Program-made: the position numbers and the translations under genes
Origin: a virus
Taxonomy: Duplodnaviria > Heunggongvirae > Uroviricota > Caudoviricetes
Strand: one strand, 5' to 3'
Virus record (IMG/VR): IMGVR_UViG_2609459769_000006
DNA: 15,351 bases
Notes under the pieces: model-generated
What the model saw: only the letters and a program-made list of their open reading frames with translations
The model's database searches: none
What the model was told of the DNA's origin: nothing
Shown here: positions 1 to 15,351 of the stretch, piece by piece
Position numbering within the stretch: the first letter of the stretch is position 1
How the letters are laid out: every line of letters begins with the position of its first letter

Positions 1-879
1 TGAGGCGCTCTGTCCCGCTGCTGTTTCAGAAGACTTAGCGTTCGTCTCGGACGTTTTTGCCGCCTTCGCGGAATTTCCTGCCGCCGTTGCCGAGGAAGCT
101 GCACTACTGGCACTTGATGATGCATTCGTTTCTGAAGATTTCGCTGCCTCTTTTGAGGCCGCCGCACCCCGTGCCGAGGTGGCAGCTTCTGACGCCTTCG
201 TGGTCGCTGTGGATGCAGAAGTGGCTGCCGATTTTTGTGATGCTGCGGCATTCGTTTCTGACGTTTTCGCGGCACTGGCGCTGGTAGCTGCCGCGCTTTT
301 TGATGACTCTGCAGCAGCAGCACTTTTTGCTGCTTCACGGGCCTTTGTCGATGCCGTTCCTGCGCTGGAAGACGCTGACTGAGCCGACGACGCGGCCTGT
401 CCGGCTGACGTGCTGGCGGCACGTGATGAGGCTGCAGCATCGGTTGCATGAGTTGCCGCCTCGCTGGCTGATGCACTGGCATCGCTGGCTGATTTTTTCG
501 CGGCTGCCGTATTCTGTGCAACCGCGGAGGCGTTACGTGACACCTCTTCTACCATCTGCTCAAAGCGGCGCAGTGCCTCCGGTCGGACATCATCCTCCGT
601 CATGGCACCGAGAAAATCATTCAGCGTACCTGGTCTGGAACCTTCATAGACGGTAATGGTCCCGGCATGTGAAGGCGGAAAACCTTCAACCAGCAGGGTG
701 ACGCTGTACTGACCATGCTCAACATCCATGCTGTAACGTCCGGCTTCATCCGGATTTTCAGAGGCCACCGTGTTCACCACCACCGTGCTGCTGGTTCGTC
801 TGGCCTTCAGCACAATGGTGCAGTTCTGTACTGGTTTTCCTGTGCCATCTTTAAGCACGCCAGAAATTTTTACTGTCAT
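1..879 (-). CDS. stf: Side tail fiber protein Stf, N-terminal 293 codons (partial; C-terminal part lies beyond window start)
   Basis: Minus-strand frame from ATG at 879-877 translates MTVKISGVLKDGTGKPVQNCTIVLKARR... followed by Ala/Ser/Thr-rich repeats (AAKTSETNA...), which I recognise as the lambda Stf N-terminus; frame checked by hand at both ends and is open to position 1. Not in the ORF track because no stop lies in the window. Confidence 0.85.
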   Translation of the reverse strand, partial: MTVKISGVLKDGTGKPVQNCTIVLKARRTSSTVVVNTVASENPDEAGRYSMDVEHGQYSVTLLVEGFPPSHAGTITVYEGSRPGTLNDFLGAMTEDDVRPEALRRFEQMVEEVSRNASAVAQNTAAAKKSASDASASASEAATHATDAAASSRAASTSAGQAASSAQSASSSAGTASTKAREAAKSAAAAESSKSAAATSASAAKTSETNAAASQKSAATSASTATTKASEAATSARGAAASKEAAKSSETNASSSASSAASSATAAGNSAKAAKTSETNAKSSETAAGQSAS

Positions 880-893
880 ACTTTTCCACCAAT

Positions 894-924
894 AAAAAAA
901 GCCCGCAGCAGTGACGCCACGGGC
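894..924 (-). terminator. Putative intrinsic terminator between lom and stf
   Basis: Plus strand A-run 894-900 followed by GCCCG...CGGGC inverted repeat (901-905 / 920-924); on the minus strand this reads as a hairpin followed by a T-run, downstream of lom. Long loop, so only moderate. Confidence 0.4.
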
Positions 925-1030
925 TTCAGGACAGTGTAACTTTACGTTTCCTCAAACGCAGTTCACCCCATAAGGTGGATGAACCTGCGTATCATAACAA
1001 TATTTACAGAAGATAAATCGGCGTCTGTTG

Positions 1031-1630
1031 TCAGAAACGGTATCCGATACCAACAATAAATGCATCCGTTCGCCAGTCGCCACTACCGGAACCTTCATAA
1101 GCAAGGTCAATGGTCACGGATTCGGTCGGGTTAAACTGCACGCCAGCCCCCCACGCCAGAGACGTGTTGCTGTGGCGACCGTCATCACTTCCGGTCAGCA
1201 CATCGTGCGTTTTCCCCTTGTTGTCAGTTACGCGGAGATAATCCCCGGAGAAAGTCGACACACGGCTGTAAGCCACACCCGCCATCGCATACGCGCTGAA
1301 CCATTCATTCACGCGTACAGACGGCCCCGCCATCACGCTGAACCAGCGGTTACGCACGGAATCTTCATGCCAGCGGGTATCGCTGTAGCGCGTTTTTTGC
1401 TCATCCTCAGCATTGGCATAACTGAAGGACGTAATCAGCCCCAGCGCGTCCGTAAACTCATAACGGTATTTCACGTTAATCCCGTTCAGATCATCACTAC
1501 CGGGAACGTTCGTCGAGGCATGGAGATACCCCGCGCTCAGCGTGGACTGATGTTCTGCTGCACTCGCTGGCGTAGCAGCGGCGACCTGCCAGACTACTGC
1601 GGACAAAATAACAGCACATAATTTACGCAT
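1031..1630 (-). CDS. lom: Lom outer-membrane protein (Ail/Lom family beta-barrel)
   Basis: 199-aa ORF MRKLCAVILSAV...HQSTLSAGYLHASTNVPGSDDLNGINVKYRYEFTD...AYEGSGSGDWRTDAFIVGIGYRF: signal peptide plus near-identity to my recollection of lambda Lom, ending in aromatic residue typical of OM beta-barrels; GAGAGG SD upstream of ATG 1630. Confidence 0.9.
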   Translation of the reverse strand: MRKLCAVILSAVVWQVAAATPASAAEHQSTLSAGYLHASTNVPGSDDLNGINVKYRYEFTDALGLITSFSYANAEDEQKTRYSDTRWHEDSVRNRWFSVMAGPSVRVNEWFSAYAMAGVAYSRVSTFSGDYLRVTDNKGKTHDVLTGSDDGRHSNTSLAWGAGVQFNPTESVTIDLAYEGSGSGDWRTDAFIVGIGYRF

Positions 1631-1654
1631 AATTACCTCTCGCTTTTCTGCAAT

Positions 1655-1678
1655 AAAAAAGGCGCCATTTCTGGCGCC
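1655..1678 (-). terminator. Putative intrinsic terminator between J fragment and lom
   Basis: Plus strand A-run 1655-1660 then GGCGCCA-tttc-TGGCGCC perfect 7-bp inverted repeat (1661-1678); on minus strand a hairpin followed by T-run, located after the J stop (1698) and just before the lom RBS. Confidence 0.5.
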
Positions 1679-1697
1679 CGTATCTGGGTTATAAAAT

Positions 1698-3068
1698 TCA
1701 GCTAATCGTGATGCCTGCAGTGGCTTTCTTCATCACCACAACCAGCAAATCGCTGATACTTGCTGTGGGATACCAGTTATTTACCAGCCATGCTGACACC
1801 GAAAACTCCAGTGTCATGTGACCGTGACCGGCAGGCATATCAATAACACCACTGTAAATCAGCGTATTATCCAGCGCGGTACGGTTATAAATTTCAGCAC
1901 CGTTTTTCCGCACTATCAGACGGCATGAGGAGTAAATATCAGTATGCTCTTTCTCATGTTTAGCGCCGCTGAATGCCACCGCCGGAATAACAATCTGCCG
2001 GTCAAACGGCTGATCGTCATAAACCCTGACGGTAATGGTTCCTGATGGCCACCGCTCCGGTGCACGGGAGTCCCGGGGGAAAGCTTTGCCCACTGTTTTA
2101 ACGAGATCGCCTTCAATCTGGTTCGCGGACAATTTTCCCAGAACCCGACAGTTCTCGTTAATCGTGACGTTGTTGAGCGTCCCGGAGTTCGCATTCACGT
2201 TACCGCTGATATCGGCATTTTTCGCCGTCAGCCGCCCGTCCGGTGTCAGGGAAAATGCCGGAGGATTACCGCCGCTGGTAATGGTGGGAGCCGTCAGATA
2301 TTTCAGGAACACTTCATTCATAAATATCTGATCGCCCTGACCAACAAACATCGGCTTTGTGTTGCCATTCGCAGGATTAATCATCGCAATCCTGTCTGCC
2401 GCCAGCAGCACCTGACTCTGCATTCCTGCTGGCGTATTCTCAATACCGGCACCGATACCCGCAATATAAAGGCGTCCGTCCTGCATCTGCTGCAGTTTCA
2501 CGGCCCACATGCTGTTCAGGTTATTATTTGTATCAACCTGAACTTTCTGTATCTGCTGGATTGCCGCACTCTGATTTTCCAGTTTTTTATTGACGGTCTG
2601 CGTGATTTCATTGCTGACATTCGTAATGGACGTCCTGATTTCAGCCAGGTCCGGCGCAAGCTGACCGTTATCAATCTGCGTCCACAGCTCCTGGGCCAGA
2701 TGTGTTTTCCCGATTTCTCCTTTGAAAAAATCCAGGTAACCTTCCGCATCATCGCTCGCCCGACCGACAGCCTCCACGAATGCCGATTTGCCAACAGTAT
2801 TCACACTGCGGATATAAAAATAATAATCATGGCCCGGTTTGATATTGATACTGGCAGCTATCCAGTACAGCGCCGAGCCAAGATAGCGGGCTGCGGTTTC
2901 AACCTGCCTGATATCCGCAATCCGCTTTTCCGAGAACCAGAACTCAAACTGTATCCGTGGTGGGGTTGTCGAACTCATCCGCCACCGCAGGACCGTTATC
3001 TGACTAACCTGTATTTCAAAATCAGAGAGGACCGTCGTAAGGCTGCACGGGGAGAGTAATTCAATGAC
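1698..3068 (-). pseudogene. J: Host-specificity/central tail fiber protein J, C-terminal fragment (5'-truncated remnant, about 456 codons of open frame)
   Basis: Translation contains [24 protein letters not shown]...[50 protein letters not shown]...[45 protein letters not shown], recognised as the C-terminal region of lambda J. Frame is open upstream only to a stop at 3069-3071, so roughly 670 N-terminal codons of a full-length J are absent; first ATG is at 2978. Confidence 0.75.
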
Positions 3069-3408
3069 TCAAAACTATGAACTGATTGTGAAAGGGATCC
3101 GCAATTTTGAGAATAAAGTTACGGTAACTTTAGCGTTACGGGACAAAAAACGCTTTGACGGTGAAATTTTTGACCTGGACATCTCGCTGGACCGTGTTGA
3201 AGGTGCCGCGCTGGAGTTTTATGAGGCAGCAGCCAGAAGGAGCATCAGACAGGTCTTCCTGGATGTTGCTGCCGGGTTATGTGAAGGGGATGAGCAGTCG
3301 CCGGAAAAGCGCCCCGTAATTTTAGAGGCGCAGGATGTGTTGATAACCTACAGAGGAAAACTACCGGGAATAATTACGGGTTCTCTGAAGAGTCCGCCGA
3401 AATGGTAA
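3064..3408 (+). CDS. Hypothetical protein (114 aa), sits at the J truncation junction
   Basis: ORF with GGGGAGAG SD-like sequence 7 nt upstream of ATG 3064; soluble-looking protein; no family recognised. Confidence 0.45.
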
Positions 3409-3646
3409 TTTTACCAGCATATTTTTCATCCAGTAATACAGCAAGCCGCCTGAAAGAGTCTTGTTGTTCCTGAGACCATTTGGGATTGCATGATTCAAAC
3501 TGGATTGATGCCAGCGTTGATTGCATCTGTTCCCTTGGAATTGAGAATGCCAGATATGAGAAGGCGACGGTAAGGGTATTCACGTCTTCCCGAAGCCTGG
3601 AAATGCTGTCGAGCAACTCCTGTAGAGAAATGGTGTTATTGTCCAT
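3374..3646 (-). CDS. Hypothetical protein (90 aa)
   Basis: ORF with GAGGAT SD 6 nt upstream of ATG 3646; 3' end overlaps the 3' end of the convergent 114-aa ORF by 35 nt; no family recognised. Confidence 0.4.
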   Translation of the reverse strand: MDNNTISLQELLDSISRLREDVNTLTVAFSYLAFSIPREQMQSTLASIQFESCNPKWSQEQQDSFRRLAVLLDEKYAGKITISADSSENP

Positions 3647-3751
3647 AAATAATCCTCATGATTGTATTGACCTGTTAGCAGCCTGAGGCAACAGGCTGGA
3701 ACTGATAAACATATCCAGGGCTCAGAAACCGATAAATCCTGATAAATATCC

Positions 3752-4315
3752 ATGAACGCAAAAATCAGATACGGCCTGTCGGCTGCCGTTCTGGCGCTGA
3801 TTGCCGCTGGTGCGCCTGCGCCTGACATTCTCGACCAGTTTCTGGATGAAAAGGAAGGTAACCACACCACGGCATACCGTGATGGCGCGGGTATCTGGAC
3901 CATCTGCCGCGGTGCCATCCTGGTGGATGGCAAACCTGTCGTTCCGGGCATGAAGTTGTCGAAGGAAAAATGCGACCGGGTTAACGCCATTGAGCGTGAT
4001 AAGGCGCTGGCATGGGTGGAGAAAAACATCAGAGTGCCATTGAGTGAACCCCAGAAACGGGTGATCACCGGGATTGCGTCAACGCCTTCTCCGGATCGGG
4101 ATGGTGACATCCTGGAGCCGGAGGGCGCGGAGTTTGGCAGTGCGATCCCGTTTCTCTGGCAGCATGACCATTCCCGCCCGGTGGGGCAGTGTACGGTACG
4201 CCGGGTCAGCGAAGGGCTGGAAATCACGGCAACACTGGTGAAGCCCGTACCGGATATGCCGTCGCAACTGGCTGCCCGGCTGCCGGGCCAGCCACTCCAT
4301 TCAGTTTCGGAGTAA
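3752..4315 (+). pseudogene. Chimeric remnant: SAR-endolysin (GH24 phage lysozyme) N-terminus fused in frame to a prohead protease (HK97-type) N-terminal fragment
   Basis: Residues 1-105 (nt 3752-4066): signal-anchor-like LSAAVLALIAAGA followed by lysozyme catalytic E-8aa-D-5aa-T pattern (EGNHTTAYRDGAGIWT). Residues from about 106 (nt 4067-4315): IASTPSPDRDGDILEPEGAEF...PFLWQHDHSRPVGQ, resembling the N-terminus of caudoviral prohead proteases. Too short for either full enzyme; no holin upstream; no clear SD. Confidence 0.55.
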
Positions 4316-5309
4316 CCGTGGCACTGCCGGCGGTGAACACCAGCTCCAGCGTCTGCCAGTCGTTACTGTAATTCCCGAACTCGCCCAACTTTGTGTTTCC
4401 TGCTTTCCTGTGATGCATCAGATTCAGTTTGCCGTCTGTGGTCTGGGTGAAGAACGACATCAGGAACGGGTTACCAGTCCCGGTCATCGTCACGACGTCA
4501 GGTAACGCTACATCGGTATACAGATAAATTCCCAGACCGAACTGGTTGTTGGTCAGTGCGCCTGACAGTCGAAACTTACAGCTCAGTCTGCCACCCCGTG
4601 TCAGCAGGGAGACTGCGTCATCCACCGGATGCATCAGGGACCAGGTTTTATTGCTCTGCTTGGTAACCTTAAACACACCATCTTCCAGCGCAACACTGCC
4701 GCCGGTGATGGTCCAGCCCTGCGCAGCAGCCTCTCCGGCTGTCGGCAGCAGGGAGACTGTACGAACGGATGTGTCACCATCAGACGGCCCCGATGGCGTG
4801 TCGCCGCCGGGCGAGGGTTTAATCTCCGGTGCGGTACCGCTGATGAAGGCGCTGGTTCGACCAACTGCGTTCAGAATAGCGGTTGCCAGGCGATCCGAAA
4901 TAATGCCCCTGCGCGCCCATGAACTGAAATGTGTCGGACGATTTGACGATACCCAATTACCATTACTACGGGATTGCGCGCCGTAATAACCTGCATCAGC
5001 AATATCCGGGTCTTCTGCCGGTAAGTTGGTGGGCGTGTTGTTGCCGTTACCGTCGGTCATGAACGGCACAAAGAAAACGTTGTCGCTCTCCCTGTTTTTG
5101 TACGCGCCGTAGACGGAGTCATACTGTGTGCCGTATGTGTTTTTCCAGTAATACGTCGTGTCGCCACAAATCCACGGTACAACTGCAGCACTGCCGCCAT
5201 GGCACTGCGCCGCCAGCCCGGCAAGGTCAGCACGGAACTGCTGTACCATTGCAAGAAATGCTGCTGGCTGCTGGGCGTACCAGAACAGATCGAAGTAATA
5301 CCCGCACAT
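4224..5309 (-). CDS. Hypothetical two-domain protein (361 aa): Cys/aromatic-rich N-domain, Pro/Ser/Gly linker, C-terminal Gly/Thr-rich probable beta-rich domain
   Basis: Longest and most protein-like ORF in this GC-rich stretch; start ATG overlaps the stop of the upstream 92-aa ORF in a TAATG arrangement (5305-5309), suggesting translational coupling; linker PEIKPSPGGDTPSGPSDGDTS. No family recognised. Confidence 0.6.
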   Translation of the reverse strand: MCGYYFDLFWYAQQPAAFLAMVQQFRADLAGLAAQCHGGSAAVVPWICGDTTYYWKNTYGTQYDSVYGAYKNRESDNVFFVPFMTDGNGNNTPTNLPAEDPDIADAGYYGAQSRSNGNWVSSNRPTHFSSWARRGIISDRLATAILNAVGRTSAFISGTAPEIKPSPGGDTPSGPSDGDTSVRTVSLLPTAGEAAAQGWTITGGSVALEDGVFKVTKQSNKTWSLMHPVDDAVSLLTRGGRLSCKFRLSGALTNNQFGLGIYLYTDVALPDVVTMTGTGNPFLMSFFTQTTDGKLNLMHHRKAGNTKLGEFGNYSNDWQTLELVFTAGSATVTPKLNGVAGPAAGQPVATAYPVRASPVLP

Positions 5310-5587
5310 TACCTCCAGATCCGTTGCTGGAATGTGCGGGACGGACGCGCTGGCCGTTCTGAGTAAGGGAGCCTGACGGAGATTATCCAGTGACGGTAGT
5401 CGAGGCTAAGGGCTTTTTTAACCTCGCATCCGCGCCCGCGGTAACACTGAATGAGCCATTCAGCCTGTTCTTCGGTGCAGGGGTCGTGCTGATACCAGTC
5501 AGATTTGAATGCATGAGAACGCCGCCCGTGCCTGCTGGCAGGGGCGGCAGAGTTATCCGAATTGTAAAATTTGGTATCGTGCGCCAT
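5309..5587 (-). CDS. Hypothetical protein (92 aa), first gene of a coupled pair
   Basis: ATG at 5587; stop overlaps start of the 361-aa ORF (TAATG). Contains Cys-containing segment DPCTEEQAEWLIQCYRGRGC. Weak SD. Confidence 0.5.
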   Translation of the reverse strand: MAHDTKFYNSDNSAAPASRHGRRSHAFKSDWYQHDPCTEEQAEWLIQCYRGRGCEVKKALSLDYRHWIISVRLPYSERPARPSRTFQQRIWR

Positions 5588-5854
5588 CTGTTTTCTCTGC
5601 TGGCGCAGCAGGTGCCAGTTGTTCAGGCTGACGTATGAAGTATAAATAAACTGGCTCCAGTGTAAAGCCCCACCTTAATGGAATAAAAACCAAACAACAG
5701 ATTGCTGGGATAAAAATACAACGCTTATTATTAAAAGCGGTTAGATAAATTAAATTTTAATGTTATGCAAATCTGCCAGATTAGCATAATATTTCATTTG
5801 AAAACCGCTGAAATAACAATCTTATCGGGATTAATCATATTAAGGTGAGTAAAT

Positions 5855-5941
5855 ATGGAAAACAACAAATCTGCACATTACGCTCCTTTTTTATCTGTAA
5901 TACTTTTTGTATTTTGTTGTGTATGGGCGGTATTTTTATAA
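5855..5941 (+). CDS. Candidate small hydrophobic peptide (28 aa, MENNKSAHYAPFLSVILFVFCCVWAVFL)
   Basis: Not in supplied ORF track (below size cutoff). AAGGTGAG SD at 5842-5849, 5 nt before ATG 5855; polar N-terminus then 17 hydrophobic residues; stop TAA 5939-5941 followed 20 nt later by a hairpin terminator; lies in AT-rich intergenic DNA convergent with the protease gene. Codons verified by hand. Confidence 0.3.
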   Translation: MENNKSAHYAPFLSVILFVFCCVWAVFL

Positions 5942-5961
5942 AACACACCCACAAATAAATC

Positions 5962-5981
5962 AAACCCGCTACAGCGGGTTT
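5962..5981. terminator. Putative bidirectional intrinsic terminator
   Basis: Perfect 8-bp inverted repeat AAACCCGC-taca-GCGGGTTT; T-rich sequence follows on both strands (plus: gatttatat; minus: gatttatttgtgggtgtgtttt). Positioned between the protease stop (5996-5998) and the small plus-strand ORF stop (5939-5941). Confidence 0.5.
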
Positions 5982-5995
5982 GATTTATATAGTTG

Positions 5996-8260
5996 TTATA
6001 CGGAAACTGGCACACGAGCAGGCAATGGATAGTGAGCCCAGTTATTAGCATTTAAAGCTCTTACGCCATCAGCATAAACTTGTGTGTTTCCATCTAATGA
6101 TTTTAAAGTTACTACAATAGTTACAGGTAAAGGCTCCATTAAGGCCGGTTCATTCGCTCTCAACGTTGTTTTAGCTTGAAGAGCCCAGTTACCCGAAGTA
6201 ATTCCTTTATTAAATGCCTTGCGATGAATTTTTACTGGTGACCACTTTCCACCATGCTCAATTTGAGCTCTCTCATATCCAGATTGACCGTTTTCTCCTT
6301 CCATAGGTACTTTTCCTTTTATAGTATTATTCTCAATTAAGCCAAAACTTAGCTCTACGTTCGCGCGAACATATTCACTGCCGGCATTAGGGTTCAGTGG
6401 TGGTGCATATGCAGCAGTAATTACAATCTCACCTTTAAATTTTCCATTTTGAATAAGTGCCGATGGTATGGGATAGTTTTCCTTTCTCCACCTCACCCCA
6501 GGAACCAAGAATGTTTGGAAAATCAGAGTAAACCTATCATCACTATCATATAAGGTCTCAATAACCTCATTAGGAATTCCCGCTCCCAAATAGCGTCTTT
6601 CACTTGGCGAGTAATCAGGAGAAGATAATTGAGCGGAATGAATTAATAATGCTTTAATCAATGATGGTGAAACATTAAAGTCTGAATTAGTGGCTATTCT
6701 CTGCCATGTATGCGCAGCTAAACTTGCCACAATTGGAGCAGCAAAACTAGTACCAAAATTAGAGCAAAGCCTATTATCTGGCCCTACGACCTTTAAACTG
6801 CTTGCTCCTACATTCCAAGGTCTATGAACCCCACCGCCAGCATGGATTATATCTGGCTTTGGAGTAAATACAGGCCCAGGGCCACGACGAGTATATGGTG
6901 TCGGTGTTCCAATTTCACTTAAAGCATCATTAGCTTCCATATGAGAAACTGAACCAACTGTTAGTGCTCGGACTGACTCTCCAGGAGAGGAAATTAAATC
7001 AGCACCTCCAAGCGGATCAGGATTTGGCCATGTACGTATAGGTTCATCTACATAATTACCTGCAGCAACTACAAACAAAATACCAAATTTATCGCTGAGC
7101 CGATCTAACTCCATCGCAAAATCACTAAACATCTGCTCATTACATGGTCCGCCTCCCAAAGATAAATTCCAGACTTTTATATCTGGTCTTTTATTTACAG
7201 CATCTGCTAGCCTCAGAATTAAATCTGATATATAAGATCCATTTTCATCTAAAGCACAAACATCATGGATTTTAGATTTTGTATCAGGAATCCATGGATG
7301 ATTGTCATTTAAAAAATGAGCGCCTGATATCAATGAAGACACCATAGTCCCATGTTCATAACTCGTATCAGGAGGAATTACGTATGTTTCCCTACTCACT
7401 ACCCAAGGAGTAATTGTTGCCGCGATGGGGCTTACCCCAGTGTCAAATACAGCAACAATGGGTAATTCTTCTGATGGTACGGGAAAGCTATTTGTTTCAA
7501 TGCCAACAGAATCACTTACACTAACCGGGAATGCTGAATATTTTGGTTCTGGAATTAACGTTCTTATACCCGGGTAATCAATGAGAATGTCTAATATATA
7601 TCTATCATTTGGGGATAAATCCATTATCCTTAATAAGGGAAGACCACATTTTGGTCTAATCTCATCATATTTAACTCCGTGTTGTTCTAATATAGAAATA
7701 ACGTTTTCATAGTTGTTGTAAGTTGCATCTTCACCTGTGTACTCAAATAGTCGTACAAGGATGTTTGATGATTCAAACAAACCATCAGTGCCTCCTGGAA
7801 CCTTCCTATTCTCATCCCAAGGTTCAATGCGCTCAATCGCGCTTAGATTAGCCAAAATCGCTTTAATATTCCGATGTAAAATGACTGACTCTAATACGTC
7901 AAAACAGCCGGCATGAGCAGCAACCAACATTTCATCTATTTTGGCATGACCGGCATTTTGCAATCCAGCCTCTTGAGCAATTTTGTTCGGCCTATGCGTT
8001 TTGGCTATTCCCTGGTCTCTTAATTTGAAAACCAAAGTACCCAAGCTTCCAGGGTACTCTGAAAGTTTGGATTCTAAATAATGTTTACTGGTTGTTAAAT
8101 TTCTTACTAGCCCTTGTCTATATTCGGCTGTTACATCAACCAATACCTTTGCCCCACCGCCAGCGTTTACTATTGCACCCAAGTCACTACTGGAAAAAGG
8201 GATTCTTAACATTGGGTTTGTAACTTTTGCGTTACTAAACTGTGTACCCCTTCTGCTCAT
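5996..8260 (-). CDS. Large subtilisin-like serine protease (peptidase S8 fold) with uncharacterised N- and C-terminal extensions, 754 aa
   Basis: Canonical subtilase order and motifs: Asp in VAVFDTGV (D273), His in YEHGTMVSS (H303), oxyanion Asn in VVAAGN (N401), Ser in GTSFAAP (S505). About 255 residues before and about 195 after the catalytic domain with no recognised motifs. ATG 8260 preceded by AGGAG; start overlaps ATPase stop by 26 nt. AT-rich codon usage. Confidence 0.85.
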   Translation of the reverse strand: MSRRGTQFSNAKVTNPMLRIPFSSSDLGAIVNAGGGAKVLVDVTAEYRQGLVRNLTTSKHYLESKLSEYPGSLGTLVFKLRDQGIAKTHRPNKIAQEAGLQNAGHAKIDEMLVAAHAGCFDVLESVILHRNIKAILANLSAIERIEPWDENRKVPGGTDGLFESSNILVRLFEYTGEDATYNNYENVISILEQHGVKYDEIRPKCGLPLLRIMDLSPNDRYILDILIDYPGIRTLIPEPKYSAFPVSVSDSVGIETNSFPVPSEELPIVAVFDTGVSPIAATITPWVVSRETYVIPPDTSYEHGTMVSSLISGAHFLNDNHPWIPDTKSKIHDVCALDENGSYISDLILRLADAVNKRPDIKVWNLSLGGGPCNEQMFSDFAMELDRLSDKFGILFVVAAGNYVDEPIRTWPNPDPLGGADLISSPGESVRALTVGSVSHMEANDALSEIGTPTPYTRRGPGPVFTPKPDIIHAGGGVHRPWNVGASSLKVVGPDNRLCSNFGTSFAAPIVASLAAHTWQRIATNSDFNVSPSLIKALLIHSAQLSSPDYSPSERRYLGAGIPNEVIETLYDSDDRFTLIFQTFLVPGVRWRKENYPIPSALIQNGKFKGEIVITAAYAPPLNPNAGSEYVRANVELSFGLIENNTIKGKVPMEGENGQSGYERAQIEHGGKWSPVKIHRKAFNKGITSGNWALQAKTTLRANEPALMEPLPVTIVVTLKSLDGNTQVYADGVRALNANNWAHYPLPARVPVSV

Positions 8261-9389
8261 ATGCTCCTGACTCCTTCAGAATGTTTGAAATTACTCTTGA
8301 TGTAAGTTTGTACAAATTAGCAAGAACTCTGATAGAAAATAATTTTTTATCTTTAGAACGTAACCAACGAATTTCATCTTCGTAAGTGCTTAAATTTACA
8401 CCTTCCATAAGCGATTGCGCAAGATACAAACGCCTATACAATTTATGGTGATTTATCACACTTGCACCTTCAATAACTGCATCCCTACGTGCATCCAAGC
8501 TCACCTGTTCAATTATTGCTCCGGATAATCCCTCCGATTTTCTTGATAAATCACTTAAATCTAGATCGCTACATATCATATTCTTTAAACGATTTTTCCA
8601 AATTAACTCTCTCTGATGTATGTCAGGCAGAGGCATTGGAATTCTGAAGCTAAATCGCCTCCAGATTGCAGGATCCAGAAGTTGCTCATGGTTAGTTGAG
8701 GCAATAATTACCGTATCCTCTGATGCCGCATCCATATTCTGCAATAGTGAAATGACAACTCGCTGAAGCTCACCTATATCTCTCTCATTACCTCTTGCTC
8801 CAGCTAAAGCATCAAATTCGTCTAAAAAAAGCACTGATGGCCTCTGCATTACATAATCGAAAACCTGTCTAAGATTTTTGCTGGTTTGTCCCAATAAACT
8901 ACTAATCAAAGTATCGCAACGCACTGTAAGAAGTGGAAAATCTAAGCGGGTAGCGATGTACTTAGATAACATAGTCTTACCTGTTCCTGGCTTTCCATAC
9001 ACGAGCATACGACTCGGCAATGCTGCATCAGCTTTAACAAACTCATCATAACGTTGAACATTAGTGATAAACTCTTCAACACGGGTACTGATTGCTGCAG
9101 GCAGAAAAATCTCTGAACTGTCTAATTTAGGATAACTGACATCAACAGTGTTGAGTCGACTATCAATATCTACCGGTAATGAGCCCAGAGATATCCCACC
9201 TCCAGCCCTTTGAGCTCCTGCCAACGCCTGGGGAGCTCTAAGCAACCTTTCTCTTATCATTCTGGCTTGCTTGACCTCCCCTTTTTGTTCGAGCTTATCT
9301 GCCAGCAACCCAGCATAATTACTAGCCATCGAAGCATTTGCCTTTGTTGCACCTTCAATGATTTTTAACACTTCTGATAAATAATCCAT
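8235..9389 (-). CDS. AAA+ ATPase (classic AAA clade), 384 aa
   Basis: Walker A GKPGTGKT (res 132-139), Walker B VLFLDEFD (186-193), sensor-1 STN (231-233), second region of homology with arginine pair PAIWRRFSF (240-248). GGGAG SD 7 nt upstream of ATG 9389. 3' end overlaps protease start (operon). Confidence 0.85.
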   Translation of the reverse strand: MDYLSEVLKIIEGATKANASMASNYAGLLADKLEQKGEVKQARMIRERLLRAPQALAGAQRAGGGISLGSLPVDIDSRLNTVDVSYPKLDSSEIFLPAAISTRVEEFITNVQRYDEFVKADAALPSRMLVYGKPGTGKTMLSKYIATRLDFPLLTVRCDTLISSLLGQTSKNLRQVFDYVMQRPSVLFLDEFDALAGARGNERDIGELQRVVISLLQNMDAASEDTVIIASTNHEQLLDPAIWRRFSFRIPMPLPDIHQRELIWKNRLKNMICSDLDLSDLSRKSEGLSGAIIEQVSLDARRDAVIEGASVINHHKLYRRLYLAQSLMEGVNLSTYEDEIRWLRSKDKKLFSIRVLANLYKLTSRVISNILKESGAYEQKGYTV

Positions 9390-9582
9390 TCAACACTCCC
9401 ACAACAAAAAGCCACAGCAATCAAAAAATGAGCACACAGAATCAAAATACTCTCTAATCGTAACGCATTTTGAGATTTTTGATACGTTTTTTTGGGATTA
9501 TGTAACGCCAAATGGTCATTTTGTGTCAGAAAAATAAATCTTAGTACCGAGAATATGTAGCTTCCATCCTTCATCGTTCTAT
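9390..9582 (-). promoter_or_regulatory. AT-rich upstream region of the ATPase-protease operon (probable promoter region, not mapped)
   Basis: 193-nt AT-rich non-coding spacer between the stop of the 143-aa gene and the ATPase start; contains TTGATT/TTGATTG-like -35 candidates on the minus strand. No precise -10/-35 assignment claimed. Confidence 0.3.
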
Positions 9583-10014
9583 TCATCCCTGATCTCCAAG
9601 CCTCTCTCGAAAACCATTCTGATAAAACGCCAGCACACGCTGCATAACTTCGCTCTTCCGGCACTCGCGACAGATTATGTTCAGACGCCTGTCGTAGCGG
9701 CGTATTTCTCCGTCTGGTAATGACCAGATAAGGTCCGGATCAACCACAGATGGTTTCTTCACCTTTGCCCTGGATAGTTTTTTGCGGGCATTTTGCCAGT
9801 CCTTACGAGCCTGTTCAGACGGGAATAACCCGTAACCAGAGTTGTATACATCGCCACTGGCAACCAGCTCTCTGGCGAGAACGCTCATCAGATATCTTGT
9901 CGCACCTGTCTTGGCTTCCAGTTGCCGTAACGTCTCGCGCCCACTCCGGCGTACTAGCTCAACAACCTGCCCTTTAATTTTTTCCCGCTCTTCTTGTGTA
10001 AATACTTTTGCCAT
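9583..10014 (-). CDS. Hypothetical protein (143 aa from ATG 10014; ORF track used an upstream TTG), possible winged-helix N-terminus
   Basis: GGAGG SD 7 nt upstream of ATG at 10014-10012; begins MAKVFTQEEREKIKGQVVELVRRSG...; basic C-terminal half with single CxxC. Immediately follows the stop of the upstream gene (10030-10032). Confidence 0.5.
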   Translation of the reverse strand: MAKVFTQEEREKIKGQVVELVRRSGRETLRQLEAKTGATRYLMSVLARELVASGDVYNSGYGLFPSEQARKDWQNARKKLSRAKVKKPSVVDPDLIWSLPDGEIRRYDRRLNIICRECRKSEVMQRVLAFYQNGFRERLGDQG

Positions 10015-10029
10015 AAGCGCCTCCGGCAA

Positions 10030-10791
10030 TCACTTTTCCGATACAACACGGCGGGAAGAATCAGTAATCTGTCGAACAATATCCCGGTGCTTGTTCAGCT
10101 CCCGCAGCGCGGCGCAGACTCGCTCCCACTTCTGGACATGATTTTTCGCCCGACGCAGTTCGCGGTTTGCCATATGCAGTGATGGTAAAACCAGGTCATC
10201 CGCTCGCGTTTCAGTAAACGATGGCAGCGACTGCACAATGTCCGCCACAGTTTCTGTTTTAATATCTTCCTGTGTTGCAGCCTCCTGTACTGGTAACGCA
10301 ACACCTGCGGTATGAGGAAAGGCCTTACCATCAGTTTCCGCTACCGATGCTGCTTTCGGCTCTGCTGGTAAATTATCGCCCGGTATGCAGTAACGAAATT
10401 TACCGCCCTGATTTACGCGAATCAGACGACCTTTGCTGATTGCCATTGCCAGCGTTGAAGCCACTTTGCGTGATGTGGTACCAAACAATGTAGCCAGCTC
10501 ATCAGCCATTTGTGGTCCTCGTTGTTCAATCGTCGCGGTTAAATCGCACTCTGAGATTTTCGCTACTGTTGCTGTGGTGATTTCTTCCGGCAGTTCTGCC
10601 TGCGCTGGCTGTTCCTGCTGAACGTTGTTATCAGCCACACGCCAGGTGTACGCGCTTTTATCAACAAAACCAGCCTTTTTCAGTTCCCATAGTTCGTTCA
10701 GCACTTCTTCACGACTGATATCAAGTCGCGCAGCAAGTTCTATGGATGTGGCTTTTCCCATTGCTTTCAGTGCGTCAAAAACAGTCTCCAT
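10030..10791 (-). CDS. Hypothetical phage protein with apparent tandem winged-helix-like segments (253 aa from ATG 10791; alternative upstream ATG at 10842 gives 270 aa)
   Basis: GGGAGA SD 9 nt upstream of ATG 10791 and no overlap with DnaC-like gene; the longer start would overlap the upstream gene by 29 nt. N-terminus [43 protein letters not shown] resembles a wHTH. Occupies the YdaW position of Rac-type prophages. Confidence 0.55.
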
Positions 10792-10813
10792 TAAATTTTT
10801 CTCCCGGTAAAAA

Positions 10814-11560
10814 TTACTTCGCAATTCCTGGCTGGACGACATTCGGACGCCAGCTCTCCCAGTTAAAATTCACCCATAGCCCGCCGTTCATGGTCATGCG
10901 ATCCATAATCCGCTCGCCGAGCAATGTTTTCATGGCCTCATAGTTCAGGTTTGTCAGCATCCCCACGCTGCGCATCGACGCTGTCCGGCGATCAACAATC
11001 TGGTGCAGTACCACCTGCTCGTTTTTCGTCTCGCGCTGAATGCCAATTTCATCAAGAACCAGCAGATCCACTTCGCACAGTTCCCGCAAAAATTTTTCGC
11101 CTGACTGCCCATCGTCATAGCTGGCGTGGAGGGCACTCATAACATCAGCCACGGTAACCACAATCACTGTCTGACCGTCTTTCAGCAGGCGATTCCCGAT
11201 AGCTGCTGCTAAGTGGTTCTTCCCGGTACCAGGTTTTCCGCTAAACGCGAAATTTGTGCATCCGGTCATCAGTTCATCAGCGATAGATTTCGCCTGGCTC
11301 AACGCGTATCGCTGACCGTCGTTCTGCACCTGGTAATTCGCAAACGAGCATTTACGGTGCAACGGCTGGATGCCTGAGCGATTCAGAATTTTTTCCACCC
11401 GCAACTGGCGATTCAGGCGGTTGATCTCCTCGCTACGTTTCTGGCCTTCAGCAAGTTGCCACTCGTGCCACTCCGCTACCGTTCTGAATGGGGCGGTTAC
11501 ATGTGGCGGAGCCAGTCTTCGGATACGTTCAAGAACGCCGCCTGCCGCAATGTTTTTCAT
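10814..11560 (-). CDS. ydaV: DnaC-like replicative helicase loader (AAA+), Rac YdaV-like
   Basis: Walker [16 protein letters not shown], Walker [10 protein letters not shown], and C-terminal half closely resembling host DnaC ([23 protein letters not shown]). Symbol assigned by synteny, size and recollection, not by alignment. Confidence 0.8.
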
Positions 11561-11566
11561 GACACG

Positions 11567-12529
11567 TCACCCCCTGAATCCCGGCGGTATTTCAGTGTCC
11601 GGTTCAGAAATGTGATTCACGCAACGCTGCGCAGGCAAACGCCCCAGGCGGATAACCAGTTCATCCCATTTTTCCCGGAGTTTTGCCGGACTCATGATGT
11701 TTTTTACCCAGAACGAATCCCGCTGGAGACGCCCAAACATTTCACAAATTTGTCTGTGAGTTCTGCCATCCAGCATCCGCATTGTGCGAACGTCATTGGC
11801 CCATGCTGTCCAGTTGGGTTCTTTCGGTCTAGTGATCTCGCCATCATAGCTGGCCGCCTGCTCGTAAAGACTCACGATTCGTCCCCAGATCCACTGTGCG
11901 CACACCAAATCTTCCTGACTTCCCCACTGGCGTTTTTTCGCACTGAACACAACCGCGTCAGGGTGTCGGGTTAAAAAATCCTGTTCAGCCGTCTGCGGGT
12001 CCGGTTGCGAAGCGTCCGGACAAGAAGATCTTTTATCTGACGGATCAGGTTTTAATACTGACGGATCGGGGTCAATCATCGGCCCCCTAATCGGCAGTTT
12101 TTTATCAACAGTTGATCCATCAAAATTTGACGGGTCAACCGTTGAGGGGTCAATATTTGACGGGTCAACTGTTAACGGGTCATTTTTTGCCGGGCTAATT
12201 TTTCTTTTCGGTTTATATGACTCACGCGCCGCCGCCGCAGCTGCTTCGAGTTTTTCCACATTAAGCCGATAGATATTGCTTACATTACGCCCACCGACCT
12301 TACGCTCTTCCTTCGTCAGCCAGCCCTCTTTCGCCAGTTCTGCAATAGCCGATTTCACTGTGGATTCACTTCTTGCACCGATCTGACGCCGGATAGTTTC
12401 AATGGCAGGCCATGACACGCCCTCGTCATTGCTGTAGTCTGCAAGACGGGCCATAACCGCCACCCTGGATAAGATCATGCCGGTGAAGGCGCACCCTTCC
12501 CAGACAAGACCATGAAGCTTGCTGCTCAT
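11567..12529 (-). CDS. Phage replication initiator protein (O-like / YdaU-like): N-terminal wHTH, repeat-encoded linker, C-terminal domain
   Basis: ORF track start at 12544 is GTG; an ATG at 12529 preceded by a G-run is used here. N-terminal HTH-like region (VSWPAIETIRRQIGARSESTVKSAIAELAKEGWL), linker with repeated DPSxxDPSTVDPSN motifs encoded by DNA direct repeats, stop 7 nt before DnaC-like start. Confidence 0.7.
   Translation of the reverse strand: MSSKLHGLVWEGCAFTGMILSRVAVMARLADYSNDEGVSWPAIETIRRQIGARSESTVKSAIAELAKEGWLTKEERKVGGRNVSNIYRLNVEKLEAAAAAARESYKPKRKISPAKNDPLTVDPSNIDPSTVDPSNFDGSTVDKKLPIRGPMIDPDPSVLKPDPSDKRSSCPDASQPDPQTAEQDFLTRHPDAVVFSAKKRQWGSQEDLVCAQWIWGRIVSLYEQAASYDGEITRPKEPNWTAWANDVRTMRMLDGRTHRQICEMFGRLQRDSFWVKNIMSPAKLREKWDELVIRLGRLPAQRCVNHISEPDTEIPPGFRG
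12037..12183. repeat. Iteron-like direct repeats inside the replication initiator gene (candidate origin of replication)
   Basis: Core TGACGG(A/G)TCA at 12038-12047, 12059-12068, 12128-12137, 12158-12167, with related GGGGTCAA / ACGGGTCA units between them at about 15-bp periodicity; several units are near-palindromic (TTGACGGGTCAA). Lambdoid ori iterons classically lie within the O-gene linker region. Confidence 0.5.
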
Positions 12530-12551
12530 AAACCCCCCGAACACCGTGCTT

Positions 12552-12977
12552 TTAGTGCATCACCACAGCATTCCCTGCCGGGCCGCCGCGATTCATCTGG
12601 TCATACAAAACAACCGCTGACGCAACAAAATCATCGACATCCTTCACCAGCCGATCCCTCCGTTCGACGATCTCACGGTAATATTCAGAACTGTGGCTGC
12701 GCATACGGGCCACCAGCAAAGGCGGCATCGCCTTTTCGATCGCCGGTAACAGAGCCTGCATTTTTTCAACAGCATCAGGGGTGTCTTTATCCAGCCAACG
12801 GAAAATTTTCTGGGTATTACGGGCCAGGGCTTCCGGATGGCTGTCGTCATACAGTTCCGGGAACGTCATTCCCAGCTCGAAATACGCTTTGGTAATTTTC
12901 GCAGCCGGCACTTTTTCGCCGTCCGGATGCGCCCAGACATTCATCGCCATGCGGATGTGTTCATGCTTGATTTTCAT
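12552..12977 (-). CDS. ydaT: YdaT-like protein (reported functional analogue of CII in Rac/CP-933P-type immunity regions), 141 aa
   Basis: Position directly after the Cro-like gene and before the replication genes; size about 140 aa; sequence MKIKHEHIRMAMNVWAHPDGEKVPAAK... matches my recollection of YdaT. AGGAG SD 8 nt upstream of ATG 12977. Not verified by alignment. Confidence 0.6.
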   Translation of the reverse strand: MKIKHEHIRMAMNVWAHPDGEKVPAAKITKAYFELGMTFPELYDDSHPEALARNTQKIFRWLDKDTPDAVEKMQALLPAIEKAMPPLLVARMRSHSSEYYREIVERRDRLVKDVDDFVASAVVLYDQMNRGGPAGNAVVMH

Positions 12978-13242
12978 GAATCAAGCTCCTAGAAAGTGGT
13001 TGTGTTAACGTTTTGGTATCTTCCAGCTCGGGCCAAATATTCATCCAATCAAAAGGCCTTAGTTGCTGACGTGTAACTTCACCATTACTGGCTCGCTCAA
13101 TAAGGACACATAACGATGCCCCTAACACTTGACCTTTACTCAATGCCTTTCTTAGATAACCGATGCTGGTACCACACTCGCATGCAAACATACGCTGTTC
13201 ATCTGACGAAAGAGAATTGAGAAATATTCTTAATTCTTCCAT
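12961..13242 (-). CDS. ydaS: Cro-like HTH regulator (YdaS-like), 93 aa
   Basis: First gene of the rightward-type operon, divergent from repressor; AAGGAG SD 6 nt upstream of ATG 13242; HTH-like segment CGTSIGYLRKALSKGQ. Symbol by synteny. Confidence 0.6.
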   Translation of the reverse strand: MEELRIFLNSLSSDEQRMFACECGTSIGYLRKALSKGQVLGASLCVLIERASNGEVTRQQLRPFDWMNIWPELEDTKTLTQPLSRSLIHENQA

Positions 13243-13342
13243 AGCTACTCCTTAGTAAACACAGCAAAGAATACCCACAGGTAAACAAAAGTCAATACCC
13301 ACAGGTTGTTTACCTTGCGGTAATCGCATCTATTATTTACCT
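13243..13342. promoter_or_regulatory. Divergent promoter/operator region (OR-like) between Cro-like gene and repressor
   Basis: Three copies of a 12-mer, consensus TACC(C/T)A(C/T)(A/G)GG(T/A)(A/T): 13272-13283 TACCCACAGGTA, 13296-13307 TACCCACAGGTT, 13339-13350 TACCTATGGACA (overlaps repressor start codon). Minus-strand promoter candidate TTGACT (plus coords 13290-13295), 16-nt spacer, TATTCT (13268-13273). Plus-strand TATTAT at 13331-13336 only 6 nt before the repressor ATG. Confidence 0.55.
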
Positions 13343-13762
13343 ATGGACAAATATGAATTTAGACGACAGCAACTCATCAAAATTCGTGATGAGAAATGCG
13401 ATGGTAAAGCGGTTAACGTGGCCAGAAAGATCGGGCGCGAGCCTTCTTATGTATCAAGAATGTTGTACCCAGAGGGGAAAAAGGGAAAAAAACGGATCGC
13501 TGATGATATGGTGGAGATTATCGAAGAGTCCTTTGGGTTACCCCGGGGATGGATGGATGGTATCGTTTCATCATCAACGAACACAGCCTCCAGTTATGAA
13601 ACAAGGGTTCTAACGCCACGACAACGTATTTTTTTAGATCTCTTAGACGAACTGCCAGAAAGTGAAGCGGATAAATTATTAAAAACTCTTGAAGAGAAAA
13701 AACAGTATTACAATATGATCTACGAAGAAATCCGTAAAAAGAAAGCACAAAACGCATCATAG
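13343..13762 (+). CDS. Prophage repressor (CI functional analogue, RacR-like), HTH N-terminus, no LexA-type peptidase domain
   Basis: 139-aa ORF divergent from Cro-like gene; HTH-like GKAVNVARKIGREPSYVSRMLY; C-terminus charged/coiled-coil-like without the Ser/Lys dyad region of S24 autopeptidases; flanked on both sides by operator-like 12-mers. No in-frame upstream start exists. Confidence 0.7.
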   Translation: MDKYEFRRQQLIKIRDEKCDGKAVNVARKIGREPSYVSRMLYPEGKKGKKRIADDMVEIIEESFGLPRGWMDGIVSSSTNTASSYETRVLTPRQRIFLDLLDELPESEADKLLKTLEEKKQYYNMIYEEIRKKKAQNAS

Positions 13763-13804
13763 CTCACCAAACAACTAGTCACCAGTTAAGACACCGCAAA
13801 AATT

Positions 13805-13841
13805 TACCCATGGGTATTTACTTTTTAAATACCTATGGGTA
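13805..13841. promoter_or_regulatory. OL-like operator pair / candidate leftward-type promoter downstream of repressor gene
   Basis: Perfect palindrome TACCCATGGGTA (13805-13816) and TACCTATGGGTA (13830-13841), 25 bp centre to centre, same consensus as the OR sites; plus-strand TTTACT (13817-13822), 17-nt spacer, TATCCT (13840-13845) as a possible promoter overlapped by the second site. Confidence 0.45.
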
Positions 13842-13946
13842 TCCTTCTTTTCATACCAACCCACCCCGCCCCACAGAATGCAGGGCAATACTTCGAGTTA
13901 CCAGGCAGTGGTCAGGGGTTAAGTAGCCAGCCCGAGGCGTAAGAAC

Positions 13947-14180
13947 ATGACGGCAGGGTTCAACTTTAATAACTATGCAGCAGGTTTTTGTTCCGCTACC
14001 CCGGCGTTAAGGGGAAATGAGGTCAACATGGATATGCTCAATCTTGGCAACAACGAATCTCTGGTATGTGGCGTGTTCCCCAACCAGGACGGCACGTTTA
14101 CCGCGATGACGTATACCAGAAGCAAAACGTTTAAAACTGAAGCTGGCGCGCGTCGCTGGTTAACCAGAAACACTGACTGA
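13947..14180 (+). CDS. Small hypothetical protein (77 aa; alternative start ATG 14028 gives 51 aa)
   Basis: ORF downstream of the OL-like sites; internal ATG at 14028 has a GAGG SD 5 nt upstream. Stop TGA overlaps the next ATG (TGATG at 14178-14182). Occupies the ydaF/ydaG-like position of Rac-type prophages; no sequence recognition. Confidence 0.4.
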   Translation: MTAGFNFNNYAAGFCSATPALRGNEVNMDMLNLGNNESLVCGVFPNQDGTFTAMTYTRSKTFKTEAGARRWLTRNTD

Positions 14181-14593
14181 TGAGGTTGACGATGGAATTT
14201 AAAGATTTACCAGTACCATTCCAGGAAATGGCATCGAATGTGGTTCGCTCTCAACTGGCGACTCTTGACCTGAGTACCGTAGAAAAAGAAACCATCGATA
14301 CTATATCCGGTAACGTGCGTCGTGCCTTTATAGGTCTGTATGAAGAGAAGCGCCTATTCGGCGGACAGAATTCGCCTGAAAACAAGAATCAAGCAAATGA
14401 TGAGAAGCTGAAACACATTATCGCCTTACTTTTGGAAGACGCAAAACGTCTACAGCAACTGGAACCAAATGCAGGCACAGAGGCCCGCATTTGGATTGCC
14501 ATGAAATCACTCAAATGTGAAAGCAGTGATTATTTCAAAACAACAATTAAAACTACTCAACTTTCGGGAGAGCTACTGAAGAAATTGCCATAA
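14180..14593 (+). CDS. Hypothetical protein (137 aa)
   Basis: Start coupled to upstream stop (TGATG); alternative ATG at 14192 with GAGG SD. No family recognised. Confidence 0.5.
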   Translation: MRLTMEFKDLPVPFQEMASNVVRSQLATLDLSTVEKETIDTISGNVRRAFIGLYEEKRLFGGQNSPENKNQANDEKLKHIIALLLEDAKRLQQLEPNAGTEARIWIAMKSLKCESSDYFKTTIKTTQLSGELLKKLP

Positions 14594-14831
14594 GAGCATG
14601 GTCTTTCTCTTGTTCTGCAAGATGAGCATTAATACCTGGTATGGTTTTTTCAAATTTATCTATCTGTTGAATAACAACTTCGCGGTATACGTTTGTTTTT
14701 GTACCACCAAGCGCAGCCGTTAATGCAGAAAGCATATTTAGTATCATATCAGTGCGATATGAAAGAATCCTGATAGCTTCATCTTGTTTTTCAATAATAG
14801 ATTGCAGGGCCTCAATTTGCTTTTTATCCAT
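14553..14831 (-). CDS. Hypothetical protein (92 aa from ATG 14831; ORF track used an upstream GTG), coiled-coil-like
   Basis: AGGAGG SD 5 nt upstream of ATG at 14831-14829; convergent with, and overlapping by 41 nt, the 3' end of the 137-aa gene. Confidence 0.45.
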   Translation of the reverse strand: MDKKQIEALQSIIEKQDEAIRILSYRTDMILNMLSALTAALGGTKTNVYREVVIQQIDKFEKTIPGINAHLAEQEKDHALMAISSVALPKVE

Positions 14832-15351
14832 TTCACCCTCCTGAGGGTTGGTAATTAAGGAGTTCTCCACGGGTCAGGTGGAGTGCGTGCGCCGGACACG
14901 GGTGAACATCCGGCACTGACAGTTTACTGAAAGGATATGTCCCTGAAAAGTCAGGGCATAACGCGAAAGCGCACGGCGAAATTGGTCTCTCTGTACGGTG
15001 TCGTTAAATTTAGTTCGACCGTGCGCTTCCGGTTGTGGCAATCCGCGAAATGGTGCGGCGGTAAGTATGGCGGGGTTATTCCTTCCCCCGTTGAGGACAC
15101 CGGGTTGTCAGGTTGACCATACGCTTAAGTGACAACCCCGCTGCAACGCCCTCTGTTATCAATTTTCTGGTGACGTTTGGCGGTATCAGTTTTACTCCGT
15201 GACTGCTCTGCCGCCCTTTTTAAAGTGAATTTTGTGATGTGGTGAATGCGGCTGAGCGCACGCGGAACAGTTAAAACCAAAAACAGTGTTATGGGTGGAT
15301 TCTCTGTATCCGGCGTTAATTGTTAACTGGTTAACGTCACCTGGAGGCACC

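Follow-up and report, generated by a model that had tools for sequence, protein, structure and literature searches.

Deletion and inversion in a defective lambdoid prophage of Escherichia coli as the probable origin of an apparently coupled gene pair

In lambdoid and Stx phages, the nanS-p gene sits between the antiterminator gene Q and the lysis cassette (PMC10462455). These prophage sialate O-acetylesterases include L0105 of 933W, vb_24B_21/gp84 of phi24B and the NanS-p of Stx2 phage 86. Their DUF1737/SASA/lectin-like architecture and their gene position between Q and the holin gene (PMC10462455) are shared by a 618-aa esterase (the parent, below) encoded in a prophage of E. coli TUM14664. 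The DUF1737 domain binds the capsid in phi24B (bioRxiv 10.64898/2026.04.10.717836). The SGNH blocks have been defined for E. coli NanS (YjhS; 3PT5) (PMC10792757), and an RPTH variant of the His block has been recorded for the NanS-p of phage 86 (PMC10462455). The other system that bears on this locus is the Qin-type module, in which a small ORF is followed by ydfU (DUF968), rusA and Q. This module opens with a 92-aa gene, whose homologue in Qin of K-12 is followed by ydfU and then by the Q-type antiterminator gene ydfT.

We analyzed a 15,351-nucleotide stretch of DNA (IMG/VR record IMGVR_UViG_2609459769_000006; the window), in which two ORFs of 92 and 361 aa had been proposed to form a translationally coupled pair of unknown function. 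Both ORFs are present exactly as the original prediction gave them (Table 1). It was also correct that the pair is GC-rich (0.56-0.57 over 4251-5500 versus 0.37-0.42 in the adjoining 5501-9500) and that it lies between AT-rich cargo and a lysis remnant, which correspond to the IetA/IetS genes and to a piece of a lysozyme gene. The PADLOC scores for the adjoining IetA and IetS were 9e-143 and 3e-300, and neither ORF of the pair matched a PADLOC model. As an intact relative we used the prophage of TUM14664 (L001), whose annotation lists the 92-aa CDS, DUF968, RusA, an antiterminator, a DNA methyltransferase, three tRNAs and the 618-aa SASA esterase, and compared it with the window by blastn. Positions 5277-14826 of the window matched L001 14452-24001 at 99.98% and positions 4281-5279 matched L001 7602-8600 at 99.9% nucleotide identity, and two segments, 4056-4282 and 2997-4066, were inverted relative to L001. 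The window thus differs from the TUM14664 prophage by three illegitimate-recombination junctions. These alignments indicate, with a probability that we put at about 0.93, that a deletion and an inversion have left a scar here in a defective Qin/dic-type lambdoid prophage of E. coli. Rfam and tRNA scans of the region found no RNA gene, and a promoter/terminator scan gave two promoter-like sites against 1.9 expected from shuffled sequence, which is no excess.

Table 1. Features of the locus, in window coordinates
Feature	Position	Strand	Basis or detail
Lysozyme remnant, on one side of the ORF pair	3752-4066	+	
Chimeric ORF: lysozyme N-terminus and capsid/prohead-protease fragment	3752..4315	+	Pfam, PHROGs, blastn
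Lysozyme/capsid junction of the 3752..4315 ORF	4056-4066		blastn and junction sequences
361-aa ORF	4224..5309	-	ORF and translation
Last 18 codons and stop of the 361-aa ORF, antisense through a capsid/protease gene fragment	4224..4280	-	Inverted alignment
Internal esterase fragment, codons 243-575 of 618 (NanS-p-type SASA)	4281..5279	-	blastn, protein alignment
Junction B: esterase fragment to inverted capsid-gene fragment, 2-bp microhomology TG	4281..4282		blastn and junction sequences
Truncated DUF6645 lectin-like jelly-roll domain	4287..4604	-	Pfam PF20350, E=6e-19, profile 1-110 of 119
Only SGNH catalytic block kept: THFS, His block, RPTH variant	4923..4934	-	ORF residues 126-129
Ancestral ydfU (DUF968) GTG start (5307-5305), now opening a dead-end 26-codon ORF	5227..5307	-	
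Junction A: 5,851-bp deletion (L001 8601-14451), 3-bp microhomology GTA	5277..5279		blastn coordinates and junction sequences
Codons 1-10 of the 361-aa ORF (MCGYYFDLFW): ydfU 5' end in the wrong frame	5280..5309	-	Alignment to L001
TAATG overlap	5307..5311	-	TAA 5311-5309, ATG 5309-5307, read from sequence
Intact 92-aa gene, phage nin region	5309..5587	-	TUM14664 CDS WP_032183375.1
AT-rich cargo IetA/IetS, on the other side of the ORF pair	5996-9389		

The 361-aa ORF is a chimera of the ydfU 5' end, esterase residues 243-575 and an antisense capsid tail. Its esterase part is identical to residues 243-575 of the TUM14664 SASA esterase CDS (WP_032278306.1) at 332 of 333 aa, A506T being the sole change, and the ORF matched phrog_143 over positions 252-589 of 634 (E=4e-155). 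It therefore descends from a member of the NanS-p/SASA family. The original prediction could not place the large protein in any family; it corresponds to an internal part of this esterase that has lost both ends. In a local alignment, similarity to the parent starts only at ORF residue 11, and the C-terminal tail AGQPVATAYPVRASPVLP did not align to the parent at all. Window positions 4056-4282 correspond to L001 733-507 in inverted orientation, inside a CDS annotated 'phage major capsid protein'. The ORF owes its length to 333 codons derived from a real gene.

We found that the parent consists of DUF1737 (PF08410, residues 3-50), SASA (Pfam, residues 66-262) and DUF6645. Residues 59-379 of the parent aligned over the whole NanS structure 3PT5 (E=1e-122) and its C-terminal part aligned with the NanS-p C-terminal domain 6YP6 (E=9e-31), the domain reaching residue 614. 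Among phages, Stx2-converting phage 86 gave the best DNA match, to its 'SASA family carbohydrate esterase' (86%). The parent has the same SGNH blocks as NanS, and the RPTH variant of block IV is common to the phage 86 enzyme and the parent. In contrast to these esterases, the window retains no more than residues 243-575 of 618, with foreign codons at both ends, and of the NanS-like domain defined by 3PT5 only roughly the last 137 residues are covered. The nucleophile Ser block I (GQSNA, parent residues 71-75) is absent from the 361-aa ORF, and the oxyanion-hole blocks II (RGGSAF, 174-179) and III (MQGEFD, 232-237) both lie in the deleted part. Since the fragment begins at parent residue 243, only THFS (parent 358-361) remains of the catalytic blocks, kept as RPTHFS in agreement with the R-x-S/T-H-F-S pattern of the His block. 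Pfam did not detect SASA in the 361-aa ORF, though it was found in the parent, and DUF1737 was absent from both window ORFs in the Pfam search.

The two-part architecture with a Pro/Ser/Gly linker that had been noted for the large ORF is real: the linker (approximately residues 148-189) separates the end of the NanS-like catalytic domain from the DUF6645 domain. The latter is the sole Pfam domain detected in the ORF, as in the RefSeq E. coli CDSs annotated by PGAP as 'DUF6645 domain-containing protein' (e.g. H32, H38, H41), which are nanS-p-derived and have homologous DNA; none of these loci has the junction to the 92-aa gene that is seen in the window. The C-terminal jelly-roll is incomplete, as the fragment ends at parent residue 575 and the alignment of the parent with 6YP6 reaches 614. 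In place of the final 43 residues of the parent stand 18 unrelated ones. Any product of the 361-aa ORF would probably be an inactive pseudogene fragment with no function. On the other hand, the His block and most of the lectin-like domain are kept, so that some residual binding is conceivable, and some translation is conceivable as well given the strong Shine-Dalgarno sequence GGAGG just upstream of TAATG. Fragment and parent differ by one nucleotide in 999, a divergence too small for a test of relaxed selection.

The 92-aa gene, on the other hand, is a real protein-coding gene, and purifying selection acts on it. Its translation was 100% identical to that of L001 14484..14762, and the match of the protein to phrog_1212 spanned the whole profile (1-66 of 66, E=1e-34). 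Of 158 homologous clusters, the 120 listed carried Escherichia or Shigella names throughout and were mostly 90-92 aa long. The frame was intact in all six homologues analyzed; dN/dS was 0.06-0.27 with four homologues, comparable to 0.10-0.18 for ydfU. Across 26 sequences of the family 30 columns were invariant, and one of the three cysteines of the protein (C37) was family-conserved. In Qin of K-12 we found an intact ORF between rem and ydfU that was 78% identical to the gene. Searches of Pfam, NCBIfam and PADLOC with the 92-aa protein gave no match, and a PDB sequence search gave nothing significant. An AlphaFold2 model had a mean pLDDT of 67, rising to approximately 85 for a beta-alpha-beta-beta core (residues 29-74). 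Foldseek of this model against PDB and BFVD gave no match at E<=1e-3; the best viral match, Orf QD1 of N15, was above this threshold (E=6e-3) and offered no functional clue. We also considered whether the protein was Rem of K-12, which is a separate gene upstream, or a DUF1737 domain, which belongs to the N-terminal part of the esterase that was deleted, and rejected both. Coding on the opposite strand, where an 82-aa plus-strand ORF matches phrog_2734, was rejected since this ORF is interrupted by stops in three of five homologues.

The normal downstream partner of the 92-aa gene is ydfU, which encodes a DUF968, Orf-like/HNH protein and has been lost from the window. DUF968, RusA and Q lie downstream of the gene in TUM14664, strain 2013C-3264, phage vB_EcoS-640R1 and Stx2_14040, and a 1-nt gap to the ydfU GTG (TAA-N-GTG) was kept in every intact example of the Qin-type module that we examined. 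This DNA segment was present in 3,482 of 5,426 complete E. coli genomes. Compared with the module, the window has lost ydfU, rusA and Q. We infer that the 92-aa protein works with YdfU; that it is an uncharacterised nin-region factor acting as a partner, regulator or inhibitor of YdfU is a tentative and rather doubtful proposal, and that the chimeric ORF, if translated, has acquired a glycan-binding role is still more speculative. In the window the 92-aa gene survives without its partner ydfU.

The stop/start overlap on which the apparent coupling rested is real, although it lies at 5307-5311 and not, as first given, at 5305-5309. It is inherited from the junction of the 92-aa gene with ydfU, whose ancestral start is the GTG located two bases downstream in another frame. 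PGAP and EcoCyc-type annotations begin ydfU at this GTG (VRVLLR...), and in the window its frame meets a stop after 26 codons. At the overlap position we found GGAGGTAACGTG in Qin of K-12, L003, L004 and L005, while TAATGTG occurred only in the window and in TUM14664; the four other homologues read TAACGTG and hence have no ATG. The overlap ATG is thus a fortuitous, lineage-specific start.

These observations point to the following history. The intact ancestor had an early rightward operon of IetA, IetS, the 92-aa gene, ydfU (DUF968), rusA and Q, followed by the methyltransferase gene, three tRNAs, nanS-p, the holin gene, ydfR and the lysozyme gene. Illegitimate recombination at a 3-bp GTA removed 5,851 bp, reaching from ydfU codon 10 to nanS-p codon 242. 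Missing from the window relative to L001 across this deletion are ydfU (DUF968), rusA, Q, the DNA methyltransferase gene, the three tRNAs and esterase codons 1-242. The leftover esterase frame is in phase with the ATG overlapping the 92-aa stop by chance (one frame in three), and because of this in-frame ATG an ORF finder lists a 361-aa "gene" with the look of translational coupling. In a second rearrangement the lysis-to-head region was inverted and deleted and the last 43 esterase codons were cut off, so that the ORF reads through 18 codons of antisense capsid sequence and then stops. The order of these events is deduced from the end product only. The late promoter region of lambdoid phages lies just downstream of Q. 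The prophage is defective because the deletion removed Q and, presumably, this promoter region as well. The IetAS defence cargo is still intact in the window despite the deletion.

Several other explanations for the locus were weighed against this deletion and inversion scar. The features that led to the original prediction, namely the shared strand, the stop/start overlap, the phage-like GC content and the location beside cargo, would suit a real accessory operon (moron) of two genes that prophages conserve as a unit, yet we regard such an operon as very improbable. In the intact TUM14664 prophage 5.85 kb and ten annotated features separate the two pieces, their adjacency was found in no complete E. 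coli genome, and the large ORF comes from the interior of a known 618-aa protein. The idea of a coupled pair acting as a functional unit thus did not hold, the partner of the small gene being ydfU/DUF968. Nor did that of conservation as a unit, since the esterase fragment adjoins the small gene only in clonal copies and the homologues have ydfU downstream. A moron or accessory origin does suit the large ORF itself, which derives from nanS-p, a gene located between Q and the lysis cassette (PMC10462455). The suggestion that the two proteins might instead be a tail fibre and its chaperone gained no support, as neither ORF gave a match of that kind in Pfam, NCBIfam or PHROGs.

The exact 361-aa ORF was present in at least ten contigs, all of them 99.7-100% identical over 2.4-11.3 kb including all junctions, while the junction was absent from all 5,426 complete E. 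coli genomes searched and was not found in an exact-match scan of GTDB species representatives. All copies of the junction are therefore clonal; carriers include the isolates of GCA_000704785.1 and GCA_009767305.1. This bears on the proposal that the ORF is a young neo-gene, expressed by reinitiation at the overlap ATG and yielding a non-catalytic glycan-binding or decoy product through its lectin-like domain. The persistence of the remnant in several isolates and in gut metagenomes would seem to favor it, but with every copy clonal (99.7-100% over kilobases) persistence is uninformative on selection. Similarly, the GGAGG Shine-Dalgarno sequence and the TAATG overlap would allow reinitiation, but the gap from the Shine-Dalgarno to the ATG is only 2 nt, the ancestral GTG competes for ribosomes and the overlap ATG is not conserved in the family. 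Although most of DUF6645 is kept, 43 residues are missing from the end of the jelly-roll, and the N-terminal part amounts to 137 residues of a broken alpha/beta fold. We therefore consider a neo-gene unlikely by a wide measure. A chimeric contig was considered as well, since three junctions crowded into 2.3 kb are unusual and assemblies of short reads are commonly broken by prophage repeats. However, identical junctions were found in at least four independent isolate assemblies and in three metagenome assemblies, and their microhomologies are typical of illegitimate recombination, which makes an assembly artefact scarcely credible.

The locus is a routine example of already known biology, in which prophage decay has produced a plausible-looking but spurious "operon", and it carries little biological weight. 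It does call for caution: where a cryptic prophage shows a long ORF with a stop/start overlap, this ORF may be a deletion chimera, and automated pipelines call such ORFs as genes. Several assemblies carry a call of this kind for the 361-aa ORF, and related truncated loci bear the name 'DUF6645 domain-containing protein'. As a minor by-product, the analysis brought out a conserved gene of 92 codons that the K-12 MG1655 annotation lacks, though it is intact there (NC_000913.3 1644306-1644584, minus strand). The plus-strand ORF that begins with the lysozyme remnant is also chimeric: Pfam Phage_lysozyme covers its residues 33-102 and phrog_617 and phrog_80 cover residues 99-172, and it converges on the 361-aa ORF, overlapping its 3' end.

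The original prediction described a translationally coupled gene pair of unknown function. ORFs of 92 and 361 aa were indeed read from the sequence as claimed, and the pair is GC-rich (56-57% vs 37-42% in the adjoining cargo). The TAATG stop/start overlap also exists, although it lies at 5307-5311 (minus strand; TAA at 5311-5309 and ATG at 5309-5307), two bases off the proposed 5305-5309. The observation was correct while its interpretation was mostly wrong: the "pair" is a deletion chimera made up of an inactive remnant from a well-known family (the large ORF) and a small ORF whose natural partner is ydfU. The locus holds nothing new in kind.

The large ORF, which had been placed in no family, is a fragment of the NanS-p family. 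Its residues 11-343 matched positions 252-589 of the 634-position phrog_143 in PHROGs (E=4e-155), and Pfam detected DUF6645 alone (residues 236-341); the linker and two-part architecture noted earlier were both borne out. In DNA searches window 4281-5279, and only that stretch, matched esterase genes, annotated as 'SASA family carbohydrate esterase' or '9-O-acetyl-N-acetylneuraminic acid deacetylase', with an identity of 85-86% in Stx-converting and other lambdoid phages and up to 99.9% in E. coli chromosomes. Local alignment equated residues 11-343 with residues 243-575 of the 618-aa NanS-p-type esterase of E. coli TUM14664 (the parent), with a single substitution, A506T. Ahead of this stretch the ORF opens with ten residues (MCGYYFDLFW) that come from an out-of-frame reading of the 5' end of ydfU, and the last 18 (AGQPVATAYPVRASPVLP) are an antisense reading of an inverted capsid/protease fragment.

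No place in any of 5,426 complete E. coli genomes covered at least 80% of window 4100-5750. The segment 5277-5700 matched, at up to 100%, a separate place annotated 'hypothetical protein' and 'DUF968 domain-containing protein', and both pieces of the pair were found 5.85 kb apart in the intact relative prophage of TUM14664. At junction A 5,851 bp were deleted, with the loss of ydfU past about codon 10, rusA, Q, a small hypothetical gene, the methyltransferase, three tRNAs and esterase codons 1-242; a tRNA scan accordingly found no tRNA gene in the window. The short overlaps at the junctions are microhomologies typical of illegitimate recombination. Beyond the pair, the whole of 2997-4282 runs opposite to its orientation in the intact prophage, and to its left lie a C-terminal piece of the tail-tip J protein, which it borders, and lom. 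The DicF small RNA gene marks a Qin/dic-type lambdoid prophage.

Coordinates of the features in the window and in related prophages (TUM14664 positions count within the prophage locus)
Feature	Window	Related prophage	Details
92-aa ORF	5309-5587 (-)		
361-aa ORF	4224-5309 (-)		
blastn block 1	5277-14826	TUM14664 14452-24001	same orientation, 99.98%
blastn block 2	4281-5279	TUM14664 7602-8600	same orientation, 99.9%
blastn block 3	4056-4282	TUM14664 733-507	inverted, 100%; within capsid gene
blastn block 4	2997-4066	TUM14664 7166-6097	inverted, 99.7%; parts of holin and lysozyme genes, ydfR, a small ORF
Junction A overlap	5277-5279		GTA
Junction B overlap	4281-4282		TG
Third junction overlap	4056-4066		imperfect 11-bp
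Gene order 1 (transcription direction)		TUM14664	cro/YdaT/O/ydaV-type early and replication genes, DUF1627, DUF977, iteA, iteS
Gene order 2		TUM14664	92-aa hypothetical protein, DUF968 (352 aa), RusA, antitermination protein
Gene order 3		TUM14664	small hypothetical protein, DNA methyltransferase, three tRNAs
Gene order 4		TUM14664	SASA esterase (618 aa), holin, YdfR, lysozyme; further on terminase, major capsid protein
92-codon homologue		K-12 Qin locus 6307-6585 = NC_000913.3 1644306-1644584 (-)	between rem and ydfU
IetA/IetS cargo	5996-9389 (-)		AT-rich
Hairpin	5955-5988		perfect 15-bp-stem palindrome
187-aa chimeric ORF	3752-4315 (+)		residues 1 to about 102, phage lysozyme N-terminus; remainder, HK97-type prohead-protease/major-capsid fragment joined via 5.36-kb deletion at 4056-4066
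Inverted segment	2997-4282		holin tail, ydfR, small ORF, lysozyme and capsid fragments
J fragment	1698-2978		
lom	1031-1630		
DicF gene	15165-15216 (+)		Rfam RF00039, 76.7 bits
Shadow ORF	5390-5638 (+)		PHROG match
Shadow ORF	4546-4986 (+)		PHROG match
Shadow ORF	3580-4227 (-)		PHROG match

The proposed translational coupling did not hold. In K-12 Qin and three other loci with a 92-aa homologue the junction reads GGAGGTAACGTG, that is, the stop, one base and the GTG of ydfU. Since TAATGTG occurred only in the window and TUM14664 among the loci compared, the ATG is a single-base, lineage-specific variant out of frame with ydfU. The start of ydfU itself is the GTG at 5307-5305 (VRVLLR...), a frame that ends after 26 codons in the window. 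The deletion chanced to bring the esterase into that frame, and only for this reason is the ATG the "start" of a long ORF.

The parent contains DUF1737 (3-50), SASA (66-262) and DUF6645 (468-578); its residues 59-379 align with NanS (PDB 3PT5, E=1e-122) and 422-614 with the crystallised NanS-p C-terminal domain 6YP6 (E=9e-31). The SGNH blocks of 3PT5, GQSNA with the Ser nucleophile, RGGSAF, MQGEFD and R-x-SHFS (PMC10792757), correspond to parent residues 71-75, 174-179, 232-237 and 358-361. Because the fragment begins six residues past the third block, only the His block (RPTHFS) is left, whose RPTH variant is known from NanS-p of Stx2 phage 86 (PMC10462455). The lectin-like jelly-roll domain, thought to serve as a carbohydrate-binding module (PMC10462455), is without its last 43 residues, and DUF1737, the part of the phi24B esterase recently reported to bind the capsid (bioRxiv 10.64898/2026.04.10.717836), is likewise missing. 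Judged from its sequence, the large ORF cannot be an esterase. An accessory gene had been expected at this position, and nanS-p is such a gene, but a functional pair is not what the deletion left.

The exact 361-aa protein was found on at least 10 contigs, from at least four draft E. coli assemblies and gut metagenomes, and the carrier loci matched the window at 99.7-100% identity over 2.4-11.3 kb, all junctions included. An assembly artefact is ruled out by such near-identical loci in several assemblies; they are one remnant inherited by descent. The junction was absent from the 5,426 complete genomes and from GTDB species representatives. The pair was seen together only in clonal copies of this remnant, and its distribution gives no evidence of selection on the pair.

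In TUM14664 the CDS annotated WP_032183375.1 gives exactly the same 92-aa translation. A homologue search gave 158 homologous clusters; among the 120 listed, source names, where given, were Escherichia or Shigella, lengths were mostly 90-92 aa, and all but two were 'hypothetical protein' with no Pfam domain (the exceptions being 'lysis protein', PF03245). Conservation is high across the core, F27 to R92, and C37 is the sole invariant cysteine. In five intact loci (TUM14664, strain 2013C-3264, phage vB_EcoS-640R1, Stx2_14040/PPompW and K-12 Qin) DUF968/YdfU lies 3' at an unchanged distance of 1 nt, and is itself followed by RusA and Q in the first four and by the Q-type antiterminator ydfT in Qin. 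K-12 MG1655 Qin carries an intact homologue (78% aa identity), at which no CDS is annotated despite purifying selection on the family. Pairwise dN/dS was 0.06-0.27, similar to the 0.10-0.18 for ydfU (first 150 codons). The frame was unbroken in all six homologues, and on these grounds the 92-aa ORF is a real gene. The antisense 82-aa ORF, which has its own PHROG, was rejected as the coding frame, being stopped in three of five homologues; for the same reason its PHROG, at least, looks like a set of spurious gene calls. In the window three PHROGs (phrog_2734, phrog_30307 and phrog_22558) match shadow ORFs on the strand opposite to real genes.

Neither PADLOC nor a PDB sequence search gave a match to the 92-aa protein. 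AlphaFold2 models it with a beta-alpha-beta-beta core (pLDDT about 85) behind a disordered N-terminus, and Foldseek retrieved nothing at E<=1e-3. Since DUF968 proteins have been described as combining an Orf-like DNA-binding domain with an HNH motif (PMC4118853), synteny with ydfU suggests that the 92-aa protein may act with YdfU in nin-region DNA metabolism.

The neighbouring cargo encodes IetA and IetS, which form an intact system of anti-phage defence (AAA ATPase and S8 peptidase; PADLOC 9e-143 for IetA and 3e-300 for IetS; iteA/iteS in RefSeq for the reference prophage), while the surrounding phage late functions have decayed. The hairpin directly 3' of ietS is terminator-like both ways and may insulate the cargo from the 92-aa gene. 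One gut-metagenome copy of the remnant (L008, 3050-5314) has IetS broken into two products, of 648 and 102 aa, which suggests that the defence gene too is beginning to decay in some carriers.

Follow-up and report, generated by a model that had tools for sequence, protein, structure and literature searches.

The ietAS genes and their surroundings

The stretch of viral DNA analysed here (the window, 15,351 nt) corresponds to a decayed lambda-like prophage of Escherichia coli that has lost Q, RusA and DUF968 and whose lysis and tail genes are rearranged. An AT-rich island of this prophage holds two adjacent genes, ietA and ietS, which together with their neighbouring elements are as follows:

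5309-5587, minus strand: conserved hypothetical gene of 92 aa (PHROG 1212), which bounds the slot on the left in Qin-type backbones
5646-5954 (to 5980 as a spacer), minus strand: AT-rich non-coding backbone module, within the compositional island and not ietAS-specific
5955-5988, minus strand: perfect 16+16 nt hairpin (core AACCCGC-TGTA-GCGGGTT, then a T-rich tract), 8 nt past the ietS stop
5996-8260, minus strand: ietS (iteS in RefSeq), a 754-aa S8 subtilase, reported toxin/effector
8235-9389, minus strand: ietA (iteA in RefSeq), a 384-aa classic-clade AAA+ ATPase, reported antitoxin/regulator partner
9390-9511, minus strand: cassette-linked upstream region of ietA, ~81% identical in nucleotides to a Citrobacter ietAS locus up to 9511
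9512-9612, minus strand: right junction segment, with ~70 nt of lineage-specific spacer and the Ren-like gene's final ~9 codons
9583-10014, minus strand: Ren-like (DUF977) gene, which bounds the slot on the right and comes last in the replication module

IetA matches the Pfam AAA family (2.6e-30) and, over its full length (residues 1-374), the PADLOC model of IetA (8.9e-143), and reaches 526.6 bits against the NCBIfam equivalog IteA_antiphage (NF042959, cut-off 510). It carries a Walker A motif (GKPGTGKT, residue 132) and a Walker B motif (VLFLDE, residue 186), and a search of PDB sequences shows it to be p97/Cdc48 D2-like. IetS, in turn, matches Peptidase_S8 in Pfam (5.6e-26), the full-length PADLOC model of IetS (3.3e-300) and the NCBIfam equivalog IteS_antiphage (NF042956) with 1041.1 bits over a cut-off of 900; its catalytic triad is formed by the Asp of VAVFDTG (269), the His of HGT (303) and the Ser of GTSFAAP (503), with the oxyanion Asn in NLSLG (365). 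No loss-of-function changes were seen in either gene, whose catalytic and Walker motifs are intact. The start of ietS overlaps the stop of ietA by 26 nt, and the disposition of ietA upstream of an adjacent, co-oriented ietS is kept in all the homologous loci examined. The names iteS and iteA had already been given by RefSeq on identical DNA, and the ietAS pair of the island is an already known two-gene anti-phage/toxin-antitoxin (TA) system.

Base composition of the island

A first, sequence-only reading of this DNA had pointed to the region 5640-9582 as AT-richer than the phage genes on both sides, with strongly AT-rich intergenic spacers, and regarded it as horizontally acquired cargo inserted in the prophage with its own promoters. 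The computed values bear out the compositional part of this proposal: GC content is 0.390 at 5640-9582, against 0.533 at 1-5587 and 0.510 at 9583-13242, and falls to 0.343 in the left spacer (5588-5995) and 0.347 in the right one (9390-9582). In a sliding-window profile, each 400-nt window within 5601-9600 has a GC content of 0.34-0.44, compared with 0.54-0.61 at 3801-5600 and 0.48-0.54 at 9601-12800. Among windows of equal length across the whole sequence, the GC minimum starts at 5641, and an unbiased maximum-likelihood segmentation sets its two breakpoints at 5630 and 9585, with a gain of ~97 nats over a single composition, so that 5640 and 9582 were nearly exact. Codon usage deviates as well: third-position GC is 0.27 in ietS and 0.33 in ietA, versus 0.44-0.62 in the six flanking phage genes (0.62 in the two to the left of the island and 0.44-0.61 in the four to its right, on the replication side), and rare codons amount to ~10% in ietA and ietS versus 1.4-6.5% in five of these six genes, the Ren-like gene (9%) being the exception. 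Homologues in Citrobacter and Pseudomonas mangiferae also show a low GC content relative to their hosts. The immunity region of the window (13000-14800) is likewise AT-rich (GC 0.40-0.43), a feature that is thus not exclusive to cargo.

As a compositional edge, position 5640 holds; as a cargo edge it does not, since 5646-5980 is common to prophages that lack ietAS. The ietAS-specific DNA, or cassette proper, spans about 5981-9612, and on its left side the compositional border lies ~340 bp beyond the real edge of the cargo.

A variable slot in lambdoid prophages

The cassette sits in a variable slot of a Rac/Qin-type lambdoid prophage, between the Ren-like last replication gene and the nin/Q-side genes. 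On the left, homology to other prophages around the 92-aa gene runs from 5277 to 5604-5646, and a DUF1367 gene takes the place of this gene in Rac-type backbones. On the right, the Ren-like gene (Pfam DUF977, 2e-28; PHROG 142 “Ren-like exclusion protein”, 2.3e-46) adjoins ietA in all the ietAS loci inspected. The island with its nearest flanks (5580-10100) recurs in L001, a prophage of Rac type, with 99.1% identity, and in L002, of Qin/DicB type, with 100%. The cassette is also present in the isolated phage vB_EcoS-683R6, in 22 IMG/VR contigs and in 78 of the 5426 complete E. coli genomes, and other lambdoid phages carry diverged copies (72-81% nucleotide identity) in the corresponding slot between replication and nin genes. 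In E. coli, prophages are frequent carriers of ietAS (bioRxiv 10.1101/2022.08.21.504612).

Other prophages with homologous flanks carry different cargo at this position: hok with NsnABC (L003), hokD with small ORFs (L004), hokD with QueH (L006), ParDE (L007), rem, hokD, a methyltransferase and a SMEK-domain protein (L008), hokD with an HNH endonuclease (L009), or a truncated hok alone (L013), with hokD in the slot of L003-L006, L008 and L009. Occupation by hokD and nothing else also occurs. A co-linear ietAS in all the relatives is thus contradicted, and the rarity of the cassette, together with other cargo between homologous flanks, supports the proposed reading as horizontally acquired cargo, whose content is a mobile defence/TA cassette. 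No truly empty slot was found. In the window, tblastn gave no match to HokD and an Rfam search gave only DicF; only the terminator stem resembles the 3′ end of hokD.

The AT-rich module on the left (5646-5980) also lies 3′ of hokD in several hundred ietAS-free genomes, where unannotated copies, 86-93% identical, lie between hokD and either the 92-aa gene or the DUF1367 gene. It contains a conserved Shine-Dalgarno followed by a 12-codon ORF with its ATG at 5877 (MCRFVVFHIYSP, alignment of seven sequences), a terminator-like hairpin at 5739-5722 detected by a promoter/terminator scan, and a conserved promoter-like element, TTTACA-16-TATACT, at 5666-5639, directed toward the downstream nin/Q-side genes. 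Neither RNA covariation nor any Rfam family above threshold was detected in 5646-5954, and the module is not Rem.

Junctions of the cassette

The hairpin at 5955-5988, an inverted repeat with 100% complementarity that was also picked up by a terminator scan, is a bidirectional intrinsic-terminator-like site and would, at the same time, be the left recombination junction. Homology to the ietAS-free hokD loci begins at 5980, and homology to the Citrobacter ietAS locus stops at 5989. The hokD transcript region of ietAS-free prophages ends in this same stem, which is also present 3′ of ietS in Citrobacter, so that it may have come either with the cassette or from hok. The right junction, as judged from sequence comparison, lies within the final ~9 codons of the Ren-like gene: in BLAST, matches to prophages that lack ietAS start at 9604-9620, the Ren-like tail at 9583-9612 (NGFRERLGDQG*) moves together with the cargo, and the C-terminal tails of DUF977 proteins vary by cargo type past a conserved ...AFYQ.

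The cargo character of the island was thus supported, but not its insertion into an empty site, since the region corresponds rather to the exchange of one cassette for another in a slot with several alternative occupants, and is free of insertion scars. Recombinational replacement between lambdoid phages, with one crossover at the hok-type terminator hairpin and a second within the 3′-terminal part of the Ren-like gene, would have brought ietAS in at the expense of the hokD toxin gene and of other cargo that related prophages carry.

Expression and predicted function

A candidate promoter upstream of ietA is formed by a -35-like GTATCA (9485-9480), a 17-nt spacer and a -10-like TACGAT (9462-9457), with an A-tract just upstream, and a GGGAG ribosome-binding site lies 6 nt ahead of the ietA ATG at 9389. 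Its sequences CGTATCAA and CGTTACGAT are invariant across five diverged ietA upstream regions that elsewhere are barely alignable, whereas its fit to the sigma-70 consensus is weak (7 of 12 positions); a standard consensus scan upstream of ietA gave no sigma-70 site and missed the 9485-9457 pair. The idea of a cargo with its own promoters is therefore weakly supported by an invariant pair of poor consensus; the terminator hairpin after ietS is clear. In the lysogen, the operon would probably be transcribed from this weak conserved promoter, ~70 nt upstream of ietA, and transcription should end at the hairpin. As no terminator separates ietAS from the replication genes, read-through from the early operon would be expected on induction.

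IetAS has been described as a TA with a protease toxin and an ATPase antitoxin, whose anti-phage mechanism is still unknown (PMC13069673; PMC5006074), and in Bacillus cereus a phage protein triggers a homologue that acts by abortive infection (bioRxiv 10.1101/2022.08.27.505566). By analogy with published homologues, IetA would restrain the toxic protease IetS in uninfected cells, and a phage protein made during infection would release or activate IetS, whose proteolysis would abort the infection and sacrifice the cell. Loss of the element would likewise be penalised by this TA behaviour.

Alternative explanations

Altogether, we consider it very probable that the island is a horizontally exchanged cargo cassette for IetAS, with the AAA+ ATPase IetA and the S8 subtilisin-like protease IetS encoded in one overlapping operon. 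The low GC content could instead be intrinsic to the early and regulatory DNA of lambdoid phages, as the composition of the immunity region and the widely shared left module (5646-5980) may suggest. However, this is a very improbable explanation for two large coding genes with such divergent third positions, which are missing from 98.6% of the complete E. coli genomes when flank-gene matches occur in ~80% (4312/5426), and which homologous backbones replace with other genes. Presence/absence data rule it out for 5981-9612, and intrinsic backbone composition is a fair description of 5646-5980 alone. Even less probable, to an extreme degree, is that a transposase or a site-specific recombinase inserted the cassette as a discrete mobile element. 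IS3-family elements do strike the locus, interrupting ietS in L034 and lying within the ietAS match of strain F2_81, but there are no target-site duplications or terminal inverted or direct repeats around 5980 or 9610, no transposase or recombinase gene within 5300-10100, and both junctions, the terminator stem and the Ren-like 3′ end, fall in sequence common to lambdoid phages, as is typical of recombinational module exchange. These observations largely refute a discrete mobile element, and the lack of duplications and terminal repeats argues for recombinational replacement over transposition.

A different question relates to the selected role of the exchanged cassette, which could be mainly addiction (post-segregational killing) to stabilise a prophage remnant rather than anti-phage defence, with IetAS functionally replacing the usual modules of the slot, either hokD (type I TA) or RelE/ParDE (type II TA). 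The earliest description of IetAS was as a TA that stabilises a plasmid, and its SGI1 homologue stabilises SGI1 (PMC13069673; PMC5006074); TA genes dominate the slot in related prophages; and, on a panel of 29 phages, Wu et al. reported limited activity for all single systems except Gabija, the ietAS of ECOR52 included (bioRxiv 10.1101/2022.08.21.504612). Moreover, the prophage in the window is defective, yet its cassette has been kept intact despite the loss of the late-gene activator, which agrees with selection acting on the cassette and not on the phage. Nevertheless, both roles are not mutually exclusive, homologues show anti-phage and abortive-infection activity (PMC13069673; bioRxiv 10.1101/2022.08.27.505566), and non-TA defence candidates such as NsnABC share the slot, so that we regard addiction as the main role as rather unlikely.

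Relation to known systems

IetAS, reportedly described as an anti-phage defence system by Gao et al. in 2020, has the same two-gene layout as the cassette described here, where the S8 protease gene comes after that of the AAA+ ATPase and overlaps it. The proteins of the cassette are full-length, above-cut-off equivalogs with intact catalytic motifs, and there is no structural difference between the two systems. As the cassette is already recognised by RefSeq, PADLOC and NCBIfam, the locus itself brings no new biology. The AT-rich island was, however, a correct annotation flag for a prophage-borne defence/TA cassette, and the comparative work supplies its borders at the base level (about 5981-9612).

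The IetA/IetS pair of pTiC58, a plasmid of Agrobacterium, and the homologous S026/S025 of SGI1 are likewise a protease toxin and an AAA+ antitoxin that aid the maintenance of a mobile element, but they reside on a plasmid and a genomic island instead of a lambdoid prophage. The SGI1 and pTiC58 proteins are distant from each other, with 36-50% identity (PMC5006074).

With regard to the slot, hokD loci and the Qin region of E. coli K-12 show the same TA-occupied location, from the DUF968/92-aa gene side to the replication module, the same terminator stem and, in some hokD loci, the same AT-rich downstream module. The Qin gene order of K-12 is ydfU-rem-hokD-relEB, but the window lacks hokD, rem and relBE and has ietAS there instead. 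Of the defence cassettes, IetAS and NsnABC are seen in this slot, and the SMEK-domain and HNH proteins match PADLOC models more weakly and in part; a limited literature search found no paper describing the slot. It is possible, if doubtful, that the Ren-like/nin-Q junction represents a dedicated, formally undescribed hotspot of cassette exchange, where hokD, ParDE/RelBE, NsnABC, IetAS and SMEK-type genes would alternate between fixed anchors, the last ~9 Ren-like codons on one side and the hok-type terminator with the AT-rich regulatory module on the other. If so, its uncharacterised occupants (small ORFs, DUF7167, DUF5677, DUF4406) would be candidate new defence genes, and the promoter-like element and mini-ORF of 5646-5954 would form a regulatory element, so far unannotated, for the nin/Q operon. 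More defence candidates may be sought at the ren/nin junction of Rac/Qin-type prophages. The arrangement resembles the defence hotspots of P2/P4 (Rousset et al. 2022, PMC9122126) and the “moron”/nin mosaicism of lambda, with a fixed site and conserved flanks between which defence and TA cassettes alternate, whereas the P2/P4 hotspots belong to another phage family and to a different slot from the ren/nin junction of Rac/Qin-type lambdoid phages.

An ATPase-protease operon in an AT-rich island

The prophage carries an intact ATPase-protease operon in a slot where cargo is readily swapped. Two minus-strand ORFs, overlapping by 26 nt, fill the island:

8235-9389, minus strand: ietA, AAA+ ATPase of 384 aa (Pfam AAA 2.6e-30; PADLOC IetA 8.9e-143)
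5996-8260, minus strand: ietS, S8 subtilase of 754 aa (Pfam Peptidase_S8 5.6e-26; PADLOC IetS 3.3e-300)

Both products are matched end to end by the PADLOC models, and both score above the cut-offs of the corresponding NCBIfam equivalogs (526.6 bits for IteA_antiphage, cut-off 510; 1041.1 bits for IteS_antiphage, cut-off 900), while identical DNA is labelled iteA/iteS in RefSeq. IetA retains intact Walker A and Walker B motifs, and IetS its catalytic Asp/His/Asn/Ser residues. A sequence search of solved structures revealed a likeness of IetA to the D2 domains of p97/Cdc48; no solved IetAS structure was found in this way, IetS retrieving only generic subtilases and IetA only p97-type ATPases.

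A further minus-strand ORF of 99 aa with a GTG start (9365-9664) spans the spacer upstream of ietA and overlaps both neighbouring genes. It appears as “kinase (fragment)” in the phage record ON470595, has neither RefSeq annotation nor PADLOC match, and is probably an erroneous call that covers the regulatory region. Elsewhere, the cassette has been inactivated independently in two cases: an IS3-family element interrupts ietS in an IMG/VR contig with a 77%-identical ietAS (L034, 5130-6975), and the ietAS match of E. coli F2_81 (hit H57) contains an IS3 transposase.

Composition of the island

The sequence-only reading had proposed a cargo island at 5640-9582, AT-richer than its flanks and bounded by AT-rich spacers, and calculation places it there almost to the base. 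GC content is 0.390 over this interval, against 0.533 in 1-5587 and 0.510 in 9583-13242, with values of 0.343 and 0.347 in the spacers at 5588-5995 and 9390-9582. In the sliding profile, every 400-nt window across 5601-9600 falls between 0.34 and 0.44, compared with 0.54-0.61 in 3801-5600 and 0.48-0.54 in 9601-12800. The lowest-GC stretch of island length in the entire window starts at 5641, and a two-breakpoint maximum-likelihood fit, which improves on a single composition by about 97 nats, sets the borders at 5630 and 9585. Codon usage, measured as third-position GC and as the fraction of rare codons, follows the same trend: third-position GC is 0.27 and 0.33 in the two island genes versus 0.44-0.62 in six flanking phage genes, and the rare-codon frequency is about double that of most flanking genes, the Ren-like gene being comparable (9%).

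There is a second AT-rich zone at 13000-14800 (GC 0.40-0.43), which holds the divergent ydaS-like gene and 139-aa ORF together with the small genes past them. Since this immunity region is AT-rich too, low GC alone is not diagnostic of cargo in this window.

Borders and exchange of the cassette

On the right, BLAST homology to prophages lacking ietAS starts at 9604-9620. The Ren-like (DUF977) proteins are conserved up to the residues AFYQ and then end in tails of some 8-10 residues that are specific to the type of cargo: NGFRERLGDQG with ietAS, and GDVRYLLK or GNARYLLK, GNFQEAVL and others with other cargo. This places the right crossover within the 3′ end of this gene (9583-9612), about 25 bp past the compositional border, and the Ren-like protein tolerates the swapping of its tail.

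On the left, homology to hokD-type loci, running from the 92-aa (PHROG 1212) or DUF1367 gene, reaches 5980 in three of them (L003-L005) and stops at 5604-5646 in four others (L006-L009). The segment shared with the hokD loci starts at the terminator downstream of hokD (stem AACCCGC/GCGGGTT). In the window a hairpin at 5955-5988, 8 nt past the ietS stop codon, shares this stem, has another loop and is extended to perfect 16-nt arms; it is a strong candidate for a terminator. Homology to the diverged ietAS of a Citrobacter freundii prophage (81% at the nucleotide level) covers 9511-5989, which defines the core cassette. Judged from these alignments, the ietAS-specific DNA spans about 5981-9612, so that the right border first proposed at 9582 holds closely, while the left one at 5640 turns out to be the edge of a separate module. 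The cassette is flanked by neither a target-site duplication nor direct or inverted repeats, which points to recombinational exchange of modules rather than to transposition.

The cassette occurs in more than one type of prophage. The island and its nearest flanks (5580-10100) are found at 99.1% identity in a Rac-type prophage with racR, kilR and recE (L001), and at 100% in E. coli strain 102651 (L002), which has a Qin/DicB-type backbone in common with the window. It is also carried by the isolated phage vB_EcoS-683R6 and by 22 IMG/VR contigs. Copies with 72-81% nucleotide identity occupy the equivalent position in other lambdoid phages, between the replication genes and DinI/RusA, and the ietAS homologues of Citrobacter and Pseudomonas mangiferae are likewise GC-poor relative to their neighbourhoods.

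Alternative occupants of the slot

Of 5426 complete E. coli genomes, only 78 hold at least 80% of 5588-9582, against 4312 with matches to the flanking genes. Relatives of the prophage do not all carry the same genes at this position, in agreement with the proposal of cargo, as in loci L003-L009 the space from the Ren-like gene to the 92-aa or DUF1367 gene is taken up by other genes.

Occupants of the slot in comparison loci
L003 (E. coli HBUT-L): hok and a complete NsnABC candidate defence system, the latter at 7231-10434 of the locus between the Ren-like gene and hok (PADLOC NsnA 3.5e-123, NsnB 8.9e-122, NsnC 1.1e-89)
L004: hokD and small ORFs, DUF7167 among them
L006: hokD and QueH
L007: ParD/ParE and three hypothetical genes
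L008: rem, hokD, a methyltransferase and a SMEK-domain protein
L009: hokD with HNH and DUF4014 genes
L013: truncated hok fused to the Ren-like gene, nothing else

The HNH protein is an endonuclease, and DUF5677 and DUF4406 proteins were also seen in the slot. A search with the two flanks concatenated found no truly empty slot, the flanks being separated by no more than about 1 kb in just four genomes; the one of these that was examined (L013) was rejected as an empty site, its truncated hok-Ren-like fusion being a deletion derivative. No remnant of Hok was found in the window.

A separate module on the left

The interval 5646-5980 is a separate AT-rich module with its own distribution, conserved, unannotated and non-coding (5646-5954, minus strand). 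Its occurrence at 10 of 40 evenly spaced ranks, sampled among 2469 matching records, suggests that several hundred E. coli genomes without ietAS carry it, and it is also present in a few isolated phages. Comparison of seven copies, one just 74% identical overall, revealed the following blocks:

5877 (ATG), minus strand: Shine-Dalgarno and 12-codon ORF MCRFVVFHIYSP, of 9 codons in the divergent copy
5739-5722, minus strand: terminator-like hairpin, conserved in the seven copies
5666-5639, minus strand: invariant promoter-like TTTACA-16-TATACT, facing the nin/Q-side genes

Rem was considered as an occupant of this spacer and rejected: neither tblastn of Rem nor a sensitive blastn search returned a meaningful match to 5560-6060. 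A structured RNA is likewise unsupported: the covariation term of RNAalifold over the seven copies is -0.06 kcal/mol, a permissive Rfam search of the spacer gave just terminator-driven matches below threshold, and at the gathering threshold the only Rfam match in the window is DicF, outside this spacer. Phage lambda has a terminator-rich region upstream of its nin genes, and by analogy the left module may be regulatory DNA of the prophage backbone.

The prophage around the cassette

To the right of the island, the Ren-like gene (PHROG 142, “Ren-like exclusion protein”) is followed by a DUF1627 gene, a DnaC-like ydaV, an HTH replication-initiator-like gene and, further right, ydaT-like and ydaS-like genes; the divergent 139-aa ORF sits at the repressor position and has no family match. 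Together these genes make up the early-right operon of a Rac/Qin-type lambdoid prophage. On the left side are the 92-aa conserved hypothetical gene and then a truncated DUF6645 gene. Other placed features are:

1031-1630: lom
1698-2978: C-terminal fragment of tail-tip J
15165-15216, plus strand: DicF antisense sRNA (Rfam RF00039, 76.7 bits)

DicF identifies the prophage as Qin/DicB-type on its immunity-distal side. Most other carriers of ietAS are Rac-type prophages (racR, kilR, recE).

The part of the window from 5277 rightwards matches strain 102651 at 99.99% identity. About 5.85 kb of that strain, between the 92-aa and DUF6645 genes, are absent (junction at 5277-5279), comprising DUF968, RusA, the Q antiterminator, a DNA methyltransferase, three tRNAs and the 5′ part of the DUF6645 gene, so the prophage has no late-gene activator; the 361-aa ORF at 4224-5309 is a mechanical product, the truncated DUF6645 gene fused at the junction. 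Because two IMG/VR contigs (L021 and L025) have exactly the same junction, the deletion is natural and not an artefact. The left third (1-4280) is a scrambled remnant: the tail-tip J fragment, lom and a tail-fibre N-terminus (1-2958) directly abut pieces of the lysis region, whose fragments at 2997-3400 (DUF1327/YdfR) and about 3741-4066 (lysozyme) are inverted with respect to strain 102651. The arrangement of 1-5700 occurs in none of the complete E. coli genomes of the collection. Deletion and rearrangement thus describe a decayed, Q-less host element, yet one with an intact ietAS.

Expression signals

The island had also been expected to bring its own promoters. A standard promoter scan found no sigma-70-like site in 9390-9620, and 5300-10100 has fewer promoter-like matches than shuffled sequence (5 versus a mean of 11.8). 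The alignment of five diverged regions upstream of ietA contains the invariant blocks CGTATCAA and CGTTACGAT, which give a -35-like GTATCA (9485-9480) and, after 17 nt, a -10-like TACGAT (9462-9457), behind an A-tract; this conserved pair is a plausible candidate for a weak promoter or operator. A terminator scan found no minus-strand terminator between the Ren-like gene and ietA, so read-through from the early operon is expected on induction.

Function and relation to known systems

The island is very probably a defence/toxin-antitoxin cassette. The original description of IetAS is of a toxin-antitoxin pair that stabilises pTiC58, with the protease as toxin and the ATPase as antitoxin, and a homologue in SGI1 stabilises that island (PMC13069673, PMC5006074). 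Addiction could accordingly be the main role of ietAS here, a reading compatible with a defence/toxin-antitoxin cassette, but one we consider rather unlikely. On the side of defence, anti-phage activity of IetAS needs the protease activity, its mechanism being “unknown” as of 2026 (PMC13069673), and a Bacillus cereus homologue shows abortive-infection behaviour with a single phage protein as trigger (bioRxiv 10.1101/2022.08.27.505566). The E. coli ietAS has been noted as prophage-located, the ECOR52 copy alone having limited activity (bioRxiv 10.1101/2022.08.21.504612). If the cassette works as its homologues do, IetA would keep IetS in check until a phage trigger releases proteolysis by IetS and the infection is aborted; the toxicity of IetS could also serve as an addiction for the element.

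That defence and toxin-antitoxin cassettes alternate at fixed positions in prophages is a well-established finding in other phages, P2 and P4 being an example (PMC9122126). Limited literature searches found no paper on this lambdoid slot, and the description of the slot and its junctions is the sole mildly new element. The ietAS locus itself is already known and correctly annotated in RefSeq, since the gene pair has every defining feature of IetAS that could be tested.

Follow-up and report, generated by a model that had tools for sequence, protein, structure and literature searches.

Is the 28-codon open reading frame (ORF) at positions 5855-5941 of this viral sequence a gene at all, and if it is, does it serve the defence genes beside it, a toxin-antitoxin locus, or the phage that carries it? 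The window, by which we mean the whole stretch of 15,351 nucleotides that was analysed, is a lambdoid prophage of E. coli whose minus-strand early operon contains a ydaT-like gene, replication genes, genes for DUF1627 and DUF977, iteA (8235-9389) and iteS (5996-8260). IteA (526 bits) and IteS (1041 bits) are recognised by NCBIfam equivalogs, which cover only these two large genes. The convergent neighbour of the ORF is ietS (annotated iteS), encoding a 754-aa S8 peptidase, and the ORF itself lies in the adjoining 408-bp spacer (5588-5995), beyond which are found a 92-aa rem-like gene (5309-5587) and a DUF968-type gene (4224-5309). Our analysis suggests that the ORF is a genuine gene in its own right and encodes a small membrane peptide, a reading to which we assign a probability of roughly 0.5.

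The sequence itself and the list of ORFs agree on a plus-strand frame that runs from ATG at 5855-5857 through 28 sense codons (MENNKSAHYAPFLSVILFVFCCVWAVFL) to TAA at 5939-5941, and the initial annotation had both the coordinates and the peptide exactly right. The strong Shine-Dalgarno (SD) site that it had noted 5 nt before the ATG is also there: AAGGTGAG at 5842-5849 contains the core AGGTGA, a 6-nt match to the 16S anti-SD. A longer ORF is ruled out by an in-frame TGA at 5846-5848. Sixteen ORFs of at least 20 codons overlap the AT-rich spacer, and ORFs of such length are common there; when the 408-bp spacer was dinucleotide-shuffled 2000 times, however, only 1.6% of the shuffles had, on either strand, an ORF that starts with ATG, spans 25 codons or more and follows a 6-nt SD at the proper distance. 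The polar head and hydrophobic tail ascribed to the peptide are borne out by the mean Kyte-Doolittle values, -1.44 for residues 1-11 and +2.88 for residues 12-28. The hydrophobic segment, F12-L28, is only 17 residues long and reaches the C-terminus, which reads ...AVFL or ...ALFL, and the 28-aa product falls among small (<60 aa) hydrophobic peptides with a predicted membrane helix.

Is the frame conserved? Related loci were retrieved from IMG/VR by a pattern in the upstream non-coding sequence, independently of the ORF. This yielded 126 loci, 3 of which are cut by contig ends, and in all 123 complete loci the 28-codon ORF is intact and free of indels. These 123 loci comprise 15 alleles and 13 peptide variants. 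The ORF is also intact in 8 further loci, from 7 complete E. coli genomes and 1 complete phage genome, and likewise in 19 more that were found by a degenerate codon pattern and include a third clade (L223). Thus the frameshifts or stops that, according to the initial annotation, would speak against the ORF occur neither in the 123 loci nor in the 8 further ones, and start codon, stop codon and length are invariant among the loci examined. An SD-like purine motif precedes the start in every clade, the variants being AAGGTGAG, AAAGTGAG, AAAGCGAG, AAGGTGGT and AAGGTAG, with the motif weakened in the AAAGCGAG form. Within the peptide, M1-E2-N3-N4, H8, P11, L13, S14, I16-L17-F18, C21, W24, A25 and F27-L28 are invariant, and F12 is changed in one locus only. 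Replacements are mostly of one hydrophobic residue for another (A/V, V/I, L/F; V/A/I/L/F), with less conservative ones at residues 5, 6, 9, 20 and 22.

The conservation of the ORF also stands out against its surroundings. Between the window and a divergent clade, identity runs at 87% over 5600-5670, 56% over 5671-5723, 93% over 5724-5767, 57% over 5768-5841, 82% over the ORF and 32% after the stop codon. Judged by these identities, the ORF is a conservation island of its own, set off from the sequence upstream by a poorly conserved stretch of 74 nt. In the most divergent group (~76% identity) the match spans 5708 to 5942 and ends at the stop codon. Among 65 haplotypes, 27 of the 87 ORF columns are variable without any real indel, against 47 of 76 columns plus 6 gap columns in the proximal leader, and 38 of the 44 columns downstream of the ORF vary.

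Within what is a phylogenetically shallow sample, all sequences being from closely related Escherichia prophages, pN/pS is 0.32 in the ORF frame and higher in each of the other five; antisense frame -1 comes close (0.35), but it contains stops. A minimum spanning tree places 16 synonymous and 21 non-synonymous events in the ORF, where the null mean is 9.9 synonymous events (P=0.02). The codon-position bias of 5:9:13 is by itself not significant, and the probability that the frame would stay open by chance is ~0.34. Taken together, the comparative data put the ORF well beyond chance expectation, and we consider it quite probable that it is a real protein-coding gene and is translated. Part of the constraint is nonetheless regulatory rather than coding, since an AT-rich island upstream surpasses the ORF in conservation.

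The ORF sits in a module of ~355 bp (5588-5942). A 291-nt query covering 5700-5990 found this module in 1177 of 5426 complete E. coli genomes (~22%), nearly always once per genome, with 1245 matching places in total, all but 3 of them chromosomal. Among the matches listed, none had an annotated feature under the module, so that the ORF was rightly called unannotated. Beyond these genomes, the module was found in Shigella flexneri and E. ruysiae prophages and in the genomes of four temperate phages of E. coli. Strains E. coli AR_0069 and WP7-S17-ESBL-04 have it at 100% identity, and phage vB_EcoS-683R6 is among its carriers. A scan of genome contigs with the upstream pattern gave no match, and one with a pattern for the ORF core gave 77 chance matches in addition to Shigella flexneri and E. 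ruysiae. A partial BLAST match (H95) that had been considered as a distant relative turned out to be an IS5 insertion into the leader and was rejected. An IS5 copy lies in the module leader of one locus from E. coli 3PT (L207, 2475-3398), between the conserved island and the SD, where it leaves the 28-codon ORF intact and severs it from the upstream region.

If the ORF belonged with the protease genes, as the initial annotation had offered as one possibility, we would expect to find them together. The right-hand neighbour in 114 IMG/VR loci is, however, hokD in 89 cases, iteS in 13, a DUF1971-type gene in 9 and something else in 3; hokD thus stands tail-to-tail with the module in 78% of loci. 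In annotated examples the right-hand cargo is iteS, hokD, or a DUF1971 gene either alone or with Hok/Gef and KilA-N genes. On the left, where the head of the nin/Q operon is always found, that head is either rem-like/DUF968/RusA/Q or DUF1367/DUF1364/DUF1133, with the IMG/VR loci having DUF1367 in 68 cases and rem-like/DUF968 in 48. The ORF is oriented opposite to the flanking phage operons. Because both neighbours vary freely and iteS is adjacent in so few loci, the ORF, judged by gene order, is a fixture at the edge of a variable cargo slot and part of the phage backbone, and we hold it to be almost certainly independent of IetAS. The ORF is indeed adjacent to iteS, convergent with it, and shares a terminator with it in this window, which is what an accessory third component of the IteA/IteS island would look like from a single example. 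But neither consistent co-occurrence with IetAS nor membership in its operon was found, the ORF being on the opposite strand, and the homology boundary falls between the ORF and the cargo. Moreover, IetAS has been described as a two-gene, toxin/antitoxin-like defence system of a protease and an ATPase, to which the only component reported to be added is a helicase (PMC13069673). The accessory reading is therefore extremely improbable and, by the co-occurrence data, effectively refuted.

It is the other half of that early reading, a separate moron, that fits best, with the ORF real, kept, and independent of the cargo. The equivalent spacers of K-12, rem-hokD in Qin and ybcM-ybcN in DLP12, lack the module, so that it is present in some related phages (22% of E. 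coli genomes carry it) and absent from others, as one expects of a moron. Phage morons are autonomous inserts of promoter, gene and terminator that are expressed from the prophage. Like them, the module is a small unit opposing the flanking operons, and in this window a terminator comes after it. It differs from them in being a conserved fixture linked to the nin/Q promoter region rather than variable cargo, and in that its own promoter is only predicted.

The terminator in question is a hairpin at 5955-5988, found by a terminator scan, that is bidirectional and common to the ORF and iteS. Its 16-nt arms (5955-5970 and 5973-5988) are 100% complementary, its core at 5962-5981 reads AAACCCGC-TACA-GCGGGTTT, and it lies 8-15 nt past the iteS stop and begins 13 nt after the ORF stop codon. 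In its stem core, AACCCGC/GCGGGTT, it is homologous to the 3' hairpin of hokD in other loci. A strong terminator is present at this junction and at some hokD junctions, but many hokD-linked haplotypes have a degenerate form and the divergent clade has none; the bidirectional terminator proposed at the outset is therefore real in this window and does not hold as a general feature. In hokD-linked copies (L229-L232 and many IMG/VR haplotypes) the hairpin comes 20-45 nt after the ORF stop and ranges from perfect (AAACCCGCCGAAGCGGGTT) to degenerate (AAACCCGCCAATCAGGTT). With the hairpin so often degenerate, a plus-strand transcript of the small gene would often read antisense into the 3' end of the hok mRNA (the fbi region), allowing for possible cross-talk between the two peptide genes.

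A Phe-rich peptide whose stop codon shortly precedes a terminator hairpin might also be the leader peptide of a transcription attenuator, and sub-threshold Rfam matches to Phe_leader (24.9 bits, gathering 55) and Leu_leader (20.7 bits, gathering 50) point the same way. An attenuator, however, needs a gene to control, and there is no same-strand gene downstream, the next gene being convergent in all contexts. The terminator is not conserved with the ORF, and it is the peptide sequence that is conserved, not merely its codon composition. Gene order effectively refutes this reading, which we regard as very improbable.

Between the module's left end and the ORF lie several conserved elements. Pairing in the leader RNA would occlude the ribosome-binding site, as is partly shown by covariation. 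RNAalifold places a candidate anti-SD, UUCAUUU at 5793-5799 on the plus strand, in a helix with 5843-5849 in which 94% of cells are paired and one pair runs through an A-U > G.U > G-C series; since the helix contains 29 G.U cells and 0 A.C cells, it would exist only on the plus-strand RNA. This helix is supported in the main clade only, and the other clades are predicted to occlude the SD with different partners; in 4 of 5 clade representatives the predicted fold has most of the SD core paired. A small leader hairpin, H2 (5818-5832, plus strand, AATCT-TATCG-GGATT), has 79% of cells paired and shows covariation from T-A to C-G (AATCC/GGATT vs AACCC/GGGTT), with the third clade having ATTCC-GACA-GGAAT at the same site. 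For the leader structure as a whole, 87.9% of cells are paired compared with 30-41% in slid controls, and on covariation it outscores every one of 500 shuffles and every slid control, with the caveat that the structure was built from the very sequences on which it was scored.

Farther upstream is an imperfect palindrome, H1 (5760-5792, ATGTTATGCAAATCTG C CAGATTAGCATAATAT), whose outer 8-bp arms are nearly invariant and whose inner stem is swapped for different complementary sequences in three clades. Folded as the plus strand, H1 is the more stable in 11 of 16 variants, the commonest variant not being among them. Overlapping H1 is the AT-rich island (5724-5767), 88-131 nt upstream of the ATG. 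This is the most conserved part of the module, being 93-98% identical between clades whose adjoining spacers are 53-57% identical. Two other features were rejected, namely a complementarity between 5710-5719 and 5930-5939, which is AT-rich or low-complexity and unconserved, and a direct repeat at 5692-5702 and 5860-5870, which is low-complexity and absent in the divergent clade.

How might the ORF be transcribed? Our weight-matrix scan gives as the top-scoring plus-strand site upstream of the ORF a candidate promoter, TTGCTG-18-TATTAT (5702-5731, score 7.6), with a predicted start at ~5738. Its -10 (TATTAT) lies in the AT-rich island, and its -35 and spacing are lost in the divergent clade; the promoter scans found no convincing sigma-70 promoter conserved across all clades. 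On the minus strand, a candidate antisense promoter, TTTCCA-16-TATGAT (5834-5861), spans the start codon, and its -10-like hexamer keeps A2 and T6 in 61 of 65 haplotypes. A second promoter-like site on that strand (5812-5783) has an unconserved -35. Both resemble promoters at the level of consensus only, and we regard the 5834-5861 candidate as a weak one. No conserved minus-strand terminator or structure for an sRNA was found in the module. The hairpin at 5739-5722 was rejected as a minus-strand terminator, having a 5-bp stem in which variants give A.C mismatches on either strand, as was that at 5669-5653, which overlaps the invariant -35 and whose stem is not retained.

The best promoter match in the spacer faces leftward, TTTACA-16-TATACT at 5666-5639 on the minus strand, and would drive the rem-like/DUF968 (or DUF1367) nin/Q operon. 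Both of its hexamers are invariant in 65 of 65 haplotypes, regardless of which gene follows. This invariance implies that, in these prophages, a conserved promoter placed downstream of a terminator serves the Q-antiterminator operon, which would then not depend only on read-through from the early operon, and it makes the small gene and the nin/Q operon divergent neighbours.

With such elements around it, could the ORF be incidental, and the module simply regulatory DNA or RNA? The module would then be a divergent control region for nin/Q, an insulator or terminator between early and late operons, or the source of a plus-strand antisense RNA that targets read-through or the hok 3' end. Its most conserved parts, the leftward promoter and the AT-rich island, are non-coding, H1 could be a protein-binding site, the nin/Q operon head always follows the module, and the open frame by itself is weak evidence given its chance probability. 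Regulatory function of this kind, however, would not account for a second conservation island that coincides with the ORF on the far side of a poorly conserved stretch, for homology to the divergent clade that ends exactly at the stop codon, or for the excess of synonymous changes in the ORF frame. Nor would it account for the invariant start, stop and length, for the purine motif before the start in every clade, or for an ORF without indels between flanks that have them. We therefore judge an incidental ORF to be improbable.

A complete type I toxin-antitoxin locus is another possibility, in which the peptide is the toxin and a minus-strand sRNA, started from 5861-5834 or 5812-5783, is the antitoxin; such an sRNA would overlap the leader or the start codon. 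The architecture of the peptide resembles that of ShoB and Ibs, the leader is long, conserved and structured with its SD occluded, the minus-strand -10-like hexamer is widely kept, hokD is the usual tail-to-tail partner, and an upstream island more conserved than the ORF could be expected if two overlapping RNAs co-evolve. But neither toxin homology in Pfam or NCBIfam nor an Rfam antitoxin match was found, the sole terminator-like minus-strand hairpin (5739-5722) has a short stem broken by variants, and H1 gives no preference for the minus strand. The repeat that might have served for pairing in trans (5692-5702 and 5860-5870) is missing in the divergent clade, and the -35 of the second candidate promoter is not conserved. 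A locus complete with its antitoxin thus appears unlikely.

The ORF would be an overlooked prophage gene for a small membrane protein, without earlier annotation. No profile match linked it to the toxin families Hok/Gef, Ldr, Ibs, TisB, ShoB, ZorO or DinQ, and searches of Pfam, NCBIfam and PHROGs at E-values up to 10 gave only chance-level matches (Sec20 0.17, the signal region of Lp6.6 0.05, an Rz-like protein 0.24). Rfam gave no antitoxin match, either for the spacer at an E-value threshold or for the whole window at the gathering threshold, the only relevant match being DicF, which is far away. An exact-sequence look-up of five peptide variants in a collection of 15 billion proteins returned no match. 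The peptide was not found in the literature searched, nor in data accompanying the Sakai sORF study, the study of the Enterobacteriaceae microproteome and Pro-SMP finder, and survey papers on the Pas sRNA and on Hok yielded nothing on it. If it is translated, a length under 30 codons would explain how the gene escaped annotation pipelines and protein databases alike. We also considered whether the tail could be a lipoprotein signal peptide and rejected this, since the lipobox [LVI][ASTVI][GAS]C before the invariant Cys21 is absent: position -1 is occupied by F, L, C, S or G, the nearest approach being LFAGC in a single clade, and the mature part after cleavage at Cys21 would be only 7-8 residues.

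ShoB and Ibs peptides begin with a short polar or basic segment and are hydrophobic from there up to the C-terminus, which in ShoB ends ...LLFL, and shoB-type loci have a long structured leader that limits translation. The ORF resembles shoB-ohsC and ibs-sib by its length (within 19-28 residues), its polar head and its hydrophobic C-terminal run, and by a leader predicted to occlude the SD; it differs in having no sequence homology or family match and no cognate sRNA found at its locus, and in being prophage-borne where ShoB and Ibs are core-genome. With hok/sok, in the form of hokD, it shares the character of a small membrane peptide gene, the same lambdoid cargo junction, and, in the 78% of loci where the two lie tail-to-tail, the 3' hairpin region. 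Hok, however, is ~50 aa and comes with mok/sok and fbi/tac elements, the 28-aa peptide is unrelated to it and occurs without hok, this window being one example, and K-12 hokD has no such neighbour. In size, in its single predicted helix, and in belonging to a class that gene callers overlook, the peptide is also like YohP, KdpF, AcrZ and MgtS. These are core-genome genes whose products usually have polar or charged residues at both ends of the helix, whereas here the helix extends to the C-terminus and the gene is phage-borne.

What would such a gene do? From the sequence, it appears most likely to be an independent micro-gene, or moron, for a tiny membrane peptide. We propose that the ORF is transcribed from its own promoter in the lysogen, on a plus-strand transcript that would begin upstream of 5760, probably at ~5738, carry a structured leader of ~115 nt, and end at the hairpin supplied by the convergent cargo gene. 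The pairing of 5793-5799 with 5843-5849 (in the main clade) would occlude the SD, so that translation would be throttled or conditional. The 28-aa product would insert in the inner membrane as an N-in, tail-anchored single helix, with the polar, K/H-bearing N-terminus in the cytoplasm and F12-L28 spanning to the C-terminus. Acting at the membrane, its effect may be a dose-dependent membrane perturbation, which by likeness to ShoB and Ibs is our leading guess; their architecture is why we rank a membrane-perturbing activity first and a modulator or exclusion activity next. That the peptide is toxic or membrane-depolarising when over-made is a tentative proposal, short of an even chance, and argued by analogy. 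That it instead binds or modulates a membrane protein without being toxic, or serves in exclusion, we consider doubtful. A new prophage-borne family of type I toxins (or Hok partners) with an RNA regulator, found in ~1 in 5 E. coli genomes, seems unlikely. If this were true, such a family, usually lying tail-to-tail with hokD where the late-gene regulatory operon begins, would affect prophage maintenance, induction timing or the exclusion of other phages.

Should the ORF be translated, it would constitute a conserved phage gene in ~22% of complete E. coli genomes. Its site is a strategic one, at the boundary of a hotspot for defence and toxin cargo and immediately ahead of the region that holds the Q antiterminator operon's promoter, and knowledge of the peptide's function might help to explain prophage stabilisation, lysis timing or superinfection exclusion. 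The ORF is in any case a practical landmark for the cargo slot, and overturns no concept.

Some further observations concern the left side of the spacer. Just downstream of the predicted leftward promoter, the minus strand has a hairpin GUCAG-CCUGAACAA-CUGGC (5608-5626), in which a U.G pair becomes C-G in one haplotype. At the head of the nin operon in K-12 DLP12, upstream of ylcH-ybcN (L006, about 6300-6330), the identical 9-nt loop CCUGAACAA is found on a different 9-bp stem, UCACCGGAG/CUCCGGUGA. Judging by these two cases, lambdoid nin/Q operons seem to begin with a conserved RNA element, of which the CCUGAACAA-loop hairpin would be an instance. The first ORF of the DUF968 operon, rem-like and 92 aa long (5309-5587, minus strand), matches no family in Pfam or NCBIfam.

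To the left of DUF968 (window positions 1-4315), the sequence does not go on into RusA/Q, unlike that of strains whose spacer is 100% identical (L001, L208). The plus strand there has holin-like, DUF1327 and partial lysozyme ORFs, and the minus strand has the C-terminal part of J (1698-2978) and Lom (1031-1630). This arrangement suggests a rearranged, probably defective prophage in which the small ORF and IetAS are still intact. At the other end of the window, in the prophage immunity/kil region, lies the DicF sRNA gene (15165-15216, plus strand; Rfam RF00039, 76.7 bits, E=9e-16).

Follow-up and report, generated by a model that had tools for sequence, protein, structure and literature searches.

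An IetAS (IteAS) gene pair in the cargo slot of a decayed Rac-like lambdoid prophage

Introduction

The anti-phage system IetAS was reportedly described by Gao et al. in 2020 (Science 369:1077), and the ietAS genes of Ti/Ri plasmids are said to have been described as a toxin-antitoxin system by Yamamoto et al. in 2009 (J Bacteriol 191:4656). We take both accounts as they are cited in PMC13069673, PMC8562856, and two bioRxiv papers. In the family literature, IetS is a protease toxin and IetA an ATPase antitoxin of an abortive infection system, in which ATP-hydrolysing IetA neutralises IetS and defence needs protease activity. Members of the family are reported to protect against phage (gkag308; bioRxiv 10.1101/2022.08.27.505566). 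In Bacillus cereus m1293, ietAS acts by abortive infection and is triggered by expression of SPbeta YosG (Stokar-Avihail et al., bioRxiv 10.1101/2022.08.27.505566), and in the ietHAS system (Liu-DS4; NAR 2026, gkag308) defence requires protease activity and an ietA mutant could not be cloned. A comparable pair, TA132/133 of Mycoplasma, encodes a protease that is toxic in E. coli and an ATPase that neutralises it (PMC8562856). [quoted passage not shown]

Here we analyze a 15,351-nt stretch of Caudoviricetes DNA (IMG/VR record IMGVR_UViG_2609459769_000006; the whole stretch is referred to as the window) that carries an ATPase-protease gene pair, for whose protein accessions a literature search gave no match. 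The best overall explanation, to which we assign a probability of about 0.88, is a known IetAS cassette carried as cargo in a decayed Rac-like lambdoid prophage, with IetS presumably latent under the control of IetA.

Results

Gene pair, operon, and flanking signals

A sequence-only reading of the window had described two minus-strand ORFs overlapping by 26 nt as a single operon, and their coordinates hold (Table 1). The ietA stop codon (TAG) occupies 8237-8235 and the ietS start codon (ATG) 8260-8258 of the window sequence, a GAAGGAG/AGGAG Shine-Dalgarno sequence lies upstream of ietS, and the overlap recurs in the annotation of RefSeq genomes and of the Klebsiella homologue. The overlap is consistent with a single operon and probably results in translational coupling. 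Beginning 8 nt past the ietS stop is a terminator-like hairpin; ietA and ietS form one operon with its own terminator.

Table 1. Positions of the cassette, its signals, and the surrounding slot in the window.
Feature	Position	Strand	Description
Variable cargo (moron) slot	5647..9618	.	DUF977 gene to nin-like region; homology breakpoints vs. an Iet-less relative
ietA (NCBI spelling iteA)	8235..9389	-	384-aa classic-clade AAA+ ATPase; antitoxin/regulator partner
ietS (iteS)	5996..8260	-	754-aa cytoplasmic S8 subtilase; toxin/effector partner
ietA/ietS overlap, 26 nt	8235..8260	-	ietA stop to ietS start
Intrinsic-terminator-like hairpin	5955..5988	-	13-15 bp stem, 4-nt loop, T-rich tail after
Cassette leader, probable promoter/operator region	9390..9493	-	conservation with the Klebsiella cassette

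DNA homology to the Klebsiella cassette extends from window position 9493 to 6037 only, so that the leader is the only upstream DNA conserved between the two. Alignment of the two leaders gives a common block, CAAAAAAACGTATCAAAAAT.T.AAAAT.CGTTACGAT, at about 9457-9494, and a sigma-70 promoter scan of the 193-nt gap upstream of ietA found no consensus site. A 73-aa ORF at 9365-9586, labelled "kinase (fragment)" in the phage record, shares an ATGA overlap with the DUF977 gene and 25 nt with ietA. We considered this ORF as a third component and rejected it, because the Klebsiella cassette does not conserve it and PGAP makes no such call.

IetA and IetS proteins

The full set of classic-clade AAA+ catalytic motifs is present in IetA, at the positions given by the sequence-only reading: Walker A GKPGTGKT at 132-139 (K138), VLFLDEFD at 186-193 (D190/E191), STN at 231-233 (sensor 1 N233), and the RR arginine fingers R244/R245, all invariant across 43 homologues. 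In its predicted structure, the AAA module (about 98-330) follows a three-helix bundle at the N-terminus (4-62) and precedes a three-helix, HTH-like tail at the C-terminus (336-372); the model resembles a classic-clade unfoldase with these two appendages, a resemblance that we take as a modest hint. Searches with the tail of the E. coli protein gave just sub-threshold Pfam matches and a marginal match to mitoribosomal proteins, and the Agrobacterium-type tail matched about ten HTH families that agree with one another (E = 2e-4 to 1e-2), each of them under its gathering score. The pore loop of IetA is non-aromatic. A sequence search of the PDB found no Iet proteins.

In IetS, three of the four catalytic residues named earlier stand, D273, H303, and S505 being invariant across 47 homologues; the fourth, N401, was off by one, residue 401 being Gly and N402 the oxyanion Asn. 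No hydrophobic signal sequence is present at the N-terminus (MSRRGTQFSNAKVTNPMLRIPFSS...); IetS is an S8 protease without a signal peptide and with an intact catalytic set. In its predicted structure, the catalytic domain (about 268-560) is preceded by two beta-alpha-beta-beta-alpha-beta modules at the N-terminal end (about 74-147 and 167-237) and followed by a C-terminal beta-sandwich (about 576-720). An AKxHRP loop at residues 86-91 is invariant. So modelled, IetS resembles a pro-subtilase that has not been processed, its N-terminal domains being propeptide-like, again a modest hint. A search of IetS residues 60-262 in nine homologues for the Inhibitor_I9 propeptide gave no match, so this propeptide-like reading comes wholly from the predicted model.

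Assignment to IetAS

The likeness of the pair to an anti-phage IetA/IetS cargo module, noticed in the sequence-only reading, is borne out by the profile searches proposed there. The Pfam families AAA and Peptidase_S8 match IetA (2.6e-30) and IetS (5.6e-26), respectively, and both proteins match the PADLOC models essentially over their full length: IetA matches PDLC02196 over residues 1-374 of 384 (E = 8.9e-143), and IetS matches PDLC02197 over residues 12-753 (E = 3.3e-300). In addition, IetA scores 526.6 bits against the NCBIfam equivalog NF042959 ("anti-phage ATPase IteA"; cut-off 510) and IetS 1041 bits against NF042956 ("S8 family anti-phage peptidase IteS"; cut-off 900), and RefSeq proteins identical to the two products already bear anti-phage IteA/IteS names. 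The AAA ATPase gene lies upstream of an adjacent, co-oriented S8 protease gene, the AAA+ motifs as well as the subtilase triad and oxyanion Asn are intact, both proteins are homologous to a plasmid-borne AAA+S8 pair (the Ri-plasmid pair was used), and the cassette has a patchy occurrence on mobile elements and defence islands. Each sequence-level membership test that was run pointed the same way, and at that level the assignment of the pair to the Iet system is settled. The cassette is already known and annotated, an ordinary copy of IetAS and no candidate for a new system.

Distribution and prophage setting

Of 5426 complete E. coli genomes, 78 (1.4%) carry the cassette at ≥99% identity, always in the same prophage slot, and nearly all of the 78 have an iteA/iteS annotation. 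It is also found in phage vB_EcoS-683R6, a homologous cassette occurs in a Klebsiella prophage, and further homologues reside on islands beside Shedu, Fic, or NERD genes. Every neighbourhood seen belonged to a prophage, a phage, a plasmid, or a genomic island.

The prophage setting and the AT-rich island described from the letters agree with our analysis, GC being 0.39 over 5588-9582 vs. 0.53 in the left flank and 0.49 in the right. On the replication side of the cassette are genes for an HTH_36 protein, a ydaV-like protein, DUF1627, and DUF977; on the opposite side are a DUF968 remnant, lysis fragments, a J fragment, and Lom. The prophage lacks Q, terminase, head genes, and most tail genes; ietAS itself is intact and 100% identical to other copies. 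The nin-like region bordering the slot consists of a 92-aa ORF, which has no Pfam family and belongs to phrog_1212, plus DUF968, and in an Iet-less relative the slot contains hokD, DUF551, and DUF4014 genes. A PADLOC scan of the other ORFs in the window for a second defence system gave only weak P-loop cross-matches, to the ydaV-like protein.

One positional claim did not survive, namely that this is also where K-12 Rac carries trkG. Phage vB_EcoS-683R6, an intact Rac-like phage, has ietAS between DUF977 and the nin/Q region; its trkG is found elsewhere, past the lysis genes, in a different cargo slot. The adjacency of trkG and ydaW in K-12 results solely from the absence of the nin/Q region and most of the lysis region.

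Discussion

In the mechanism that we propose, a hexameric IetA ring would hold or continually remodel IetS in the uninfected cell, and IetS would remain latent and pro-enzyme-like, its active site masked by its own N-terminal propeptide-like domains. Upon infection, a phage product may disable, titrate, or redirect IetA, and the freed IetS would become active and cleave essential host and/or phage proteins, stopping growth ahead of progeny release. The HTH-like tail of IetA may autoregulate the operon, like type II antitoxins. A more specific form, in which IetS is a zymogen occluded by tandem ferredoxin-like domains and a Vps4/FtsH-like IetA gates the propeptide using ATP and autoregulates through the 9457-9494 leader, is possible, and we offer it tentatively. 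IetA would then be a single-ring unfoldase, its N-terminal helical bundle recognising the partner or trigger and its C-terminus forming an HTH. If true, this would be the first concrete mechanism for Iet defence.

The same resemblance of IetS to an unprocessed pro-subtilase, together with that of IetA to substrate-remodelling classic AAA ATPases, would also suit reversed roles, in which IetA, on sensing phage, would act as an activating unfoldase and strip off or unfold the propeptide-like domains of IetS. Genetic reports (gkag308, PMC8562856) that ietA cannot be inactivated with ietS present, and that IetA neutralises IetS, count against an activator-only role because such a role predicts the opposite, and we consider the reversal improbable. 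Doubtful, with more in its favor, is the view that the cassette is mainly an addiction (post-segregational killing) module that stabilises the prophage, defence being secondary or absent for this copy. Both gkag308 and PMC8562856 cite a Ti-plasmid precedent, IetAS having first been described as a plasmid-stabilising toxin-antitoxin; an intact ietAS, identical to other copies, amid a decayed prophage fits a hard-to-delete module; and ECOR52 ietAS alone gave limited protection according to the literature. Phage protection has, however, been shown for family members, homologues lie beside other defence genes such as Shedu on islands, and the two roles are not mutually exclusive. Selection for defence likewise accounts for the survival of the cassette in a decaying prophage.

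A distinct, new ATPase-protease family that merely resembles Iet could be suspected from the identity of only 28% to the Agrobacterium/Rhizobium plasmid-type IetS, where BLASTP leaves the N-terminal 260 residues unaligned. The Iet models of two independent curated libraries nevertheless match both proteins over their full length and above curated cut-offs, and the plasmid-type pair matches the same models, with the IetS profile covering residues 43-732 there, N-terminal region included; these PADLOC/NCBIfam and plasmid-pair matches already refute a new family, which we regard as very improbable. S8 proteases are often secreted enzymes, which might suggest that the operon encodes a secreted or housekeeping protease and plays no part in mobile-element conflict; against this stand the missing signal sequence of IetS, the exclusively mobile-element or island contexts seen, and the presence of the cassette in just 1.4% of E. 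coli genomes, and we give this reading practically no weight.

With the known IetAS cassette as the preferred reading, nothing is added to genome annotation, as the NCBI pipeline, PADLOC, and PHROGs already recognise it. The cassette does show a defence/addiction module staying 100% intact while the surrounding prophage decays, and it identifies the replication-to-nin slot of Rac-like phages as an exchangeable cargo slot, occupied by ietAS here and by hokD elsewhere. The pro-subtilase-like form of IetS, the HTH tail of IetA, and its non-aromatic pore loop are structural hints that could help in designing experiments on the Iet mechanism; they concern the whole Iet family and are not specific to the window copy.

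Comparison with known systems

The window pair has the same two genes as the IetAS/IteAS anti-phage system (Gao 2020; NF042959, NF042956; PDLC02196, PDLC02197), in the same order and with full-length model matches, and no difference is detectable at the sequence level. The ietAS of Ti/Ri plasmids, for which we used the AAA+S8 pair of pRiO132 and pRi1724-type plasmids, likewise has the AAA ATPase gene upstream of the S8 protease gene, and has the same best PADLOC models as the window pair for both proteins. Its IetA shows 39% identity over residues 4-307 (E = 7e-62), a span that takes in the SSLLG pore-loop motif and the WRRF arginine fingers, and its IetS shows 28% identity across the catalytic and C-terminal domains (E = 3e-31), the N-terminal region aligning at the profile level only. 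The Ri-plasmid pair differs in being plasmid-borne, in having its genes 52 nt apart instead of overlapping, and in the much clearer C-terminal HTH of its IetA. Because pTiC58 was absent from the hits examined, equivalence to the founding plasmid pair is by family.

The ietHAS system shares the IetA and IetS core, but requires a third gene, ietH, encoding an SNF2-family helicase; no helicase ORF adjoins the window cassette, the neighbours being the DUF977 gene and the 92-aa ORF. In Mycoplasma TA132/133, the gene for a 353-aa AAA antitoxin is upstream of that for a 757-aa S8 toxin in one operon; this pair, which we liken to the window pair by description, is chromosomal. B. cereus m1293 ietAS bears the same system name, although it is a distant homologue from a Gram-positive host, and by analogy it is the best available model for how the E. 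coli copy may act.

Identity of the ietAS cassette

Profile searches, which an earlier sequence-only reading had proposed, returned only the generic AAA and Peptidase_S8 domains in Pfam, and matched both proteins to the Iet system in PADLOC-DB: the ATPase to IetA PDLC02196 (residues 1-374, E = 8.9e-143) and the protease to IetS PDLC02197 (residues 12-753, E = 3.3e-300). Both also score above the curated equivalog cut-offs of NCBIfam, with 526.6 bits against NF042959 "anti-phage ATPase IteA" (cut-off 510) and 1041 bits against NF042956 "S8 family anti-phage peptidase IteS" (cut-off 900). IetA and IetS each define a dedicated PHROG family of unknown function, a 1093-member cluster under the name "S8 family anti-phage peptidase IteS" has precisely this IetS sequence at its head, and the top cassette match, at 100% identity, codes for WP_000385105.1 and WP_032183377.1. 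The sequence-only reading had suggested an Iet-like anti-phage defence module and left its membership open; the PADLOC and NCBIfam matches and the existing RefSeq names settle this question, and on these profile grounds the cassette is assigned to the Iet system. Neither the feature nor its annotation is new. NCBI spells the genes iteA/iteS ("Ite") and the literature and PADLOC ietA/ietS ("Iet"), a split through which a text search can miss the connection.

Cassette DNA (5996-9389) occurs, at an identity of at least 99%, in 78 of 5426 complete E. coli genomes, always chromosomal and single-copy, with the same flanks in all 78 copies and PGAP labels iteA/iteS in nearly all. A few copies look damaged or disturbed: in strain F2_81 the wider cassette match includes an IS3-family transposase, and frameshifts are suggested by two copies in which ietS is labelled only "S8 family peptidase" alongside a hypothetical protein.

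Operon structure and conserved motifs

Both long minus-strand ORFs and their overlap, as first read from the sequence, were confirmed: the ietA stop (TAG, 8237-8235) and the ietS start (ATG, 8260-8258) give a 26-nt overlap. This overlap, the ribosome-binding sequence (GAAGGAG/AGGAG) 5' of the ietS start and the hairpin after ietS together indicate that the pair is a self-contained operon. The AT-rich island was likewise recovered, with a GC content of 0.39 in 5588-9582 versus 0.53 leftward and 0.49 rightward.

Features of the cassette and its surroundings (window coordinates unless stated otherwise)
Feature	Position	Strand	Details
lom	1031-1630		
Tail-tip protein J, C-terminal fragment	1698-2978		
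Lysis-region fragment	2997-4066		holin, YdfR, lysozyme pieces; inverted versus related prophages
Deletion-fusion ORF	4224-5309	-	361 aa; junction ~5277-5279
Hairpin	5955-5988		GC-rich, 13-15 bp, then T-rich tail; starts 8 nt past ietS stop
ietS ORF	5996..8260	-	754 aa; ORF list
ietA ORF	8235..9389	-	384 aa; ORF list
ORF	9365-9586	-	73 aa; ATGA overlap with DUF977 stop; 25-nt overlap with ietA start
Conserved block	9457-9494	-	CAAAAAAACGTATCAAAAAT.T.AAAAT.CGTTACGAT; ~70-105 nt upstream of ietA; E. coli and Klebsiella
ORF	13343-13762	+	139 aa; low-GC immunity region
ORF	14180-14593	+	137 aa; low-GC immunity region
IetA motifs	Walker A K138; Walker B 186-193; sensor-1 N233; arginine fingers R244/R245		Walker B VLFLDEFD
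IetS catalytic residues	D273, H303, S505; oxyanion N402		
trkG versus ietAS in phage vB_EcoS-683R6	15682-17157 versus 7872-11265		separate places

The AAA motif set previously read in IetA was found at the same positions, and its residues are invariant in an alignment of 43 homologues. For IetS, the proposed D273, H303 and S505 stand, and the proposed N401 is replaced by N402, since residue 401 is a glycine; all four residues are invariant in 47 homologues (identity to the window proteins is 50-86% in both alignments). At the pore-loop-1 position (residues 163-170), IetA has an invariant SSLLGQTS and lacks the aromatic residue that typifies translocating classic AAA ATPases. This loop, which we take to be nearer in kind to that of p97 D1, may point to binding or remodelling instead of processive threading. 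Forward-looking content is limited to such family-wide structural hints.

Prophage context and cargo slot

The window is a decayed Rac-like lambdoid prophage, and its gene content places the cassette between replication module and tail remnants, as the initial reading held. To the right lie genes for DUF977, DUF1627, a ydaV-like DnaC/IstB ATPase and an HTH_36 replication protein, followed by YdaT-like and YdaS-like genes and the immunity region. Neither ORF of that region listed in the table matched Pfam or PADLOC; the 139-aa ORF lies where related prophages carry racR/cI-type repressors, is divergent to the ydaS-like gene and could be a repressor of unclassified type. To the left is a 5.85-kb deletion relative to the fuller prophage of strain 102651, with the loss of rusA, the Q antiterminator, a DNA methyltransferase and tRNA-Arg/Arg/Ile; the resulting ORF takes its first ~10 codons from the DUF968 gene and the remainder from the 3' part of the DUF6645/SASA-esterase gene. 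The inverted lysis fragment adjoins the protein J fragment, and 1-2958 also includes the beginning of a tail-fibre gene. Terminase, head and most tail genes are missing, so the prophage is cryptic.

Breakpoints against an Iet-less relative, E. coli EC21Z-078, delimit the variable slot to ~5647-9618. The relative carries hokD (type I toxin), DUF551, DUF4014 and small hypothetical genes there (14277-16605), which marks the slot as a hotspot at which toxin or defence cargo can be swapped. In Klebsiella, a homologue with 74% amino-acid identity fills this slot in a related prophage, with DNA similarity limited to 9493-6037, i.e., the cassette and ~100 nt of leader. This leader holds the conserved block, in whose region GCGTTAC occurs twice in E. 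coli; as a candidate operator or promoter element, the block may be a target of the HTH-like tail of IetA. The 73-aa ORF is labelled "kinase (fragment)" in ON470595; it lacks conservation upstream of Klebsiella ietA, is not called by PGAP and is probably not a gene.

The earlier suggestion that K-12 Rac has trkG at this position did not survive comparison with phage vB_EcoS-683R6 (ON470595, in which ietA is misnamed "cell division protein FtsH"). This apparently complete Rac-like phage carries the cassette (99.5% protein identity) between the DUF977 gene and the nin/Q region, and trkG past the lysis/spanin genes before parB/terminase, indicating two separate cargo slots. In K-12 Rac, ydaW is directly followed by rzpR and trkG, an artefact of deletions.

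Function and relation to known systems

We propose that IetA, with ATP, would hold IetS latent in a pro-enzyme-like state, that a phage product would disturb IetA, and that proteolysis by the freed IetS would abort the infection. According to PMC13069673, phage defence by ietAS needs protease activity and an ietA mutant was not clonable; as of April 2026, that paper says of the mechanism against phage that it "remains unknown". Reversed roles, with IetA as the activator of IetS, are quite improbable, being at odds with the reported genetics. A role in prophage addiction is plausible and compatible with defence. Model matches, genomic contexts and the N-terminus together exclude both a new family and a secreted housekeeping protease.

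Surveying the neighbourhoods of homologues, as also proposed earlier, revealed mobile settings (prophage, phage, plasmid island, genomic island). Of the more distant homologues, one is found on an IS21-flanked plasmid island, beside a Shedu nuclease and an integrase, and another shares its P. aeruginosa island with a transposase and with Fic, NERD and AAA_15/21 genes. An Agrobacterium/Rhizobium Ri-plasmid pair (39% identity to the window IetA, 28% to the window IetS) has the same best PADLOC models as the window pair and, judged by these, is a family member.

PMC13069673 traces ietAS to its first description as a toxin-antitoxin system of the Ti plasmid, in which the serine protease is the toxin and the ATPase the antitoxin. 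A B. cereus homologue shows abortive-infection behaviour and is toxic on expression of SPbeta YosG (bioRxiv 10.1101/2022.08.27.505566). The ietAS of E. coli ECOR52 gives limited protection alone and acts in synergy with Zorya II against T3, and the same source describes ietAS as frequently prophage-borne. An AAA/S8 pair from mycoplasma functions as a toxin-antitoxin system (PMC8562856).

What the first reader, a model, noticed from the sequence alone, without database searches (positions are those of the whole stretch)
5996..8260. Protease carries about 255-residue N-terminal and about 195-residue C-terminal domains of unrecognised function
The catalytic subtilase core spans roughly residues 265-520. 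The N-terminal region (nt about 7496-8260) and the C-terminal region (nt about 5999-6583) show no motifs I can assign. In defence-associated proteases such extensions usually act as sensor, regulatory or substrate-recruiting domains, so these are where system-specific biology would reside.
Basis: inference. Interest (0 to 1): 0.45.

Follow-up and report, generated by a model that had tools for sequence, protein, structure and literature searches.

The report
Known IetS defence protease, extensions resolved
The gene is the already-named IetS (IteS) protease of the prophage-borne IetAS anti-phage toxin-antitoxin pair; two of its three "unassigned" extension modules have standard subtilase accessory folds, and only the first ~160 residues remain a family-specific orphan.

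Summary
ORF 5996-8260 (-) encodes a 754-aa protein 100% identical to RefSeq E. coli "S8 family anti-phage peptidase IteS". It passes the NCBIfam equivalog cut-off and matches the PADLOC IetS model end to end. The overlapping upstream ORF 8235-9389 (-) is the AAA+ partner IetA. The pair sits as a low-GC insert in a lambdoid prophage.

Both extensions are real, conserved and confidently folded (AF2 pLDDT 87.8, pTM 0.90), and neither has a Pfam or PDB sequence match.

The fold searches break them down further:
- Residues ~161-242 have the beta-alpha-beta-beta-alpha-beta order of a subtilase I9-type prodomain and appear docked where a classical propeptide sits.
- Residues ~1-160 (basic tail plus module "N1") match nothing and occur only in IetS-type proteins.

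My working model is inferred, not shown: IetS is a cytoplasmic zymogen-like protease kept latent by its tethered prodomain and by ATP-dependent action of IetA. The system is already known, but its mechanism was still described as unknown in 2026.

The parts
5996..8260 (-). ietS (iteS): the 754-aa S8 protease, which is the toxin/effector of the IetAS system.
   Evidence: PADLOC PDLC02197, E 3e-300, covering residues 12-753. NCBIfam equivalog NF042956, 1041 bits against a cut-off of 900. 100% identical cluster named IteS. RefSeq WP_032183377.1.
8219..8260 (-). Residues 1-14: flexible N-terminal tail that is usually basic, ahead of the conserved NPF..IPF...DL motif.
   Evidence: pLDDT below 50 for residues 1-8. 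Across 111 homologues the tail is 9-27 aa long and has net charge of +2 or more in 79%.
7781..8218 (-). Residues 15-160: IetS-specific module N1. It has two short strands, a long helix (45-68), then strand-helix-strand-strand-helix-strand (74-147). It carries the invariant A86-K87-x-x-R90-P91 (H89 nearly invariant), G104 and N138/S140/W148 positions. Its fold is unassigned.
   Evidence: Secondary structure and pLDDT of about 90. Invariant columns. A profile search of 1.84 billion representatives finds 305 clusters; in the 150 best the match is N-terminal and the full-length members are 722-787 aa. Only IetS models hit it in PADLOC, and only phrog_3964 in PHROGs.
7535..7780 (-). Residues 161-242: module N2 with I9-propeptide-like topology (E167-171, H177-193, E198-201, E209-212, H217-228, E232-237). 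It ends in the conserved motif PG-x-R-x-[IL]-x-[PA]-E-P-x-[YF].
7463..7534 (-). Residues 243-266: hypervariable linker rich in Ser, Ala, Pro and Thr, joining the prodomain-like module to the catalytic domain.
   Evidence: Entropy 3.02 bits and 19% mean identity. Block-mean pLDDT of 63 and 70 for residues 241-260.
6545..7462 (-). Residues 267-572: subtilase catalytic domain. Codons: D273 at nt 7442-7444, H303 at 7352-7354, N402 at 7055-7057, S505 at 6746-6748.
5999..6544 (-). [quoted passage not shown] It is the most conserved region of the protein, with invariant W591-R592-K593, E629-Y630-V631-R632-A633 and H679-R680.
8235..9389 (-). ietA (iteA): 384-aa classic-clade AAA+ ATPase, reported as the antitoxin. 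Its stop overlaps the ietS start by 26 nt.
   Evidence: PADLOC PDLC02196, E 9e-143. NCBIfam NF042959, 526.6 bits against a cut-off of 510. Best PDB sequence relatives are p97/Cdc48 D2, E 1e-53. ORF coordinates.
5955..5988 (-). Perfect 15-bp hairpin 7 nt after the ietS stop codon, followed by a T-rich run. It is the likely operon terminator.
   Evidence: Terminator-like scan and direct reading of the minus strand.

Best explanation
SHOWN. The ORF is IetS (NCBI: IteS), the subtilase of the two-gene IetAS anti-phage / toxin-antitoxin system. It is encoded with its AAA+ partner IetA as a low-GC insert in the replication-to-nin region of a lambdoid E. coli prophage. In a confident AF2 model the protein is one compact body with this order:
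- a basic flexible tail (residues 1-14)
- an IetS-only module N1 (15-160)
- an I9-propeptide-like module N2 (161-242)
- a hypervariable 24-aa linker (243-266)
- an intact S8 catalytic domain (267-572)
- a beta-jelly-roll (573-754)

INFERRED.
1. IetS is a cytoplasmic, zymogen-like protease. N2 sits on the catalytic domain like a classical propeptide. Its conserved tail (E-P-x-Y/F, residues 238-241) is positioned to occupy the substrate cleft, so the enzyme is made latent.
2. The long flexible linker lets this inhibition operate without, or before, cleavage.
3. IetA is a hexamer-type AAA+ whose activity is needed to tolerate IetS. It keeps IetS latent in an ATP-dependent way, most plausibly by engaging the tail/N1 or the highly conserved C-domain.
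4. A phage-made trigger disturbs this control. The prodomain is then cleaved or displaced, and the freed protease cuts cellular or phage proteins, aborting infection.
5. The jelly-roll mainly stabilises the catalytic domain, as in Tk-SP and CspB. Its extreme conservation and invariant charged motifs suggest it also carries a binding surface, for IetA or for substrate.
For: Identity:
- PADLOC IetS and IetA full-length matches.
- NCBIfam equivalogs above cut-off.
- 100% identical RefSeq protein named IteS.
- The same pair is in phage vB_EcoS-683R6, between the replication genes and Q.
- Prophage context of the window and a GC dip to 0.38-0.41.

Folded extensions: AF2 with a 120-sequence alignment gives pLDDT 87.8 and pTM 0.90.

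Prodomain-like N2:
- beta-alpha-beta-beta-alpha-beta order.
- Best Foldseek hits are uncleaved or prodomain-bearing subtilases: 3afg at E 1.4e-23, then PCSK9, 3whi, 2z2z and 1r6v.
- An aromatic residue at 241 follows the conserved PEP motif.

Cytoplasmic location: no hydrophobic N-terminus.

Active enzyme: invariant D-H-N-S.

Literature:
- IetS is the toxin and IetA the antitoxin. Protease activity is required for defence. An ietA mutant could not be cloned. The anti-phage mechanism 'remains unknown' (PMC13069673).
- IetAS acts by abortive infection, and expression of a single phage gene is toxic only in its presence (bioRxiv 10.1101/2022.08.27.505566).
- CspB is a precedent for a subtilase whose retained prodomain blocks the active site until a signal arrives (PMC3567191).
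Against: - The prodomain and jelly-roll assignments rest on a predicted model and on whole-chain fold searches. The tools gave no residue-level alignment, so which residues superpose is deduced from aligned lengths.
- No sequence-level support for I9 homology. Pfam gave no PF05922 hit, and an hhalign extension into the subtilisin E propeptide was low-confidence.
- I could not inspect coordinates. That the 238-241 tail lies in the cleft is therefore inference.
- Nothing here shows where IetA binds.
- IetA's N-terminal region is well conserved between E. coli and pRi1724 (39% identity over residues 4-307). IetS's N-terminal 260 residues are not detectable by BLASTP between the same two systems. 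This argues against a simple co-evolving N1-IetA interface.
- Autoprocessing, the trigger and the substrates are all untested.
Confidence: 0.5

Rival explanations
1. One reading: one or both extensions are direct sensors that bind a phage component and thereby switch the protease on.
For: - The N-terminal region is confined to IetS-type proteins.
- It diverges much faster than the core between subfamilies. Module N2 in particular also diverges faster among close homologues.
- A Bacillus IetAS is activated by expression of one phage protein.
- N1 has no known fold match.
Against: - N2 and the C-domain have ordinary subtilase accessory folds in canonical positions.
- The C-domain is the most conserved part of the protein.
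- N1 is more conserved than N2 and is recognisable across four IetS subfamily models, so it is not a hypervariable specificity module.
- The trigger could equally act on IetA or act indirectly; the cited authors say they cannot tell.
Confidence: 0.2
2. The extensions are purely folding and stability accessories. N2 is an intramolecular chaperone that is cleaved off and degraded constitutively. The jelly-roll only stabilises the fold. All regulation is exerted by IetA on the mature enzyme, for example by sequestration or unfolding.
For: - This is the default behaviour of I9 prodomains and of the Tk-SP jelly-roll (PMC3599501; PMC3567191).
- N2 evolves fast, as propeptides typically do. That propeptides typically evolve fast is my own background knowledge.
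- IetA resembles unfoldase-type AAA+ proteins such as p97 D2, PAN and FtsH.
Against: - It does not explain the additional 160-residue N1 with invariant charged motifs.
- It does not explain the 24-aa flexible tether, which classical pro-subtilisins lack.
- It does not explain why the C-domain is more conserved than the catalytic core.
Confidence: 0.25
3. The domain picture is an artefact of structure prediction, or the gene is a decaying prophage remnant with no function.
For: - The window's prophage looks rearranged on its left side.
- A single-sequence AF2 run gave a meaningless model with pLDDT 32.
Against: - The ORF is intact, and its product is 100% identical to the representative of a cluster of 1093 member sequences.
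- 78 complete E. coli genomes carry at least 80% of the 4.2-kb ietAS stretch searched.
- The catalytic residues are invariant.
- Both curated equivalog cut-offs are passed.
- The alignment-based model has pTM 0.90.
Confidence: 0.02

Closest known systems
IetAS / Gao_Iet (NCBI: IteA-IteS) anti-phage system of E. coli and other Proteobacteria.
   Same: It is the same thing. The product is 100% identical to a RefSeq IteS protein. The HMM matches are full-length and above curated cut-offs. The IetA gene is upstream and overlaps. The location is a prophage.
   Different: Nothing at gene level. The literature read here does not describe the extension domains and calls the mechanism unknown (PMC13069673).
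Plasmid-stabilising IetAS toxin-antitoxin pair of Agrobacterium/Rhizobium Ti/Ri plasmids. The founding member is on pTiC58 (Yamamoto 2009, cited). The pRi1724 homologue was examined here.
   Same: - Same gene order, with the AAA ATPase directly upstream.
- Same protein sizes: 374 aa for the ATPase and 752 aa for the protease.
- A profile alignment is collinear over residues 72-743, including the AKSHRP-like motif and the whole C-domain.
- IetA is 39% identical.
   Different: - Only 28% identity in the core plus C-domain. The N-terminal 260 residues are undetectable by BLASTP.
- It is plasmid-borne and was described as a stability and incompatibility module rather than phage defence.
- The pTiC58 protein itself was not retrieved.
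Tk-SP of Thermococcus kodakarensis (ProN-Tk-SP, PDB 3AFG).
   Different: - It is an archaeal degradative protease that I take to be secreted (background knowledge), with a removable C-propeptide.
- It has no N1 module, no 24-aa tether and no AAA+ partner.
- About 20% identity.
- Its jelly-roll binds Ca2+ and is needed only for hyperstability.
CspB/CspC/CspA germination subtilases of Clostridia, and PCSK9.
   Different: - The Csp jelly-roll is an insertion, not a C-terminal domain.
- No AAA+ partner.
- A different biological setting.
- Whether IetS retains its prodomain is untested.
KP-43 (PDB 1WMD) and SubHal (PDB 5FAX) subtilases.
   Same: They are the only PDB sequence hits of IetS. They consist of a catalytic domain plus a C-terminal beta-domain, which superposes with the IetS model as one body: 363 of 434 residues at rmsd 3.1.
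   Different: I take them to be secreted alkaline proteases (background knowledge). Sequence similarity is limited to part of the core (query residues 413-543). The C-domains have no detectable sequence similarity.
ietHAS, a three-gene IetAS variant with an SNF2 helicase.
   Same: It shares the IetA and IetS components. Protease activity is required for defence, and an ietA mutant could not be cloned (PMC13069673).
   Different: There is no helicase gene next to the pair in this window; the neighbours are prophage replication and nin-region genes.

Membership tests
IetAS / Gao_Iet (IteS, NCBIfam NF042956; PADLOC IetS) | Full-length match to the curated IetS/IteS model above its cut-off. | tested here: met
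   NF042956 scores 1041.1 bits against a cut-off of 900, covering residues 15-752. PDLC02197 gives E 3.3e-300 over residues 12-753.
IetAS / Gao_Iet | Adjacent, co-oriented AAA+ ATPase IetA. | tested here: met
   ORF 8235-9389 (-) scores 526.6 bits on NF042959 against a cut-off of 510, and E 8.9e-143 on PDLC02196. It overlaps ietS by 26 nt.
IetAS / Gao_Iet | Catalytically competent S8 protease (Asp-His-Ser triad and oxyanion Asn). | tested here: met
   D273, H303, N402 and S505 are present and invariant in 120 homologues.
IetAS / Gao_Iet | Protects against phage, and IetS is toxic without IetA. | not testable with these tools
   Literature only, and for homologous systems (PMC13069673; bioRxiv 10.1101/2022.08.27.505566).
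Subtilase I9 propeptide (Pfam PF05922 Inhibitor_I9) | Sequence match to the I9 family. | tested here: not met
   No PF05922 hit for any of 26 N-terminal fragments at E up to 10. The PDB profile search gave nothing relevant. An hhalign extension into the subtilisin E propeptide was low-confidence.
Subtilase I9 propeptide | beta-alpha-beta-beta-alpha-beta fold docked on the catalytic domain immediately upstream of it. | tested here: met
   [not shown]
Subtilase I9 propeptide | Autocatalytic cleavage, and inhibition of the mature enzyme. | not testable with these tools
   The only hint is a conserved aromatic residue at position 241, after the PEP motif.
Classical secreted pro-subtilisins | N-terminal signal peptide. 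| tested here: not met
   The N-terminus is hydrophilic and basic. The maximum hydropathy over the first 55 residues is 1.41.
Tk-SP / KP-43-type C-terminal beta-jelly-roll (beta-barrel) domain | All-beta domain directly after the catalytic domain, packed on it in the same position. | tested here: met
   This holds on a predicted model only. Eight strands span residues 576-720. KP-43 aligns over 363 of 434 residues at rmsd 3.1, and 3afg over 408 of 507. Foldseek alignment columns are 494 and 575.
Tk-SP / KP-43-type C-terminal domain | Detectable sequence homology of the C-domain. | tested here: not met
   No Pfam or PDB sequence hit for the C-terminal profile.
Kexin/furin P-domain (Pfam PF01483) | Sequence or fold match to the P-domain. 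| tested here: not met
   [not shown]

The most novel reading that the evidence does not exclude
IetS would be an 'AAA+-policed zymogen'. In this reading the IetS-only N1 module and its basic flexible tail are the handle by which the IetA hexamer continually grips or remodels the protease, so that the tethered I9-like prodomain stays locked in the active site. A phage trigger would compete for this handle or block IetA. The prodomain would then be cut at or after Tyr241 and an indiscriminate cytoplasmic protease released. ATP-dependent maintenance of protease latency would be a regulatory logic not described, to my knowledge, for toxin-antitoxin or defence systems.
Probability: 0.25. Interest if true: 0.6.

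Novelty: already known. Interest (0 to 1): 0.3.

Why it matters
IetAS is a validated anti-phage and plasmid-stability system whose mechanism was still described as unknown in April 2026 (PMC13069673). The fold assignments give concrete handles for experiments:
- a prodomain-like module tethered by a hypervariable linker
- a conserved Tyr/Phe that could be an autoprocessing P1 residue
- an orphan 160-residue N-terminal module
- a jelly-roll that is more conserved than the catalytic core

These make the question "how does an AAA+ ATPase neutralise a subtilase toxin" directly testable with truncations and point mutants. As a genome-scan finding, however, it is a re-discovery of an annotated gene.

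Tried and rejected
1. Single-sequence AF2 of IetS gave pLDDT 32 and was unusable. It cost one of the two structure jobs, so per-domain models and per-domain fold searches could not be run.
2. Pfam scans and PDB profile searches of each extension found nothing. The only 'hit' was a de novo designed repeat protein, 7uek (E 0.0013, two 46-residue stretches), which I treat as spurious.
3. I tested whether N1 and N2 are a tandem duplication. hhalign gave probability below 1%, so there is no sequence support and only the order of secondary-structure elements is alike.
The core aligns, but the extension into the propeptide is low-confidence.
5. Kexin-type P-domain for the C-terminus: not supported.
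6. Signal peptide or sorting role: no hydrophobic N-terminus.
7. Modular sensor shared with other defence families: each extension fragment hits only IetS models in PADLOC, and only phrog_3964 in PHROGs.
8. Co-divergence of the IetS N-terminus with the IetA N-terminus: not seen, because the IetA N-terminal region is conserved where the IetS N-terminus is not.
9. A search for a structural or mechanistic IetAS paper found none. Yamamoto 2009 and Gao 2020 are not held in the library.
10. The BFVD search gave only viral subtilases and then non-significant jelly-roll capsid hits.
Full report
**What is there.** The window has a 754-codon ORF at 5996-8260 on the minus strand. Immediately upstream, and overlapping it by 26 nt, is a 384-codon ORF at 8235-9389. 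Pfam sees only a Peptidase_S8 domain at residues 268-544 of the first, and an AAA domain at residues 128-253 of the second.

**Identity.** PADLOC identifies the pair as IetS (PDLC02197, E 3.3e-300, residues 12-753 of 754) and IetA (PDLC02196, E 8.9e-143). NCBIfam's curated equivalog models are both passed: IteS_antiphage at 1041 bits against a cut-off of 900, and IteA_antiphage at 526.6 against 510. The protein is 100% identical to the representative of a cluster of 1093 member sequences named 'S8 family anti-phage peptidase IteS [Escherichia coli]', and to WP_032183377.1 in a complete E. coli chromosome. The gene is therefore already known and named.

**Context.**
- The pair lies in a GC trough of 0.38-0.41, against 0.50-0.58 on either side.
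- It is inside a lambdoid prophage. On one side are the replication genes: O-like initiator, DnaC-like loader, DUF1627 and a Ren-like/DUF977 protein. On the other are a DUF968 protein and the rest of the nin region.
- The same arrangement, with a 99.5% identical IetS, is in Escherichia phage vB_EcoS-683R6 between the replication genes and antiterminator Q.
- 78 of 5426 complete E. coli genomes carry at least 80% of the 4.2-kb stretch (window 5500-9700) that holds the pair.
- A perfect 15-bp hairpin followed by a T-rich run begins 7 nt after the ietS stop.

**Checking the observation.**
- The catalytic residues are D273, H303, N402 and S505. All are invariant in 120 homologues of 50-84% identity.
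The S8 fold continues through four helices after Ser505. By my reading, the motif RYLGAGIPNEVIETLY is the equivalent of the C-terminal helix of subtilisin, so the core ends at about residue 572.
- That leaves about 266 N-terminal and about 182 C-terminal residues.
- Profiles of either extension find no Pfam family and no solved structure by sequence, so 'no motif I can assign' is correct.
- The extensions are not filler. They contain 19 and 44 invariant positions respectively in 26-sequence alignments.
- Measured by column entropy, the C-terminal extension is the most conserved part of the whole protein:

| Region | Entropy (bits) |
|---|---|
| C-terminal domain | 1.07 |
| S8 core | 1.19 |
| N1 | 1.59 |
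| N-terminal tail | 1.80 |
| N2 | 2.12 |
| Linker 243-266 | 3.02 |

. The same ranking holds among the closest homologues.

**Structure.** A single-sequence AF2 run was useless, with pLDDT 32. With a 120-sequence alignment the model is confident, with mean pLDDT 87.8 and pTM 0.90. Only residues 1-8, 32-35, 657-659 and 752-754 fall below pLDDT 50. The secondary structure divides the N-terminal extension as follows:
- A flexible tail. In 111 homologues it is 9-27 residues long and net positive in 79%.
- Module N1. It has short strands at 18-20 and 27-29, a long helix at 45-68, then strand-helix-strand-strand-helix-strand over residues 74-147.
- Module N2 over residues 167-237, with a clean beta-alpha-beta-beta-alpha-beta order.
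- A lower-confidence, hypervariable linker rich in Ser, Ala, Pro and Thr, over residues 243-266.

The C-terminal extension has eight strands and three short helices.

**Fold searches.** Only whole-chain searches were possible.
- Foldseek against the PDB puts ProN-Tk-SP (3afg) first, at E 1.4e-23 with 575 alignment columns for a 507-residue target. Next come KP-43, SubHal, PCSK9, unautoprocessed pro-subtilisin E, fervidolysin and unautoprocessed Tk-subtilisin. These are the subtilases that carry an uncleaved N-propeptide, a C-terminal beta-domain, or both.
- The extra 60-80 residues fit a prodomain docked in the classical place. The extra roughly 100 residues fit a C-terminal beta-domain in the Tk-SP/KP-43 place.
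- The viral library gave a giant-virus 'Peptidase inhibitor I9' subtilase first, and later only non-significant jelly-roll capsid proteins.
- Caveat: these assignments come from a predicted model and from aligned lengths, not from residue-level alignments. Sequence methods do not support I9 homology.

**What remains unassigned.** The tail and N1 have no match.
- A profile of the N-terminal 262 residues, searched against 1.84 billion cluster representatives, finds only 305 clusters at E up to 0.001.
- Among the 150 best hits the match always lies at the N-terminus. The complete proteins form a tight 722-787 aa peak, and the remainder are shorter proteins collinear with IetS.
- In PADLOC, N1 is recognised by four IetS subfamily models, N2 only by its own subfamily model, and the C-domain by five IetS models. 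No other defence family is hit.
- In PHROGs the whole protein is phrog_3964 and IetA is phrog_3757, both labelled 'unknown function'.
- Rhizobial plasmid relatives keep the same sizes and gene order, for example pRi1724 with a 374-aa ATPase and a 752-aa protease. BLASTP aligns only residues 260-736 at 28% identity. A profile alignment is collinear over residues 72-743 and pairs AKSHRP with a similar motif.
- IetA is 39% identical over residues 4-307 between the same two systems.

The three-part architecture is therefore a hallmark of the whole IetS family rather than a shuffled sensor module.

**How it probably works.** From the literature read here:
- IetS is the toxin and IetA the antitoxin of a pair first found as a Ti-plasmid stability module.
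- Protease activity is needed for defence.
- An ietA mutant could not be cloned.
- The anti-phage mechanism 'remains unknown' (PMC13069673).
- A Bacillus IetAS acts by abortive infection, and expression of a single phage gene (SPbeta yosG) is toxic only in its presence. Whether that gene acts directly or indirectly is open (bioRxiv 10.1101/2022.08.27.505566).
- In E. coli the system is often prophage-borne (bioRxiv 10.1101/2022.08.21.504612).

Putting this together with the anatomy, I propose that IetS is a cytoplasmic zymogen-like subtilase:
1. It has no signal peptide.
2. N2 acts as a tethered inhibitory prodomain. Its conserved tail, P-E-P-x-Y/F (aromatic at 241 in 87 of 120 sequences), resembles the aromatic P1 at the end of the subtilisin propeptide (…H-x-Y; my recollection). 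It would occupy the cleft.
3. The 24-residue hypervariable linker, which classical pro-subtilisins lack, would allow this without strain.
4. IetA is a classic-clade AAA+ closest to p97 D2, PAN and FtsH. It keeps the enzyme latent at the cost of ATP.
5. A phage trigger breaks this control.

CspB is a precedent for a subtilase whose retained prodomain blocks a competent active site until a signal arrives. It also shows a jelly-roll domain needed for stability (PMC3567191). In Tk-SP the jelly-roll binds Ca2+ and adds stability only (PMC3599501). In IetS the jelly-roll is more conserved than the catalytic core and has invariant charged clusters (WRK 591-593, EYVRA 629-633, HR 679-680). I therefore suspect it also carries a binding surface, for IetA or for substrate.

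My confidence by layer:

| Claim | Confidence |
|---|---|
| Identity as IetS | about 0.97 |
| The two fold assignments | about 0.8 |
| The latency-control mechanism | about 0.35 |

**Rivals.**
- Direct phage sensing by the extensions (about 0.2). Family restriction and fast N-terminal divergence favour it. The ordinary folds of N2 and the C-domain, the extreme conservation of the C-domain, and the absence of these modules from other defence families count against it.
- Pure folding and stability accessories, with all control exerted by IetA on the mature enzyme (about 0.25). This is the default for subtilases, but it leaves N1, the tether and the C-domain conservation unexplained.
- Artefact or pseudogene (about 0.02).

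**Verdict.** Two of the three 'unrecognised' modules have standard subtilase accessory folds. Only residues 1-160 remain an orphan. The finding is of modest interest as a pointer to an unsolved mechanism, not as a discovery.

Noticed in passing
window 1-4280: The left part of the window is mosaic. A Lom outer-membrane gene (1031-1630, minus strand) and the C-terminal part of a tail-fibre gene (1698-2978, minus strand) lie within about 1.3 kb of the DUF968/nin-region genes. Otherwise identical prophages have RusA, antiterminator Q, a DNA methyltransferase and tRNA genes at that position. ARAGORN finds no tRNA in the window. This looks like a deletion or rearrangement that produced a defective prophage.
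   Followed up: partly
window 5500-9500: GC content drops to 0.38-0.41 over the ietAS genes and their downstream spacer, against 0.50-0.58 in the flanking prophage genes. This fits an acquired moron.
   Followed up: partly
window 5588-5950: A roughly 360-bp AT-rich non-coding stretch lies between the ietS terminator hairpin and the next gene (5309-5587, phrog_1212). It contains two promoter-like sites on the minus strand, at 5861-5834 and 5666-5639. These may restart prophage late-region transcription after the insert.
   Followed up: no
window 8235-8260: The ietA stop codon lies 26 nt inside ietS, suggesting translational coupling. In phage record ON470595 the same ietS is annotated with a start 16 codons further downstream, and ietA is labelled 'cell division protein FtsH'.
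   Followed up: partly
window 8235-9389 (IetA residues ~160-170): At the position of AAA+ pore loop 1, IetA reads S-S-L-L-G instead of the usual aromatic-hydrophobic-Gly. The same SSLLG is present in the pRi1724 homologue. This is my reading of the sequence against general AAA+ knowledge. It may mean that IetA remodels rather than fully threads its client.
   Followed up: no
[not shown]
   Followed up: no
L002 (Agrobacterium vitis plasmid NZ_CP118262.1), locus 1-5980: A distant IetAS-like pair (400-aa AAA ATPase and 833-aa S8 peptidase) sits beside a second AAA ATPase gene and a Shedu immune nuclease gene, which looks like a small defence island on a conjugative plasmid.
   Followed up: no
window 5999-8260 (-), by domain: The calculated pI alternates along the protein: tail+N1 9.3, N2 4.6, catalytic core 5.1, C-domain 9.5. 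The two basic modules are also the two with invariant Lys/Arg motifs.
   Followed up: no

Follow-up and report, generated by a model that had tools for sequence, protein, structure and literature searches.

A probable lambdoid replication origin within the linker-coding part of an HTH_36 O-like initiator gene in an Escherichia coli prophage remnant

The replication initiator gene of a deleted E. coli prophage carries, in the part that codes for the linker between its two domains, an array of six 15-bp repeat units and an adjoining pair of GATC-containing boxes. This segment, about 12026-12194 of the window, is probably a lambdoid prophage replication origin located within the gene of its own initiator. 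The window is the whole 15,351-nucleotide stretch of Caudoviricetes DNA that was analysed (IMG/VR record IMGVR_UViG_2609459769_000006). The anatomy of the region, the homology of the initiator, the conservation of the array throughout the family and the selection on the repeats at the DNA level are established here. The origin reading draws on that homology, universality and DNA-level selection together with the position of the array, the modularity of the repeats, the disordered linker, the changes in copy number and the GATC boxes. A preliminary description of this DNA had noticed the repeats inside the initiator gene and taken them for the origin; they are present where it had placed them, are detected by Tandem Repeats Finder and exceed chance when compared with shuffled sequences.

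The initiator gene and the prophage remnant

The full-length initiator matches PHROG 391, "replication initiation O-like", with an E value of 3e-114. In the C-domain it shares 36% identity both with lambda O residues 145-270 (E 8e-26) and with phi80 gp15 (E 1e-25), which bears out the earlier view of the protein as O-like. Homology to O is found for the C-domain only. The N-domain is HTH_36 and not Phage_rep_O, and the Pfam search of the initiator returned HTH_36 in the N-terminal part only. The AlphaFold model, built from 52 homologues, has pLDDT values of 75-88 in the N-domain and 27-41 in the linker, predicts residues 178-296 to be helical and leaves the tail disordered. Every repeat lies inside the predicted disordered linker (Table 1). 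A pentapeptide-repeat (beta-helix) domain was considered for this region and rejected, as no match to the Pfam Pentapeptide family was obtained at E <=0.01 and the low pLDDT just given points to disorder. Foldseek matched the N-domain to MarR/PadR-type winged helices at a generic level (E ~2e-3), with no specific solved initiator among the matches. Winged helices of the MarR/PadR type typically bind to palindromic DNA as dimers. The final 25 residues of the initiator match the C-terminal end of DnaT, a primosomal protein of E. coli.

Table 1 Features of the initiator gene, its repeats and the neighbouring genes
Feature	Position	Strand	Basis
Iteron array, six 15-bp units	12105..12194	-	Tandem-repeat detection, shuffle enrichment, family-wide conservation
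Second repeat class, "GATC boxes"	12026..12071	-	Coordinates and conservation in 93 homologues
A/T-rich Lys-coding stretch, gene-upstream side of the array	12195..12225	-	Nearest-neighbour stability, z 1.8
Initiator gene, 320 aa	11567..12529	-	ORF, translation; ATG at 12529
Winged-helix N-domain, residues 1-105	12215-12529	-	Pfam HTH_36, AlphaFold, Foldseek
Predicted disordered linker, residues 108-169	12023-12208	-	AlphaFold
Lambda-O-type C-domain, residues 178-296	11642-11998	-	Homology to lambda O and phi80 gp15
DnaT-like tail, residues 297-320	11570-11641	-	Match to DnaT
DnaC-like helicase loader, YdaV type, 248 aa	10814..11560	-	PF01695 E 1e-19, phrog_50 E 3e-83
CII-like YdaT protein	12552-12977	-	Pfam YdaS/YdaT matches, phrog_35/phrog_163 (pair of genes)
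Cro-like regulator	12961-13242	-	Pfam YdaS/YdaT matches, phrog_35/phrog_163 (pair of genes)
Promoter-like site, TTGACT, 16-nt spacer, TATTCT	13268..13295	-	Consensus match only
Repressor-like regulator, 139 aa, divergently transcribed	13343..13762	+	phrog_5736 "transcriptional regulator", E 6e-70
Repeat unit, N-domain subtype of the window: TCAAnnnTTGAssss			
Repeat unit, SfIV N-domain subtype: TCAAAATCTGACnCn			
Repeat unit, phiP27 N-domain subtype: TCAGAATCTGAAccg			

The DnaC-like loader that had been named along with the initiator is confirmed by its PF01695 and phrog_50 matches; it lies directly downstream of the initiator gene and is annotated ydaV in RefSeq. The Cro-like and CII-like genes are the upstream members of the initiator's early operon, transcription of which passes through the origin region. 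On the minus strand the order is Cro-like, CII-like YdaT, initiator, YdaV, DUF1627 and DUF977, followed by the IteA/IteS defence genes. The promoter-like site at 13268-13295 may correspond to lambda pR; it lies in the divergent regulatory region, where promoter-like sites are no more numerous than in shuffles.

The window is E. coli prophage DNA. The 1.3-kb segment with the repeats is 100% identical to a prophage located by ompW in strain 102651, and near-identical DNA over at least 80% of this 1.3-kb query occurs in 1483 of the 5426 complete E. coli genomes searched. No match to the whole window was found among the complete genomes. A fragment of the tail-tip gene J and lom abut the early region, and Q and the genes for lysis and the head are absent. 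What is left is thus a remnant shaped by deletion in which the replication module is intact, as had been supposed.

Anatomy of the repeats across the family

On the + strand the array consists of five 12-bp near-palindromes TTGAnnnnTCAA, at 12112-12123, 12127-12138, 12142-12153, 12157-12168 and 12172-12183, each followed by a 3-bp spacer, and the sixth unit, at 12180-12194, is degenerate. At least four repeated sites with dyad symmetry are present, these being the five TTGAnnnnTCAA sites and the degenerate unit. Read along the + strand, the units are TCAAnnnTTGAcGGG; on the gene strand they follow TCAAnnnTTGAsssn. Tandem Repeats Finder reported a period of 15 at 12105-12182 and 12126-12203 (5.2 copies, score 72), together with period-30 versions of the same array scoring 89-101. 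A 30-bp super-repeat is not a general feature of these genes, because units two apart are no more alike (identity 0.708 at lag 2) than adjacent ones (0.717 at lag 1) across 60 genes. The repeat search returned five copies in register at a spacing of exactly 15 bp. With up to two mismatches, TTGACGGGTCAA has seven matches in the window, every one within 12112-12183; shuffles gave a mean of 1.3, and none of 200 reached seven. No other repeat array and no copy of the iteron motif was found elsewhere in the 15-kb window.

These results amend the earlier account in several details. The preliminary description had counted at least four copies of TGACGG(A/G)TCA, but the exact motif occurs only three times (12038, 12128 and 12158), with one-mismatch relatives at 12059, 12143 and 12173. 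The spacing of about 15 bp holds for the array at 12105-12194 but not for the copies at 12038 and 12059, which lie 21 bp apart. Treating the repeats as one group had lumped two classes, since the latter copies form a separate GATC-containing class. The repeat unit of the array, too, needs revision and is better described as the 12-bp near-palindrome TTGAnnnnTCAA plus a 3-bp spacer. That the repeats encode a DPSxxD linker was correct in translation (DPSNI, DPSTV, DPSNF and others): read on the minus strand, the array gives DPLTV-DPSNI-DPSTV-DPSNF-DGSTV, followed by DPDPSVLKPDPSDK from the GATC boxes.

The two GATC boxes are CTGACGGATCAGG at 12037-12049 and CTGACGGATCGGG at 12058-12070, 21 bp apart, with the consensus CTGACGGATCrGG in the window. 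Together with AGATCT at 12026-12031 they place three GATC sites in 41 bp, whereas the average over the whole window is one per 415 bp. The block is low in G+C. From residue 153 of the initiator onward it aligns with lambda O from residue 145 onward, the part that is encoded by the AT-rich tract of lambda.

A protein search yielded 914 relatives of the initiator. Their lengths change in steps of 5 aa, and their pentapeptide repeats differ by N-domain subtype. Relatives are spread over many Enterobacterales. For comparison at the DNA level we took 80 loci from the genomes of 80 species and 19 from viral contigs, and added the phages SfIV, phiP27, phi80, lambda and mEp460. An isolated phage with the N-domain subtype of the window was looked for, and none exceeds 55% identity; matches of phage DNA to the initiator gene cover the C-domain only. 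A 15-bp array of 2-10 units is present at about nucleotides 300-400 of the gene in 93 of 93 distinct homologues; the homologues are phylogenetically related, and these counts are not independent events. The unit comes in three types that follow the HTH_36 subtype of the N-domain (Table 1). Absence of the repeats from functional relatives, which the preliminary description had named as counting against an origin, is not observed. SfIV, phiP27 and all 93 homologues carry the array, and the objection falls because the plaque-forming SfIV has it in the same place.

Copy number varies among E. coli alleles. One of the viral-contig scans gave only near-identical E. coli alleles and was used for copy-number variants. 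The proteins range from 305 to 330 aa, with the number of units changing in frame. In one allele two units are duplicated exactly, which adds 30 bp; in others, one to three units are missing, or else one 21-bp box.

Because GAT is chosen between the synonymous Asp codons, the GATC boxes are retained in 93 of 93 genes, and exactly two boxes, 18-24 bp apart, occur in 82 of the 93. GATCC is the most conserved linker DNA in all 93 genes, and the block adjoins the array in every homologue. The Asp codon in the boxes is GAT, thereby making GATC, in 178 of 212 cases, and the exceptions come mostly from an iteron-like unit immediately upstream of the boxes. Asp-Pro pairs before residue 125, that is, in the iteron array and the N-terminal domain, instead use GAC in 67 of 67 cases. 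In nearly every gene, the array with its GACC is thus set apart from the boxes with their GATC by a synonymous C/T choice.

Control by Dam and SeqA is known at oriC and at P1 oriR. By analogy, we infer that the GATC-box block may be the unwinding part or a Dam-sensitive part of the origin. It is very unlikely that the repeats are instead sites for another protein unrelated to initiation, be it a host factor, SeqA/Dam at the boxes or a phage regulator. A methylation-sensitive binder would suit the three GATC sites in 41 bp and the family-wide conservation of GATC by synonymous choice. It would account for the two boxes only, however, while the 15-bp array tracks the type of the initiator's N-domain, and a Dam/SeqA role, as at the two origins just named, would itself be in keeping with an origin.

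Selection on the repeats at the DNA level

The repeats are conserved beyond the needs of the encoded protein. For codon counts the repeat units were defined from the protein sequence alone. As a reference, the commonest codon at conserved residues of the N-domain has a mean frequency of 0.60 for two-fold, 0.44 for four-fold and 0.50 for six-fold degenerate residues (80 genes). Within the units, TCA accounts for 85% of Ser1 codons and AGY for none, all 248 Lys2 codons are AAA, and 97% of Glu2 codons are GAA. Positions 3 and 6 of the unit, which are third codon positions, carry 1.20-1.25 bits compared with 1.13 bits at position 4, a first codon position; positions 1, 2 and 5 lie above them at 1.83-1.92 bits. 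Ser in the linker is TCA or TCT in 84% as against 37% in the remainder of the same genes, and Phe is TTT in 90% as against 33%. Concerted evolution of tandem repeats could partly account for the frozen codons.

The palindrome is also kept when the peptide is not. In 17 genes of the window's N-domain subtype we found 90 TTGAnnnnTCAA sites, with 64 of 73 neighbouring pairs 15 bp apart, whereas the same criterion gave 12 sites in 13,359 nt outside the linkers. The centre of the site is GGGG in 43 and CCCC in 34 of the 90; since both are found, these are one palindrome in two orientations. The sites encode 11 tripeptides, including DPP, EGS, EGL, DPS and KGS, and the orientation of the site switches the peptide between Asp-Pro and Glu-Gly.

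Further evidence comes from mEp460, whose initiator combines the shared C-domain (86% nucleotide identity) with an unrelated N-domain. Its gene carries, at the position of the array, five GGTCAAAATG repeats spaced at about 24 bp, along with an A/T-rich stretch, and its linker contains no DPSxx peptides. The C-domain therefore does not need the peptide repeats, as the same C-domain is joined to a different linker. Across mEp460 and the HTH_36 subtypes, the repeat sequence co-varies with the N-domain independently of the C-domain, a qualitative relation given the few independent lineages. In these sequence comparisons the peptide repeats appear to travel with the DNA-binding domain, like the iterons of lambdoid phages, which go with the DNA-binding domain as well (PMC8022706).

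The frozen synonymous sites, the two orientations of the palindrome, the modularity seen in mEp460 and the partition of GAC and GAT all indicate that selection acts on the DNA and not on the peptide. The repeats might still be thought of as a low-complexity peptide linker between domains, born of slippage, with no function in the DNA itself. The predicted disorder of the region would suit such a linker, as would the in-frame variation of copy number among alleles, which is usual for tandem repeats. We regard this as quite unlikely: synonymous positions are nearly invariant across genera where the flanking coding DNA is scrambled, the palindrome persists in either orientation as the peptide shifts among Asp-Pro, Glu-Gly and Lys-Gly, mEp460 has a wholly different linker before the same C-domain, and a synonymous C/T choice divides array from boxes in nearly every gene.

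Proposed mechanism and comparison with known systems

We infer the following course of initiation for the probable origin. Derepression would lead to transcription of the operon for the Cro-like protein, the CII-like protein, the initiator and the loader. Dimers of the N-terminal winged helix, for which the array is the proposed binding region, would bind the five or six near-palindromes 15 bp apart. The resulting nucleoprotein complex may then destabilise the adjacent low-G+C stretch that bears the two GATC boxes, and the lambda-O-type C-domain and DnaT-like tail would recruit host DnaB through the DnaC-like YdaV.

A search for an unwinding element by stability scan and composition did not find a strong AT-rich element beside the iterons. 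The least stable 30-mers of the gene, at 12098-12128, 12195-12225 and 12027-12057, flank the array with z values of about 1.6-1.8, and the second of them is in the top 3.7% of the window. Minimum G+C near the array is 0.27-0.33, compared with 0.23 in lambda. DnaA boxes were also considered; a single TTWTNCACA match, at 12252, against 1.5 expected is not meaningful. The IHF consensus has zero matches.

Iterons in other replicons are known to have control roles too. The array could accordingly be imagined to bind the initiator for autoregulation or copy control, by roadblock or handcuffing, with strand opening elsewhere in the prophage. Such a role would fit sites that lie within the operon for the initiator and loader and that have no strong AT-rich element beside them. 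It is nevertheless unlikely, since the array occupies the position of the functional origins of lambda and phi80, the 15-kb window holds no second repeat array or iteron-motif copy, and the conserved GATC-box block adjoins the array in every homologue.

That an origin lies inside the O gene is a textbook principle, and what is gained here is in the details and not in the concept. The result gives a concrete origin candidate to a prophage replication module that is very common. The gene also offers a clear case of an overlapping DNA signal that dictates the peptide of the coding sequence in which it lies. HTH_36 initiators also belong to the replication units (Eru types) of Stx phages (PMC8951638), in which phage replication affects toxin output (PMC7466680, PMC8951638). 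The findings further suggest that, if derepressed, defective prophages could still amplify in place together with the cargo that accompanies the module, for instance the genes of the IteA/IteS defence.

In the literature that we searched, no origin, binding experiment or replication experiment is described for the HTH_36 O-like initiator family. It is conceivable, and we put it forward tentatively, that this branch, which is widespread among Enterobacterales prophages, has an undescribed origin design, in which contiguous palindromic iterons phased at 15 bp are combined with GATC boxes that replace the AT-rich tract and are sensitive to Dam/SeqA. Because 15 bp is about 1.4 turns, neighbouring dimers in such a design would sit on different faces of the helix. 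The requirement of the DNA may then dictate the linker peptide and flip Asp-Pro to Glu-Gly.

Rac of K-12 resembles the window in the order ydaS, ydaT, initiator, ydaV, in its DnaC-like YdaV and in the C-terminal IPPGFRG tail. Its initiator YdaU, however, has a DUF1376 N-domain and neither the 15-bp array nor TTGAnnnnTCAA sites, and Rac YdaU/oriJ was rejected as a direct counterpart on account of this N-domain and the absent array. Rac is a defective prophage said to retain an active origin (PMC3945230), and so provides a precedent for a remnant able to replicate.

Among the closest known systems are the phages SfIV/SfII and phiP27. Their initiators belong to the same HTH_36 N-domain family (about 53-55% identity), and their genes agree with that of the window in the place of the 15-bp array and in having the GATC boxes. 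The units differ, being TCTGACnCnTCAAAA in SfIV and TCTGAAccgTCArAA in phiP27 as against TCAAnnnTTGAssss in the window. SfIV, unlike the window, has no loader gene beside the initiator; it is UV-inducible and forms plaques (PMC3851460).

Phi80 and lambda share the layout of the gene with the window. Four gp15-binding sites are annotated in GenBank at nucleotides 365-441 of phi80 gene 15, and four iterons at nucleotides 349-433 of lambda O; the array of the window lies at nucleotides 336-425. In all three the repeats are inside the initiator gene, at the junction of the N- and C-domains and at nearly equal coordinates. The placement of a lambdoid-type origin within the O-like gene, proposed earlier, is upheld by this coincidence with annotated iterons, and the codon tests agree. 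In both phi80 gene 15 and the window gene, AAAAGATCTTC comes right after the repeat region. The phi80 iterons are spaced at about 21 bp and are unrelated in sequence, and phi80, unlike the window, has a Phage_rep_O N-domain in gp15 and a P-like loader.

Lambda, the paradigm of this type of origin (PMC7466680, PMC8022706), resembles the window in its dyad-symmetric repeated sites, its homologous C-domain and the operon order of cro, cII-like gene, initiator and loader. The N-domain of its O protein is Phage_rep_O where that of the window is HTH_36, and its loader is P where the window has a DnaC-like protein. Lambda has iterons of 18-19 bp every 20-24 bp, roughly two helical turns, whereas the window has 12-bp near-palindromes every 15 bp, about 1.4 turns, in units without gaps. 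In place of the strong AT-rich tract of lambda, the window has its two GATC-containing boxes. The region follows the plan of lambda but differs from it in the DNA-binding domain and in the layout of the repeats, and is a variant of a well-known design, not a new kind of element.

Early operon and its cargo

The early operon is tightly packed, as the Cro-like and YdaT/CII-like ORFs overlap by 17 nt (window 12961-12977) and the initiator start codon lies only 22 nt downstream of the YdaT stop. The genes of this operon may be translationally coupled. Downstream of the replication genes (5996-9389, minus strand), the operon also carries an AAA ATPase and an S8 subtilase, each annotated in RefSeq as one member of the anti-phage pair IteA/IteS. 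This defence cargo would be expected to co-amplify if the origin fires.

Features of the early operon and of the region bearing signs of deletion
Feature	Coordinates	Strand	Remark
lom	1031-1630		near early region
Tail-tip protein J, 426-aa C-terminal fragment	1698-2978		near early region
361-aa ORF	4224-5309		DUF6645 C-terminus
S8 subtilase	5996-8260	-	early operon; IteA/IteS pair
AAA ATPase	8235-9389	-	early operon; IteA/IteS pair
Loader	10814-11560		DnaC-like, paired with lambda-O-type C-domain
YdaT/CII-like ORF	12552-12977
Cro-like ORF	12961-13242

Signs of a large deletion

The features of window 1031-5309 are signs of a large deletion. Where the window has the 361-aa ORF, related prophages carry DUF968 and DUF6645 as separate genes about 6 kb apart. 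No Q antiterminator, lysis, head or tRNA genes are found in the window, and the ARAGORN search for tRNAs returned none there.

Repeat-unit variation in the initiator

The number of complete repeat units varies among E. coli initiator alleles, which range from 305 to 330 aa. The alleles compared were that of E. coli TUM10008 (locus L187, 268-1260), proteins P0007 and P0015, and loci L036 and L055. One E. coli allele contains an exact 30-bp duplication (two units), and one allele from a viral contig lacks a single 21-bp GATC box. In the Rac prophage of K-12, YdaU (L082, 3120-3977) has an N-domain of the DUF1376 type and lacks the 15-bp array; a short ATAAAG repeat in the linker is followed by GATCCCCCCCTAAATCCCCCCC.

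The C-terminal tail and loader pairing

Over its last ~25 residues (297-320, window 11570-11641; GRLPAQRCVNHISEPDTEIPPGFRG), the initiator matches the C-terminal end of DnaT, a primosomal protein of E. coli (PDB 2ru8; E 0.006). This DnaT-like tail probably explains the 'primosomal protein I' labels on phage relatives, and hints at a putative shared contact with DnaC or DnaB. The IPPGFRG ending is shared with Rac YdaU and the mEp460 initiator, and the SfIV initiator ends in IPAGFRG. The same lambda-O-type C-domain occurs in three different loader arrangements: it is accompanied by the DnaC-like loader in the window but by a lambda-P-like loader in phi80, while in SfIV (L083, 2501-3933) and mEp460 (L186, 1052-2459) no loader gene adjoins the initiator.

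What the first reader, a model, noticed from the sequence alone, without database searches (positions are those of the whole stretch)
12552..13762. RacR / YdaS / YdaT-type immunity module, a known repressor-controlled toxic gene set
The arrangement (repressor divergent from a Cro-like gene followed by a roughly 140-aa YdaT-like gene) matches the Rac immunity region. In E. coli K-12, racR has been reported as essential because it represses toxic ydaS/ydaT expression. If the same holds here, this region behaves as an addiction-like module stabilising the prophage remnant and its cargo.
Basis: established knowledge. Interest (0 to 1): 0.4.

Follow-up and report, generated by a model that had tools for sequence, protein, structure and literature searches.

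The report
Lambdoid prophage immunity switch, not toxin module
This is an ordinary lambda-style prophage on/off switch (repressor, Cro-like protein and a CII-like activator called YdaT) in an E. coli prophage remnant. It resembles the Rac module in layout only, and its YdaT is identical over the crystallised residues (2-141) to a protein that published tests found non-toxic.

Summary
The three genes are at the stated coordinates: repressor 13343-13762 (+), diverging from a Cro-like gene 12961-13242 (-), followed by a 141-aa YdaT gene 12552-12977 (-).

- **Rac label:** only partly right. The repressor has no similarity to RacR. The Cro-like protein is a weak YdaS relative, below the Pfam cut-off. 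YdaT is 31% identical to Rac YdaT.
- **YdaT:** residues 2-141 are 100% identical to the crystallised CP-933P YdaT. That protein is a CII-equivalent activator, was reported non-toxic, and cannot activate rcsA, the route of Rac YdaT toxicity. Its TTGATT-N6-AATCAA box lies over the ydaT start codon.
- **Not a fixed pair:** the identical YdaT occurs with three different repressor/Cro cassettes, so it is not tied to one upstream partner as an antitoxin-toxin pair would be.
- **This cassette:** it has phage mEp043-type specificity. The Cro is 73% identical and the repressor DNA-binding domain 76% identical. Both elements have the same TACC-N4-GGTA operators, three between the genes and two downstream of the repressor. 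The repressor's C-terminal domain is DicA/PaaR2-type, with no S24 cleavage domain.

The repressor may still be conditionally essential, most plausibly because it silences DicF (and probably DicB) and the replication genes. There is no toxin-antitoxin pair, unlike CP-933P. This is a new member of a known kind and of low interest.

The parts
13343..13762 (+). CI-equivalent repressor, 139 aa. It has a helical HTH DNA-binding domain (residues 1-72), a disordered linker (76-87) and a C-terminal helical hairpin (92-138). It has no S24 peptidase domain.
   Evidence: ORF. No Pfam hit. PHROG 5736 'transcriptional regulator', E 6e-70. N-terminal domain 76% identical to phage mEp043 cI. C-terminal domain 72.5% identical to phage Tritos CI, 33% to DicA and 28% to PaaR2. 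The NCBIfam DicA model matches only residues 86-136. AlphaFold2 model, pLDDT 85.
13309..13336 (+). P_RM-like promoter (TTTACC-16-TATTAT). The -10 hexamer ends 6 nt before the repressor ATG and there is no Shine-Dalgarno sequence, so a leaderless mRNA is predicted.
   Evidence: Promoter scan and sequence. mEp043 has the same geometry, TAGAAT followed by 6 nt and then ATG. Leaderless paaR2 was shown experimentally in CP-933P (PMC8630535). Inferred here.
13272..13322 (.). O_R-like operator cluster of three TACC-N4-GGTA palindromes at 13272-13283, 13296-13307 (1 mismatch) and 13311-13322, with spacings of 24 and 15 bp. The sites overlap P_R and P_RM.
   Evidence: (4 exact sites in the window against 0.14 expected; 0 of 200 shuffles reach 4). 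mEp043 has the same motif and layout, with spacings of 25 and 15 bp.
13268..13295 (-). P_R-like promoter (TTGACT-16-TATTCT) driving the Cro-like gene, ydaT and the replication genes. An AAGGAG Shine-Dalgarno sequence precedes the ATG at 13242.
   Evidence: Promoter scan; sequence.
12961..13242 (-). Cro-equivalent, 93 aa (YdaS/Cro superfamily HTH).
   Evidence: 73% identical to mEp043 Cro, E 4e-40. 36% identical to CP-933P YdaS, E 5e-17. Only 15/28 residues match K-12 YdaS. Pfam YdaS_toxin 25.8 bits, below the cut-off of 30. PHROG 35 'transcriptional repressor'.
12967..12984 (.). YdaT-box / O_M operator, TTGATTTTCATGAATCAA. It spans the ydaT start codon and is also the left edge of the block shared with other cassette types.
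   Evidence: The only exact match in the window. Footprinted for the identical protein (PMC9986795). Present at the ydaT start in every ydaT locus fetched, including Rac, and absent from Qin and mEp043. The mosaic junction is seen in alignment A1.
12552..12977 (-). YdaT, 141 aa: a CII-equivalent tetrameric POU-type activator of a reverse (P_RE-like) promoter for the repressor.
   Evidence: Residues 2-141 are 100% identical to PDB 8bt1, CP-933P YdaT. Pfam PF06254, 40.9 bits against a cut-off of 21. PHROG 163 'CII-like transcriptional activator', E 3e-47. 31% identical to K-12 YdaT.
13805..13845 (+). O_L/P_L-like region. Two exact TACC-N4-GGTA palindromes lie at 13805-13816 and 13830-13841, 25 bp apart. 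They flank and overlap a weak promoter, TTTACT (13817-13822), 17 nt, TATCCT (13840-13845), that points into the leftward arm.
   Evidence: The region aligns with the window's P_R and with mEp043 O_L. mEp043 has two sites 25 bp apart in the equivalent place. The promoter is inferred; it is below the scan threshold.
14028..15216 (+). Start of the leftward (P_L) arm: a DUF1391 gene (14028-14180), a 137-aa ORF of unknown function (14180-14593) and DicF sRNA (15164-15216). dicB would begin about 40 bp past the window end in the closest relative.
   Evidence: Pfam DUF1391. Rfam DicF 76.7 bits against a cut-off of 48. The 53-nt DicF is identical to K-12 DicF. TUM14664 annotation.
10814..12544 (-). 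Rightward-arm replication genes downstream of ydaT: an O-like initiator (11567-12544) and a DnaC-like loader (10814-11560).
   Evidence: PHROG 391 'replication initiation O-like', E 3e-114, and PHROG 50 'DnaC-like helicase loader', E 3e-83. Pfam IstB_IS21.

Best explanation
The region is the immunity (lysis/lysogeny) switch of a lambdoid prophage, retained intact in a scrambled remnant.

- **Repressor.** The 139-aa protein is the CI equivalent. It binds TACC-N4-GGTA operators in the 100-bp divergent promoter region and in a second cluster downstream of its own gene. This shuts off P_R (Cro-like gene, ydaT, O-like and DnaC-like replication genes, then iteA/iteS) and P_L (DUF1391 gene, DicF, probably dicB). 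It probably autoregulates its own leaderless transcript from P_RM.
- **Cro equivalent.** The 93-aa protein acts on the same operators.
- **YdaT.** It is the CII equivalent. As a tetramer it binds the TTGATT-N6-AATCAA box over its own start codon and activates a reverse promoter that boosts repressor synthesis.
- **Chimeric repressor.** It joins an mEp043-cI-type DNA-binding domain to a DicA/PaaR2/Tritos-type C-terminal helical domain in place of an S24 self-cleavage domain. RecA-stimulated autocleavage is therefore not expected. How repression is relieved is unknown.

Shown here: gene identities, homologies, motif positions and mosaicism. Shown in the literature for the identical protein: YdaT DNA binding, promoter activation and lack of toxicity. 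Inferred: repressor and Cro binding to the proposed operators, the promoter assignments, leaderless translation and oligomerisation through the C-terminal domain.
For: - **YdaT identity.** Identical to the crystallised CP-933P YdaT. Its footprinted operator is present once, exactly, at the ydaT start (PMC9986795).
- **Cassette swapping.** The identical YdaT is found next to three different cassettes, with the O-like replication gene downstream of ydaT in every locus and the DnaC-like loader in most: PaaR2-PaaA2-ParE2 with YdaS, an S24-type CI with P22-type Cro, and the present 139-aa/93-aa pair. The homology break lies exactly at the YdaT-box.
- **mEp043 relationship.** The Cro-like protein is 73% identical and the repressor N-terminal domain 76% identical to Cro and cI of phage mEp043.
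- **Operators.** mEp043 has the same operator motif in the same 3+2 layout. The window has 4 exact sites against 0.14 expected, all in the two predicted places. Phage Tritos, which has a different DNA-binding domain, has different repeats in the same positions.
- **Promoters.** The only two promoter-like sites in the 1.7-kb region scanned (12400-14100) are the expected divergent pair, and both overlap operators.
- **C-terminal domain.** It matches DicA, PaaR2 and Tritos CI.
- **Domain architectures.** The DNA-binding domain occurs in the databases mostly fused to Peptidase_S24, and in a minority with the short C-terminal domain.
- **Literature.** PaaR2/YdaS/YdaT act as CI/Cro/CII (PMC8630535). 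RacR/YdaS/YdaT do likewise (PMC5917428, PMC11879457).
Against: - No binding or expression data exist for this repressor/Cro pair.
- The proposed P_L has only 8 of 12 consensus matches and fell below the scan threshold.
- The YdaT-dependent reverse promoter was not located in the window.
- No inducing signal or antirepressor was found. There is no LexA box near the module and no Rem homologue.
- The Foldseek matches of the repressor model are generic XRE-type HTH proteins (best E 1.8e-3, TM 0.44).
- The prophage is a remnant, so the switch may no longer control a lytic programme.
Confidence: 0.85

Rival explanations
1. One reading: a Rac-type 'repressor-controlled toxin' set. The 93-aa and 141-aa proteins are themselves toxins, the repressor is essential because it silences them, and the trio acts as an addiction module that stabilises the remnant.
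For: The gene order matches Rac. The Pfam family names are 'YdaT_toxin' and 'YdaS_toxin'. K-12 racR is reported essential, with toxic ydaS/ydaT expression (PMC5700373, PMC5700377). Rac YdaT is toxic through RcsA (PMC11014345, PMC11879457).
Against: The repressor is not a RacR homologue. The protein identical to this YdaT showed no toxicity (PMC8630535) and cannot activate the rcsA promoter (PMC11879457). The identical YdaT is paired with three unrelated Cro/repressor cassettes, which is not expected for a cognate toxin partner. In CP-933P the addictive element is paaA2-parE2, and that pair is absent here. Loss of the whole linked module would remove repressor and targets together, so no post-segregational killing follows.
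Confidence: 0.06
2. A weaker form of the addiction idea, compatible with the best explanation. The repressor is conditionally essential, as DicA is in Qin, because losing it derepresses the division inhibitors of the leftward arm (DicF, and dicB if present) and in-situ replication from the O-like and DnaC-like genes of a remnant that cannot complete a lytic cycle.
For: A DicF identical to K-12 DicF lies in the leftward arm at 15164-15216. dicB follows immediately in the closest relative. The replication genes are intact. The Q/late region is deleted. DicA represses the toxic dicBF operon and scores as essential (PMC10448788, PMC11481867). [quoted passage not shown]
Against: Not tested. dicB, int and xis lie outside the window, so their state in this genome is unknown. 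In Rac, loss of repressor triggers excision, which rescues the cell (PMC11014345). There may be terminators between P_L and DicF, and no N-type antiterminator was identified in the window.
Confidence: 0.5
3. The module is a decayed, non-functional relic with no regulatory role.
For: The surrounding prophage is scrambled. It has a 5.85-kb deletion that removes Q and the nin region, an inverted lysis segment and chimeric ORFs.
Against: All three ORFs, the five operators, both promoters and the YdaT-box are intact. The region is 99.98-100% identical to the same region in apparently complete prophages. It is conserved in 813 complete genomes.
Confidence: 0.07

Closest known systems
CP-933P (Sp12) immunity region of E. 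coli O157:H7: PaaR2 / YdaS / YdaT (PMC8630535, PMC9986795)
   Same: YdaT is identical over residues 2-141 and has the same O_M box. The replication genes downstream are near-identical. The Cro-like protein is 36% identical to CP-933P YdaS. The repressor is a distant PaaR2 relative (23% over 90 aa, E 8e-9), also lacks an S24 domain, and its -10 hexamer sits 6 nt before the ATG, the geometry expected for a leaderless mRNA, as shown experimentally for paaR2. Both have O_R and O_L clusters.
   Different: There is no paaA2-parE2 toxin-antitoxin pair after the repressor. The operators differ: TACC-N4-GGTA here against the GTTTAGTAA-type repeats of CP-933P. The repressor's DNA-binding domain is of another type.
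Rac prophage RacR / YdaS / YdaT of E. coli K-12
   Same: The gene order is the same. YdaT is a homologue (31% identity). The YdaT-box over the ydaT start differs by 1 nt (PMC11879457). The roles are CI/Cro/CII-like (PMC5917428).
   Different: The repressor is unrelated to RacR. The Cro-like protein is barely similar to YdaS. Rac YdaT is toxic through rcsA, whereas the protein identical to the window's YdaT is not (PMC11879457, PMC8630535). The leftward arm here is Qin-like (DUF1391, DicF), not Rac-like (ydaG, ydaF, sieB, kilR).
Phage mEp043 cI / Cro
   Same: The Cro is 73% identical and the repressor DNA-binding domain 76% identical, including an identical EPSYVSRMLYPEGK segment. The TACC-N4-GGTA operators are the same, in the same 3+2 arrangement.
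   Different: mEp043 cI is 228 aa and carries a Peptidase_S24 domain. Its CII is lambda-type (PF05269), not YdaT.
Qin prophage DicA / DicC with the ydfA-ydfB-ydfC-dicF-dicB arm
   Same: The repressor is short and non-cleavable, and its C-terminal domain is 33% identical to that of DicA. The leftward arm carries a DUF1391 gene and an identical DicF.
   Different: The DNA-binding domain is not DicA-like (no HTH_3 hit). The Cro-like protein is not DicC-like (E 0.054). No Rem antirepressor homologue was found. Qin has no YdaT.
Phage Tritos (OV696610) immunity region
   Same: The gene order is the same on both arms. Tritos has a 139-aa CI whose C-terminal domain is 72.5% identical, a 141-aa YdaT-family protein with the same box, and DicF/dicB on the left.
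   Different: The DNA-binding domain (HTH_3 type), the Cro and the operator repeats all differ.

Membership tests
Rac RacR/YdaS/YdaT module | Repressor homologous to RacR | tested here: not met
   BLASTP against K-12 RacR gives a best local match of 4/7 residues, E 2.3.
Rac RacR/YdaS/YdaT module | Cro-like protein belongs to the YdaS family (PF15943) | tested here: inconclusive
   Pfam 25.8 bits against a gathering score of 30. 15/28 residues match K-12 YdaS, E 1e-6. However, it is 36% identical (E 5e-17) to CP-933P YdaS, which is a PF15943 member.
Rac RacR/YdaS/YdaT module | YdaT-family protein (PF06254) directly after the Cro-like gene | tested here: met
   Pfam 40.9 bits against a cut-off of 21. 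31% identity over the full length to K-12 YdaT, E 6e-15.
Rac RacR/YdaS/YdaT module | YdaT-box inverted repeat over the ydaT start codon | tested here: met
   TTGATTTTCATGAATCAA at 12967-12984. The Rac locus has its box at L001 5678-5695, over the ydaT ATG.
Rac RacR/YdaS/YdaT module | YdaS/YdaT expression is toxic, making the repressor essential | not testable with these tools
   Literature on the identical YdaT reports no toxicity (PMC8630535) and no rcsA activation (PMC11879457).
CP-933P-type immunity region (PaaR2/YdaS/YdaT) | YdaT and its O_M operator | tested here: met
   100% identity to PDB 8bt1 over residues 2-141. Exact operator present.
CP-933P-type immunity region (PaaR2/YdaS/YdaT) | PaaR2-family repressor | tested here: inconclusive
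   23% identity over 90 aa, E 8e-9 in a pairwise search. The PaaR2 N-terminal-domain structures (7nkv, 8c3k) were not recovered by sequence or among the top 50 fold matches.
CP-933P-type immunity region (PaaR2/YdaS/YdaT) | paaA2-parE2 toxin-antitoxin pair downstream of the repressor | tested here: not met
   The next gene is a DUF1391 gene, and no ParE or PaaA2 domain was found. Compare L004.
Lambda-type immunity switch (functional class) | Divergent promoters overlapped by a cluster of three operators, plus a second operator cluster at a leftward promoter | tested here: met
   The same layout is present in phage mEp043. This rests on sequence only; binding was not shown.
Lambda-type immunity switch (functional class) | Repressor with a LexA-like S24 autocleavage domain | tested here: not met
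   No Peptidase_S24 hit. The C-terminal domain is a 50-residue helical hairpin. S24-bearing relatives share only the DNA-binding domain.
Type II toxin-antitoxin pair (as the Pfam names YdaS_toxin/YdaT_toxin imply) | Conserved cognate pairing of the two genes | tested here: not met
   The identical YdaT lies downstream of three different genes: a 100-aa YdaS, a 71-aa P22_Cro-type protein and the 93-aa protein. The 93-aa and P22-type proteins share no similarity.
Qin DicA/DicC module | Full-length DicA homologue | tested here: not met
   NCBIfam DicA model scores 24.5 bits against a cut-off of 101 and matches only residues 86-136. BLASTP matches only the C-terminal 46 aa.

The most novel reading that the evidence does not exclude
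The 139-aa repressor is a natural domain swap. It joins an mEp043-type, SOS-cleavable-CI DNA-binding domain to a DicA/PaaR2-type non-cleavable oligomerisation domain. This would give the host a permanently 'locked', SOS-insensitive repressor with three effects. It would keep DicF/DicB and in-situ replication silent. It would help retain the IteAS defence cargo. It would also give superinfection immunity against mEp043-specificity phages. In that reading the switch has been domesticated and is not just a leftover.
Probability: 0.25. Interest if true: 0.35.

Novelty: new member of a known kind. Interest (0 to 1): 0.2.

Why it matters
The main value is as a correction. The Pfam and RefSeq 'toxin YdaT' label and the Rac analogy invite a toxin/addiction reading, and published experiments on the identical protein contradict that reading. 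Correctly read, the locus is a common E. coli immunity cassette, present in about 15% of complete genomes, and its repressor/Cro specificity has not been studied. It probably controls DicF (and DicB) and sits upstream of the IteAS anti-phage system. It therefore bears on prophage-remnant stability, superinfection immunity and defence-gene expression, but it opens no new class of mechanism.

Tried and rejected
- **RacR homology:** rejected.
- **Full DicA or DicC membership:** rejected; only the repressor's C-terminal domain matches.
- **Antirepressor or induction route:**
  - There is no LexA box near the module; matches to CTGT-N8-ACAG are at chance level and lie elsewhere.
  - The 92-aa ORF at 5309-5587, which lies next to the DUF968 gene in relatives much as rem lies near the DUF968 gene ydfU in Qin, has no similarity to Rem.
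  - tblastn with Rem finds nothing in the window, in the EC958 and TUM14664 prophages or in Tritos.
- **Fold search of the repressor model:** it gave only generic XRE-type HTH matches. The best was the SPC32H Rep-Ant repressor 5d50 (E 1.8e-3, TM 0.44). This is too weak to argue for antirepressor control.
- **Sequenced phage carrying this exact cassette:** none in the phage collection; only ydaT matches, at 83-87% nucleotide identity.
- **P_RE-type reverse promoter:** not located. A TTGATT-17-TAGAAA candidate on the + strand at 12967-12995 is weak and did not pass the scan.
- **Transposon-essentiality data for this repressor in ST131/EC958:** not found. Only general statements on phage repressors and dicA were found.
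Full report
**Observation**

The window is E. coli prophage DNA. Positions 4281-15351 are 99.9-100% identical, in two collinear pieces, to a prophage in strain TUM14664. The finding's coordinates hold exactly three ORFs:
- a 139-aa ORF at 13343-13762 (+);
- a 93-aa ORF at 12961-13242 (-), divergent from the first across 100 bp;
- a 141-aa ORF at 12552-12977 (-), overlapping the 93-aa ORF by 17 nt.

RefSeq annotates the same three genes as 'hypothetical protein', 'transcriptional regulator' and 'toxin YdaT family protein'. The described arrangement is therefore real.

**Test against Rac**

I fetched the K-12 Rac region and compared the proteins.
- The repressor has no similarity to RacR (E 2.3).
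- The 93-aa protein matches YdaS over only 28 residues (15 identical, E 1e-6). It is below the Pfam YdaS gathering score (25.8 against 30).
- The 141-aa protein is a genuine YdaT homologue: 31% identity end to end, E 6e-15, and Pfam 40.9 bits against a cut-off of 21.

The Rac label holds for the layout and for YdaT. It does not hold for the repressor.

**What YdaT is**

Residues 2-141 are 100% identical to PDB 8bt1, the YdaT of cryptic prophage CP-933P of E. coli O157:H7. That protein is a tetrameric POU-type DNA binder. It footprints on a TTGATT-N6-AATCAA inverted repeat at the ydaS/ydaT junction (PMC9986795) and activates a P_RE-like promoter, so it acts as a CII equivalent (PMC8630535).

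The box occurs exactly once in the window, at 12967-12984, spanning the ydaT start codon. It is present at the ydaT start in every ydaT-bearing locus I fetched, including Rac. It is absent from Qin and from mEp043, which has a lambda-type CII.

Two published results bear directly on the 'toxic' premise.
- No toxic effect of CP-933P YdaT was detected (PMC8630535).
- CP-933P YdaT cannot activate the rcsA promoter (PMC11879457). Rac YdaT kills cells through RcsA (PMC11014345, PMC11879457).

**YdaT is not part of a fixed pair**

A look-up of contigs encoding the identical YdaT shows it downstream of three different cassettes:
- PaaR2-PaaA2-ParE2 with a 100-aa YdaS (the CP-933P type);
- a 238-aa HTH + Peptidase_S24 repressor with a P22-type Cro;
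- the 139-aa/93-aa pair seen here.

The same O-like replication gene follows ydaT in every locus, and the DnaC-like loader follows in most. A three-way DNA alignment places the homology break exactly at the YdaT-box. This is classical lambdoid module exchange. It argues against a cognate toxin/antitoxin relationship.

**The cassette in this window**

*Specificity.* The 93-aa protein is 73% identical to Cro of phage mEp043. Residues 1-72 of the repressor are 76% identical to the N-terminal domain of mEp043 cI, including an identical EPSYVSRMLYPEGK segment. mEp043 cI is a 228-aa protein with a Peptidase_S24 domain.

*Repressor C-terminal domain.* Residues 89-139 are instead 72.5% identical to the C-terminus of the 139-aa CI of phage Tritos, 33% to DicA and 28% to PaaR2. 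The NCBIfam DicA model matches only residues 86-136.

*Structure and database picture.* An AlphaFold2 model (pLDDT 85) shows a helical N-terminal domain, a disordered linker (76-87) and a C-terminal helical hairpin. A database search shows this DNA-binding domain mostly fused to S24 peptidase domains. A minority are short proteins like this one. The repressor is therefore a domain chimera without a self-cleavage domain.

**Operators and promoters**

- The motif TACC-N4-GGTA occurs exactly four times in 15.3 kb, against 0.14 expected (0 of 200 shuffles reach 4). Two sites lie in the divergent intergenic region and two lie 43-79 bp past the repressor stop. A one-mismatch copy completes a triplet at 13272, 13296 and 13311.
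- mEp043 has the same motif in the same 3+2 layout, with almost the same spacings: 25 and 15 bp, then 25 bp. Tritos, which has a different DNA-binding domain, has different repeats in the same places. The motif thus tracks the DNA-binding domain, which is good comparative evidence that these are the operators.
- The only two sigma-70-like sites in the 1.7-kb region scanned (12400-14100) are the expected divergent pair. P_R is TTGACT-16-TATTCT on the - strand and P_RM is TTTACC-16-TATTAT on the + strand, and each overlaps an operator. The count itself is not above chance; the placement is what matters.
- The P_RM -10 hexamer ends 6 nt before the repressor ATG and there is no Shine-Dalgarno sequence. 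mEp043 has the same geometry. This suggests a leaderless mRNA, as shown for paaR2 and known for lambda cI (PMC8630535).
- The downstream operator pair flanks a weak promoter. That segment aligns base-for-base with P_R and with mEp043 O_L, so it is a P_L/O_L equivalent.

**What the switch controls**

*Rightward (window - strand).* The order is the Cro-like gene, ydaT, an O-like initiator, a DnaC-like loader, DUF1627 and DUF977 genes, and then the IteA/IteS anti-phage system.

*Leftward.* The order is a DUF1391 gene, a 137-aa ORF of unknown function and DicF sRNA, which is identical to K-12 DicF. In the closest relative, dicB starts about 40 bp beyond the window end. This arm is Qin-like, not Rac-like.

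*State of the prophage.* It is a remnant. Relative to TUM14664 it lacks 5.85 kb carrying Q, RusA, the DUF968 gene, a methylase and tRNAs. A lysis segment is inverted. Only a tail-tip C-terminal fragment and lom remain of the late genes.

**Addiction**

There is no toxin-antitoxin pair here, whereas in CP-933P paaA2-parE2 is the addictive element (PMC8630535). The repressor may nevertheless be conditionally essential, as DicA is. [quoted passage not shown] Derepressed DicF/DicB and in-situ replication are the plausible killers, not YdaS/YdaT. I could not test this. I put it at about 0.5.

How repression would normally be lifted is unknown. There is no S24 domain, no LexA box near the module and no homologue of Rem, the DicA antirepressor.

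**Verdict**

The locus is a lambdoid CI/Cro/CII-type immunity switch. It combines mEp043-type specificity, a DicA/PaaR2-type non-cleavable repressor tail and the already characterised CP-933P YdaT. It is a new member of a known kind. It is common, being covered at 80% or more in 813 of 5426 complete E. coli genomes, and it has not been studied experimentally as a cassette. It offers no new mechanism, so interest is low (0.2).

Noticed in passing
window 5996-9389 (-): An intact IteA/IteS anti-phage system (AAA ATPase plus S8 peptidase). Both proteins score above the NCBIfam equivalog cut-offs. It sits in the early-right arm between the DUF977 gene and the deleted nin/Q region, so it could be read through from P_R.
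   Followed up: partly
window 15164-15216 (+): DicF sRNA, identical to K-12 DicF (Rfam 76.7 bits against a cut-off of 48). In the 100%-identical relative TUM14664, dicB begins about 40 bp beyond the window end. The leftward arm is therefore Qin-like.
   Followed up: yes
window 1-5600: A scrambled remnant. Relative to TUM14664 there is a 5.85-kb deletion at about 5277-5279 that removes Q, RusA, the DUF968 gene, a methylase and tRNAs. Segment 2997-4066 (DUF1327/YdfR gene and part of the lysozyme gene) is inverted. The ORF at 3752-4315 has a lysozyme N-terminus joined to a downstream segment that has no Pfam hit and, beyond about 4066, no match to TUM14664. A truncated esterase/DUF6645 ORF lies at 4224-5309. 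The tail-tip J C-terminus (1698-2978) and Lom (1031-1630) remain.
   Followed up: partly
window 12967-12984, and A1 columns ~463 onward: The boundary between the variable immunity cassette and the conserved ydaT-replication block falls exactly on the 18-bp YdaT-box in all three cassette types. The box is kept, with 1 nt difference, even in Rac, where YdaT is only 31% identical.
   Followed up: partly
window 13805-13851 (+): The two O_L palindromes can pair with each other (16-bp stem) and are followed by a T-rich run, so the terminator scan flagged them. The segment might also end the P_RM transcript, or this may only reflect two similar palindromes lying side by side.
   Followed up: no
window 14553-14870 (-): A 92-105-aa ORF (PHROG 18692, unknown function, no Pfam hit) lies antisense to and convergent with the leftward operon, overlapping the end of the 137-aa ORF. 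No LexA box lies upstream. Its role is unknown.
   Followed up: no
window 5309-5587 (-): A 92-aa ORF with no family hit. In relatives it lies next to the DUF968 gene, much as the rem antirepressor gene lies near the DUF968 gene ydfU in Qin, but it has no detectable similarity to Rem.
   Followed up: yes
window 13333-13346: A half-operator-like copy (TTATTTACCTATGG) overlaps the repressor start codon and resembles the left halves of the O_L sites. It may be a fourth, partial site, or it may be a chance match.
   Followed up: no

Follow-up and report, generated by a model that had tools for sequence, protein, structure and literature searches.

The window, as we call the whole 15,351-bp stretch analysed here, contains a divergent pair of repressor and cro-like genes with a 100-bp spacer between them. 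The repressor gene encodes a protein that matches PHROG 5736 at 6.4e-70 and is labelled 'hypothetical protein' in RefSeq. The product of the opposite gene matches PHROG 35 ('transcriptional repressor', 4.8e-23) and the PDB entries 8c7k/8co2 ('Cro', 1e-10). The original prediction had named the two genes as a repressor and a Cro-like gene, and the PHROG and PDB matches agree with it. The element is present in 822 of 5426 complete E. coli genomes (~15%), including ST131-type strains. The features of the locus are listed below.

12961–13242, minus strand: Cro-like gene (HTH of the YdaS type), 93 aa, at the head of the PR operon
12985–13856: putative immunity cassette comprising cro, OR, repressor and OL/PL, with a mosaic junction at each end
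13268–13295, minus strand: predicted PR; −35 TTGACT (13295–13290), 16-bp spacer, −10 TATTCT (13273–13268); promoter scan 9/12
13272–13283: candidate OR1, TACCCACAGGTA; exact match, in the PR spacer, its last TA beginning the PR −10
13296–13307: candidate OR2, TACCCACAGGTT; one mismatch (GGTT), degenerate right half
13309–13336, plus strand: predicted PRM; −35 TTTACC, 16-bp spacer, −10 TATTAT; promoter scan 9/12
13311–13322: candidate OR3, TACCTTGCGGTA; exact match, overlaps the PRM −35
13338–13349: doubtful site, TACCTATGGACA, over the repressor ATG; GACA for GGTA (two mismatches)
13343–13762, plus strand: repressor gene, 139 aa
13805–13816: candidate OL2, TACCCATGGGTA; exact match, perfect palindrome, directly upstream of the PL −35
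13817–13845, plus strand: predicted PL (dicBp-like); −35 TTTACT (13817–13822), 17-bp spacer, −10 TATCCT (13840–13845)
13830–13841: candidate OL1, TACCTATGGGTA; exact match, in the PL spacer, its last TA beginning the PL −10

The window is near-identical to phage Tritos up to 12984 and again from 13857, and between these points the two are unrelated except for the repressor tail. All five sites named OR or OL above lie within this mosaic cassette. An exact copy of the YdaT site TTGATT-N6-AATCAA (PMC9986795) is found at 12967–12984, and DicF is present downstream in the window. A 21-nt inverted repeat (I2; 13061–13081 and 13354–13374) has both arms in coding sequence.

Candidate operator sites and predicted promoters around the repressor gene

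The motif TACC-N4-GGTA has four exact matches in the 15,351 bp, against 0.14 expected, and none of 200 shuffled sequences gave four. It had been proposed to look for the 12-mer elsewhere in the element; the exact copies of the window proved to be confined to 13272–13841, within 570 bp around the repressor gene. With up to two mismatches allowed, the window holds 63 matches against 45 expected, and one such further match lies at 13246, within the spacer between the cro-like and repressor genes. Across 212 kb of related loci the exact motif occurs 108 times, against ~3 expected. A literature search with the motif strings and the mEp043 operators returned nothing relevant, and the motif is not mentioned in the papers searched.

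We compared ~30 loci that encode the same DNA-binding domain, among them phage mEp043 and loci from Yersinia, Edwardsiella, Klebsiella, Pantoea, Aeromonas and betaproteobacteria. In the 23 typical loci, where this domain is 49–93% identical, the TACC and GGTA half-sites recur at the same offsets from the repressor start in many genera, which agrees with the operator reading proposed at the outset. Both half-sites are essentially invariant in OR1, OR3, OL2 and OL1, and the central 4 bp drift. OR1 keeps TACC/GGTA without exception in these 23 loci at −71 to −75 from the repressor ATG, and OR3 is kept at −32 to −35. The left half of OR2 hardly varies: A, C and C are kept in all 23 loci and the first T in 22 of them. 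The right half is always degenerate, GG[T/C][T/C]-like. The spacings are fixed at 24–25 bp for OR1–OR2, 15 bp for OR2–OR3 and 24–26 bp for OL2–OL1. On the protein side, the recognition-helix residues P34, S35, Y36, S38, R39 and M40 are invariant or nearly so. These data support the view that the 12-mers are operators of a lambdoid immunity region.

The original prediction had listed five operators, at 13272, 13296, 13339, 13805 and 13830. All five 12-mers are present, four of them starting exactly there; the fifth contains the repressor ATG, as was claimed, and starts at 13338. Conservation retains the same four, drops the fifth as probably a chance match and adds the site at 13311, which had been missed. 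The 24–25 bp spacing ascribed to adjacent sites holds for 13272–13296 (24) and 13805–13830 (25), but the true third site lies 15 bp from the second.

The three right-hand sites (13272, 13296 and 13311) overlap two back-to-back promoters. PR has a predicted start at ~13261, followed by the Shine–Dalgarno motif AGGAG (13252–13248). Across the 23 typical loci the last T of its −10 never varies and keeps a fixed register with OR1, and a TCAA block (TTGA on the other strand) is conserved immediately next to OR2. OR2 lies between the −35 elements of PR and PRM, adjoining each of them, with its centre at −41.5 relative to the predicted start of PRM, and the PRM −35 falls inside OR3.

A TATTAT hexamer had been pointed out 6 nt before the repressor ATG. 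It is there, at 13331–13336, and belongs to PRM, which the promoter scan called independently. The predicted PRM start falls on the first base of the ATG (13343) or next to it, so that the repressor mRNA would be leaderless. The layout fits such a transcript also in the related loci, where 26 of 30 have the −10 6–7 nt before the ATG, no Shine–Dalgarno motif and the same −35/−10 register.

The second set of sites (13805 and 13830) brackets TTTACT and overlaps TATCCT of a predicted early leftward promoter, PL. Its hexamers are weak, scored by eye at 8/12 and under the threshold of the promoter scan. The predicted start is at ~13852, from where PL would drive ydfA-like genes, DicF and onward. The PL/OL block is an inverted duplicate of the PR/OR1–OR2 block (repeats I1 and I3), and PR and PL are built alike, with the −35 between O2 and O1 and the −10 beginning on the last TA of O1. 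In 21 loci two sites 24–26 bp apart are kept 3′ of the repressor gene, with OL2 followed by TTGAC, and all 21 agree in the T that ends the −10 (TAnnnT) after OL1. The two sites after the repressor stop, which had been noted with no role at this promoter, are conserved; they would form the operator of PL, equivalent to dicBp, and not act on the repressor gene itself.

Other readings of the OL pair and of the start-codon site

The stretch 13805–13841 could mainly, or in addition, be an intrinsic terminator of the repressor transcript, in which the two near-identical palindromes would pair into a 16-bp RNA hairpin ahead of a T-rich run. A terminator scan calls the OL pair, with a 5-nt loop closed by 16 pairs and TCCTTCTTTT as the tail, and the RNA fold reaches −23.4 kcal/mol (z = −4.7). 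No other hairpin lies between the repressor stop (13762) and PL, and read-through into the toxic dicF/dicB operon would be undesirable. The hairpin itself is genuine, but one can be expected from any palindrome present twice, and only 5 of the 16 pairs are G-C. The T-run is missing in the 92%-identical relatives (L032 and L033) and, more broadly, lost among relatives of 85–92% identity, so that the G+C-rich conserved stem and U-run of an intrinsic terminator are not what is found at 13805–13851. In the Salmonella relative a separate hairpin lies upstream of the OL pair and no T-run follows the pair, and in mEp043 the pair lies ~400 bp past the cI stop, beyond another gene and a clear terminator. 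Across the relatives the pair is conserved as two 12-mers in −35/−10 register, not as a stem. We therefore rejected the terminator and consider this role of the OL pair unlikely.

Still less probable is the reading that the repressor also binds 13338–13349 as a fourth right-hand operator, blocking PRM at +1. The 12-mer has nine bases in a row (TACCTATGG) in common with OL1, and TTTACCTATGG is similar to both OL sites (repeat D1). An identical 12-mer is found in the 92% relatives and a related form, TACTTATGGATA, is retained in the 85%-identical Salmonella locus. Among such close relatives this conservation carries no information, as the entire spacer is 85–90% identical in that clade. Beyond the close E. 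coli/Salmonella clade the site has 3–6 mismatches in every locus, including mEp043 and Serratia, which places it outside the conserved set. Its mismatches, at G10 and T11, fall on positions that vary little or not at all among more than 100 aligned sites, and the codons Met-Asp-Lys dictate the sequence of its right half. Nor is it significant by itself, because matches with up to two mismatches are common, arising by chance about once per 300 bp. The 13338 site, neither conserved nor above chance, was rejected as a true operator and is probably a chance match or a coding-constrained half-site.

The repressor and the proposed switch

The repressor consists of an HTH DNA-binding domain (residues ~1–72), a disordered linker and a DicA-like helical tail (~89–138). 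A Pfam search with the 139 residues gave no match, neither to the S24 peptidase (PF00717) nor to HTH_3. Over residues 1–86 the protein is 65% identical to mEp043 cI, which places this part in the mEp043-cI type (PHROG 5736), and all 21 invariant columns of the repressor alignment fall within residues 1–72. The tail matches positions 81–131 of the DicA model NF007257 (E = 1.9e-5), a score that misses the family cutoff since the match is confined to the tail, and aligns with K-12 DicA by BLASTP at 2e-7 (33% over 46 aa). BLASTP gave no N-terminal alignment to DicA, and an HTH_3 domain of the DicA/P22 C2 kind is not found. Relatives with the same N-terminal domain carry PF00717, and the domain swap is visible in the alignment. 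By sequence comparison, the repressor is an mEp043-cI-type DNA-binding domain joined to a DicA-like helical tail. It resembles DicA/Gifsy-type repressors in being short, in having no domain with a cleavage site and in its DicA-like C-terminal tail.

An AF2 model (pLDDT 85) shows an XRE-type HTH. The repressor sequence had no significant match in the PDB, and the fold search by itself gave weak phage-repressor and XRE matches, the best PDB match by Foldseek being the phage repressor in 5d50 (E = 2e-3, TM-score 0.44–0.47). None of 50,697 phage records carries the repressor, the best being mEp043 with 65% over the N-terminal domain.

The sites are very unlikely to be recognised mainly by the Cro/YdaS-like protein, with the 139-aa protein binding elsewhere or not being the immunity repressor. 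A Cro homolog lies divergently upstream of the repressor and accompanies the sites in 22 loci, so that co-conservation by itself cannot separate the two proteins and sequence cannot tell repressor binding from Cro binding in most loci, and the 139-aa protein has no Pfam HTH match and its 'hypothetical' label; but five Klebsiella loci keep the repressor homolog with the OR1, OR3 and OL sites and have no Cro homolog, and the N-terminal domain is 65% identical to an annotated cI, is fused to S24 in most relatives and is modelled as an XRE-type HTH, with a phage repressor as the best match of the model in the PDB. The operators of known lambdoid switches serve the repressor and Cro alike.

We consider it highly probable (roughly 85%) that the locus is an ordinary lambda-style immunity switch of an E. 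coli lambdoid prophage, whose repressor would bind the TACC-N4-GGTA sites. A dimeric helix-turn-helix repressor would recognise each 12-bp site. With OR1 and the weaker OR2 occupied, PR would be blocked and the cro-like/ydaT/replication operon kept off, and repressor at OR2, centred at −41.5, would be placed to activate PRM. At high concentration the repressor would also fill OR3, which contains the PRM −35, and PRM would be turned off. OL2 and OL1, which lie 43 bp past the repressor stop, bracket the PL −35 and overlap its −10; their occupancy would silence the ydfA-dicF(-dicB) operon. Presumably the operators also serve the Cro-like protein, which would fill them in reverse order.

DicF and DicB are toxic cell-division inhibitors. 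The switch would govern the operon that holds DicF, and DicB in relatives, so derepression would matter for the host. RecA-driven self-cleavage of the repressor is unlikely, as the protein has no S24 peptidase domain. With a DicA-like tail in place of that domain, derepression through an antirepressor or by stochastic switching would be the more likely route. LexA boxes in the window are not above chance (5 one-mismatch matches against 5.0 expected), and SOS control was rejected on this count and on the lack of the S24 domain. A search within the window identified no antirepressor gene. ORF 5309–5587, which precedes ydfU and so has the position of rem in Qin, was tried as a Rem-type antirepressor and rejected, as it has no similarity to K-12 Rem.

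Although the repressors compared are only 50–65% identical, hardly any change is seen in the TACC/GGTA half-sites or the recognition helix, so prophages whose repressors end in either an S24 peptidase domain or a DicA-like tail might share one DNA-recognition specificity. It is possible, if speculative, that an uncleavable repressor would then confer SOS-proof cross-immunity against inducible relatives such as mEp043. If so, a DicA-tail repressor could also hold mEp043-like prophages repressed in trans, and cross-immunity would arise by swapping the tail rather than the DNA-binding domain. The well-supported operator consensus tTACC-YRYR-GGTAa and the promoter map make the switch directly testable and permit this immunity-region family to be annotated in Enterobacterales, Aeromonas and some betaproteobacteria.

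Comparison with known immunity systems

The arrangement is built like that of lambda. Both have divergent repressor and cro genes, three operators over two back-to-back promoters with the middle operator near −42 of PRM and the third overlapping PRM, a leaderless repressor mRNA (here predicted) and, downstream of the repressor gene, a further set of operators at the early leftward promoter. The sites here are 12 bp long (TACC-N4-GGTA) and those of lambda 17 bp. OR2 and OR3 are 15 bp apart, whereas the spacing in lambda is 23 bp, so the cooperativity rules of lambda may not transfer. There are two OL sites instead of three, only ~520 bp from OR, and, unlike in lambda, the repressor lacks the S24 self-cleavage domain, Cro is YdaS-type and CII is YdaT-type.

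CP-933P of O157:H7 likewise combines a YdaS-type Cro and a YdaT-type CII with a short non-S24 repressor, PaaR2. The PaaR2 transcript is leaderless by 5′ RACE, and the PR/PRM/PL logic has been shown experimentally (PMC8630535). PaaR2 is unrelated in sequence to the present repressor, the operator repeats are of the GTTTAGTAA type and a toxin-antitoxin pair lies behind the repressor gene. Rep of Salmonella phage SPC32H, seen in 5d50 as a Rep-Ant complex, is the best but a weak structural match, at an identity of 16–22%. Like the Gifsy repressors it is short and inactivated by an antirepressor, not by self-cleavage.

The Qin prophage of K-12 (DicA/DicC/dicBp) shares with our locus a short repressor that has no cleavage site and a homologous C-terminal tail. 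In both, two operators come after the repressor stop and flank a promoter −35, which in Qin is that of ydfA-ydfB-ydfC-dicF-dicB. The N-terminal domain and the operators (TTAGC/GCTAA-type in Qin) are unrelated, and no homolog of Rem was found in the window. The DicA/dicBp system is relieved by the antirepressor Rem, and DicA also switches spontaneously (PMC10448788).

In phage mEp043 (JQ182734/PV340537) the DNA-binding domain of the repressor shares 65% identity over 86 residues and the Cro 73%, and the five-site layout is the same, with TACC-N4-GGTA at −72, −47 and −32 and a PL pair 25 bp apart. In contrast, its cI has 228 aa with an S24 peptidase C-terminal domain, and its OL pair stands before the N antiterminator gene, ~400 bp beyond cI. 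The repressor described here belongs to a familiar kind of protein, of which it is a new and uncharacterised example, and its mechanism is not new. It adds a further case of modular repressor evolution, in which one DNA-binding domain is joined to either a self-cleaving or a DicA-type tail.

Genes of the immunity region and the modular repressor

The region 12961-13850 contains divergent repressor and Cro-like genes separated by 100 bp. The genes and called promoters of the switch, together with the DicF gene downstream of PL (the dicBp-like promoter after the repressor gene), are as follows:

12961-13242, minus strand: Cro/YdaS-type HTH gene (93-aa ORF)
13295-13268, minus strand: PR, promoter of the cro-like operon (scan; TTGACT, 16-bp spacer, TATTCT)
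13309-13336, plus strand: PRM, promoter of the repressor gene (scan; TTTACC, 16-bp spacer, TATTAT)
13343-13762, plus strand: repressor gene (139-aa ORF)
15165-15216, plus strand: DicF antisense sRNA gene (Rfam RF00039, 76.7 bits)

The 93-aa ORF encodes a predicted Cro/YdaS-type HTH protein, with matches to PHROG 35 (5e-23) and, at 1e-10, to the Cro structures 8c7k and 8co2 of the PDB. Genes for a YdaT/CII-like protein, an O-like replication protein and a DnaC-like protein follow it. On the repressor strand, a DUF1391/ydfA-like gene and then the DicF RNA lie downstream, and in relatives ydfB, ydfC and dicB come next in the operon. Since DicF is located downstream of PL, the switch would, like that of Qin, control an operon that inhibits cell division. 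Many E. coli genomes have prophages with a 100% identical copy of 12900-14000, and 822 of 5426 complete E. coli genomes carry at least 80% of this stretch.

The immunity cassette also occurs in a fuller prophage at ompW of strain MS6198. In the window, a Lom gene and a 426-aa ORF with only the C-terminal domains of the tail-tip protein J (1031-2978, minus strand) lie within ~3 kb of early-region genes, so that the prophage of this genome is probably defective through deletion or rearrangement. The early region also carries the AAA ATPase IetA (8235-9389, PADLOC E 9e-143) and the subtilase IetS (5996-8260, E 3e-300), both on the minus strand, a predicted two-gene anti-phage defence system at 5996-9389.

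The repressor is labelled 'hypothetical protein' in RefSeq; a Pfam search of its 139 residues gave zero matches, and its PHROG hit is family 5736, 'transcriptional regulator' (6e-70). Homology search and alignment showed a domain spanning residues 1-72, whose 21 invariant columns take in the predicted recognition helix P34-S35-Y36-x-S38-R39-M40. Most relatives carry an S24 peptidase domain behind it and are thus LexA-family proteins of 221-242 aa, such as the cI of phage mEp043 (65% identity across 86 residues). In the window, a helical tail of roughly 50 aa replaces the peptidase domain. The tail matches the DicA C-terminus (NF007257 positions 81-131, 1.9e-5; BLASTP to K-12 DicA, 33% across 46 aa, 2e-7), and the phage Tritos repressor is the converse, with another N-terminal domain and nearly the same tail. 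The AlphaFold model (mean pLDDT 85) shows a four-helix HTH at 3-63, a disordered linker at 77-87 and a helical hairpin at 92-138; its top PDB fold match, to Rep of the Rep-Ant complex from a Salmonella phage (5d50), is weak (E 2e-3), and the other best matches are XRE/C-protein HTH domains. The repressor is thus modular, with an mEp043-type DNA-binding domain and a DicA-like tail. Some database proteins, P0010 and P0019 in the repressor alignment among them, start at an out-of-frame ATG (13353) and re-enter the repressor frame around the GGGGAAAAAGGGAAAAAAA run (A/G run 13474-13495; stretch 13353-13613, plus strand), which indicates that frameshifted repressor alleles circulate in E. coli.

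Predicted operators and promoters

The original prediction placed five operator-like 12-mers around the repressor gene, one of them over its start codon. All five exist in the sequence and four of the coordinates are right, TACCTATGGACA beginning at 13338 rather than 13339. The exact motif TACC-N4-GGTA occurs four times in the 15,351-bp window versus 0.14 expected, all between 13272 and 13841, and 0 of 200 shuffles gave four. One exact copy, TACCTTGCGGTA at 13311-13322, was absent from the predicted list. The 13296 site has one mismatch (GGTT) and the 13338 site two (GACA). With two or fewer mismatches, the window holds 63 matches versus 45 expected (~1 per 300 bp), close to background.

We fetched 27 genome loci, each encoding a relative of the repressor DNA-binding domain, from Yersinia, Arsenophonus, Edwardsiella, Klebsiella, Brenneria, Pantoea, Leclercia, Atlantibacter, Aeromonas, Ferrovum, a Hydrogenophilaceae MAG and others, and added mEp043 and four closer loci. 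Conservation was scored on the 23 loci that share the typical layout. Here OR1 (13272 in the window), 71-75 bp ahead of the repressor ATG, keeps an essentially invariant TACC and GGTA, and both half-sites are equally conserved in OR3 (13311), 32-35 bp ahead, and past the repressor gene in OL2 and OL1 (13805 and 13830), a pair separated by 24-26 bp. Between the half-sites the four bases vary, with Y-R-Y-R preferred. In OR2 (13296), 47-50 bp ahead of the ATG, TACC is near-invariant (first T in 22/23 loci) and the right half is degenerate in every typical locus (GGTT, GGCC or GACC). Spacings are fixed at 24-25 bp for OR1-OR2 and 15 bp for OR2-OR3. Altogether, 212 kb of related loci contain 108 exact sites versus about 3 expected, and mEp043 carries the same five. 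The 12-mer over the ATG has 3-6 mismatches in all loci outside the closest E. coli/Salmonella clade, where its retention says little because the whole spacer is 85-90% identical, and the codons Met-Asp-Lys fix the sequence of its right half. We conclude that the conserved set of predicted operators is 13272, 13296, 13311, 13805 and 13830; four predicted sites thus stay, 13311 is added, and 13338 is dropped as most likely a chance half-site. The original observation was largely right and its interpretation mostly right. A literature search, of incomplete coverage, found no publication on this motif.

A consensus promoter scan of 13150-14000 called exactly two promoters, PRM and PR. The PR -35 occupies the OR2-OR1 gap and the -10 starts at the last TA of OR1, its final T being invariant in 23/23 loci. 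PL has the order OL2, TTTACT, 7 nt, OL1, with TATCCT starting from the last TA of OL1 (final T invariant in 21/21 loci); OL2 is followed by TTGAC in most relatives. At just 8/12, the hexamers of PL in the window went uncalled in the scan. A repeat finder showed PR/OR1-OR2 and PL/OL1-OL2 to be inverted duplicates.

In RNA, the two near-identical OL palindromes would also pair into a 16-bp hairpin (-23.4 kcal/mol, z = -4.7) with TCCTTCTTTT behind it, a structure that a scan calls terminator-like and that could help end the PRM transcript ahead of the toxic operon. We consider such a secondary terminator role in this allele unlikely. Against termination as the main role stand the loss of the T-run in relatives of 92% identity, a Salmonella relative with a separate hairpin ahead of its pair, and mEp043, whose pair sits past another gene and a clear terminator; what is conserved is therefore not a stem but a pair of predicted operators in register with a promoter.

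The PRM -35 sits within OR3. The suggested leaderless repressor transcript gains support from a predicted -10 lying 6-7 nt ahead of the ATG with no Shine-Dalgarno in 26/30 loci, and lambda cI is a direct precedent. PaaR2 of CP-933P is another, mapped by 5' RACE (PMC8630535). The OR2 centre is 41.5 bp ahead of the predicted PRM start, the same position from which lambda cI activates PRM (PMC8630535).

Boundaries of the cassette

Phage Tritos, of a different immunity type, is near-identical to the window up to 12984 and again from 13857, and unrelated in between except for the repressor tail. These breaks define an exchangeable cassette, 12985-13856, which holds cro, the five operators, the repressor and PL and ends ~11 bp past the PL -10, as would be expected of a self-contained immunity module.

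TTGATTTTCATGAATCAA (12967-12984) exactly reproduces TTGATT-N6-AATCAA, the footprinted operator of YdaT (CII-like) in CP-933P (PMC9986795). It sits where the cro-like gene ends, spans the start codon of ydaT (12977) and stops exactly on the left mosaic junction. The PL operon leader, 13857-14000 (ACCCACCCCGCCCCACAGAATGCAGGGCAATACTTCGAG...), begins a few bases past the predicted PL start, and many phages whose immunity regions differ share it at 93-99% identity. The cro-like gene (13061-13081) and the repressor gene start (13354-13374) each contain one arm of a 21-nt inverted repeat with 86% complementarity, which may be chance.

Protein recognition, induction and known systems

In 22 loci the sites occur together with a Cro homolog (42-91% identical), so co-conservation by itself does not tell the repressor from Cro. 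Five Klebsiella loci encode a repressor homolog beside a host gene and lack a Cro homolog, yet keep sites at the OR1, OR3 and OL positions; hence the sites go with the repressor domain. Cro most likely uses these sites too, as it does in other switches of the lambdoid type. In these loci (L007, L009, L011-L013; Klebsiella spp.) the S24-type homologs adjoin a pyruvate:flavodoxin-oxidoreductase-like gene, OR2 is missing, and the downstream pair is kept in four of five, being absent in L012. These homologs may be domesticated or orphan repressors.

RecA-stimulated self-cleavage of the window repressor is unlikely because the Pfam search found no S24 domain in it, and the window has no LexA box above chance. 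The Gifsy and SPC32H repressors are controlled by antirepressors. DicA, which shares the tail, is likewise relieved by the antirepressor Rem and also shows spontaneous, RecA-independent switching (PMC10448788). No Rem homolog was found in the window, where the ORF in the position that rem occupies in Qin, upstream of ydfU (5309-5587), is unrelated in sequence.

The operator and promoter map will aid annotation and can readily be tested. The switch is a new, well-defined system of a known lambdoid kind and would not surprise a specialist. It follows the same logic as lambda, has the DNA-binding domain and operators of the mEp043 immunity type, and shares with Qin DicA/dicBp the tail, the downstream operon and two operators after the repressor stop. 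Its Cro and CII belong to the YdaS/YdaT type of CP-933P.
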